Positions 1 through 35,184 of a stretch of DNA of 35,184 nt are shown piece by piece. Below the pieces are notes generated by a model. It saw only the letters and a list, made by a program, of their open reading frames with translations, did not search any database and was not told the DNA's origin. The DNA is taken from positions 62,001 to 97,184 of the forward strand of contig JBDREC010000076.1 of the NCBI GenBank assembly GCA_043820105.1. The letters are read 5' to 3'. The first letter of the stretch is position 1, and each line of letters starts with the position of its first letter. A program made the position numbers and the translations under genes. Source of the stretch: Pseudomonadota bacterium (GTDB taxonomy: Bacteria > Bdellovibrionota_F > JAHFAK01 > JBDREC01).

Positions 1-975
1 TGTCAGGGATGGCTAGAAGGCTACTTATTAACTGGAAGACATGGCTTGTTTTCCTGTTATGAAGCTTTTATTCATATTATTGATTCAATGTTTAACCAGC
101 ATGCTAAGTGGCTTAAGGTTACTAATGATGAAATACCATGGCGAAGGCCAATTGCTTCCTTAAATTATCTATTAACTAGCCATGTCTGGAGACAGGATCA
201 CAATGGCTTTAGTCACCAGGACCCCGGATTTATTGACCATGTTATTAATAAAAAAGCTGACATTGTTAGAGTCTACTTACCACCTGATGCAAATACCTTA
301 TTATCAGTTACAGATCATTGTTTGAAAAGTAAAAATTATATAAATGTAATTGTTGCAGGAAAACAACCTGCATTACAATATTTGAATATAGAGGATGCAA
401 TTAAACATTGCACAAAAGGAATTGGAATTTGGAAATGGGCCAGTAATGATATAGGTTGTGATCCTGATGTAGTCTTAGCGTGTGCTGGCGATGTTCCAAC
501 TCTTGAAACTTTAGCAGCAACTTCAATTTTGAGAAACAAGTTTCCTGAATTAAAAGTTAGAGTAGTTAATGTAGTTGACCTGATGACTCTGCAACATGAA
601 AAAGAACATCCCCATGGATTGTCTGACACAGAATTCGATTCGATTTTCACAAAAGATAAGCCTATAATATTTGCTTATCATGGCTATCCATGGTTAATCC
701 ACAGACTTACATATAAAAGAAACAACCATAAAAACTTACATGTAAGAGGTTATGTTGAAGAAGGAAAAACAACAACTCCTTTTGACATGTGTGTCTTGAA
801 TCACATAGACAGATTTCACCTGGCAGATGATGTAATAGATAGAGTTCCTAAACTTGAAACAAAAGGAGCTTATTTAAAACAAGAAATTGATAATAAGCTT
901 ATCGAACATAATGATTATATAATAAAACATGGGGTAGATATGCCTGAAATTAGCCAATGGAAATTTGATATTTAA
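1..975 (+). CDS. xfp: Xylulose-5-phosphate/fructose-6-phosphate phosphoketolase, 3' part (5' end outside window)
   Basis: Frame is open from base 1 ([23 protein letters not shown]). Contains the Xfp motifs [28 protein letters not shown] and [12 protein letters not shown]. Confidence 0.96.
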
Positions 976-999
976 TAAAAACAGCAAGAACAAAAATAC

Positions 1000-1770
1000 T
1001 CAGGAAACTTGAGTTTTAATACTTAAGATCGCCACTTTTAATATTTCTTTTAGACGATTTAATTTATTGTCAAACATTTCACCTGTCCATTCGTCCATAA
1101 ATATCTTTTTAAACTCAATAGAAATAGAGCAGCAATTATTAGGAAAATTTTTATGTATCCACTGAGACATATAACCACCCATAAATATTTTATTTTCAGC
1201 TACAACTAAATTTCTTTCAAAAAAACTTTCGTTTTTTAAGGTGCTAATAAATGGATCAAGAAGGTGGCTCCAGTTATTCCTATTCATTGAAGCAGTGCCA
1301 ATATTAATATCTGGATACTTTTCTCCCTGTAAATACTCATAAGATTCGTGATTTCTTCGATAATTATATGAATGAATATCTAAAATAATAACTTTTCCGT
1401 GCTCTTTAATCTTCTTCTTAAGAAAATTTGCTAATTTATCATAAAAATATATATGCTTATCATAAGATAATTTGAGCAATTTTTGAGGCATGCTTTTCTT
1501 CCAAACATCCAGTCCCCACGAATCATGAGAAGTCTTATAAACACAATTTTCAAGGGGTCTGTTTAAATCAACTTCAAATCGTGACGTGTTTACTAAAACT
1601 CTATTCAGGCAAAGATCAGTAAATAGATTAGTAAAAGGATCCTCTTCTCTTAATCTATCTTCTTCAGATATTTGTAGATATGGCCACAATTCTCTTCTAA
1701 TGTGGTGCCCTGAATGAATTGCTGTAGCGATAAATATTGATGGAGAAGATTTAAATTCAAAATCTTTCAT
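1000..1770 (-). CDS. N-formylglutamate amidohydrolase family protein
   Basis: Motifs AIHSGH, REEDPFT, SRFEVDLNR, LDIHSYN, DINIGT and SIEFKK are typical of the FGase family. Start overlaps the upstream stop by 4 bp. Confidence 0.88.
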   Translation of the reverse strand: MKDFEFKSSPSIFIATAIHSGHHIRRELWPYLQISEEDRLREEDPFTNLFTDLCLNRVLVNTSRFEVDLNRPLENCVYKTSHDSWGLDVWKKSMPQKLLKLSYDKHIYFYDKLANFLKKKIKEHGKVIILDIHSYNYRRNHESYEYLQGEKYPDINIGTASMNRNNWSHLLDPFISTLKNESFFERNLVVAENKIFMGGYMSQWIHKNFPNNCCSISIEFKKIFMDEWTGEMFDNKLNRLKEILKVAILSIKTQVS

Positions 1771-2810
1771 AAAGTTGCCATTTCAACATTGTCAAAATTT
1801 CTTTTGTAATATTTCATATATTGAGCTTTTTGTTCTAATACATGTATAAGCTCAATTGAAAAATTTACTTTTTCAAATTTTTGAGCTGAACCAAAACCAC
1901 CTGGAGAAAAAACATTTATTTCCATTAGCTTATCACCAACAATATCAAGGCCAACCATGAACATACCATCAAAAACCAACTTTGGTCTAACAATATCCAC
2001 AATTCTTAACATCTCATCAGTCACTTGCGCTTGAACCAGTGTACCTCCAGCGTGGATATTGCTTCTCATGTCACCACCTGTCCTGGTTCTTCTAAAAGCA
2101 GCGTATTTATTTTTATATTTAAATGCCCTTCCATTAACCATAAAAAGTCTCACATCCCCTGCTTCTGCTGCTTTTAAATATTCTTGAGCGATGATGTAGC
2201 CATCTCTGCTTATAGCGTCTATCATTTGGTTAATGTTTGATCTATCTTCTGGCTTTACCAGAAACACATTTTTGCCACCAGAACCCTGGACAGGTTTTAA
2301 AACAACAGTCTGATTCTCGTCCGCAAAATCTTTTATCTCAGAACGATCCCTGGTAATTAAAGTTTTAGGTCTGACCTCTTCTGGAAACTGGTGAAAATAC
2401 ATTTTGTTAGTTGCTTTAGCTAAACCATTAGGGTCATTTAAAACAATAACTCCTCTGCGCATGGCTATTCTTCCAAATAAAATACCAACATTTTGTTTCC
2501 AGCCATCTAAGCCTTCATCATCAGCAGGATTACTTCTTAAAAGCAGAATATCCAGGTCATCAACAGAAATCCTTTCTATTTTGGCTTTTGGGCCTTTTAA
2601 ATCATTTAAAAAGGACTCATATGTTTTGTAATTATGTTTTGAAACAGTCCTGGCTCTGGCGCGCACCGAATCATCCGGGTCAATTGCGAAATCATCAGCA
2701 GTAATATACCATATCTCATGGCCCATTTTTAAAGCTTCCAAAGCCAATCTTGTTGTTGTATACCCTTTATGTTCTTTTTTAATATCATTTACAAAAAATG
2801 CGATTCTCAT
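1767..2810 (-). CDS. Glutathione synthetase-like (GshB/RimK-type) ATP-grasp ligase
   Basis: Motifs VLNDPNGL..ATNKMY, VLKPVQGSGGKNVF, QEYL, GDVRLF, RSNIHAGG and GLDIVGDKLMEINVFSPGG. Confidence 0.88.
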   Translation of the reverse strand: MRIAFFVNDIKKEHKGYTTTRLALEALKMGHEIWYITADDFAIDPDDSVRARARTVSKHNYKTYESFLNDLKGPKAKIERISVDDLDILLLRSNPADDEGLDGWKQNVGILFGRIAMRRGVIVLNDPNGLAKATNKMYFHQFPEEVRPKTLITRDRSEIKDFADENQTVVLKPVQGSGGKNVFLVKPEDRSNINQMIDAISRDGYIIAQEYLKAAEAGDVRLFMVNGRAFKYKNKYAAFRRTRTGGDMRSNIHAGGTLVQAQVTDEMLRIVDIVRPKLVFDGMFMVGLDIVGDKLMEINVFSPGGFGSAQKFEKVNFSIELIHVLEQKAQYMKYYKRNFDNVEMATL

Positions 2811-2813
2811 TTG

Positions 2814-4721
2814 TCATCTCCTTTTGTGAGAATTTTGTAATTTAATAAGTTTTGTAATATCTGAATTTTTCCTCAGTTTTTCTAATCTAAGTTTACTTTC
2901 GTCTGATGTAAAATATTTTGGAAAAAGGATATTAGGATTTAATACCTTTCTGTAGGTTAGCTCTTTGATAAAAGCTATGTGCCTTTTTGCAAATTTACCA
3001 TAATATAAAAGATCAAGTTCATTTCCATTTTTTAAATAATCAAGGAGTTGTAAAAATCCCCGTAAATATACAGCGTCCTTTGTATAACCACCACCCCTAT
3101 ATGTTCTGGTCGCAACTAAAAAAGATGTATACAAATCGAACTGGTACTTTTGGGCCATGATATTAAAGGTTTCTACAAAACTTGCTCCTTTGCACATCAG
3201 ATCAACAGCAATGACTCTTAGGGCAAGAAGCTTTAACCTAAAATCGTTCAAACCTCCTACAAGATATTCAGCCAAGACAGCCAAGCCTTCTTGCAACTCT
3301 TCATACTCAGCAAACCCTGAAGATAGTTGTTTGAACGGTTGTAAGGTTCCATTAAAATAAGTTAAGGAATGAGTCCCAATTTCATGTTGAATAAGAGCGT
3401 TTGCTCTATCCTTAGGTACGCTAAGATTCTTGCCTATAAGCAAATTTCCCCTTGAGACAAGCAGTGAATTGTTCATATCTTCTTTAATTTCAACTTTTGC
3501 ATTAAAATTTGAATTTAAGGACTTATAGAATTCAATTTCAGATCTAGCGAGTTCTGCAAAAGTAAAAGCATTTAAATAGCCTTTTCTGGACACTTCTTTT
3601 TGTTTACCCAACTTTTGCTTTAAAAGAAGATGGGCTGTTTCAATAACATCTTTTGTAAGAGGTCTAAAAAGCTGAATTGATCCATACAAAAATCGATTAG
3701 TCCCTCTTGAATCTAGCATTGAAAGCTGTAGGTCCAGGTCTTTTTGTTTATCAGTAAATATTTGTTCCAAAACAGGATCATCGATTTTATCTGTTCTAAC
3801 CTGATAAAGGCTTCTTTTTAAACTAATAGGATCCACGGGCAAGGGTCTATACCTAAACTCTGGTTTTATTTGATATTTATTTTTTTTAAAATACCTCCAG
3901 GCCTCTTCTATATTAAAAGGAGTTACTAAAAATAAAAAATCAAAGGAATCTTCTATTTCAGATAATTGCCTGTCAACTTCCCATACCTTCTTGTTAAAAG
4001 CTCGTTTGCCAAGAGACAAATAGCTTTTAGGACTTGTACTAGTGTTATGATTTGCAAAACTATGAAAGGTTCTTTTTAAAGTTTTTGAAAGACTTCTTCT
4101 TAGATTTCTTACAATTAAAGGATAATAATCATTGCCACTTATTTCTTTATAAACAGATGGTATCTCCAGACCAGTATAAAAAAGATTCATATTTTTAAAT
4201 TCTTTTGATCTAATAATTTCCCTAAAAAAGGTTTTCTTCTTTGCCCGATAATGTGCATTAACTTCAATGGTTAACTTTTGAATCTTAATTTTTTTAAGGT
4301 GAGAAATTAGTACATCAATGGTCTTGTTCAGTTTATAGGTTCTTTCAGGATAAATATTAAAAATTGCTTCCCGCAAATAAGCTTCACCATTTTTTGCGAG
4401 ATCTTCCTGGCTTGTATTTGGAAAAAGTTCCAGAAAATAATAAGCCCCAAATTCCTGACTTAAAGATTGAGCAATATTCAAAATAAAATCTTTAAATATT
4501 TTTTTATGTTTTAATGAAGACTGAACAATCAAATAAGAAGCCTCTGTCTTAACAAGGCTTTCAATTGCACGATCGTCAATTGTATCATTTTTTTGATAAA
4601 CGCATAAAAAGGGAAGCTGTCTATCAATATGTATTTTACATACTGATTTGATATTTGCATGAACAAACTTGTCTGCTTTTATCTTATTTACAATATCATC
4701 TATTTTTTTTTGATAATCCAT
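2814..4721 (-). CDS. QEGLA-motif (DUF1704 / MATCAP-like) zinc metallo-carboxypeptidase with an N-terminal extension
   Basis: HEIGTH (HExxxH) zinc motif followed by QEGLAVLAEY and RGGGYTKDAVYLRG. Confidence 0.88.
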   Translation of the reverse strand: MDYQKKIDDIVNKIKADKFVHANIKSVCKIHIDRQLPFLCVYQKNDTIDDRAIESLVKTEASYLIVQSSLKHKKIFKDFILNIAQSLSQEFGAYYFLELFPNTSQEDLAKNGEAYLREAIFNIYPERTYKLNKTIDVLISHLKKIKIQKLTIEVNAHYRAKKKTFFREIIRSKEFKNMNLFYTGLEIPSVYKEISGNDYYPLIVRNLRRSLSKTLKRTFHSFANHNTSTSPKSYLSLGKRAFNKKVWEVDRQLSEIEDSFDFLFLVTPFNIEEAWRYFKKNKYQIKPEFRYRPLPVDPISLKRSLYQVRTDKIDDPVLEQIFTDKQKDLDLQLSMLDSRGTNRFLYGSIQLFRPLTKDVIETAHLLLKQKLGKQKEVSRKGYLNAFTFAELARSEIEFYKSLNSNFNAKVEIKEDMNNSLLVSRGNLLIGKNLSVPKDRANALIQHEIGTHSLTYFNGTLQPFKQLSSGFAEYEELQEGLAVLAEYLVGGLNDFRLKLLALRVIAVDLMCKGASFVETFNIMAQKYQFDLYTSFLVATRTYRGGGYTKDAVYLRGFLQLLDYLKNGNELDLLYYGKFAKRHIAFIKELTYRKVLNPNILFPKYFTSDESKLRLEKLRKNSDITKLIKLQNSHKRR

Positions 4722-4756
4722 TACAACACTTATTCGCCCTGATCATTAAATTCCTG

Positions 4757-6043
4757 TTAATTGCAAAATCGCATCGCATTTGTTGCGCAATGAACACCAC
4801 CACCTAAGTGGGAATATACAAAATCATTTATAAACTCATATTTGATCCCATTTTTTTTAAGTACTTTTGAAATATATTTATTAAAGGGCTCAAAACGAGT
4901 GTTTGGTATAATCATCAAATTTCCTAAAATCAAGGAATTAACAGAGTTTGGAAATAATATTTCATTTGTTCCTGATTCTGTCCACAGCACAGGAAATTTA
5001 AGATGACTTTGATCTTTTATTTTGCATGATGTTCTTAATTCAAGAGCCTTTTTTAATAAACTCAAATTATAGTTAATTATTAGTTCAAACTCATTATTCT
5101 TGTTTAACAGTTCTTTATCTTTTAAAAGAGTATCAACTTTATCATAAGCGCCAGGCAATCTTGTTTTTTTATTTTCTTTTGAAAGAATTTCTATTGCCAA
5201 TTTAGGTGAAGCGGAAATTATATGAAAATCACAATTAGATGCTTCAGCCCGAGGAACAACTGCAAATATTTCGTCAACATGTCCAACCTCCAAAAAGCTT
5301 ATCTTTACCTCAATTAAGCTATTTCCTTGATCGCGCAAATAATCCTTTAACTCTATGTCCATATTGTCACCAACAACAAGCAAACCACCAGGAAAGGCTT
5401 CAATATTGCCCCCTCCTTCAGCTGCAAAATTCATATGAGAAAAAAACTCATTATTCTTTTCCAATAGTTTTTTGGTTTTTACTGGTTGCTTTATAAAAGT
5501 TGCTTCTTTACAGCTTTGAAAAACATATGATGAAAGCTCTTCATTATCTTCATCCGGCAGATCTAATATTGCCAAGCCCTTATCTTGCATAATACCAACT
5601 TGAAAGGCATCCTGTAACCAATTCTCAACATTAATGTCTACTTCAAAAATATTAAAATCCTGAGCCCTGGATAAATATTTAGATATTTTATTATAACACC
5701 TATCTTCAATAAAAACATTTAAAGGAATACTAAGTTTATTCTTTTTAAGAATATAATATAAATCCTCAACAAATTGTTTATGAGAAAAAAGTCCTTCATT
5801 TCTAATAGCGTTAACAGGGCACCATATTCCAACAAAAATTCCTATAGGCAAGTGATAAGATCCAAGTGGCGAAAAGCCCTTTGCTTTTGGACAATTTTTT
5901 AGATATTTTTTATCTATAGCATTTAAATTAGAGACGTTTATGTTCTTGAAACAGTTCTTTGAGTTTAATAAAACATCATCAGCGAAAATTACATTTATTA
6001 AAAGCCAAGTGATTATAAATAAAATATAATTTAGTCTTTTCAT
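4757..6043 (-). CDS. Secreted protein-arginine deiminase (PAD-type) catalytic-domain protein
   Basis: Signal peptide (MKRLNYILFIITWLLINVIFA). PAD motifs WLQD, GGNIEAFP, FLEVGHVDEIF, FPNSVN and GGVHCATN supply the Asp/His/Asp/Cys catalytic set. Confidence 0.82.
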   Translation of the reverse strand: MKRLNYILFIITWLLINVIFADDVLLNSKNCFKNINVSNLNAIDKKYLKNCPKAKGFSPLGSYHLPIGIFVGIWCPVNAIRNEGLFSHKQFVEDLYYILKKNKLSIPLNVFIEDRCYNKISKYLSRAQDFNIFEVDINVENWLQDAFQVGIMQDKGLAILDLPDEDNEELSSYVFQSCKEATFIKQPVKTKKLLEKNNEFFSHMNFAAEGGGNIEAFPGGLLVVGDNMDIELKDYLRDQGNSLIEVKISFLEVGHVDEIFAVVPRAEASNCDFHIISASPKLAIEILSKENKKTRLPGAYDKVDTLLKDKELLNKNNEFELIINYNLSLLKKALELRTSCKIKDQSHLKFPVLWTESGTNEILFPNSVNSLILGNLMIIPNTRFEPFNKYISKVLKKNGIKYEFINDFVYSHLGGGVHCATNAMRFCN

Positions 6044-6107
6044 ATTTAAAGGGTTTAATTCTTTCCTATAAAAACATTTAGCATTATAAATCTGGGATTG
6101 GGTCTAT

Positions 6108-6124
6108 TGCTAAAATTATGCCAA
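6108..6124 (-). promoter_or_regulatory. Sigma-54 (-24/-12) promoter for the PAD gene and possibly the downstream triad
   Basis: Minus strand reads TTGGCATAATTTTAGCA: GG-N10-GC, about 65 bp upstream of the PAD start. Confidence 0.6.
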
Positions 6125-6238
6125 ATTATGATAATGAATCTTTTTCAGACTTAAGAAACTGAAATTACTTGTTAATTTATCCCAAACAATAATTCTATCA
6201 AAAAATCATATCATAAAGTTAAGATTTTAATTGTTAAA

Positions 6239-6276
6239 TTTCCTGCATATTTTCAATAACAGGAAATATTATTTCC
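6239..6276. promoter_or_regulatory. Overlapping inverted repeats, candidate activator (bEBP) binding site
   Basis: TTTCCTG-N14-CAGGAAA (6239-6266) and the perfect palindrome GGAAATA-T-TATTTCC (6262-6276) lie between two divergent sigma-54 promoters. Confidence 0.35.
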
Positions 6277-6496
6277 GATTTTTCATATTTTAATTAAATA
6301 ATAGAATTATAGAGGAATTATTTTGTAAATGCTTCCGATTAATCTAATAATAAAGGTCTAGTTTTGTTCATAATTAAGTGTTAAGGGACAAATAAGCAGA
6401 AATCTCATTTCCTGTTTATCTGAATTAACCGGCAATCATACTTCCTGCAAGCAGCTCAAAACCTCAAAGAAGCAAGATAATCCAATGGTTTAATTA

Positions 6497-6513
6497 TTGG
6501 CACAAGTCTTGCT
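6497..6513 (+). promoter_or_regulatory. Sigma-54 (-24/-12) promoter
   Basis: TTGGCACAAGTCTTGCT fits TGGCAC-N5-TTGCW, immediately upstream of the 6535 ORF. Confidence 0.75.
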
Positions 6514-6534
6514 AGAAGAATATTTGTTCTATTT

Positions 6535-6834
6535 TTGAAAGCAAATAAAATAATGAGCAAAAAACTAGCATGGCAAGAAATAAAAGTAAAAGTACAAAAA
6601 ATAAAAGGAATTGTTGTTCCCTGCAAATGGGACTCAGATAATTTAGTTATTCAAGCAAGCATAGTCACTGACCTTGAAGAAGAATATTATATTACTAATT
6701 CTGATTCTGCTAATAATCTTATAAACCAGCTAAATAATATGATAGAAGTAACGGGCAATATTGAAACAATAAAAAAAGGAAAAAAGTATAATATTAAAAT
6801 TATTTCATATAGAAGAATTAAGAAATTTATATAA
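6535..6834 (+). CDS. Small hypothetical protein (beta-rich, possibly OB-fold-like); start may be ATG 6553
   Basis: 99-aa ORF directly downstream of the sigma-54 promoter and co-oriented with the next two genes. Confidence 0.6.
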   Translation: MKANKIMSKKLAWQEIKVKVQKIKGIVVPCKWDSDNLVIQASIVTDLEEEYYITNSDSANNLINQLNNMIEVTGNIETIKKGKKYNIKIISYRRIKKFI

Positions 6835-6907
6835 CTTTTATTAAAAATATAAATTTGCAGAAATATTCTGTAATCCAAAAGAATTTTTTTTTAAAGGAGA
6901 ATTTAAA

Positions 6908-7246
6908 ATGTTAAAAAACAAAGGCTTTTTATTGATTATTATTTTTGTTTCATCTATGTTTTTATTCATTGGGTGCCCCAAAAAAGGTCCGGAACCATTA
7001 GCGCCGAGTGATGATTCTTCAGGCATCGATAATTATTCTGATGATTATCCTGAAAAGGGAATGCCTGATGACATTATGTCTGATTTTATGCAAGGATATA
7101 AAGATGGTACAGAGAAATCAGAAGAAGCATTACAAGAAGATCCACCTGTTATAGTGGATAACGAAGAAGAAGTAATAGAAAATAGCGATGAAGAAATTCA
7201 AGAAGATGCAATTAATGAAGAAGAAGAAGAAGAAGAAGAAGAATAG
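6908..7246 (+). CDS. Acidic low-complexity lipoprotein with a poly-Glu C-terminus
   Basis: AAGGAG RBS; hydrophobic signal ending FIGC (lipobox-like); ends NEEEEEEEEE. Confidence 0.75.
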   Translation: MLKNKGFLLIIIFVSSMFLFIGCPKKGPEPLAPSDDSSGIDNYSDDYPEKGMPDDIMSDFMQGYKDGTEKSEEALQEDPPVIVDNEEEVIENSDEEIQEDAINEEEEEEEEE

Positions 7247-7289
7247 ACAAACAAAACAACAAAAAGTTTATTAAAAAAGGAGAATTAGC

Positions 7290-7862
7290 ATGATAAACTT
7301 TATGAAAGAGTATAAGTTACTTTCTGCAGTTGTAATTATTTCATTAATTTTAATAGTCTTCTTTTACTTTACAGGCAATAATAACAATAGATCCGACAAA
7401 CCTGATAAAGATAACATTCAAACAGAAGATATTAGCAATCCAAATGTTGAACTTGAAAATACAAATATAATTGAAAGCAAAGAAGAAGCTTTAAACAAAA
7501 GCAAAACCAAAACTCCTAAACCTGTGCTTAAATCAGATAACGAGGAAGTTGAAGCTCAAGGAATAATTCCAAAAGAACCAACTGCAAATACTATGCCCGA
7601 TACATATCAAGATTCTTATCAAGAAGAGGCAGAAGACCATGAAGAAAATCAAAATGAAGAACCAGCGGCTCAAGGCTACAATGAAGATTTAGCTAATAAT
7701 CCACCTCCTCCCTCAGACACCGATGATGAAGACAGAGATGCAAATAATGAAGAACAAGAAGATAGTGAAGAAGAAGAAGTGGAAGAAGAAGAAGAAGATG
7801 GAACTACTGAAAATGAATATGAATATCGTGAAGAATCCGATAACACTTCTGAAGAAGAATAA
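7290..7862 (+). CDS. Membrane-anchored acidic, probably disordered protein
   Basis: AAGGAG RBS; one N-terminal TM segment; Asp/Glu-rich tail with a PPPP stretch; ends SEEE. Confidence 0.75.
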   Translation: MINFMKEYKLLSAVVIISLILIVFFYFTGNNNNRSDKPDKDNIQTEDISNPNVELENTNIIESKEEALNKSKTKTPKPVLKSDNEEVEAQGIIPKEPTANTMPDTYQDSYQEEAEDHEENQNEEPAAQGYNEDLANNPPPPSDTDDEDRDANNEEQEDSEEEEVEEEEEDGTTENEYEYREESDNTSEEE

Positions 7863-8143
7863 ATTAAAAATTATCTAAAAATAATTGTTCAATTAAGGTA
7901 GTTTTTTTTTCTGCTAGATAAATCAAAGAGATAAGATTTATTGATTTTTTTTTTATTAGAATCAACTTTAATAAGGCTATTTTCCTTTATTTCATTTTCA
8001 ATCTATTAAAATCTACTTGCATTAGCTTTCCTTAACTATTATATAATTTATTTTAATTTTACTTAATACTATATTTTTTGTATTAATGCAATAATAAATA
8101 AACGTGGTACGCCGTACACTGTATGCTTTAAAAAGGAGACAAA

Positions 8144-9550
8144 ATGAACAACTACAAAATAAAAGATATAAACCTAGCAGACTGGGGAAGAAGGGAAATT
8201 GTTATAGCAGAAAAAGAAATGCCTGGTCTGATGTCTATTAGAAATAAATATGCAGCTGAAAAACCATTAAAAGATCTTAGAATTTCAGGTTCACTTCACA
8301 TGACAATCCAAACAGCTGTTTTAATTGAAACCCTAAAAGACCTGGGTGCTAATGTAAGGTGGGCAAGTTGCAATATCTTTTCAACCCAAGATCACGCAGC
8401 AGCAGCTATCGCCAAAACAGAAACCCCTGTTTTTGCATGGAAAGGTGAAAATTTAGAAGAATATTGGTGGTGCACCTTACAAGCTTTAACTTTTGATGGA
8501 AATCTTGGACCAAACCTAATAGTTGATGACGGTGGAGATGCAACATTAATGATTCACTTAGGCGTGGAAGCTGAAAAAGACCCAGCTGTTTTAGAAATTA
8601 AAGCAAATGATCCTGAAGATGAAGTTGAACTCAAAAAATGCTTAAAAAAATCATTGGCAGAAAACCCCACAAAATGGTCAGATATTGCCAAGGAGTGGAA
8701 AGGTGTTTCAGAAGAAACAACCACAGGAGTCCATAGACTTTATCAAATGGCGCAAGACCAAAAACTTCTTGTTCCAGCTCTAAATGTTAATGATTCAGTG
8801 ACAAAATCTAAATTTGATAATCTGTACGGATGTCGTGAATCTTTAGCTGACGGAATAAAACGAGCAACTGATGTTATGATCGCTGGAAAAGTTGCCTGCA
8901 TCTGTGGATATGGCGATGTAGGAAAAGGCTCTGCTCAATCTTTGGCAGCCTTTGGAGCTCGCATTATGGTCACAGAAATCGATCCAATTTGTGCATTACA
9001 AGCTGCTATGGCTGGATTTGATGTTAAAACAGTTGAAGATACCTTAGGAATCGCTGATATTTATGTAACAACAACTGGAAACAAAAATGTTATTACAGCA
9101 GAACATATGATAAAAATGAAAGATCAAGCCATTGTATGCAATATTGGCCACTTTGACAATGAAATCGAAATGTCCGTTTTCAATAATCTTCCAACAGTTA
9201 AACGAGTTGAAGTTAAACCACAAGTGGACCAATATTTCTTTGAAGATGGCAGATCAATCTTTGTTTTAGCAGAAGGCAGACTCGTTAATTTAGGCTGCGC
9301 CACAGGGCATCCTTCGTTTGTTATGAGCAATTCCTTTTCTAATCAGGTGCTGGCTCAATTAGACCTCTGGAAAAATAGAGATAAATATGAAAACAAAGTC
9401 TACACTCTTCCTAAAATCCTAGATGAAGAAGTAGCGCGCCTACATCTTGATAAAATTGGAGCTAAGCTTACAACTTTATCTAAAGAACAAGCTGATTATA
9501 TTGGCGTTCCAGTTAATGGTCCATATAAGCCTGAGTATTATAGGTATTAA
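8144..9550 (+). CDS. ahcY: Adenosylhomocysteinase (SAH hydrolase)
   Basis: [84 protein letters not shown]-terminus [10 protein letters not shown]. Confidence 0.99.
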
Positions 9551-9697
9551 TTATTTTTGGATAAATCTCCTAAATAGCAAGTCCCAATAAACTTTTAGCA
9601 AATTTCATTAATAAAAAGGCAACGCGAAACAAGAAATCTTTCCTTTGTTTTGATATAAAATCTCAATGTTAATTATTAATTCAATGAAGAGGTATTT

Positions 9698-10744
9698 ATG
9701 ACAAAAAAAATCCATGGAATTATTTTATTAATAGGCATATTAATAAGCACAAGCATAGTTTCCATGGAGCATAGCGATGAAACAAACCCCAGGGAGGAAA
9801 GAATGATAACATTAGTAGAAATTGAAAATCTTTTAAATAATTATCAATTTGAAAGATATACTGAAGATGATCTAAAAAGGGAAATAATTCCGCTAGCCCT
9901 TTTATTATTAGATAGCCATATTCCAACAAACAGAATCTATGCTGCTTCCTTAATCATTTCATTTGGACCGCTTGACTTAATTACAGATTTCATTGGTTTA
10001 TTTAATGGTCTTGAATTTTATCAACCATTAAATCCAAATATTGCTTCAGTTGTTTATGAAAACAATCAATACACTTTTAAAGAAAATGAACTTTCAATTC
10101 CAGTCATTGCAAATGAAAAGGCATTAATTGAGGCAAGCTCAATATGGGCAGCAGCCTCCATTAGAGCAATCACAGACCTAAATAAAAAACATTCACAATA
10201 TTCACCAAAGCTCACAGCCCAGATTCTTGATAAAGCTGGCATTGTACTTTTTTATATGTTTAACAGAATTGCAGACAATCTAAGCCTGTATGAAAATAAA
10301 ATTCGTCTTGCTGCAAACTGGGCTCAATTCAAATTCACATATAATCCAAGTTTAAATATAAGATTTGATGGTCTTGAATACAAAAGATTCCAGGAAATCA
10401 CCTGGTTTCTTCCCAGAATATCATGTATATATAAAAATCTTGTACAACTAAGCATTCAAGAAAATGAAAATCATGAATTAGAAAAATCCCAGGCAAGTGA
10501 TTCTATTACAATAGAAGAAATTCAATATCTTTCAGATGAAATATTAAAAACAAGCCAAAGATTTCTGACAGTACAGGGCTATGGAAAAGATGCAACTAAA
10601 AGTGCCAAGAAAAAACTTAGAAAAAGCAATAAAACTTATAAAACCCAAAGTCTTGAAGAAATATTTTTAATCCAAGACCAAGGATGGAACAATTTTAGTG
10701 AAACAAATATATGTTTAAACTTTAATTCCTTTTTCAGCGACTAA
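9698..10744 (+). CDS. Hypothetical exported, predominantly helical protein
   Basis: 348-aa ORF with GAGG RBS and an N-terminal signal-like segment; no recognised motif. Confidence 0.7.
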   Translation: MTKKIHGIILLIGILISTSIVSMEHSDETNPREERMITLVEIENLLNNYQFERYTEDDLKREIIPLALLLLDSHIPTNRIYAASLIISFGPLDLITDFIGLFNGLEFYQPLNPNIASVVYENNQYTFKENELSIPVIANEKALIEASSIWAAASIRAITDLNKKHSQYSPKLTAQILDKAGIVLFYMFNRIADNLSLYENKIRLAANWAQFKFTYNPSLNIRFDGLEYKRFQEITWFLPRISCIYKNLVQLSIQENENHELEKSQASDSITIEEIQYLSDEILKTSQRFLTVQGYGKDATKSAKKKLRKSNKTYKTQSLEEIFLIQDQGWNNFSETNICLNFNSFFSD

Positions 10745-10908
10745 TTGCCCTCTCTTAATTTATTGTTTTTTCAGACACAAAAAACTCCTTTTGCCATTTC
10801 TATTCATTTGTGTTATAATATATAAATATAGTGACTTAGCTCGACAAAAGAATCATTGTTTTGTGTAACAGTAAAGAAAAAAAAATATTTTTTATAGGAG
10901 GGGATATC

Positions 10909-11952
10909 GTGAGGTTTTTTAAACTATTTTTTATATTAATTTCAGCTTTATCATTAACAACATCATGCGGAAGCTTGCTTGATTCATCATCTGGTGGGAG
11001 TGAAGCTGGTAATACAACAGTTGATTTTACATTAAGAGCTCAAATTTTTGATTCTGCCATTCCAAGCTTGTTTAAAAACATTAAATTCACAACAGAAGAT
11101 GATCCAACATATCAAGGTTTGCCAGATGGCGCTTCAGCTGGTTGCTGGGCTCCTGATGTTGAGGTGGATGATTTTGGCACTGGGTATGGAATTCCTCTAA
11201 ATATAAGTCCAACAACTTATAAAATAGCATTTAAAAGGGTCACCTTGCTTTCTGATTCTGAAGATTATGATGATGTCGATTTAATCAATGTAAGTAGTTT
11301 TGATGAAGCAGTAGTTGCTGACATTAAGGACATAGATGGAAATAATACTGTTACCTTACTTGATGGGCAAGTTACTTTAAATGAAGACGCTACTTATACA
11401 GGATTTGAGATTGAATTCTATTACATTGAAATGGGTTTACCTCATTTTATTGTTCCTGGAATTGATCCTGAAAATGAATCTACAGATGCAGAACCAATCT
11501 ACAGTCGAATGGTTTTTACAAGTTATGCTGAAAATGATAGCGCTACAGATAATGCTCAAAAACGTGATTTTCTGATCTTAGATCCTAGTGATGAAGAATA
11601 TAAATTGATTGATAATGATGGTGAGTTTATGTCTTTAGACAGTGACCACCGTGGAGTTGATCTATTTGCTGACGCTATTTGGGATAATGATCCAGTTATA
11701 TTAAGCACAGAATCTTCAGAAGGTGGCATGAGCTTTAGCTTCAATGGCACCATAACAGCAGCTGATGTTGCAAGTGAAGTTACAACCTTAAAATTTGATG
11801 TTGGTGAAGCCTGGTCATCATGGAGTTATATGGACTCTGATTATCCAGATGGATATGATTATTATGACTTTTCTTGGGGAAACTGTGGAATCCACCCAAT
11901 GCTTCCAATTATTGAAGTTGAAAACTCTGAAGAAGCAGAAGCCACTGAATAA
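10909..11952 (+). CDS. Acidic lipoprotein of unknown function
   Basis: Probable GTG start at 10909 after AGGAGG, in frame with the track ORF at 10861. Lipobox-like LTTSC, Ser-rich linker SSSGGS, very Asp/Glu-rich. Confidence 0.75.
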   Translation: MRFFKLFFILISALSLTTSCGSLLDSSSGGSEAGNTTVDFTLRAQIFDSAIPSLFKNIKFTTEDDPTYQGLPDGASAGCWAPDVEVDDFGTGYGIPLNISPTTYKIAFKRVTLLSDSEDYDDVDLINVSSFDEAVVADIKDIDGNNTVTLLDGQVTLNEDATYTGFEIEFYYIEMGLPHFIVPGIDPENESTDAEPIYSRMVFTSYAENDSATDNAQKRDFLILDPSDEEYKLIDNDGEFMSLDSDHRGVDLFADAIWDNDPVILSTESSEGGMSFSFNGTITAADVASEVTTLKFDVGEAWSSWSYMDSDYPDGYDYYDFSWGNCGIHPMLPIIEVENSEEAEATE

Positions 11953-12076
11953 GTTAATCCTGCGACATAATCTTTTTAGTTGTTCATTTTAAAATCAAAT
12001 AAACATTGACCATTTTAATCCATGCAACTACATAAATCCTATAAATTATATAATCAATCAAACAAGTTGAAACACA

Positions 12077-12796
12077 ATGAAAAACAATACATTATCAATT
12101 ATTATTCCTGTATACAATGAAGAAAACTATATAGGACAGATTTTATATAAACTAAAGGAGTTACATTTACTACTTGATACTAAAAAGGAAATAATACTTG
12201 TAAATGATGCTTCAAATGATAGGACCGATAAAAATATTCAACTTTTTTTGAGTGAAAATAAAGATCTTAACATTAACTATTTAAAACATGAAATAAACCA
12301 AGGCAAAGGTGCAAGCATTTCAACAGGGCTGCAGGTTGCTAGTGGGGAATTTGTAATCATCCAAGACGCTGACTTGGAATATGACCCAAATGAAATTAAT
12401 GAATTATTAAAACCAATATATAATGACCTGGCTGATGTAGTTTTAAGCTCCAGATTTATAGGCAATAAACCTCATCGAGTTTTGTATTTTACACATTATC
12501 TTGGCAATAAATTCATTACTTTTTTTTCAAATATTTTTACAAACTTGAATTTAACAGATATTGAATCAGGGTATAAACTTTTTAAAACCGAAATCCTCAA
12601 AAGCATTAAATTAGAAGAAAAGGGCTTTGGTTTTGAACCAGAAGTTATCGCTAAAATCAGCAAAATAAAAGACCTTAGAATATTTGAAATAGGAATTTCG
12701 TATTATGGCAGAACCTACAAAGAAGGAAAAAAAATAAAAGCTATTGATGGAATTTGGGCGCTTTATTCAATAATAAAATACAAATTGTTGTCCTAA
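12077..12796 (+). CDS. GT2 glycosyltransferase, polyprenol-phosphate mannose/glucose synthase (DPM1)-like
   Basis: IIIPVYNEE, VNDASNDRT, NQGKGAS, IQDADLEYDP, TDIESGYK, FGFEPEV, YGRTYKEGKKI. Confidence 0.92.
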   Translation: MKNNTLSIIIPVYNEENYIGQILYKLKELHLLLDTKKEIILVNDASNDRTDKNIQLFLSENKDLNINYLKHEINQGKGASISTGLQVASGEFVIIQDADLEYDPNEINELLKPIYNDLADVVLSSRFIGNKPHRVLYFTHYLGNKFITFFSNIFTNLNLTDIESGYKLFKTEILKSIKLEEKGFGFEPEVIAKISKIKDLRIFEIGISYYGRTYKEGKKIKAIDGIWALYSIIKYKLLS

Positions 12797-12800
12797 AGAT

Positions 12801-14612
12801 ATGAATTTAATTTTTAGATATAAAAAAGAAGCTTTAATTTTAATTTTAATCTTATTGCTTACATCTTTCGCCTTTTCTCCATCTCTAAAAGGTGAATTCT
12901 TAGTATCATGGGATGATAATACTCTTATTACCCAAAATGTTGATATTCAAAAATTAAATATGGAAAATATTCAGAATATATTTTCTAAATCATATGTCGG
13001 AATGTATATTCCACTGGTTATATTAAGTTTCGCGATAGAATACCATTTCGTAAAATATAACCCCTATATTTTTCATCTGACAAATCTGCTTTTTCACCTT
13101 CTCAATATAGTTTTAGTATTTCTTTTAATTACTATGCTTTTTTCTTTATATGAAAAAGTATACATTAAAAAACTGCAATATAAACTTATCATAGCAAGTT
13201 TAGTAACATTTCTATTTGCAATTCACCCAATGCATGTTGAATCTGTAGTATGGATCTCAGAACGCAAAGATCTCATGTTTACATTCTTTTTTTTATTTTC
13301 CACTTGTGCTTACTTAAAACACTTAAGCATAAGTACTATCGGAGCTAAGTTCTATGCAAATAAATACTATATATTAAGCCTTTTATTTTTCATACTAGCT
13401 CTTTTTTGTAAGGCACAAGCTGTTACCTTACCTATTGTTCTCTTATTAATTGATTATTTACTTTCAAATAAAATTAGTCTTAAAAATGTCTTTTTTGAAA
13501 AGATATTATTTTTCCTTCTAGCTTTGGTTTTTGGGATAATAGCTATTTTATCTCAGTTAAATGCTGGCATATTTTCAACATGCAAAGACTTTAATTTTTT
13601 AAATAAATTGTTTTTTATTATATATAGTTTTATTCAATATATTTTGAAACTTGCTCTGCCTTTTAACTTGTCGGCGTTTTATCAATATCCCAAACTTAAT
13701 AGTTTTACATATTTTTTATATTTGTTACTCTTTTTATTTATATTAAGCGCTCTGATATATCTTTACAGTAAAAAATATAAACTACTTATCTTTTCTGGTT
13801 TATTCTTTTTGATTAATATATCTATCGTACTACAAACAAGGGGAGCAAAAGTTTTTATGGCTGATAGATTTGTTTATTTGCCGTGTATTGGGTTTTTCCT
13901 GTTTTTTGCTTTACTAATTACAAAACTTAATAAAAAAATCTACCTTCACATTGCATTATGTATTTTTCTAATTTATGGACTTATCATTTCTTATCTGACT
14001 TTTGAAAGATCAAATGTTTTTGCAAACAGTAAAGCACTTTGGACTGATGTATTAAGCAAAACTTCAAATAATTCATATGCCTTATCAATGCGAGGCAATT
14101 ATTATAAATCGAAAAACTTTTTTGCAGAAGCATTAAAAGATTATGATCAAAGCTTGAGACTTAATAAAAATAATTTTTTGGCTTATTATCAAAGGTCACA
14201 AATTTTTTCTAATCAAGGCCAAATTAAAAAAGCATTAGAAGATCTTGATAAAGCAATAAATTTAAAACCCAATTTATATTATTTGTATAACAATAGAGGT
14301 GCTATTAAAAAAAGCTCAAAGGACCTTTCTGGGGCCTATGCTGATTTCTCTCAAGCTTTAAAAATACAAGCTAATTTAGCATCTTTTATTAACAGAGCAA
14401 GTTTGAATATAGACTTAAATAATTTCACACAAGCTTTGCAAGATCTCAAAGAAGCTGAACATTTTCAAAGCAATATTAGTTTAATTCATTTTTATAAGGG
14501 AATAGCATTGGTAAATTTGAATAAAAAGAAGCAAGGTTGCAGGCATCTAATAAAAGCTAATGAAATGAATATTAAAAAGGTAAAATATTTCTTACAGAAA
14601 TTTTGCAACTAA
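12801..14612 (+). CDS. TMTC-like GT-C membrane glycosyltransferase with C-terminal TPR repeats
   Basis: WDD acidic motif after TM1, HPMHVESVVWISERKD, ADRFVYLP, many TM segments, then TPR repeats (e.g. AYYQRSQIF...ALEDLDKAI, YNNRGAI). Confidence 0.85.
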   Translation: MNLIFRYKKEALILILILLLTSFAFSPSLKGEFLVSWDDNTLITQNVDIQKLNMENIQNIFSKSYVGMYIPLVILSFAIEYHFVKYNPYIFHLTNLLFHLLNIVLVFLLITMLFSLYEKVYIKKLQYKLIIASLVTFLFAIHPMHVESVVWISERKDLMFTFFFLFSTCAYLKHLSISTIGAKFYANKYYILSLLFFILALFCKAQAVTLPIVLLLIDYLLSNKISLKNVFFEKILFFLLALVFGIIAILSQLNAGIFSTCKDFNFLNKLFFIIYSFIQYILKLALPFNLSAFYQYPKLNSFTYFLYLLLFLFILSALIYLYSKKYKLLIFSGLFFLINISIVLQTRGAKVFMADRFVYLPCIGFFLFFALLITKLNKKIYLHIALCIFLIYGLIISYLTFERSNVFANSKALWTDVLSKTSNNSYALSMRGNYYKSKNFFAEALKDYDQSLRLNKNNFLAYYQRSQIFSNQGQIKKALEDLDKAINLKPNLYYLYNNRGAIKKSSKDLSGAYADFSQALKIQANLASFINRASLNIDLNNFTQALQDLKEAEHFQSNISLIHFYKGIALVNLNKKKQGCRHLIKANEMNIKKVKYFLQKFCN

Positions 14613-14616
14613 AATT

Positions 14617-15792
14617 CTATAAAGTTTTATCAAATAAATTAATCAATTCCAGTTCCTGATATTTATTCATATCATAAGGAATAACATGCTCAAAGCTTCT
14701 AAAATCATATTTTTCTGTGTTGATTCCATTTTTTAGAAAATATTTTTCTTCTCTTTCTGAAAACCTTTCTGGAACAATCACATCATCAGCTGCTTCTACT
14801 AAAATAACCTTACTACCTGCTTCCAGGAGTCTTTTGTTTAAGTTTGTAAATATTCTTTTTAAATGCAGATAATATTGTAAAAAGCGAGTAGCAGAGCCTG
14901 GAACAGCTCTTTCTTCATCAACATCATTTCCGCCCATTTTATTATTCCAACGATTACCCAAATCAATTGAGCCCTTCTTTGATAAAAAGGCTTGAAATAG
15001 TCCCTTTGGAACCTGATCGAGCACTGTCCATAAAGCCCTTGGTCTTATAAAACCTAAGCCCTTATCTGTAGCTGGCATTAATAGATATAGTTTTTTAGGT
15101 GCAGCAATACTTTCAATTTCGCTTCCTGCCATTGCATTCATTGCTCCAAGGGAATGACCGAAGTAATTTATTTCACCTTCGCCTATTCTTCCAAGCTCTT
15201 GCAGTTTAGCAAGTATTTTTATTGTATCTAAGAACTCCAAATCTAAAGAAATGTTACTAACAGCATCAAGATTTTGCATGTATTCAAATGTACCTCGACC
15301 CATATTGTTAATACCAATTATTTTTGGATTCTTATAGCCCTTATTTTTTAGAGACAATAATAAGATCTTTAAAAAATCACCTTCAATATGTGCAGTTGTT
15401 TCACCCCAACCATTAAAAATAATCCAATATGAATCAGGTTTTTCATATGGGTTTTCTGATACTTCTAAAACAATTCTTTTACTCGTTGGAAGCTCATCAG
15501 GTCTTGACCTGGAAACTTCATCTTCAGTGAACTCAATATCAAATTTACTTAAGGAAAAATGATAAGGAAGATCATTCAGAAATAAATGACCATGAAGTTC
15601 ATCATATGCAAAATCATAAAATCTTCCCTCACGATTCCAAACATCATTTAATGTAGAAAAATCACAATTGTTTAGTTTTTGAACAATTTTATCGAAATTT
15701 TGCGTTGAAAATAAAAGTGAATTTGAGGAAATTAAAAAAAACAGTGCTGTAATTAGTTGTATTCGTATAAATCCCATCTCATACCATCCCAT
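14617..15792 (-). CDS. Exported alpha/beta-hydrolase fold protein
   Basis: Signal-like N-terminus; NGWG oxyanion segment; GHSLG nucleophile elbow; candidate Asp (ADDVIVP) and His (FEHVIP). Confidence 0.75.
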   Translation of the reverse strand: MGWYEMGFIRIQLITALFFLISSNSLLFSTQNFDKIVQKLNNCDFSTLNDVWNREGRFYDFAYDELHGHLFLNDLPYHFSLSKFDIEFTEDEVSRSRPDELPTSKRIVLEVSENPYEKPDSYWIIFNGWGETTAHIEGDFLKILLLSLKNKGYKNPKIIGINNMGRGTFEYMQNLDAVSNISLDLEFLDTIKILAKLQELGRIGEGEINYFGHSLGAMNAMAGSEIESIAAPKKLYLLMPATDKGLGFIRPRALWTVLDQVPKGLFQAFLSKKGSIDLGNRWNNKMGGNDVDEERAVPGSATRFLQYYLHLKRIFTNLNKRLLEAGSKVILVEAADDVIVPERFSEREEKYFLKNGINTEKYDFRSFEHVIPYDMNKYQELELINLFDKTL

Positions 15793-16007
15793 AGTTGTTT
15801 TCTAGGTTATCATGCAATGCGTTAGCACGTCTTCTGTTTTTTGTCAAATTTATTTTGAGATAGCCCTAGCACAATTGTCCATGGACTTAGCGTTAAAATA
15901 GTTGATAATTTTTTATTATTATTGCACCTCTTAATAAAGCAAAATAAAACGAAAAATAAACATGCACAAATACCACTTAAATTCCAACAACTTATACTGG
16001 GACTTTA

Positions 16008-16535
16008 CTATTTCTTTTTTGCTAGCTTTTGCTTATTTACTTGTATTAGGGCAACACCACGATCAAGCAGATATCTTACAAGTTTAATATTTCCCTTTTC
16101 AACTGCCATCATTAAAACAGTTTTATCTATTTCATTAGAGCTATTAATATCGGCTCCATGCATAATAAGCCAAATAGCAGTTTCAGTTTGCTCAAAAAGG
16201 GTTGCATCGAAAAGTGCTGTCATGCCATGCCTATCTTTTAATTCAAGTTCACATTTATAATTATCAGGCACTCCGGGGGCACCAAGAGCCAGAATACTTG
16301 CACTTTGTGTGCCGCCTTCTCTAGCTGCCTCCATTAAAGCTGTACGACCAGATGAATCTTGAGTGTTAGGATTCACACCATTTGCTATTAAAAATGCAAC
16401 AACTTCAAATTCATTTTTAGCAGCTGCCCAATGAAGAGGCGTTGTACTATCTCCATTTGGTTTATCAAGAATAGCACCAACAAACCCGTCTGGATCTGCG
16501 TTACGCGAGATAATAATATATTTTTTTAAGATCAC
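16008..16535 (-). CDS. Ankyrin-repeat protein (about 4 repeats)
   Basis: TPLHWAAA, GRTALMEAA, GMTALFDAT and KTVLMMAV repeats with GADIN/GVNPN linkers. Confidence 0.85.
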   Translation of the reverse strand: MILKKYIIISRNADPDGFVGAILDKPNGDSTTPLHWAAAKNEFEVVAFLIANGVNPNTQDSSGRTALMEAAREGGTQSASILALGAPGVPDNYKCELELKDRHGMTALFDATLFEQTETAIWLIMHGADINSSNEIDKTVLMMAVEKGNIKLVRYLLDRGVALIQVNKQKLAKKK

Positions 16536-16537
16536 CC

Positions 16538-17023
16538 TTATTCAACCCATTCTTTTATCTTTTTCTTTATCTTAAGCTCTAACTTTTTTTCAATCTCTTT
16601 CCACTCTTTTTCGCCTAATTCTTCATTGTTATCTTCATCACTTTCTGCCCATCCTTTTAACTTGGTCATTATTTTCTTTTCAATCTTTTCTCCAATCTCA
16701 TCCCACTCTTGACTACATTTATCTTTTTTCTTCTTCTGCTTGCAAGAAGCATGTGATCCGCCACCATAAACGCAGATTACTCCCAGTAAAAATCCAAAAT
16801 CATACCAGCTGCCAGTGTTATTTGATTCATAAATCCTAACACTATCAGAAAATAAACTGATTACAAATGCAATCACAGAAATAATCCCATGCCATAGACC
16901 CATGAAAAAGCCAGCTGGGTTTGAAGTTGTGAATTTAGCGTTTCCAGCTGCGCAGCCTGATATAAATAAAATTGTAATTAAAAAAACAATACAAACTATA
17001 ATTTTTTGTCTATTACTTTTCAT
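16538..17023 (-). CDS. Hypothetical membrane lipoprotein
   Basis: GAGG RBS; lipobox-like ISGC; hydrophobic core AGFFMGLWHG...IYE.NN.G.WYDFGFLLG; charged C-terminal tail. Confidence 0.75.
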   Translation of the reverse strand: MKSNRQKIIVCIVFLITILFISGCAAGNAKFTTSNPAGFFMGLWHGIISVIAFVISLFSDSVRIYESNNTGSWYDFGFLLGVICVYGGGSHASCKQKKKKDKCSQEWDEIGEKIEKKIMTKLKGWAESDEDNNEELGEKEWKEIEKKLELKIKKKIKEWVE

Positions 17024-17210
17024 TTTAACCTCTCATTTTCTTTTAACTGGATATATTTTATGTAAAATATTATTTTTTGGCAATTAAGAAAAGCAGCTTA
17101 GATACATTTGATTTCCTAAATGTCCAGATAAGCTATAGACATTTTATATTTCGTGTTTAAATTATGGATCATCTCCGAATTGCGTACCCAAGCTAAAAGT
17201 TTTAACAGAT

Positions 17211-17371
17211 CTCTTTTATAAAATGCTAAGCACCGATCTCCTTACTCAGTCGCAAAAAGTATTTGATTTCATCAAGTTCAAGTCTTCCTCTGTCAGACCT
17301 GAACTTAAAGAAATCAATATACTTTTTATTGCTTGAATAAGGAGTGTGGGCATTAGCTTTTTGAAAAAGAG
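17211..17371 (-). ncRNA. ~160-nt imperfect long hairpin; candidate structured RNA or non-autonomous palindromic element
   Basis: Nested complementary blocks: CTCTTTT/AAAAGAG, GCTAA/TTAGC, CTCCTTA/TAAGGAG, AAAAAGTAT/ATACTTTTT, TTGATTTC/GAAATCAA, AAGTTCA/TGAACTT, GTCT/AGAC around a 9-nt loop. Confidence 0.5.
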
Positions 17372-17414
17372 GTTTTGTAATGTTTTTTATAGGCCCGGTT
17401 TATTGTTTAGGTAT

Positions 17415-18395
17415 TCAAATTGGAGATGATCCAAAAATTTCCTTTCCTTTTCTTAATAATTTTTGAAAATGGACATTATAAGTCCATATGTCTGTAGATG
17501 TTTGATCAAACTCCACATCAAAGACAAGCTCAAAGAGCCTACTTTTCTTTTTAACATCGATTTTTAATAAATTTTCAAAATTAGATAAATCAGAAAGAAT
17601 TGGCAGCTTTAAATAAATCTTTTGTTTTTTTCTCAAGTTTGAAAGATTTTCTAAGCCTGAAAAATTAATGATAATACTAACATGTTCAATAAATAAATAA
17701 GCTACTTCTTGAATCTGAGAATAAGGATTCATCCATAAATTTCCAGGCATCTTATTAAAAAAAGGAGCAATAACAGATAGTCTGGCATTTTTTTCTAACT
17801 GTCTAAGATCAAACTCTTCATAATAAGTAATTTTATTTACAAAATCTCCAGGATCAGGGAAAAGAAACAATTCCCCATAGCTTCCATCTTTACCATCACC
17901 CCCTGATTTACCATGATCACATCCACATCCACCATTACCACCATGTCCCCCTCTCTGATACAATGAAACATAACTTAAAAGCTCGATCTCTTCAAAATAA
18001 AGACTGATATCTCCACCCCTAGAGCCATTCCTACCATCTTCACCATGTTTACTAGAACTATGGGAATGATGATGATGATCCATACCTGGTCTATCAGAAT
18101 CCGGTCTATAATCCCTATCATCGTCATCCTCACATTTACCGTCTTTTCCATCACCTCCATCTTTGCCTTCAGTGATTACTAAAATTCTTTCACCATATGG
18201 GCAAGAAGAAATCTCCCACTTTTCTTTATCAATGTCATAAATTCTAATTGTTACAATATCATCACTTTCATTTGTACGATGAACATATAAAAAGATGTCC
18301 TTGTCAGCATAGTCAAATACACAAGTTGCATATAGATTTGTGAATAATAGACTTAAAATCATGAAGAAAATAAGGCAAAATAATGCTTTTTTCAC
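17415..18395 (-). CDS. Secreted glycine-rich (collagen-like / GxxG repeat) protein with a His tract
   Basis: GTG start after GGAG; signal peptide; GKDGGDGKDG, GEDGRNGSRGG, GGHGGNGGCGC and GKSGGDGKDG segments; HHHHSHSS. Confidence 0.75.
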   Translation of the reverse strand: MKKALFCLIFFMILSLLFTNLYATCVFDYADKDIFLYVHRTNESDDIVTIRIYDIDKEKWEISSCPYGERILVITEGKDGGDGKDGKCEDDDDRDYRPDSDRPGMDHHHHSHSSSKHGEDGRNGSRGGDISLYFEEIELLSYVSLYQRGGHGGNGGCGCDHGKSGGDGKDGSYGELFLFPDPGDFVNKITYYEEFDLRQLEKNARLSVIAPFFNKMPGNLWMNPYSQIQEVAYLFIEHVSIIINFSGLENLSNLRKKQKIYLKLPILSDLSNFENLLKIDVKKKSRLFELVFDVEFDQTSTDIWTYNVHFQKLLRKGKEIFGSSPI

Positions 18396-18503
18396 TTGTC
18401 ATCTCCATTTGTTGTTAAAATTAACAATTAAGTAAAGAAACTACTGTCAATAATATTTTCAAATAAAACCACTTTTACCTATGCTAAAGTTTTAATTTTT
18501 AAT

Positions 18504-18519
18504 AGCAAAAATTATGCCA
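18504..18519 (-). promoter_or_regulatory. Sigma-54 (-24/-12) promoter for the Gly-rich protein gene
   Basis: Minus strand reads TGGCATAATTTTTGCT: GG-N10-GC with a consensus TTGCT, about 110 bp upstream of the start. Confidence 0.7.
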
Positions 18520-18906
18520 CAGAAAACAAGCATATCCCTAAAACCCTAACACACTGGAATTACTAGAAATTAGCATACGATGAAGCTTTTAATAATTATC
18601 AACACTGAGAGAAAATTTGTAATTCAACTCAAAACTGATAATTAAACCCACGTTTGCAAAACAAAATTCCCACACTTTTTTTTGAATACTATTTGAAAAT
18701 TTCAATATCATATTAAATTAATTTTCTGCCTTTGGGGGCATCAATAAGGATATTACAGAGAAAATGATTAGTGGGTCAACCAATATACCTGTACTATTTT
18801 TTTTACTTTCTTGTCATTTATTTAAAATTATTTTAAACAAATTCAATAACTTTTAAAGCAATCATCCAGAAATAAAATAACTATAAATAGTAAAGAAAGA
18901 TAAGAA

Positions 18907-20118
18907 ATGTTACGATTTAAGATTATAGTTTTAATAATAATTTTGCCTGTTTTCCTATTAGGGACAAGTTATTATGAAAAATCTATAAATAAATTAGTTT
19001 CAAATGGATCAGTTTATGTAAGGGATGATAATGAAAATGAACTCATTAAAATAAATATTAATAAAGAGTTTATACCGGCATCTATTCTCAAAATAATAAC
19101 AGCAATGGCTGCTTATAATTACCTGGGAAAAGATTTCCGATTCAAAACTGAATTTTATTTTGATCATAATAAAAATCTTTATATTAAAGGCTATGGAGAC
19201 CCGCTTTTGATTTCTGAAGAGATTGACCTTATAGCTAAAGAATTTGCCAAAAGAGGTCTTAAAAATATTAATTCTATTTTTTTAGACACTAGTTTTTTTG
19301 ATAAAAACATTAAAATCGATGGTGTTGAAAATTCATTAAATCCCTATGACACAACAAATGGCGCACTTTGTGTAAATTTTAATACAATTAATGTGAAAAT
19401 TGATAATAACTTCAAAATTCATTCCTTAGAAAAGCAAACTCCAATCACAGGCTTTGCTAAAACTTTAATTCGCAAAAAACACCCAAATAAAAAAGGATTA
19501 AAAGATAGAATTGTTTTATCCCATGAGAAAAATGAAATAATTTTATATGCAGGTCACCTTTTTGCTGAGTTTCTTAAAAAATATGGAATAAAAGTAAATG
19601 GAAAAATAATAAAAAAAGATGTTTCAAAAGAAGCAGGCCTTTTTTATCAGCACTTAAGCTCAAAAACTTTAGATGATATCATCAAATCTATGATGAAATA
19701 TTCAACAAACTTTACAGCTAACCAGATTTTTCTTAGCTTAGGAGCAATCATAAATGATCCACCTGCAAGTGTTGATAAAAGTTCTTTGTTAATATCTCAA
19801 TATCTCAAAAAACAATTTAATATTACAAGAGCAAATATAGTTGAAGGTTCCGGCATTTCAAGAAAAAACAAGATTTCAGCTAAAGATTTGATGACTGTCT
19901 TAATATCTTATACAAAAGAATATGCTTATACTTTTACCAATAAAACTGGGGCCTTTTATAAAACCGGAACCTTAAGTAACATTAAAACAGCGGCTGGCTT
20001 TATAAAAAAGGATAATCAAGAAAAAGTTTATTTTGTCATAATTTTAAATAATGAAACTAATTTTAGAAAAAGAGACAAGATACTTTCTCTTATAAAAAAG
20101 ATGATACTGGAAAATTAA
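18907..20118 (+). CDS. dacB: D-alanyl-D-alanine carboxypeptidase/endopeptidase (PBP4, peptidase S13)
   Basis: FIPASILK (SxxK), GYGDP, KYSTN (SxN), EGSGISR and KTGTL (KTG). Confidence 0.92.
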   Translation: MLRFKIIVLIIILPVFLLGTSYYEKSINKLVSNGSVYVRDDNENELIKININKEFIPASILKIITAMAAYNYLGKDFRFKTEFYFDHNKNLYIKGYGDPLLISEEIDLIAKEFAKRGLKNINSIFLDTSFFDKNIKIDGVENSLNPYDTTNGALCVNFNTINVKIDNNFKIHSLEKQTPITGFAKTLIRKKHPNKKGLKDRIVLSHEKNEIILYAGHLFAEFLKKYGIKVNGKIIKKDVSKEAGLFYQHLSSKTLDDIIKSMMKYSTNFTANQIFLSLGAIINDPPASVDKSSLLISQYLKKQFNITRANIVEGSGISRKNKISAKDLMTVLISYTKEYAYTFTNKTGAFYKTGTLSNIKTAAGFIKKDNQEKVYFVIILNNETNFRKRDKILSLIKKMILEN

Positions 20119-20993
20119 TGAATAGTGATTTTGATTTAAGAAAAGGAATATTCTTTTCCTTATTTTCTTGTTTCGGAATAGTTTGCATTTTTTTCCTTGG
20201 CAAGTTTGCTCTTGAAACAATAGCTGTTGAGGTTTTTCTTTTTTTTTGGTTTGGCTTAGCTTTTATTTATTTAAGTGCCTATAACCTTATTTTCATAAAA
20301 AAAAATCCATTTCTTATCTTATTAAAAAACAAGAAAACCTTAATTATTTATGTAATAGTTGAATTTATTGCATCTTATATATTTTTTTATATATTAAAAC
20401 ATTTAAATCCTTCATTTGTATCAACTTTAAATATATCTTTTACATTATTTCTATTTATACTCGGTATTATCATTTTAAAGGAAAGCTTTAATTCAATAGA
20501 AATTATTGGAGCTTTAATTGCATTAGCTGGCCTTATTGCTGTTTCATATTCTGGTGATTTTACCTTTACAATATATGCCATTATTTTTATACTTGGCAAC
20601 TTCATACAGGCCTTTAATACTATCTTTATAACAAAATTACTAAGAAAAGAAGATCCTGTTTTAATAAGCCAGCTTAGAACTTTATTTTTATCAATTTTTG
20701 CTTTATTCTTTTGCTTAATGAATGGTAATTTAGTTTTTCCATCTAATGATGGAATTTTATTTTTATCTTTAGGAAGCTTCTTTGGGCCTTGTGTAAATTT
20801 TCTTGGGTTTTATTTTGCAATAAAATATCTTGAGGTCTCAAAAGTTACGGTCATAAGAAACACAAACCCAATATTCGTTATAATTTTATCAATCTTATTC
20901 CTCAACTATTACCCTGAATTCAAGGAAATAATTGGGATGATCTGTTTATTAATGGGAACTGTAATATTAGTTCTTGGAAAGAGGAAAAAATGA
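20118..20993 (+). CDS. DMT/EamA family transporter
   Basis: About 10 TM segments in two repeats, with LKESF..IEIIGALIALAG; translationally coupled to dacB. Confidence 0.85.
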   Translation: MNSDFDLRKGIFFSLFSCFGIVCIFFLGKFALETIAVEVFLFFWFGLAFIYLSAYNLIFIKKNPFLILLKNKKTLIIYVIVEFIASYIFFYILKHLNPSFVSTLNISFTLFLFILGIIILKESFNSIEIIGALIALAGLIAVSYSGDFTFTIYAIIFILGNFIQAFNTIFITKLLRKEDPVLISQLRTLFLSIFALFFCLMNGNLVFPSNDGILFLSLGSFFGPCVNFLGFYFAIKYLEVSKVTVIRNTNPIFVIILSILFLNYYPEFKEIIGMICLLMGTVILVLGKRKK

Positions 20994-21534
20994 AATATAA
21001 AGGTATTATTTTTGATCTTGATGGAACCTTGGTTGATTCCATTGAAGACATTGCTGATTCCATGAATATTGTACTTGAAAATAATGATTTAAAACACACT
21101 CAGTAAAGGATTATAAATACTTTGTTGGTGATGGAATCAGAAATCTTGTAAAAAGATCACTTCCACAAAATAAAAGAGATGCTGCAATTATTGAAAAACT
21201 TCTTTTTGAGATAAAAAAGGAATATGCTCAAAAATGGAACAACAAAACAAAGCCTTATGAAGGAATTATTGACCTATTAAAAAAGCTAAAGTCAATGAAC
21301 ATAAAACTAGCTGTTCTTTCAAATAAACCAGACAAATATACAAAGCTTGTTTGTAATTATTTTTTTAAGGAAAATTATTTTGAAATTATAATGGGTGCAA
21401 GGGCTAACTTTCCTAAAAAACCTGAACCTGAGGCAGCATTATTTATCGCTAACAACTTGAACCTTGAACCAATGGAGATGTTATTTGTGGGTGATTCAAA
21501 TGTAGACATGAAAACTGGAATAAATATTTTTTAA
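20990..21534 (+). pseudogene. HAD-family phosphatase (phosphoglycolate phosphatase-like), frameshifted and 3'-truncated
   Basis: ATG 20990 gives MKYKGIIFDLDGTLVDS with a stop at 21104-21106. The -1 frame from TTTAAAAC (~21088-21095) continues KTHSVKDYKYFVGDG...LSNKP...KKPEP...VGDSNVD, then stops abruptly at 21534. Confidence 0.85.
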
Positions 21535-21749
21535 ATATATTTTCCTGCTTCGTTCAAACCATTGACATCTCCTGAACCGCCTAGATTCAATACTTTAAAC
21601 ATAGGAATTAGCATATAAAAGCTAAGCCCCTGAGAAAGGCCAGTAAATAAAGACATAAAAAATAATATTAAAATTCTATATTTTGTAAAAGACATAAAAT
21701 CTTTAACATAATTTTTCAAGATTATAAAACTTGATTGTAAACTAACCAA
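21531..21749 (-). pseudogene. N-terminal remnant of a peptide ABC exporter (lasso D-like)
   Basis: Overlaps the B2 stop. Encodes only a first TM region (ILILFFMSLFTGLSQGLSFYMLIPMF) resembling ABC exporter TM1, then stops after 72 aa. Sits where lasso clusters usually place the exporter. Confidence 0.6.
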
Positions 21750-22173
21750 AATATGCTACCTCAGAATATTCCGCATTATTTTTTCCGCCTGTTACTGGTG
21801 TTTCACCAACTTTTAGCCAGGCATGAGCAATCAGCGAATTATTTTTTTTATCTTTTCCCATACCAATGTATAAGGTGCTGTTAATTTTTCTGCGTTTTAG
21901 CATTATTTTAGCTGCTATAGCCTGGGGAAGACAATTACTTTTCACAGGCATATATTTAGAAACCTTATTGATGTAATAGGATATTTTATTAAGCATTTGA
22001 AAATCAACATTTTGAGCTTCATCATTTTGCTTATGCTTTCCAAGTATTATTTTTAAATATTTTGGGGATAAAATAATAATTGATATTCGGGCAAAGAATA
22101 AAAAAAAGGCCAGCTCTAACACAAAGAGTTTATTTTCACTTTTTAATCTTAAAAATTTTTTTATTCTTTTCAT
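21742..22173 (-). CDS. Lasso peptide B2 leader peptidase (transglutaminase-like)
   Basis: NCLPQAIA (catalytic Cys), LYIG and AHAWL (catalytic His), VTGG; adjacent to the PqqD-family gene. Confidence 0.92.
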   Translation of the reverse strand: MKRIKKFLRLKSENKLFVLELAFFLFFARISIIILSPKYLKIILGKHKQNDEAQNVDFQMLNKISYYINKVSKYMPVKSNCLPQAIAAKIMLKRRKINSTLYIGMGKDKKNNSLIAHAWLKVGETPVTGGKNNAEYSEVAYFG

Positions 22174-22176
22174 TTA

Positions 22177-22458
22177 TCACGCAATTTCCAAAAGACCCTT
22201 TTTACTAATATCTTTAACAAATAGTATTATATCATTAATGCAATCTTCCTTAAAAACATCAAACTCTTTTATTAATTTTAAAGCAAGTTCTTCAACAGAA
22301 AAGACTTTGTCTTCTAGAAGTTCCCAAATCCTTGTTCCAACTTCATTGAAATTGTACATATTACAATCTTCAACATTTAGCATTACAACTTCATCATCAA
22401 GATAGTTGTGCTCCTGATTTTTACTTCGCCTCACTTTTGTATTTTTTGTAATTTCCAT
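22177..22458 (-). CDS. Lasso peptide B1 / PqqD-family RiPP recognition element
   Basis: 93 aa; LDDEVVML...YNFNEVGTRIWELL...L.KEFDV..EDC..DI..F...GLL is a typical PqqD pattern. Confidence 0.92.
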   Translation of the reverse strand: MEITKNTKVRRSKNQEHNYLDDEVVMLNVEDCNMYNFNEVGTRIWELLEDKVFSVEELALKLIKEFDVFKEDCINDIILFVKDISKKGLLEIA

Positions 22459-22472
22459 TTTAATTGTTTCCT

Positions 22473-23333
22473 TTAAAAAACTAATTTATCATTTTTATCT
22501 AAATATCCAAAACGCTTCATCACGTCATAATGACAACTTATTAGCTTGTCAACATGATGATTTTTTAGTTTTTCTCTCCATGAACCAATTTTGCCCTTTC
22601 TAAAAAAGAACTTACATTTTTGGGGTTTTTCGTTAAAGCTTTTTTCTTCTTCCTGCTTCCTTAGTTTATCAAAACTTGTTTTTTCAATTGCCTGGGCAAT
22701 TTCTTTATCTGATTTATCCAGGTTTAGAAAATCGCATGCTTTTTTAAAAGTCCTTAAAGAATCAAGTTTCATATCTTCATATCTTAAAACACAAACTTTG
22801 TTAGGTGAATCAATCCAAGAAAGAACATGCCCACTCCAGGTAAGATGCCTTTGCAATAGCTGATTTGAAAAACTTTTCTTGTGCTTGCATAAAGCAAAGT
22901 CATTATTGCATAAATTATCAACAGTTTTATCAATAGATCCCGAATTATGATTTGCAAAAGAAACTGCTACATCAAGGGGATTTCTGACTAAATATATTAC
23001 TCCAAATGTAGCCTCAGGAGGAAAAAGCCACTCGCTCTCTTTGGTCTTTGTATAGGCATCGTGAACTTTCATATAGAATTTATCTTCTAAATTATCAGAA
23101 ATTTCTCTATAAACATCAGGTCTTAAGCTTTCAACTTCATCAGAAGATAAATCTGAAGATTCACATTCTACATGGTCTTCAAAAATTCCCCTTGCAGATG
23201 CAATAGGAGTTGATTGAAGATCATTTATGTCAGGTTCTGATTTTTTTTCATTTAAAATTGTACTTAAAAAGGTGCGGAACCATGTATTTCCTGACTTGGG
23301 ATAGGAAGCAAGCCATACAATATTATTTTTCAC
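22473..23333 (-). CDS. PAPS-dependent sulfotransferase
   Basis: LASYPKSGNTW (5'-PSB), RNPLDVAVS (3'-PB), LRYEDM and FFRKGKIGSW. Confidence 0.92.
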   Translation of the reverse strand: MKNNIVWLASYPKSGNTWFRTFLSTILNEKKSEPDINDLQSTPIASARGIFEDHVECESSDLSSDEVESLRPDVYREISDNLEDKFYMKVHDAYTKTKESEWLFPPEATFGVIYLVRNPLDVAVSFANHNSGSIDKTVDNLCNNDFALCKHKKSFSNQLLQRHLTWSGHVLSWIDSPNKVCVLRYEDMKLDSLRTFKKACDFLNLDKSDKEIAQAIEKTSFDKLRKQEEEKSFNEKPQKCKFFFRKGKIGSWREKLKNHHVDKLISCHYDVMKRFGYLDKNDKLVF

Positions 23334-24232
23334 TTTAAAATGTCCTTTTCAATGACATCAATGTAATGCTTAAAATCTTCAGTTCTTTGGGGTCTTGTAA
23401 TTGTGGTCATTGGAAGCTTGGCTAGCTCAACAGCAATTTTAAAAAAGGTGCTTTGCTTGTTTAAACCCTGAATATAGGATTTTCTATAGGAATTTGCTTT
23501 AATTATTTTCAGCCTTGCTTTTCCCAGAGTTTTTTCAATGGTCAAAATCTTTTCATCATTATGAGTTCTCACATGATACATTTTATAGATAGGGATTGCC
23601 TTGCCTTGATCGAGTTGTTCATAGCTGACATAATATTTATTAAGTGAATCCCTTACCTGAATAAAATCTCCTGTTTCTTGATTCAGTTTTATGGAATCTT
23701 CCCATAGCTTCATCATTGGATAGGAAGCAAAAAGATTTAATTTCTTATTTTCCATTTTTATTGGAGCAATATCATCTGTGATAACCCTGTATCCCCTCTT
23801 ATAAAAAGCATAGGCAAGAGTTGATTTTCCAACGCCTGAATTTCCAATGAACATTACAGCACCTTTGCCTGTTAGAATTGTAGATGCATGCATTGGAAGA
23901 TAATTTTTCATATAAAGAGTCGCGCCCATAACAGATCCAAGCAAGAATAAGCTAAGCTTATCTTCGTCTTTCATGAAATCTTGATCAATGATAATTTCTT
24001 TGCCATCTTTTACATAATATCTAAGGCCCAGCTTTTCATTGAAAAATAAAAACTCATTCTCTGCCATCTGACAGCACACATTTTTTTTCCGGATAGGTCT
24101 TGATAAATTATCTGGAGTTTTTGCGATTATAATCTTCAGATTGGGATTCGTAAATGCTTCTTTAACAGAATTTAGAGCTCTAATTTGAAACTGTGATTCT
24201 ATATTTAGATTAAAAATCTTGTAATTATACAT
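23330..24232 (-). CDS. HPr-kinase-like lasso peptide kinase (PadeK-type)
   Basis: MHAST, Walker A GNSGVGKST, ITDD and YPMMKLW; lies inside the lasso cluster. Confidence 0.88.
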   Translation of the reverse strand: MYNYKIFNLNIESQFQIRALNSVKEAFTNPNLKIIIAKTPDNLSRPIRKKNVCCQMAENEFLFFNEKLGLRYYVKDGKEIIIDQDFMKDEDKLSLFLLGSVMGATLYMKNYLPMHASTILTGKGAVMFIGNSGVGKSTLAYAFYKRGYRVITDDIAPIKMENKKLNLFASYPMMKLWEDSIKLNQETGDFIQVRDSLNKYYVSYEQLDQGKAIPIYKMYHVRTHNDEKILTIEKTLGKARLKIIKANSYRKSYIQGLNKQSTFFKIAVELAKLPMTTITRPQRTEDFKHYIDVIEKDILK

Positions 24233-24356
24233 CTATTAACTATTCGGCAAATTAATATTATCAAATAAATTTTTATAGTTTTATAGGGTTATAAATTAGT
24301 GCTATAATTGTCAAGAATCAGATAGGTTAAAATTGCTGTTATTTTATATGATTTGT

Positions 24357-24524
24357 TTAAGACGGACCCACAGTAGAAGTTGGTGTTGTTTCAGAAGTAC
24401 TAACAAAAGACTTTCCATTAACATCTGACACAAAAAGTGATTCACATTTAGGAGAAGCGTAAGGTTTAAGTTTCTTACAATATTGGGTTCTAATGTGATT
24501 TTCTTTTTTAGCTTCTTTTTCCAT
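24357..24524 (-). CDS. Lasso peptide precursor, 55 aa (not in ORF track)
   Basis: Manual translation: MEKEAKKENHIRTQYCKKLKPYASPKCESLFVSDVN|GKSFVSTSETTPTSTVGPS. AGGA upstream; YxxP leader motif; core Gly1 with Glu9 acceptor; C-terminal Ser. Confidence 0.88.
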   Translation of the reverse strand: MEKEAKKENHIRTQYCKKLKPYASPKCESLFVSDVNGKSFVSTSETTPTSTVGPS

Positions 24525-24591
24525 TATTCCATCCTATAAAAATTGCAAAAAGTATGTCTTTAAATCTAATTTTGAGGTTTTTGTCAAATGA

Positions 24592-25815
24592 TTAATGATT
24601 AATTAAACCCTCTAATAAATTAACATCATTAATCAATTCTATATTCCAATTATAATTAGCTTCAATTATAATTGGTCCTCTATCTGTCAATGCCAGATCA
24701 AAGGCAACAGATTTAAGATTTATTAGATTTTCATGTACTTTTATACAATAATCAACTGCTGTTGAAATTAATTTTCTAAGGTTTTGGCTTATAATAATAT
24801 CTTTATTATACTTTAGTTCTGAATTTATCCTCCACTTATTATCAACTTCAAAAGATTTCAAATCTAAAGGATAAATTTTATATAATTGCCTTTTATTTAT
24901 TTCGTGTTTTTTTGCAGCTGGTATTTCAAGTTGAAGATAAATAGCTTTGAATTCACCATCTTTAAATTCAAATGTTATTATTCTAAGTGTGGAAATTTCT
25001 TGTGATTCTGAAAAGTCATTGAGATCAGGATGATCAGAAAGGTAAGGTTCTATCATCATATTTTGTTTTTTAATTAATCCATTTAAATATCTTTCAATCC
25101 CAACATGTTCTTTTATAACATTACCGTTAATTGGATGAATTTCATATTGATTTGTCTTAGCAACATATAAAAGTTTAAATGCATCTTTACTTTGAGAAGA
25201 AACAAGCGGTTTACAAAAAACAGTTCTATTTCTAAAAAAGCTTGAAATTGATGACCTCTTTTTGACTAAGTCTAAGGTTTGAACTGAAGGAATATTGATA
25301 GATTTTAAGGCCTTTGCAAACTCATATTTATTTCCAATAAATTCTTTGGTTTCTTTCAGATCTTTCTTATTCTTATTAATAAAATCGTGAAAACAAGGAA
25401 GTTCTGATTTATAGAAATATTTATGTATTAAAGACTTATTTTCTTTAAGATAAAATTTATATCTATAATAGTTTATTGGAAGAATGTGATAGAAAAAATT
25501 GAGTTTTATAATTGTTATAGCTTGTGTTACGATTAATGTCCCATATTCCTTTTTTATAAATATCCCTTTTTTAAAAATTAATTTAAATAATATTTTCCAT
25601 AATTTATAAAAATACCAAATCAAAGCCTGAGCAGAAAACAAGATAAAATAACAAGGATTTAAAAGTTTTTTTATTTTCAAATAAAGCAGTTTTTTGTGTA
25701 AATTTTTGTGTTTATCATTCTTTGCCGAAAACAAATAAAGATTAAATAAAGGAAATGGTTTTGCTTCAAGATACAATCTCGATAATTGTGAAAGTAATTT
25801 TTGCCAAATATTCAT
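24592..25815 (-). CDS. ATP-grasp ligase resembling the sugar-transfer-associated (ST) ATP-grasp family
   Basis: NKYEF...IPSVQT, VFCKP, MIEPYLSDHPDL, STLRIIT and VAFDLALTDRGPIIIEAN. Confidence 0.78.
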   Translation of the reverse strand: MNIWQKLLSQLSRLYLEAKPFPLFNLYLFSAKNDKHKNLHKKLLYLKIKKLLNPCYFILFSAQALIWYFYKLWKILFKLIFKKGIFIKKEYGTLIVTQAITIIKLNFFYHILPINYYRYKFYLKENKSLIHKYFYKSELPCFHDFINKNKKDLKETKEFIGNKYEFAKALKSINIPSVQTLDLVKKRSSISSFFRNRTVFCKPLVSSQSKDAFKLLYVAKTNQYEIHPINGNVIKEHVGIERYLNGLIKKQNMMIEPYLSDHPDLNDFSESQEISTLRIITFEFKDGEFKAIYLQLEIPAAKKHEINKRQLYKIYPLDLKSFEVDNKWRINSELKYNKDIIISQNLRKLISTAVDYCIKVHENLINLKSVAFDLALTDRGPIIIEANYNWNIELINDVNLLEGLINH

Positions 25816-25821
25816 TTTATT

Positions 25822-27693
25822 TTACCAATTACTGCCATCTGGATAGAAAGTCTTAAACCACAAATCTAAATTATTAATGTTTGCAATTGATTTACTTATT
25901 GTAAATTGAGTAAGCCTATCCTTAGAATTTGATGAATTATTAATGTTTTCTTTTAATCGATCAATATCTAGAATTTGATAAAGGTCTTTATGCAAGTTTT
26001 TAGCAAGATCTAAATTAGTTTTAATATTTGTAGCACTTATTGGACTTCCCATCCATTTGCTTTTTTTCCAATTCACTCCTTTTGGAACAAGTTCGTCACA
26101 AACCAAGCGATGAAAATATCTGCTGATTTTATTAAATTTATGCTCTGTAGGAATTGACAAGAAAAAATCAATCAGTCTTACATCAAGTAATGGCCAGGCA
26201 TAATCAACGCCATATGAATGTGCCATTTGAGTACAATTGTTCATTCTTGTGGGAACAAAGGGCACAAATCTTTTTTCCAAGGTAAACTTATTTAAGTCAA
26301 CATATCCTGCGTCAAACCTGGCTTGATCAAAATACTTTTCTTTAAGCGAAAATCTCTGTATAATTTCATCTTTAATTGAAAAATATGGCCATCTTTTTTT
26401 CCAGGCTTTTAAAAATCTAGGACTATATTCTAAGTTTGATTTAAATTTAAATGAATAGAAATGCTTTAATAACCTAAGAAAACTTGTTAATATATTTCCA
26501 TTTAATCTGCTGTAAACAAAATTATATTTTTTGTCATAAAACATTTCTTTTATAGCAATATCACCATGAATTGAAGTTACAAATTCATCTCCCCCAAACC
26601 CCGACAAAAGAGTTCTAATGTTGTTCTTTTCACATAACATATAAAAGGGGTTATGATATGTTGAGTTTCCGTGTTCATATGGATATCCCATTGCATCCAA
26701 TGATCTATTTTTAATTTCAAGCGATAAATTATTTCTACCACAAAAAATGTAATTATTATTTATGTTATACTTCTGACTTGTTTGAAGAATAAACTTTGGT
26801 TCATCCTCAAGTTTTGCAAATCCAAAAGTGTATAAATTTTCAATAGATTGATTAAAATATTTAGCCGCTATTGAAGTAATAGTTGAAGAATCAATACCTC
26901 CGCTATTTTCTGACCCAACCTTATAATCGCTATCAATTCTTGTTTTAACAGCGTTAATTAATAGTTCTTTATATTCTTCAATATAATCATCTGTTTTTTG
27001 ATAATTAATTCTTTTATCAGGATCAAAAGAAAAATACTTTTCCTTTCTAAATTTTTCTTTATCCAAAATAATTTGATTAGCAGGCGGGATTTTAAAAATA
27101 CTATCATAAGCTGTATCTTCAAAGTCCATAGAAAGATGCAACATATACTTTGCTGCCCATTCTAAGCGTGGATTAATAGGGAAAAGATTGAATCTATGAA
27201 ACAAGGTTAAGGTTGAAGAAAAAACAAAAATCTTATCATCGCAATAATAGTAAAAGGGTTTTACTGCCATATGATCCACAAAGCAGTATAGCCTATTTTC
27301 TTTTTGACTGTATATTATAGCACTATAATCTCCATAAATATGCTTTGTTAAATCATCTTTCCACTTTAAATAACTTAAAAATGTAAGCTTTTGATCACTT
27401 GTTTTTTTAAGTTCTTCTCTTGAGATATCAAAAACGCAAGCTAGTTCATCTCGATTTGTAAGCCTTCCCCAAAACAAAACTACAAGTTGCTTTTGATGCT
27501 CAATTAATGGTGTATGCTCATATTTTGATTGTGGCGAATTGTACATCGTCATCTGAGTTAAAATCACAGCATCATCTATATAAGATCCGAGCTTATCAGC
27601 CTTTTTAAACTGATTTAAAGTTGATTCAATAATTTCCTGATAATCTCTGAGATCTATTGAACTTTTTTTTCTTTTAAAAATTCCGGCTATCAT
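25822..27693 (-). CDS. Lasso peptide cyclase (asparagine synthetase-like isopeptide synthase)
   Basis: SGGIDSS ATP-binding loop, LSGFGGDE and WPLLDVRLIDF. Lacks the N-terminal glutaminase Cys (starts MIAGIF). Clustered with B1, B2 and the precursor. Confidence 0.92.
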   Translation of the reverse strand: MIAGIFKRKKSSIDLRDYQEIIESTLNQFKKADKLGSYIDDAVILTQMTMYNSPQSKYEHTPLIEHQKQLVVLFWGRLTNRDELACVFDISREELKKTSDQKLTFLSYLKWKDDLTKHIYGDYSAIIYSQKENRLYCFVDHMAVKPFYYYCDDKIFVFSSTLTLFHRFNLFPINPRLEWAAKYMLHLSMDFEDTAYDSIFKIPPANQIILDKEKFRKEKYFSFDPDKRINYQKTDDYIEEYKELLINAVKTRIDSDYKVGSENSGGIDSSTITSIAAKYFNQSIENLYTFGFAKLEDEPKFILQTSQKYNINNNYIFCGRNNLSLEIKNRSLDAMGYPYEHGNSTYHNPFYMLCEKNNIRTLLSGFGGDEFVTSIHGDIAIKEMFYDKKYNFVYSRLNGNILTSFLRLLKHFYSFKFKSNLEYSPRFLKAWKKRWPYFSIKDEIIQRFSLKEKYFDQARFDAGYVDLNKFTLEKRFVPFVPTRMNNCTQMAHSYGVDYAWPLLDVRLIDFFLSIPTEHKFNKISRYFHRLVCDELVPKGVNWKKSKWMGSPISATNIKTNLDLAKNLHKDLYQILDIDRLKENINNSSNSKDRLTQFTISKSIANINNLDLWFKTFYPDGSNW

Positions 27694-27951
27694 ATTAACT
27701 TCTCTAAGTAATTCTTGCCAAATAAATAATCAAGCCTAAAACAAAAAGCAGTATTTTAAAACTACATTTAGCAGACTTAGGATAAAAAGCTAGGCAAATG
27801 TTATTCCTTTTCATTTTAGAATGTACTTGTCAATAAGATCAAAATTATTTTTTTATTTTTCAGTTAGATCAGAAGCCTGATAGCTGAAGCCACTTGATAC
27901 TATCAAAAAATTATGAGCTAAGATGATGCTTTGATTCCTTTTTGGTTCTGT

Positions 27952-28240
27952 CTATGCCTGCTTGTGTAAACTTTTAAAAAAACCTACAATATGCTTACAA
28001 TATTTATTATGCTTTTTCATAAAGTCAGTCAGATTTAAGTTTAACTTTATATAATCAATGTTTTCAGGTTTATTAATTATCAAATCTCTTAAAAAAAGTG
28101 TTTCTGATAACTTTTCAGCAAAGGTTTTTGACATCATTTTCAATTCAGCAAGCCTTTTATATCTATCTTCATATGTCTTAAGGTGGGACAAGTGGATTCC
28201 ATTTTCATATATGATGTGAATGTTAATATCAATTTCCCAT
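27952..28240 (-). pseudogene. 3' remnant of an unrelated gene fused to the truncated IS110
   Basis: An open frame WEIDINIHIIYENGIHLSHLKTYEDRY...HKQA* begins at the point where transposase similarity ends; no convincing start or RBS. Confidence 0.4.
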
Positions 28241-28967
28241 GTGCTTTGTTCTTAAATCTAAATGGATCAAAAATAAATGCTGAAAATGTTGCAGCTGTTA
28301 CTAATCCCACTCCCTTTACTTTTAAAAACTCTTTTATCTCTTTAAACTTTTCAGATCGTTTTCTCATTTCATTATAAACTTCTATTTTCTGATTTTCTAA
28401 AATTTCAAGTTGTCTCCAATAGAGAGTTGCAGATTTTATTGATATTTGAGTTTCCTTAATTTTAGACAACCATTTTTCACTATTCTTTTCTGAATATATC
28501 GTTTGTCCTGAACATGGAATAGCTCTGTTTTTAAACACTCGTTTCAATCTGTTTTTGCTTCTGGTAATATCTTTTACTATTTTGTTATACAAATTTACTA
28601 ATTCTCTAAACTCTTGTCTCTCTTTTGAAATTGGATGAAATACTTCTTTAAGTTCTCCCATTCTTAATAATCTTGCCAAATTCTCTGAATCAGTTTTATC
28701 ATTACTGTTTCCTTTGTAGATACTAGGATTTTCCCCTGGATCACAGATCAAAGCACGATCAACTTTATTATAAGTTATATTCAACATCCATTCAGCCAAA
28801 GGTCCCTCTTCAAATGTTAATTGTTTTTTACCTCTTATACCTTTCAAATATTCAATAACAAGTTTTTCACTTGTCGGTATAATTTTTCTATCAACTATTT
28901 TTCCCTCTGAATTAATTGTACAAAATGTAATTGACTTGCCATGCAAATCTGCGCCTATACTTTTCAT
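28140..28967 (-). pseudogene. IS110-family (DEDD) transposase, C-terminally truncated
   Basis: SIGADLHGKS, FEEGP, NDKTDSENLARLL and VKGVGLVTA...DPFRF are present. The expected following YxGL...SG segment is missing. Confidence 0.85.
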
Positions 28968-29052
28968 ATCGCCTCTCCTTTTTTGTGGTTTGTGATTTCT
29001 AGAAAACTTCTTATATCACAAAGCTGTGAGAGGCGTAGTTTTTCATTATAAT
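28240..29052 (-). mobile_element. Partial IS110-family element (left end plus truncated transposase)
   Basis: Transposase is preceded by a hairpin (CGCCTCTC 28970-28977 / GAGAGGCG 29028-29035; TTTGTGAT/ATCACAAA) that overlaps its RBS, and by TATAAT at ~29045-29052. Confidence 0.7.
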
Positions 29053-29127
29053 GGCATATAATATTTTCCATTGAAAATTTAATTTTAATCCAATAAAAAC
29101 ATCTATCTTTTCATTTATGGAGATATC

Positions 29128-30567
29128 ATGTTAAAGTATAGTCTAAAATTTTCATTTTTCATATTTATATTAAATACTTTCTTTGTTTCAGCACAAGAAA
29201 CATCAAGCTATAGCTATGAATCATTTATAAAAGATGTCTTGGAAACAAACCAAGATATTGAGGCTCAAAATATCATAAAAAGAATTGATGAAGCAAATAT
29301 TTTGCAAGCAAAGGCAATAAATGATTTTACTTTAGGAGCTGATGCTAATTATATTTATTATGAAGACACAGATAATGGTGTTTCTTTTAGTCCAACGAAA
29401 ATCGATGGTTTTTCTGGAGGCATTTCCTTAAGTCATACTGTTGAACAAACAGGTACAATAGCAAGCATTGAATACGGTTTTGACAAACAGAACCTGGACT
29501 TTCCAGCGAACTCCTTTGTTCAGACTCCATTTTCAATTAATCTTTATCAGCCTGCTCTTTCAATTAGCATAGTTCAGCCACTTTTAAATAATTTAATGGG
29601 GGCTCAATATAAGCTTCCAAAAACACTAGCAAGATTCCAAAAGGATATTAATGAGGTCCAAACAAAGGAAAGCATTGAATCAATTCTTTTGTCAGCATCA
29701 AAAAGTTATTTAAGTTGGGCTCTTTTGAACAAGCAAATTGAAATTACCAAAAACCTAATTGGAAAAATCAAAAATCAAGAAACGCTAGTTCATAAACAAG
29801 TAAAAGACGGAATGGCAGAAAAAGAAGAAATATATAGAATAGATTCTTTATTAAAGGAAAAAGAGGCAACCCTAGAAAGTCTGCAGGCTAGCTATGAAGC
29901 ATTACAAATTGCCCTTGCTTCTTTCTTATATAACAAGGAAATTTCAAAATCACTTAAGCCTGAGCTACCAAGTATCGCAAAGACATTAGCTGAAAATGAT
30001 TTTATTAAAACAAAATCCAGAATATCTAAGCTTTGTAAACTCTCTGTTTCAATGCAGGAGGATATTGTTAAAACTTATAAAAACAATAAACTTCCAGATC
30101 TATCTTTAGTTCTAAACTATAAAAGACATGGATCAGAAGATGCATTTGATGATGCCTCATGGTCTGGCTTTGCAAATGATGATTTTGTTGCAGGTCTAAG
30201 TTTTTCGTTTCCTGTTCTTAATAATTCAAGAAAGGGAAGCTTTTTAAAGGAAATGTATAGGCTTGAAAAGTTAAGAATTGAAAACAAACAAAAACTTCAC
30301 CAAATAACCCAAAGCTATTTGAGCAATAAAGCTAAATATTCTATTTATGAAAATGTAATTTCAAAGCAAGAAGCCTCTATAAATGATGCACAACTTAAGC
30401 TTTCTTTATTAAATAAAAAATACAGGCAAGGCAGAATAACACTTTTTGAGATTTTAAATGAAGAAGTTAACATGTTTATTTCACAAATGACCTTAGAGAA
30501 ATATAAGGTTGATAGCTTGAGTATTGTTTTGGAGATGAGAGAACTTGTAGATGAGTTGTACAATTAA
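29128..30567 (+). CDS. TolC-family outer membrane efflux protein
   Basis: Signal peptide; SIVQPLL, LPDLSL and GLSFSFPV beta/helix repeats; YRQGRITLFE; directly upstream of the RND gene. Confidence 0.85.
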   Translation: MLKYSLKFSFFIFILNTFFVSAQETSSYSYESFIKDVLETNQDIEAQNIIKRIDEANILQAKAINDFTLGADANYIYYEDTDNGVSFSPTKIDGFSGGISLSHTVEQTGTIASIEYGFDKQNLDFPANSFVQTPFSINLYQPALSISIVQPLLNNLMGAQYKLPKTLARFQKDINEVQTKESIESILLSASKSYLSWALLNKQIEITKNLIGKIKNQETLVHKQVKDGMAEKEEIYRIDSLLKEKEATLESLQASYEALQIALASFLYNKEISKSLKPELPSIAKTLAENDFIKTKSRISKLCKLSVSMQEDIVKTYKNNKLPDLSLVLNYKRHGSEDAFDDASWSGFANDDFVAGLSFSFPVLNNSRKGSFLKEMYRLEKLRIENKQKLHQITQSYLSNKAKYSIYENVISKQEASINDAQLKLSLLNKKYRQGRITLFEILNEEVNMFISQMTLEKYKVDSLSIVLEMRELVDELYN

Positions 30568-30597
30568 TTTTGAATTTTGAATCTTGAATTTTGAATT
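30566..30597. repeat. Heptamer tandem repeat (AATTTTG) x ~4.5
   Basis: AATTTTG AATTTTG AATCTTG AATTTTG AATT between the TolC and RND genes. Confidence 0.8.
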
Positions 30598-30620
30598 AAT
30601 TTCACATTAAGGAGACTAAA

Positions 30621-33600
30621 TTGATAGCAATAGTAAAGTTTTTCGTTGAAAGAAAATTACTCGCTAATTTTTTGATGTTTGTTTTAGCATTTTTAGGAGT
30701 ATTTTCTATTTATATATTAAAAAAGCAGACTCTCCCAAATTCTAAAGTTGATATTGCTTTAATCACTACTGTTTATCCTGGAGCTGCGCCACAAGATGTT
30801 GAGCAAAATGTTACTCGTCTTATTGAAGATGAATTAAAAGGTGTTTCAGGACTTAAAAAATACATGAGTTTTTCCATGGAAAACACTTCAGTTATTCAGG
30901 TTGAAATTGATCCTGACTCAGGAGATACTTCAAAAATTGTTGAAGATATCCAAAAGGCAGTTGATAGAGTGACTGATCTTCCAAAGGAAATACTTTATAA
31001 ACCAGAGGTCTATGAAATCGATTCAGCTAATTTTCCAATAATTAATGTCGGTATCTCTGGAGAAGCCAGCTATGAAATTAAAAGAGAGCTAGCAGAAGCC
31101 TTAGAAAAAAAGATCAAACTCATAAATGGTATAAAAGAAATTGAAAAAGTTGGCTTTAGAGATAAGGAAATTCATATTGATGTAAACCCAAAACAGCTTC
31201 ATTCAAAATATATAGCCCTAAATGACATTGCCTTTGCATTAGCAAATAGAAACATAAGATCAACCGGAGGATCCCTTGAGTCTTTTACAAGTCAAAAAGA
31301 TATTGTAACAATTGCTGAGTTTGACTCTATTGATGATATACAAAATGTTATAATAAGGGCTAATTATACTGGCAAAAACATTCGAATCAAAGATGTTGCA
31401 AATGTAAAATATGGCTATGAAAAAGAAACCAGAAGATCACGATTCAATGGAAAGTCTGGGATTTCTTTGATTGTTGTCAAAAAAGCTGCTGCTGACCAAA
31501 TTACAGTTACAGAAAATATTAAAAAATTACTTGAAAAAGAAAACAAGCACTTGCCCGCAGGAATTACCTTAACATCTGTAAATGACACCTCATTCATTGT
31601 TAAAAACAGGCTAGCTGTTATTACACAAAACGCTTTCATGGGATTTGTTCTTGTGCTTTTAGCCTTATTTGTTTTCCTAAATCTCAGGGTCGCCTTTTGG
31701 ACTTCAATTGCAATTCCAGTTGCCGTCTTTTTTACCTTTATATTGATGCATACCTTTGGAATTGATATAACTGTAATTTCACTAGCTGCAATTATAATGG
31801 TAATGGGCATGCTTGTTGATGATGCTATTATTGTCTCTGAAAACATTTACAGACATAAGCTAATGGGCAAATCACCAATGCAAGCATCGCTTGAGGGAAC
31901 ACAGGAAGTTATGTGGCCTGTGATTTGTACAGTCGCCACTTCGATAGTAGCATTTATTCCTTTAATTTTCCTCAAAGGAATGATGGGAAAATTTATTTTT
32001 GCAATTCCAGTTGTAGTTGCAGCTTCATTATTTGGAAGCTTAGTGGACAGCTTCACAATACTCCCAAGCCATATAGCCACAGTTAAAGTTGATAAAACAC
32101 AATCAGGAATTAGAGAAAAAGCTTTTGATAATTTAAAAAATTTATATGCTAAAGTTTTAACATTTTGCTTAAAGTTTAGATATTTGGTTGTTGGACTTTT
32201 TATAATACTTCTCATCTTTTCAATGGGAATGGCACGAAAGCATTTAGGATTCAGGCTCTTTCCTGAAGACGCAGCTCAAGCATTTTTTATAAAAATAAAA
32301 ACCGCTCCAGAATCAACCCACAATGCAACTGAAGAAGTTATCAAGGTTTATGAAAAAGCTATTTTAAATTTAAGTAAAGAAGAATTAGATTCCATAGCAG
32401 TTGAGGTCGGAAATTCAAGTGAGTGGGGACAAGCTCAAGGTGTTGGCTTTGCAAATAAAGCAATCATTTCAGTTTACCTTACTCCTTCAAATGAAAGAAA
32501 AAGACTTGGAAGAGAAATAATGGAAAGCTTAAGAAAAGAAATCATTCCACCAAAGATTGTTCAGAAAGTTACATGGGAACTGGTTTCTGGCGGACCTCCA
32601 GCTGGAAAGCCTGTTGAAATTAATGTAATTTGTAATAAAAAAGAGAAAAAGGAAAAAATTACAAAAGAAATTTATGAATTTATTCAAACCATCCCAGGAG
32701 TTTATGACATAGAAAGAAATGATGATGACAAGTTTGAACACATTAGACTCAACTTAAATTATGAAAAACTAAGTACATTAGCCCTAACTGTGGCTGATGT
32801 TGCTTCAACAATTAGAACAGCCTATGATGGAATTGATGCAACGGAAATTATCAAAGACAATGAGGCAATTGATATTAACCTTCGCTTTGCAAAAGAATTT
32901 AGAGAAGACATGACTCACTTAAAATCACTACGGGTAAGAAATGCAATAGGCAAACTAATTCCAATAAGCAAATTTACTTCAATTGATAAAGAAATGGATT
33001 CAAGATTATTATACCATTATAATGGAGACGCTGCTGTTGTAATATCTTCAGAACTTGACCAAAAGAAAACCAACAATATGAAAGCTTCAAAAATGATTCT
33101 CGCAAAATTTTCACCAGTAATTGACAAAGATCCTGATATTCAAATTATTATTGGAGGAGAAGCAGCTGAATCAACGAAAACGATTCATGATCTAATAAAA
33201 ACCTTTTTAACCGCAATTTTTGCAATTTTTACTATTTTGCTTATTTTATTTAATTCTCTAAGCCAACCTCTCTTGGTTATGGCGGCAATTCCATTTGGAA
33301 TAATTGGTGTTATCTTCACCTTAATCTTCCACGGCCACAATGCATCCTTTATGGCTGGAATTGGAACAATTGGCCTGTGCGGTGTTATTGTAAATGACTC
33401 CCTTGTCATGGTTTCCTTTATAAATAACTTAATGAAAAAATATGATTATGGAAAGTTAAAATCCGTCAGAGCTATAATTGTTGAAGGGGCAAAATTAAGA
33501 TTAAGACCAATTATCCTTACAACCTTAACAACAGTAGCTGGACTTTTCCCAACAGCCTATGGTCTTGGAGGAAGCGATGTTTATATTCAAAGACTTGTTT

Positions 33601-33731
33601 TACCAATCGCCTGGGGCCTTGTTTTTGCAACCTTACTTACTTTGATTTTGATTCCGTGTTTTTATAATATTGATCGGGATGTAAAAAGAATTTTTGTTAG
33701 AATTTTTCTAAAAAAACAAAGACAAATTTAA
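30621..33731 (+). CDS. RND-family (AcrB-like) efflux transporter
   Basis: 1036 aa; YPGAAPQDVE, GMLVDDAIIVSENI (TM4 DD), GGPPAGKP, GVIVNDSLV and RLRPIILTTLTT; TTG start after AGGAG. Confidence 0.95.
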   Translation: MIAIVKFFVERKLLANFLMFVLAFLGVFSIYILKKQTLPNSKVDIALITTVYPGAAPQDVEQNVTRLIEDELKGVSGLKKYMSFSMENTSVIQVEIDPDSGDTSKIVEDIQKAVDRVTDLPKEILYKPEVYEIDSANFPIINVGISGEASYEIKRELAEALEKKIKLINGIKEIEKVGFRDKEIHIDVNPKQLHSKYIALNDIAFALANRNIRSTGGSLESFTSQKDIVTIAEFDSIDDIQNVIIRANYTGKNIRIKDVANVKYGYEKETRRSRFNGKSGISLIVVKKAAADQITVTENIKKLLEKENKHLPAGITLTSVNDTSFIVKNRLAVITQNAFMGFVLVLLALFVFLNLRVAFWTSIAIPVAVFFTFILMHTFGIDITVISLAAIIMVMGMLVDDAIIVSENIYRHKLMGKSPMQASLEGTQEVMWPVICTVATSIVAFIPLIFLKGMMGKFIFAIPVVVAASLFGSLVDSFTILPSHIATVKVDKTQSGIREKAFDNLKNLYAKVLTFCLKFRYLVVGLFIILLIFSMGMARKHLGFRLFPEDAAQAFFIKIKTAPESTHNATEEVIKVYEKAILNLSKEELDSIAVEVGNSSEWGQAQGVGFANKAIISVYLTPSNERKRLGREIMESLRKEIIPPKIVQKVTWELVSGGPPAGKPVEINVICNKKEKKEKITKEIYEFIQTIPGVYDIERNDDDKFEHIRLNLNYEKLSTLALTVADVASTIRTAYDGIDATEIIKDNEAIDINLRFAKEFREDMTHLKSLRVRNAIGKLIPISKFTSIDKEMDSRLLYHYNGDAAVVISSELDQKKTNNMKASKMILAKFSPVIDKDPDIQIIIGGEAAESTKTIHDLIKTFLTAIFAIFTILLILFNSLSQPLLVMAAIPFGIIGVIFTLIFHGHNASFMAGIGTIGLCGVIVNDSLVMVSFINNLMKKYDYGKLKSVRAIIVEGAKLRLRPIILTTLTTVAGLFPTAYGLGGSDVYIQRLVLPIAWGLVFATLLTLILIPCFYNIDRDVKRIFVRIFLKKQRQI

Positions 33732-33756
33732 AAAGCAATAATCTTAATATTACTTT

Positions 33757-34086
33757 CTAGTTAGTACCCCCAGTATCACAGTAAACACCTGTACCAGCAC
33801 CTGATCCATCAACACAGTTACTAACACTTGTAACAGTGGTTCCTGATTCACAATCATTAGCCACCAAGTGAGATCCAGTATCTTCACCACTTGTACAAGA
33901 ATCATGAAAGTCAGTATTAGTATTACCATTTGAACAATTAAATGATGGGTTAGCGCCCCCTCCTACATAGCAAAACCTAGAAACAGAACTTACATTTGTA
34001 ATGGCACTGGTACCAGATAAGCAATCACAATGTTGAGTTTTTTTAAAATGAACAAGTCCAGGTAATTCATATTTAATTATTTTCAT
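33757..34086 (-). CDS. CxxG-repeat putative RiPP precursor
   Basis: Leader-like MKIIKYELPGL (YxxPxL) followed by seven CxxG units (CLSG, CYVG, CSNG, CTSG, CESG, CVDG, CDTG) spaced 12-17 aa apart in a G/S/T/N-rich body. Confidence 0.7.
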   Translation of the reverse strand: MKIIKYELPGLVHFKKTQHCDCLSGTSAITNVSSVSRFCYVGGGANPSFNCSNGNTNTDFHDSCTSGEDTGSHLVANDCESGTTVTSVSNCVDGSGAGTGVYCDTGGTN

Positions 34087-34171
34087 ATTTACAGCCTATT
34101 TAATGTAACTATTACAAATTTCAATTAATTAAAGATATTGATTGTCACGCTTATGTCAATTTAATTTGCAG

Positions 34172-34211
34172 AAAAACAAAAAAAAAACAAAAAAAAACAA
34201 AAAAAAACAAA
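34172..34211. repeat. Phased A-tract tandem repeat (approximately CA9, x4)
   Basis: AAAAACAAAAAAAAAACAAAAAAAAACAAAAAAAAACAAA, period 10-11 bp. Confidence 0.8.
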
Positions 34212-34389
34212 GACGGGTTTTGATTTTTTTTATTGATTCTGGAATCAGACAGTGTTTTTTATAATTAACCTTGCCCTATTTGTCGACAGGCGCTTGATCT
34301 TATTACATGTTTTTCAACATCATGAAAGTGGCCAGATTATTGCATACGAAATCAGGATTGATAATTTTAATTGGATATTTAAAAAGATT

Positions 34390-35151
34390 ATGCCTCATAA
34401 ACCAAGATATCTACTTATTGAAGACGGATCAACCTTTCACTGCTTTTGGCAGTTTCACAATAAAGATTATTTTTTTTCAAGTGCTTGGGCTAAAAATTTA
34501 TATTATAAATTGTTGCTAATCTATAAAGATACGTATGATGTAACCTTTTATAACTATGATTTCATGGATAATCATTTTCACAGCACAGGAACCTGTTCTG
34601 ATAGAGATTTACTTTCTGCATTTTATCATAGAGTTCATACAATTTTTGCAAATGCTTATAACAAAAAACATAATAGATTTGGACAAGTATTTAGAGACCG
34701 TTTTAAAACAATTGCCATTGAAAGAGATAAAGATTTGTTAAAGGTAATGCATTATATTGATTTGAATCCCAAAAGAGCTACTAAGGTCAGTCATCCTAAG
34801 CAAAACAGATTTTCCTCTTTTCATTATTATGCATATGGAAAAAAAGACCCCTTGATAACACCTGCTCCTGCATATTTGAAATTAGGTAAAGCAGCAAAAC
34901 TAAGGCAAAGAAAATATCGTCAAATGATAGAAATTCTTTTAAAAAGTGACTGGAATAATAAAATGCCATATTCATCCAATCTGTTTATTGGAAGTGATGA
35001 ATGGATTGAATGTAAAACAAAGAAATTAAAAAAGGTGATGAGGCATGCAAATCGGACGATAAACTGGTCCAGTAATCGGACGCAAAAGTGGTCCACCTAC
35101 CAAAGTAAAAATAATAAAATATTGAAGGAAGCCAAAATTAAGTATTTATAA
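34390..35151 (+). CDS. REP-associated tyrosine transposase-like (RAYT, Y1 HUH) protein
   Basis: Likely start MPHKPR at 34390, in frame with the track ORF at 34252. YDFMDNHFH (HUH), FGQVFRDRFK, YIDLNP (catalytic Tyr) and SSFHYY. Confidence 0.85.
   Translation: MPHKPRYLLIEDGSTFHCFWQFHNKDYFFSSAWAKNLYYKLLLIYKDTYDVTFYNYDFMDNHFHSTGTCSDRDLLSAFYHRVHTIFANAYNKKHNRFGQVFRDRFKTIAIERDKDLLKVMHYIDLNPKRATKVSHPKQNRFSSFHYYAYGKKDPLITPAPAYLKLGKAAKLRQRKYRQMIEILLKSDWNNKMPYSSNLFIGSDEWIECKTKKLKKVMRHANRTINWSSNRTQKWSTYQSKNNKILKEAKIKYL
35050..35095. repeat. Two tandem 24-bp units, each with a GGAC-N9-GTCC mini-palindrome
   Basis: AATCGGACGATAAACTGGTCCA and AATCGGACGCAAAAGTGGTCCA inside the RAYT 3' end. Confidence 0.6.
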
Positions 35152-35184
35152 AAGGGATATTTGGGAAGTAAATTTATAATAAAT

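What the first reader, a model, noticed from the sequence alone, without database searches (positions are those of the whole stretch)
21531..27693. Lasso peptide cluster with a triple tailoring set: kinase, sulfotransferase and an ATP-grasp ligase
Seen: minus-strand order cyclase - ATP-grasp - precursor - HPr-kinase-like - sulfotransferase - B1 - B2 - ABC remnant, with tight or overlapping junctions. Established: paeninodin-type clusters use an HPr-kinase-like enzyme to phosphorylate the C-terminal Ser, and some also encode sulfotransferases. Inference: an ATP-grasp enzyme only 6 bp downstream of the cyclase and directly before the precursor is not part of the canonical lasso set as I know it. 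It suggests a multiply modified lasso peptide with new chemistry.
Basis: partly seen in the sequence, partly recalled or inferred. Interest (0 to 1): 0.9.

Follow-up and report, generated by a model that had tools for sequence, protein, structure and literature searches.

The report
Lasso peptide cluster with conserved ATP-grasp ligase
This is a real lasso-peptide gene cluster that carries, besides a kinase and a sulfotransferase, an ATP-grasp ligase that recurs right after the cyclase in related clusters and tracks with a conserved lysine in the peptide, pointing to an undescribed lasso modification.

Summary
On the minus strand, 21531-27693 encodes cyclase, ATP-grasp, precursor, HPr-kinase-like, sulfotransferase, B1, B2 and a 72-aa ABC stub, with tight junctions.

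The ATP-grasp belongs to a small divergent PF14397 clade. I found 11 distinct loci of it (Victivallales MAGs, metagenomes and this genome). Ten have lasso genes alongside. In 8 of the 9 with upstream sequence it directly follows the cyclase, although the other genes are shuffled.

It is an accessory gene: three homologous clusters lack it.

Predicted cores in ATP-grasp-positive clusters have Lys at position 2. This is clear in 5 precursors and register-dependent or weak in 3. Both readable negative cores have Gly there and no Lys.

The ATP/Mg residues are conserved. The fold is nearest Ddl, LysX/ArgX and RimK.

Best reading: a peptide-tailoring amide ligase, probably acting at Lys2. The chemistry is untested.

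Full-text searches found no description of such a cluster. The window copy has lost its exporter.

Verdict: a new variant of a known kind.

The parts
25822..27693 (-). Lasso cyclase (C), asparagine-synthetase-like
   Evidence: PF00733 89.7 bits, PF13537 65 bits, NF033535 262.9 bits, which is below the curated cut-off of 525. It is the only such gene in the genome. It is 44-58% identical to cyclases of the related clusters.
24592..25815 (-). Divergent PF14397 ATP-grasp ligase. Residues 1-~172 are predicted all-helical; residues ~136-407 form the ATP-grasp core.
   Evidence: PF14397 41.8 bits against a cut-off of 31.4. AF2 model with pLDDT 76.7. Fold matches Ddl/VanA at Z 14.7, ArgX/LysX at 13.8/13.1 and RimK at 13.0. 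K163, K202, R278, E385 and N387 are invariant and D373 nearly invariant in 36 sequences. The gene starts 6 bp after the cyclase stop.
24357..24524 (-). Precursor peptide (A), 55 aa. The leader has a PYxxP motif. The predicted core is GKSFVSTSETTPTSTVGPS, with a Gly1-Glu9 ring, Lys2 and a C-terminal Ser.
   Evidence: ORF. AGGA about 10 nt before the ATG. Aligns with the precursors of related clusters. The cleavage site is inferred, not shown.
23330..24232 (-). HPr-kinase-like lasso kinase (K)
   Evidence: PF07475 31.1 bits (cut-off 33.3) and TIGR04352 34.6 bits, both over the P-loop region. It is 36-64% identical to the kinases in related lasso loci.
22473..23333 (-). PAPS-type sulfotransferase (ST)
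   Evidence: PF00685 97.5 bits. 52-73% identical homologs sit in 7 related loci. The genome has an APS kinase.
22177..22458 (-). B1, PqqD-like leader-recognition protein
   Evidence: PF05402 59 bits; NF033536 61.9 bits, below the cut-off of 80.
21742..22173 (-). B2, transglutaminase-like leader peptidase
   Evidence: NF033537 83.9 bits (cut-off 33); PF13471 79.2 bits.
21531..21749 (-). N-terminal stub (72 aa) of the cluster's ABC exporter; the rest has been deleted
   Evidence: 46% identical to residues 1-72 of the intact 583-aa exporter on contig C29, and 34-36% identical to the L006 exporter. There is no further ABC similarity in the window.
28140..28967 (-). IS110-family transposase fragment flanking the cluster upstream
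   Evidence: PF01548 43.7 bits, N-terminal domain only.
20990..21534 (+). Broken HAD-phosphatase gene that abuts the ABC stub and marks the downstream deletion edge
   Evidence: The frame-1 translation runs into stops after 38 codons, and a second piece (21295-21534) lies in another frame.

Best explanation
The region is a split-B (paeninodin-type) lasso peptide cluster. B1 binds the leader, B2 cleaves it, and the cyclase joins Gly1 to Glu9. [quoted passage not shown] All of these steps are inferred from the families.

The extra gene is a catalytically intact, divergent PF14397 ATP-grasp ligase. It is a conserved accessory member of this lasso subfamily. It most likely tailors the peptide itself by ATP-dependent amide formation involving the conserved Lys at core position 2. 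It could either acylate or aminoacylate the Lys side chain, or join that side chain to the only free carboxylate of the core, which is the C-terminus.

Shown here: the gene set, the conserved linkage, the conserved catalytic residues and the Lys2 pattern. Inferred: that the peptide is the substrate, and the site and type of bond.
For: Linkage:
- The ATP-grasp clade is rare. There are 8 close homologs (P0002-P0009) in a 5.8-billion-protein word-indexed search, and it occurs in 4 of 251 genomes of the Victivallales order.
- Of the 11 distinct loci, 10 have lasso genes beside it.
- The cyclase lies immediately upstream in 8 of the 9 loci with upstream sequence (window, L003, L004, L006, L009, L028, L029, L030; not L005). 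The positions of A, K, ST, B1 and B2 differ between these loci.
- In L009 it sits between C and B2 with a 0-bp gap from the cyclase. In the window it sits between C and A.

Catalytic competence:
- K163, K202, R278, E385 and N387 are invariant, and Q256, E297 and D373 nearly so, across 36 sequences down to 18% identity.
- The ATP-grasp fold is recovered for residues 136-407.

Substrate clue:
- In ATP-grasp-positive clusters the otherwise hypervariable core keeps Lys at position 2. Five precursors are clear: window, L003, L004, L005 and L028. One depends on the chosen register (L009). Two in L029 have weak leaders.
- The two readable ATP-grasp-negative relatives (L046, L048) have Gly at that aligned column and no Lys anywhere in the core.
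- In the window, L003 and L005 cores the only carboxylates are the ring Glu and the C-terminus.

Fold neighbours:
- The top matches ligate amino acids or peptide or protein termini: Ddl/VanA Z 14.7, ArgX/LysX 13.8/13.1, RimK 13.0. PylC, listed at Z 10.5, is recalled to acylate a Lys side chain.
Against: - No product, mass shift or binding has been observed.
- The Lys2 contrast rests on only 2 negative precursors and about 4 independent positive lineages. Three of the eight positive precursors are uncertain: the L009 register, and the L029 ORFs, which have an atypical leader and start inside the 3' end of a reverse-transcriptase gene.
- The L028 precursor-like ORF runs on to 101 aa without a C-terminal Ser.
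- Lys2 could instead serve B2 or the cyclase, or the bioactivity of the peptide.
- Canonical PF14397 members lie in polysaccharide clusters. That favours a sugar-directed role.
- The deep nodes of the cyclase tree are unresolved, with support of 49-77.
- The window's ATP-grasp lacks the C-terminal PAxxWL tail of its closest relatives.
- The window's cluster has no exporter, so this copy may not be producing anything.
- The context of the wider ~400-aa family is unknown. It has 150 representatives at E<=1e-30 and is mainly in Pseudomonadota by the Atlas listing.
Confidence: 0.5

Rival explanations
1. The ATP-grasp works on a sugar or phospho-sugar appendage, not on the peptide backbone. In pseudomycoidin-type clusters a nucleotidyltransferase adds hexose to the phospho-Ser. 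Here the ligase would amidate or acylate that glycan, in keeping with the family's name, 'sugar-transfer associated'.
For: Canonical PF14397 paralogs sit with a GT25 glycosyltransferase and a polysaccharide pyruvyl transferase in L031. A PF14907 nucleotidyltransferase is present in the ATP-grasp-positive clusters L006, L009, L028 and L029. Phosphoglycosylation of a lasso C-terminal Ser is described in passages of PMC8498205.
Against: The window cluster has no nucleotidyltransferase; the genome's 4 PF14907 genes lie on other contigs. L046 has the nucleotidyltransferase but no ATP-grasp. This reading does not explain the Lys2 pattern. The lasso-linked clade is very divergent from canonical PF14397, scoring 41.8 bits against 110-179 bits.
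Confidence: 0.15
2. The ATP-grasp is a RimK/LysX-like C-terminal ligase. It activates the C-terminal carboxylate of the lasso tail and adds an amino acid or amine to it. On this reading Lys2 is unrelated.
For: ArgX/LysX and RimK are among the top fold matches, at Z 13.0-13.8. The C-terminus is the only free carboxylate in three of the cores. The C-terminal Ser is invariant.
Against: The C-terminal Ser is equally present in the ATP-grasp-negative clusters and goes with the kinase. The Z-scores of Ddl, LysX, RimK and PsnB lie within about 3 units of each other, so the ranking is weak.
Confidence: 0.15
3. The ATP-grasp is not a tailoring enzyme. It could be an immunity, regulatory or precursor-independent function that travels with the cyclase. 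Alternatively, the window's cluster is a decaying, non-producing copy.
For: The exporter is truncated, and an IS110 fragment and a broken HAD gene flank the cluster. Several related loci are degraded: L006 has a split ATP-grasp and a truncated cyclase, and L049 holds only fragments. The gene is dispensable in three homologous clusters.
Against: All seven biosynthetic ORFs in the window are intact with coupled junctions. A paralogous intact exporter exists on contig C29. The conserved position directly after the cyclase and inside the operon is typical of biosynthetic genes. The catalytic residues are under clear constraint.
Confidence: 0.12

Closest known systems
Paeninodin-type phosphorylated lasso peptide clusters (Paenibacillus dendritiformis; passages of review PMC8498205)
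   Same: Split B1/B2, an Asn-synthetase-like cyclase, an HPr-kinase homolog, a precursor ending in Ser, a sulfotransferase in some clusters and an ABC exporter.
   Different: No ATP-grasp is described there. Here the ATP-grasp follows the cyclase, the core carries a conserved Lys2, the hosts are a 4-species GTDB phylum and Victivallales rather than Firmicutes or Proteobacteria, and the exporter is truncated in the window.
Pseudomycoidin cluster (Bacillus pseudomycoides; kinase plus nucleotidyltransferase; PMC8498205 passages)
   Same: The related loci L006, L009, L028, L029 and L046 combine the kinase with a PF14907 nucleotidyltransferase.
   Different: The window has no nucleotidyltransferase in the cluster. 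An ATP-grasp and a sulfotransferase are not part of the pseudomycoidin set as described there.
Graspetides (microviridin, plesiocin; ligases MdnB/C and PsnB)
   Same: A RiPP precursor next to an ATP-grasp ligase, and the same fold (PsnB Z 11.8, MdnC Z 9.5).
   Different: The ligase belongs to a different family (PF14397) and has a helical N-terminal domain. The core has no spare Asp or Glu for side-chain crosslinks in three of the clusters. The cluster's class-defining enzymes are those of a lasso peptide.
Engineered lasso-graspetide chimeras (PMC13003496; abstract and passages)
   Same: One peptide processed by both lasso enzymes and an ATP-grasp ligase.
   Different: Those are man-made fusions with two leaders. 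The authors call the combination not seen in nature. Here the pairing is natural and conserved.
RimK, LysX/ArgX and Ddl amino-acid and C-terminal ligases
   Same: They are the best fold matches over residues 136-407, and the Mg/ATP residues are conserved.
   Different: There is no detectable sequence relative in the PDB. The N-terminal domain is helical rather than the usual alpha/beta pre-ATP-grasp domain. The substrate is unknown.

Membership tests
Lasso peptide biosynthetic cluster (split-B type) | Asparagine-synthetase-like macrolactam cyclase | tested here: met
   PF00733 89.7 bits (cut-off 21). NF033535 is the best NCBIfam hit at 262.9 bits but lies below its cut-off of 525.
Lasso peptide biosynthetic cluster (split-B type) | PqqD-like B1 and transglutaminase-like B2 | tested here: met
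   PF05402 59 bits; NF033537 83.9 bits over a cut-off of 33.
Lasso peptide biosynthetic cluster (split-B type) | Precursor with a YxxP leader motif, a small N-terminal core residue and Asp/Glu at core position 7-9 | tested here: met
   PYASP lies 15 residues before Gly1, and Glu is at position 9. The motif definition is recalled, and the cleavage site is inferred.
Lasso peptide biosynthetic cluster (split-B type) | Threaded lariat product | not testable with these tools
   Needs expression, MS/MS and NMR or a protease/heat stability assay.
Lasso peptide biosynthetic cluster (split-B type) | Dedicated ABC exporter | tested here: not met
   Only a 72-aa N-terminal stub remains in the window. An intact paralog lies on contig C29. 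The exporter is common in such clusters but not class-defining.
Paeninodin-type phosphorylated lasso peptides | HPr-kinase homolog plus a C-terminal Ser in the core | tested here: met
   PF07475 31.1 bits, just under the cut-off of 33.3, over the P-loop region. The precursor ends in Ser, as do 9 of the 10 precursor candidates aligned in A2; the exception is L028.
Graspetides | Core rich in Asp/Glu and Ser/Thr/Lys partners for side-chain to side-chain ester or amide links | tested here: not met
   The window, L003 and L005 cores contain a single acidic residue, the presumed ring Glu.
Graspetides | Ligase of the MdnB/MdnC/PsnB type | tested here: inconclusive
   Same fold, but these rank lower (Z 9.5-11.8) than Ddl, LysX and RimK (Z 13-14.7). 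Pfam assigns the protein to PF14397 only.
PF14397 ATPgrasp_ST | Score above the Pfam gathering threshold | tested here: met
   41.8 bits against 31.4, with the best stretch at residues 352-395 only. Full-length Atlas look-alikes carry PF14397.
PF14397 ATPgrasp_ST | Polysaccharide or sugar-transfer gene neighbourhood | tested here: not met
   The window and the 10 related loci have lasso genes as neighbours. The sugar context is seen only for distant members in L031.
ATP-grasp superfamily | ATP-binding lysines and the Asp/Glu/Asn Mg2+ site | tested here: met
   K163, K202, E385 and N387 are invariant and D373 nearly invariant in 36 sequences. The assignment of roles to these residues is by analogy, from recall.

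The most novel reading that the evidence does not exclude
The ATP-grasp joins the side-chain amine of ring residue Lys2 to the C-terminal carboxylate of the threaded tail. That would give a covalently locked bicyclic lasso: an amide-tethered counterpart of the disulfide-tethered class III lasso peptides, and a natural lasso-graspetide hybrid. Phosphate and sulfate would then further decorate it. The predicted signature for the window peptide is a second loss of water, to 1832.88 Da, before any phospho or sulfo additions.
Probability: 0.15. Interest if true: 0.85.

Novelty: new variant of a known kind. Interest (0 to 1): 0.68.

Why it matters
Few lasso tailoring reactions have been described. 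Those named in the passages I read are methylation, phosphorylation, phosphoglycosylation, citrullination, hydroxylation, epimerisation and acetylation; glycosylation appears in the abstract listing of PMC11912497. An ATP-dependent ligase would add amide-bond chemistry to that list. It could be a second, ring-to-tail crosslink, which the field has so far only engineered (PMC13003496). The conserved cyclase/ATP-grasp gene pair and the Lys2 signature give a simple rule for mining further examples and a clear, cheap experiment. The enzyme could also serve as a tool for site-specific peptide ligation on lasso scaffolds.

Tried and rejected
- Complex prediction of the ATP-grasp (alignment A1) with the precursor (alignment A3): no verdict, score 0.00 against a mark of 0.32. 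This is evidence neither for nor against binding.
- Fused cyclase/ATP-grasp or other long forms: none found among proteins of 714-2035 aa. This is weak evidence.
- PDB search by sequence profile: no ATP-grasp relative. The best hit is a chance bromodomain match at E 0.0034.
- Plasmid collection, tblastn with the window protein and with the distant member P0040: no match. So the gene context of the wider, mostly Pseudomonadota family could not be read.
- Diversity-generating retroelement idea for the G336 loci: rejected. The two L029 copies are identical through the leader and then unrelated, with indels, rather than differing at adenines. The reverse transcriptase scores best as group-II-intron type. 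The PF05635 gene is a small insertion flanked by 49-nt repeats.
- Promoter and terminator scan: counts equal the shuffled expectation, 41 against 40.9 and 2 against 2.8. Nothing can be concluded from it.
- Wider search of the Victivallales phylum with the cyclase: 3 of 401 genomes matched, none of them new.
- The window's own GTDB phylum: 4 genomes, and only the window's has the ATP-grasp.
- Cyclase tree: the deep nodes are unresolved. The two negative clusters form one group in only 2% of bootstrap trees, but this is not a robust count of gains and losses.
The paeninodin and RODEO papers are not held. The search for 'lasso' plus 'Victivall' returned only LASSO-regression papers.

Full report
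**Observation**

- cyclase, 25822-27693
- ATP-grasp, 24592-25815
- 55-aa precursor, 24357-24524
- HPr-kinase-like, 23330-24232
- sulfotransferase, 22473-23333
- B1, 22177-22458
- B2, 21742-22173
- 72-aa ABC stub, 21531-21749

The junctions are a 6-bp gap, 67 bp, 124 bp, a 4-bp overlap, 14 bp, 3 bp and an 8-bp overlap.

Pfam and NCBIfam agree with each name. Three scores fall below curated cut-offs: the cyclase against NF033535 (262.9 against 525), B1 against NF033536 (61.9 against 80), and the kinase against PF07475 (31.1 against 33.3). The general family models for the cyclase, B1, B2 and the sulfotransferase are all well above threshold.

The stub matches the first 72 residues of full-length lasso-cluster ABC exporters, and nothing ABC-like follows it. 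It abuts a broken HAD gene. An IS110 fragment lies upstream of the cyclase.

**Is the ATP-grasp part of the cluster?**

The protein has only 8 close homologs (P0002-P0009, 32-45% identity) in the word-indexed search of 5.8 billion proteins. Scans of genome and metagenome contigs with their alignment, followed by searches of GTDB species genomes, gave 11 distinct loci once near-identical copies were collapsed. These are the window, L003 (=L007=L008), L004, L005, L006, L009 (=L010=L011=L012), L013, L014, L028, L029 and L030, plus a degraded fragment, L049.

I mapped the window's cluster proteins onto them by tblastn:
- Lasso genes lie beside the ATP-grasp in 10 of the 11 loci. The eleventh, L013, has only 28 bp upstream and MreB downstream.
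- The cyclase is immediately upstream in 8 of the 9 loci that have upstream sequence. The exception is L005, where B2 precedes the ATP-grasp and no cyclase is present.

The rest of the gene order varies. It is A-C-ATPgrasp in L003, K-ST-B1-C-ATPgrasp-B2 in L009, and C-ATPgrasp-A-K-ST-B1-B2 in the window. So the cyclase/ATP-grasp pair is the conserved unit.

**The gene is an accessory**

The reverse search with the cyclase found matches in 6 of 251 genomes of the Victivallales order. Three homologous clusters lack the ATP-grasp:
- L046 has a cyclase 50% identical to the window's, followed by K, B1, B2, a nucleotidyltransferase and an ABC exporter. It also has no sulfotransferase.
- L048 has K, ST, a B1 fragment and a cyclase 40% identical.
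- L047 has 280 bp after the cyclase that is closed in all frames, and no ATP-grasp was found in that genome at E<=1e-30.

On a cyclase tree, L047 groups with the positive L003 and L004 at 100/99 support. The deeper nodes are unresolved.

**Distribution**

The window's GTDB phylum holds only 4 species genomes, and only this one has the gene. The relatives that carry organism names (L003-L006) are Victivallales MAGs. This points to horizontal transfer, which I did not test further.

**What kind of enzyme it is**

An AlphaFold2 model (pLDDT 76.7) predicts an all-helical N-terminal region up to about residue 172, followed by an ATP-grasp core.

Foldseek, and an exhaustive VIA-align search, match only residues 136-407. 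The order is Ddl/VanA (Z 14.7), ArgX/LysX (13.8 and 13.1), RimK (13.0), PsnB (11.8), PylC (10.5) and MdnC (9.5). These values are too close together to fix a subfamily. There is no sequence relative in the PDB.

In 36 sequences down to 18% identity, K163, K202, R278, E385 and N387 are invariant and Q256, E297 and D373 nearly so. Several N-domain residues (W67, H143) are also invariant. The enzyme therefore looks active, and its N-domain looks functional.

An exhaustive HMM search shows a wider family: 150 representatives at E<=1e-30, 712 at E<=1e-10 and 2199 at E<=1e-3. The Atlas lists full-length look-alikes mainly from Pseudomonadota. I could not read their gene context, since the plasmid searches found nothing.

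Distant PF14397 paralogs in L031 sit with a glycosyltransferase and a polysaccharide pyruvyl transferase. That is the family's canonical context.

**The substrate clue**

Candidate precursors were found by ORF listing in the intergenic gaps and then aligned. They share a (Y/W)xxP leader motif 15-18 residues before the predicted core. Nine of the ten aligned end in Ser; the exception is L028.

Within the otherwise hypervariable cores of ATP-grasp-positive clusters, four positions recur: the first residue (Gly or Ser), Lys at position 2, the ring Glu at position 8 or 9, and the final Ser.
- Lys2 is clear in the window, L003, L004, L005 and L028.
- In L009 it holds only if the core starts at Asn.
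- The two L029 ORFs fit the pattern, but they have an atypical leader and start inside the 3' end of a reverse-transcriptase gene, so I count them as weak.
- The two readable negative clusters (L046, L048) have Gly at the aligned column and no Lys anywhere in the core.
- In the window, L003 and L005 cores the only carboxylates are the ring Glu and the C-terminus.

**Mechanism**

B1/B2/C-mediated lasso formation, kinase action on the C-terminal Ser and sulfation are all inferred from the families and from the review passages. The genome has an APS kinase, and PAPS-pathway genes flank the G336 clusters.

For the ATP-grasp I commit to a peptide-tailoring amide ligase that acts at Lys2, with confidence 0.5.

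Rival readings:
- Action on a phospho-glycan appendage (0.15).
- RimK/LysX-like C-terminal extension (0.15).
- A non-tailoring role, or a decaying copy of the cluster (0.12).

The boldest reading not excluded is a Lys2-to-C-terminus lactam that tethers the tail to the ring (probability 0.15).

**Comparison with what is known, and novelty**

The cluster meets the tests for a split-B, kinase-type lasso cluster, apart from the exporter. It does not meet the graspetide test of an acid-rich core.

Full-text searches found no paper that places an ATP-grasp in a lasso cluster:
- 'lasso peptide' plus 'ATP-grasp': 47 papers, 25 listed.
- 'lasso peptide' plus 'PF14397': 0 papers.
- 'sugar-transfer associated ATP-grasp': 0 papers.
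- Searches on sulfotransferase, kinase, nucleotidyltransferase and tailoring terms.

In the passages I read in PMC8498205, PMC11912497 and PMC7533575, the term refers to microviridin or graspetide enzymes, or does not occur at all.

The abstract of PMC13003496 (2026) calls combined lasso and graspetide modifications 'not seen in nature'.

The limits on this claim are that the paeninodin and RODEO papers were not held and supplements were closed.

**Verdict**

This is a real, conserved and apparently undescribed accessory enzyme in a known class of cluster. I rate it a new variant of a known kind, with interest 0.68. The chemistry is unproven, and the window's copy lacks its exporter.

Noticed in passing
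Same genome, contig C29: L063 6845-11507: A second, partial lasso-type locus. It holds a kinase (64% identical to the window's), a 550-aa B12-binding radical SAM protein (best NCBIfam hit is the RiPP C-methyltransferase TIGR03975, 125 bits, below cut-off), a B2 (66-68% identical) and an intact 583-aa ABC exporter. There is no cyclase, B1 or obvious precursor. It could supply the exporter that the window's cluster lacks.
   Followed up: partly
L028 11741-13061 and L029 10677-12053 (genome G336): In both clusters a group-II-intron-like reverse transcriptase gene ends inside the start of the precursor-like ORF. L029 has a 613-bp tandem duplication that gives two ORFs with identical leaders and unrelated cores. 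The L028 ORF runs on to 101 aa. The pattern is not DGR-like.
   Followed up: partly
L028 5710-6321 and L029 4920-5840: An APS kinase gene and a CysD-like gene (PF01507) flank the two G336 lasso clusters. This fits a local PAPS supply for the sulfotransferase.
   Followed up: no
window 20990-21534 (+): A HAD-family phosphatase gene is broken into at least two frames. It converges on the truncated ABC stub, which suggests a deletion at this edge of the cluster.
   Followed up: partly
window 27952-28967 (-): An IS110-family transposase is present only as an N-terminal-domain ORF of 275 aa, with a separate overlapping 79-aa ORF. It is probably a decayed insertion sequence bordering the cluster.
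   Followed up: no
window 24592-24650 (-), C-terminus of the ATP-grasp: The window's ATP-grasp ends about 15-20 residues earlier than its closest relatives and lacks their conserved PAxxWL tail. Many distant family members also lack it.
   Followed up: no
L004, L005, L006, L049 (one Victivallales MAG, G004): One genome carries three copies of the ATP-grasp plus a fragment, in lasso loci at various stages of decay and beside transposases. These include a split ATP-grasp with a truncated cyclase, a cyclase with a stop, and a locus with no cyclase.
   Followed up: partly
window 29128-33731 (+): An outer-membrane efflux protein (PF02321) is followed by a 1036-aa ORF just beyond the IS fragment. 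It may be an RND-type efflux system; the large ORF was not scanned.
   Followed up: no

What the first reader, a model, noticed from the sequence alone, without database searches (positions are those of the whole stretch)
24357..24524. Unannotated lasso precursor with non-canonical leader and a plug-less Ser/Thr-rich tail
Seen: a 55-aa ORF below the track cutoff; predicted core GKSFVSTSETTPTSTVGPS with a Gly1-Glu9 ring and a 10-residue tail. The leader has YASPKC (Cys where YxxPxL has Leu) and Val instead of the nearly invariant Thr at -2. Ten of 19 core residues are Ser/Thr, and the tail has no aromatic or other large residue to lock a 9-residue ring. Inference: tailoring groups (phosphate, sulfate or a cross-link) may provide the steric lock, and this B2 may have a relaxed -2 pocket.
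Basis: partly seen in the sequence, partly recalled or inferred. Interest (0 to 1): 0.8.

Follow-up and report, generated by a model that had tools for sequence, protein, structure and literature searches.

The report
Kinase-linked lasso peptide precursor gene
This small gene is a real precursor of a knotted "lasso" peptide of the known serine-phosphorylated type; its odd features have published precedents, and the new point is a rare extra ligase gene that travels with an invariant lysine in the peptide.

Summary
The 55-codon ORF at 24357-24524 (minus strand) is exactly as described. It lies inside an intact lasso cluster: cyclase C, ATP-grasp ligase, precursor A, HprK-like kinase, sulfotransferase, B1 and B2. 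Related precursors sit beside orthologous cyclases in Victivallales MAGs. They keep L19, P21, Y22, P25, G37, K38, E45, G53 and S55. Of the 20 residues shared with the closest relative, 12 use different codons, so the ORF is a translated gene.

The predicted core is GKSFVSTSETTPTSTVGPS with a Gly1-Glu9 ring. This is the only register shared by all grasp-linked relatives.

The "non-canonical" features are real but mostly have precedents:
- The Y(-15)/P(-12) spacing equals that of the paeninodin-like leader PbaA (PMC13381572).
- Ile/Val at -2 is a published rare variant in phosphorylated lasso peptides (PMC10368454).
- A modification acting as the lock of a plug-less tail was proposed for pseudomycoidin (PMC6993621).

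Two points go beyond this. By my site predictions, the -2 residue is free across this family. And a rare ATP-grasp ligase accompanies this cyclase clade: Lys at core position 2 occurs in 5 of 5 grasp-linked precursors and 0 of 4 others.

Earlier notes of this scan describe similar plug-poor, Ser-ending precursors on other DNA. The exporter gene is a 72-codon stub. Expression could not be tested.

The parts
24357..24524 (-). Precursor gene A (55 aa plus stop). Leader codons are 24524-24417 and core codons 24416-24360.
24528..24535 (-). Shine-Dalgarno-like AGGATGGA; the AGGA ends 7 nt before the ATG.
   Evidence: Read.
25822..27693 (-). Lasso cyclase C (623 aa). It is Asn-synthase-like and starts MIAG, so it has no Cys2.
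   Evidence: PF00733, E 3.8e-25. (NF033535 lasso cyclase, E 6.2e-78, 262.9 bits, below the model's 525-bit cut-off)..
24592..25815 (-). ATP-grasp ligase (407 aa, PF14397), immediately downstream of C.
   Evidence: (AF2, pLDDT 79.7). (Foldseek hits to Ddl, PsnB, RimK, LysX). (10 relatives in 5.8e9 proteins).
23330..24232 (-). HprK-like peptide kinase (300 aa) with invariant H115, K136, D153 and D154.
22473..23333 (-). PAPS-type sulfotransferase (286 aa).
   Evidence: PF00685, E 1.1e-27.
22177..22458 (-). B1, the PqqD-type leader-binding protein (93 aa).
   Evidence: (NF033536, E 4.8e-17). (best solved matches 9x90_B and TbiB1 5v1u).
21742..22173 (-). B2 leader peptidase (143 aa); C81 and H117 are invariant among 5 homologues.
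   Evidence: NF033537, 83.9 bits, above the 33-bit cut-off..
21531..21749 (-). 72-codon stub of the ABC exporter gene D. The rest of the gene is missing from the window.
   Evidence: 47% identical to residues 1-72 of the 583-aa paralogue in L085; no further significant match in the window..

Best explanation
The ORF encodes the precursor of a kinase-associated, paeninodin-type lasso peptide.

Shown here: it lies in a cluster with C, B1, B2, an HprK-like kinase, a sulfotransferase and an ATP-grasp ligase, and it belongs to a conserved precursor family.

Inferred pathway:
1. B1 binds the leader through Y22 (-15) and P25 (-12).
2. The kinase phosphorylates a serine of the still-linear precursor. 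The invariant C-terminal Ser55 (core S19) is the most likely site, as for PadeK, ThcoK and PsmK. Ser3 is a second candidate by analogy with BsfK.
3. B2 cuts between N36 and G37.
4. C joins the Gly1 amine to the Glu9 side chain, giving a 9-residue ring with a 10-residue tail.

The tail has no side chain large enough to plug a 9-residue ring. So any stable threading must depend on added groups: phosphate or polyphosphate on the terminal Ser, sulfate on Ser/Thr, or a product of the ATP-grasp ligase. I put stable threading that depends on such a modification at about 0.35. Otherwise the mature product relaxes to a branched cycle.
For: Cluster content:
- C, B1 and B2 match lasso models. B2 scores above its curated cut-off.
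- B1's best solved relatives are lasso RREs.

Conserved family:
- An alignment of 3 precursors beside orthologous cyclases (57-58% identity) keeps L19, P21, Y22, P25, G37, K38, E45, G53 and S55.
- The 7-member alignment keeps M1, L19, Y22, P25 and S55, and all 7 end in Ser.
- 12 of 20 shared residues use different codons.

Register:
- [G/S]-K at positions 1-2 with E at 9 is common to all 5 grasp-linked precursors.
- Y(-15)/P(-12) equals the spacing of the PbaA leader (PMC13381572).

Kinase:
- The His-Lys-Asp-Asp motif of lasso kinases, named in review PMC9266682, is invariant in 4 homologues.

Literature:
- These kinases phosphorylate the C-terminal Ser of the linear precursor (PMC8498205 and PMC9266682, passages read).
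- Unmodified pseudomycoidin, which also lacks a bulky tail residue, behaved as a branched cycle. Its authors proposed that the phospho-hexose on the terminal Ser acts as the lock (PMC6993621, passages read).
Against: - No expression or mass-spectrometry data exist. No RNA run holds the locus.
- The exporter gene is truncated, so the cluster may be in decay.
- Val at -2 and Cys at the sixth motif position are not what characterised B1/B2 systems prefer.
- The kinase matches HprK models only below their curated cut-offs.
- The phosphorylation site is not known. BsfK uses Ser3, not the C-terminus (PMC10368454, abstract).
- Cleavage sites of relatives are my predictions. In two relatives (P0006, L073) I could not place a canonical 7-9-residue ring.
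- A phosphate at the very C-terminus could act only as a lower stopper. Nothing shows that it suffices for a 9-residue ring.
Confidence: 0.7

Rival explanations
1. The peptide is made and cyclised, but the mature product is not a stable lasso. Without a plug it is a branched-cyclic, heavily O-modified (phospho/sulfo) peptide, and the modifications serve activity or solubility rather than topology.
For: - The tail has no bulky residue.
- Wild-type pseudomycoidin purified without kinase and nucleotidyltransferase was a branched cycle and became threaded only with an L21F change (PMC6993621, passages read).
- Among the 9 relatives in which I could place a ring, 3 also have tails with no aromatic residue: L013, P0003 and L074. 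With the window that is 4 of 10.
Against: The cyclase machinery is lasso-type. Six relatives with a placed ring (L014, both L099 precursors, L096, L100, and P0006 in its 7-ring reading) keep Tyr, Phe or Trp in the tail, which suggests that threading matters in the family.
Confidence: 0.3
2. The ATP-grasp ligase makes a second amide on the core peptide. It would use the invariant Lys2 side-chain amine and the only other free carboxylate common to all five cores, the C-terminal one. This would lock the tail covalently to the ring, giving a bicyclic lasso.
For: - C and the ATP-grasp gene are adjacent in the window, L013, L014/L080, L097, L098 and L099.
- Lys at core position 2 occurs in 5 of 5 precursors found in grasp-containing clusters: window, L013, L014 and two in L099.
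- It occurs in 0 of 4 precursors in clusters without the grasp gene: L096, L100, L077 and L078.
- L096 has a window-type cyclase (50% identity) but neither the grasp gene nor Lys2, so Lys2 is not a requirement of the cyclase.
- The window and L013 cores hold one acidic residue only (E9).
- The fold is a bona fide ATP-grasp ligase that resembles, among others, the peptide ligases PsnB and RimK.
Against: - The correlation rests on few, related clusters.
- Foldseek does not discriminate between substrates.
- The ligase could act on a small molecule, add amino acids to the C-terminus (RimK-like), or acylate Lys2 with something else.
Confidence: 0.12
3. The cluster is a decaying remnant, and the peptide is no longer produced or exported in this organism.
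For: - The exporter gene D is reduced to 72 codons.
- The convergent HAD hydrolase gene is frameshifted and clipped.
- An IS110-family transposase gene, split over two ORFs, lies upstream of C.
- Relatives show decay: L015 is a broken cyclase with IS elements, and the cyclase in L098 carries an internal stop.
Against: - All seven biosynthetic ORFs are intact.
- A full-length paralogous exporter exists elsewhere in the genome, in L085.
- Cluster GC (0.24-0.34) matches its flanks.
- As I recall, many lasso clusters lack a D gene; this was not checked here.
Confidence: 0.12
4. Cleavage occurs two residues later, keeping Tyr at -17. The core would be SFVSTSETTPTSTVGPS with a Ser1-Glu7 ring.
For: The canonical spacing Y(-17)/P(-14) is seen in 5 of 5 precursors I read beside distant cyclases, and in L014 and L100.
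Against: - The same shift in L013 would put Pro at position 1, and in L014 Tyr.
- G-K is invariant at the proposed junction in the three closest relatives.
- The -15/-12 spacing is documented for paeninodin-like leaders (PMC13381572).
- L096 also has Y(-15), with T(-2).
Confidence: 0.04

Closest known systems
Paeninodin-type phosphorylated lasso peptides (PadeA/PadeK, ThcoA/ThcoK, SyanA/SyanK; PbaA/PbaB1)
   Same: - Split B1/B2.
- HprK-like kinase with the His-Lys-Asp-Asp motif.
- Precursor ends in Ser.
- The aromatic residue and Pro of the leader motif are at -15 and -12, as in PbaA.
- B1's best NCBIfam hit is the Bacillus-type lasso PqqD model.
   Different: - Tyr instead of the Trp typical of Bacillota paeninodin-like leaders (PMC13381572).
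- Val instead of Thr at -2.
- No bulky tail residue.
- No nucleotidyltransferase gene.
- An ATP-grasp ligase is attached to the cyclase, and Lys2 is invariant.
- The host belongs to a phylum with only 4 genomes held.
Pseudomycoidin (Bacillus pseudomycoides; PMC6993621)
   Same: - 9-residue ring.
- C-terminal Ser modified through a kinase.
- The tail lacks a residue that holds the thread.
- Its authors proposed that C-terminal modification acts as the lock.
   Different: In pseudomycoidin the bulky group is hexose on the phosphate and depends on PsmN. Here there is no PsmN homologue, but a sulfotransferase and an ATP-grasp ligase instead.
BsfA/BsfK of Bradymonas sediminis and the Ile/Val(-2) precursors of Acidobacteriaceae and Sphingomonadales (PMC10368454)
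   Same: A kinase-linked lasso precursor with a branched aliphatic residue instead of Thr at -2. Ser3 is present in the core.
   Different: - Those precursors keep YxxPxL at -17 to -12 and a Gly1-Asp8 ring.
- Here -2 is not conserved even among close relatives (V, A, T, P, P by my site predictions).
Graspetides (e.g. PsnB substrates)
   Same: An ATP-grasp ligase is encoded beside a ribosomal precursor, and the fold resembles PsnB.
   Different: - The core has a single acidic residue, so multiple side-chain cross-links are not possible.
- The ligase belongs to PF14397, not to the graspetide ligase families.
- Lasso machinery is present.

Membership tests
Lasso peptide precursor | Encoded in a cluster with a lasso cyclase (C), an RRE (B1) and a leader peptidase (B2). 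| tested here: met
   NF033535 E 6.2e-78 (below its 525-bit cut-off), NF033536 E 4.8e-17, NF033537 above its cut-off. B1 matches solved lasso RREs.
Lasso peptide precursor | Leader carries the aromatic-x-x-Pro part of the RRE-binding motif. | tested here: met
   Y22 and P25 are invariant in 7 of 7 relatives. The -15/-12 spacing is as in PbaA (PMC13381572).
Lasso peptide precursor | Sixth motif residue is one of L/V/I/F/A. | tested here: not met
   The window has Cys27. Relatives have V, L, I, Y or G.
Lasso peptide precursor | Thr at the penultimate leader position. | tested here: not met
   Val35. Ile/Val(-2) is a documented exception (PMC10368454).
Lasso peptide precursor | Core position 1 is small (Gly/Ala/Ser/Cys) and Asp/Glu is at position 7, 8 or 9. 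| tested here: met
   G37 and E45 give a 9-residue ring. Both are invariant in the 3 closest relatives.
Lasso peptide precursor | A means of holding the thread: bulky tail residues (class II) or Cys pairs. | tested here: not met
   The tail T46-S55 has no aromatic, Arg, Lys, Met or Cys.
Lasso peptide precursor | Threaded lariat topology of the product. | not testable with these tools
   Needs isolation, then NMR, ion mobility or protease assays.
Paeninodin-type phosphorylated lasso peptides | HprK-like kinase with the His-Lys-Asp-Asp motif in the cluster. | tested here: met
   PF07475 E 2.1e-07 and TIGR04352 E 1.1e-08, both below their cut-offs. H115, K136, D153 and D154 are invariant. The motif is named in PMC9266682.
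Paeninodin-type phosphorylated lasso peptides | Precursor ends in Ser. | tested here: met
   S55. The 7 of 7 aligned family members end in Ser, as do the 4 further precursors read in L096, L099 and L100.
Paeninodin-type phosphorylated lasso peptides | Phosphate on that Ser in the product. | not testable with these tools
   Needs MS.
Graspetides | Core with several Asp/Glu and Ser/Thr/Lys partners for side-chain cross-links made by an ATP-grasp ligase. | tested here: not met
   An ATP-grasp fold is present, but the core has one acidic residue, E9.

The most novel reading that the evidence does not exclude
This cyclase clade has recruited a rare ATP-grasp ligase that uses the invariant Lys2 of the core. 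It may join Lys2 to the C-terminal carboxylate, so that a second, enzyme-made amide replaces steric plugs and disulfides as the lock. That would be a further way of fixing lasso topology, and it would explain why plug-less Ser/Thr-rich tails are tolerated here.
Probability: 0.12. Interest if true: 0.8.

Novelty: new variant of a known kind. Interest (0 to 1): 0.45.

Why it matters
The gene adds a member from a barely sampled phylum to the phosphorylated lasso peptides. It shows that in this family the supposedly critical Thr(-2) is dispensable: my predicted sites give five different residues other than Thr at that position. This is useful for genome-mining rules, such as RODEO-type scoring, that weight Thr(-2), Y(-17) and plug residues.

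The cluster also offers a test bed for two uncharacterised lasso tailoring enzymes, the sulfotransferase and the PF14397 ATP-grasp ligase. In some searches I found no paper that assigns a function to either in a lasso cluster. It further allows a test of the open question raised by pseudomycoidin: can a post-translational group, rather than a side chain, hold a lasso thread?

Tried and rejected
- Word-index search with the precursor found only the query itself.
- Expression: the look-up of sequencing runs listed no RNA holder. Two DNA runs held a small share of the words (0.12 and 0.06). I did not lay reads, so nothing can be said on expression or habitat.
- Complex prediction of the ATP-grasp with the precursor gave no verdict (score 0.00 in two runs). 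I make no claim on binding.
- Foldseek on the ATP-grasp model confirms the fold only. Ddl, PsnB, PurK, RimK and LysX score alike, so no substrate can be inferred.
- The B2 search against solved structures found no meaningful match, so the '-2 pocket' could not be examined.
- The promoter and terminator scan found no more sites than in shuffled sequence and no terminator after the precursor.
- The metagenome scan returned 53 loci, of which only L016 (the same contig as L013) is close. The others are 20-36% identical in their best segment.
- In one search, six hits were long proteins (593-3803 aa) matched over short stretches. I took them for low-complexity matches and did not examine them.
- In one search, matches L075 (one TGA inside, E 0.029) and L076 (E 0.155) gave no leader-motif ORF and were dropped.
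- I found no precursor near the C-grasp pairs in L097 and L098, nor on the 4.4-kb contig L101.
- PMC4919450 (paeninodin, JBC 2016) is not held, so its content is cited only through reviews. Supplements of PMC10368454, which hold the alignments of Ile/Val(-2) precursors, were not seen.
- Chance ORF: rejected, because of codon-level conservation and synteny.
- LPP-type linear phosphopeptide (PMC13381572): rejected as the main reading. A cyclase and B2 are present, Pfam found no signal-peptidase domain in the cluster ORFs scanned, and G1/E9 are conserved.

Full report
**Observation.** translates window:24357-24524 (minus strand) to a 55-residue peptide, MEKEAKKENHIRTQYCKKLKPYASPKCESLFVSDVNGKSFVSTSETTPTSTVGPS. 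An AGGA lies 7 nt before the ATG. The leader is 36 residues. The core is GKSFVSTSETTPTSTVGPS with G at position 1 and E at position 9. The tail has 10 residues, and 10 of 19 core residues are Ser/Thr. YASPKC sits at residues 22-27, Val is at -2 and Asn at -1. The tail has no aromatic, basic, Met or Cys residue.

**Context.** The ORF lies in a co-directional minus-strand cluster:
- Cyclase C, 25822-27693. It hits Asn_synthase, and its best NCBIfam hit is the lasso cyclase model NF033535 (E 6.2e-78), below that model's cut-off. It starts MIAG, so it has no Cys2.
- ATP-grasp ligase, 24592-25815 (PF14397).
- The precursor.
- HprK-like kinase, 23330-24232.
- Sulfotransferase, 22473-23333 (PF00685, E 1.1e-27).
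- B1, 22177-22458 (PqqD; NF033536).
- B2, 21742-22173 (NF033537, above its cut-off).

B1's best solved relatives are lasso RREs: 9x90_B (E 1.4e-07) and TbiB1 5v1u (E 1.1e-06). The kinase keeps H115, K136, D153 and D154 in all 4 homologues aligned. This is the His-Lys-Asp-Asp motif that review PMC9266682 (passages read) gives for lasso kinases. B2 keeps C81 and H117.

Downstream, the exporter gene is a 72-codon stub. It is 47% identical to residues 1-72 of a 583-residue ABC transporter encoded elsewhere in the genome, and the window holds no further significant match to that transporter. The convergent HAD gene is frameshifted and clipped. An IS110-family transposase gene lies upstream of C. 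Cluster GC (0.24-0.34) is like its flanks.

**Is it a real gene?** The word-index search found only the query. Other searches found relatives.
- A scan of one genome per species with the cyclase found three loci, all in Victivallales MAGs. L013 and L014 encode cyclases 57-58% identical. Each has a small ORF beside the cyclase that aligns with the window's peptide.
- Invariant in these three are L19, P21, Y22, P25, G37, K38, E45, G53 and S55.
- BLASTP of the window peptide against the L013 peptide gives E = 3e-09, ungapped over residues 16-48. Against the L014 peptide only the leader motif aligns (E = 0.10).
- Of the 20 residues shared with L013, 12 use different codons. In the shared STSETTP block 6 of 7 codons differ. 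That is the signature of selection on the peptide.
- A profile of the three, searched against 1.84 billion representatives, gave 10 hits at E <= 0.001. Four are small peptides: the query, the L013 peptide, P0003 and P0006. Six are long proteins that I did not examine.
- The two Victivallales genomes hold further paralogues. The 7-member alignment keeps M1, L19, Y22, P25 and the C-terminal Ser.
- The window's own genome has no second member.

**Register of the core.** With Gly37 as position 1, the window, L013 and L014 all read G-K-x6-E. Two more precursors found later beside a C-plus-ATP-grasp pair (L099) have the cores SKEYPSHNEVTFPASGAS and GKPVDSPVEKLTFVGAS, again with K at 2 and E at 9. 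Shifting the site by two residues to restore Tyr(-17) would put Pro or Tyr at position 1 in the relatives.

The window's spacing, Y(-15) and P(-12), is that of the crystallised paeninodin-like leader PbaA, which has W-15 and P-12 (PMC13381572, sections 8 and 9 read). L096 has Y(-15) together with T(-2). In contrast, the five precursors I could read beside distant cyclases (20-28% identity; L017, L020, L021/L022, L024, L030) all have Y(-17), P(-14), L(-12) and T(-2). So do L014 and L100, with V and I respectively at -12. All cleavage sites in relatives are my predictions from the ring rule, not tool outputs. For P0006 and L073 I could not place a canonical ring.

**How unusual are the leader features?**
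- The published motif is [Y/W]xxPx[L/V/I/F/A] (PMC13381572, section 6). Cys at the sixth place is outside it. Relatives carry V (5), Y, L, I, I and G there.
- Thr(-2) is replaced by Val. PMC10368454 (abstract and section 22 read; supplements not seen) validated Ile(-2) experimentally in a kinase-linked precursor. [quoted passage not shown]
- In this family my predicted -2 residues go further. They are V (window), A (L013), T (L014), P and P (L099), T (L096), T (L100), F (P0003) and E (L074).
- This fits a peptidase that does not read -2, but nothing here tests B2.

**The plug question.**
- I could place a ring in 9 relatives. Three of them also have tails with no aromatic residue: L013, P0003 (whose tail does hold a Met) and L074. 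With the window that is 4 of 10. In L073 no ring could be placed.
- Six tails keep Tyr, Phe or Trp: L014, both L099 precursors, L096, L100, and P0006 if read with a 7-residue ring.
- That a 9-residue ring needs large plugs is established knowledge, recalled and not computed here.
Pseudomycoidin made without its kinase and nucleotidyltransferase behaved as a branched cycle and became threaded with an L21F change. Its authors proposed that the phospho-hexose on the C-terminal Ser is a 'third strategy' for locking (PMC6993621, passages read).
- Lasso kinases act on the linear precursor at the C-terminal Ser and can add several phosphates (PMC8498205 and PMC9266682, passages read).
- Here there is no nucleotidyltransferase, but there are a sulfotransferase and an ATP-grasp ligase.
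- Sulfotransferase genes in kinase-type lasso clusters have been noted since 2014 without a function (PMC4289311 and PMC8498205, passages read). The 18 papers that hold both 'lasso peptide' and 'sulfotransferase' (16 listed) include none whose title or abstract reports a characterisation.
- Two of the cores in sulfotransferase-containing clusters (the window and P0003) have no Tyr. If the enzyme acts on the peptide, it must use Ser/Thr or an added group.

**The ATP-grasp ligase.**
- It is rare: 10 proteins, including the query, at E <= 1e-05 in 5.8 billion.
- The AF2 model has mean pLDDT 79.7. It matches ATP-grasp ligases in general, such as Ddl, PsnB, PurK, RimK and LysX, so the substrate cannot be inferred. 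The protein atlas places it with PF14397 clusters.
- It sits directly after the cyclase in the window, L013, L014/L080, L097, L098 and L099.
- It was not found in clusters with other cyclases (L077, L078), nor in L096 and L100, whose cyclases are 50% and 40% identical to the window's.
- Lys at core position 2 occurs in 5 of 5 precursors from grasp-containing clusters and 0 of 4 from the others. These clusters are few and related, so this is a lead and not a statistic.
- The window and L013 cores hold a single acidic residue, which the cyclase needs. The only other carboxylate common to all five cores is the C-terminal one.
- A Lys2 to C-terminus amide would lock the tail covalently. I rate this at about 0.12. 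RimK-like C-terminal extension or acylation of Lys2 are alternatives.
- I found no paper on such a ligase in a lasso cluster.

**Distribution.**
- The window's phylum has only 4 genomes held, and the ATP-grasp was found in none of the other three.
- The closest clusters are in Victivallales/Lentisphaeria. Of 301 genomes sampled from that class, 6 have a match at E <= 1e-80.
- The wider cyclase family has 309 proteins at E <= 1e-40. It includes proteins about 40% identical that sources name from Coxiellaceae, Legionella, Francisella and Geobacteraceae. None of the 7 sequences I read has Cys2.

**Verdict.** The ORF is a genuine precursor of a paeninodin-type, kinase-linked lasso peptide. Its unusual leader and plug-less tail are real but have published precedents. 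The free -2 position across the family, and the coupling of the ATP-grasp ligase with Lys2, are the parts not found in print. Expression, modification sites and topology remain untested.

Noticed in passing
L085 (G000:C29:70000-89885), genes at 7345-12007: The same genome has a second locus: an HprK-like kinase (64% identical to the window's), a 550-aa B12-binding radical SAM protein, a B2-like peptidase (69% identical) and a full-length ABC exporter. It has no cyclase, no B1 and no precursor that I could recognise. It may be a cyclase-less RiPP cassette.
   Followed up: partly
window 20990-21749: A deletion junction. The exporter gene D is cut to 72 codons, and the convergent HAD-family hydrolase gene is frameshifted (N-terminal part in another frame) and clipped at its 3' end.
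   Followed up: yes
window 27952-28967: An IS110-family transposase gene appears split into a 275-aa ORF, which holds the DEDD domain, and a 79-aa ORF just upstream of the cluster.
   Followed up: no
L099 (G233:C1:65000-84900), 13177-13966 minus strand: Two tandem precursor genes with a WxxP leader motif (KVWVTP) instead of YxxP and near-identical N-termini. Both end in G-A-S. They lie between a C plus ATP-grasp pair and a K-ST-B1-B2 operon.
   Followed up: partly
proteins P0044, P0055, P0071, P0082, P0092 and P0109: Full-length relatives of this cyclase (about 40-44% identity) are named by their sources as asparagine synthase(-related) proteins of Coxiellaceae, Legionella, Francisella and Allofrancisella. 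The three I read start MIGG, MIHG or MFHG without Cys2, so they may be unrecognised lasso-type cyclases. Their gene neighbourhoods were not seen.
   Followed up: no
L015 (8001-9475) and L098 (10029-11879): Decayed copies of the window-type cyclase in Victivallales genomes. One is split and flanked by transposase genes. The other has an internal TAA and a transposase-sized ORF between the ATP-grasp and the kinase.
   Followed up: no
L096 (G268:C116), 4387-4575 minus strand: The precursor with core GGWIHWWYEDSPWFQS is encoded on the strand opposite to its cyclase and kinase genes.
   Followed up: no
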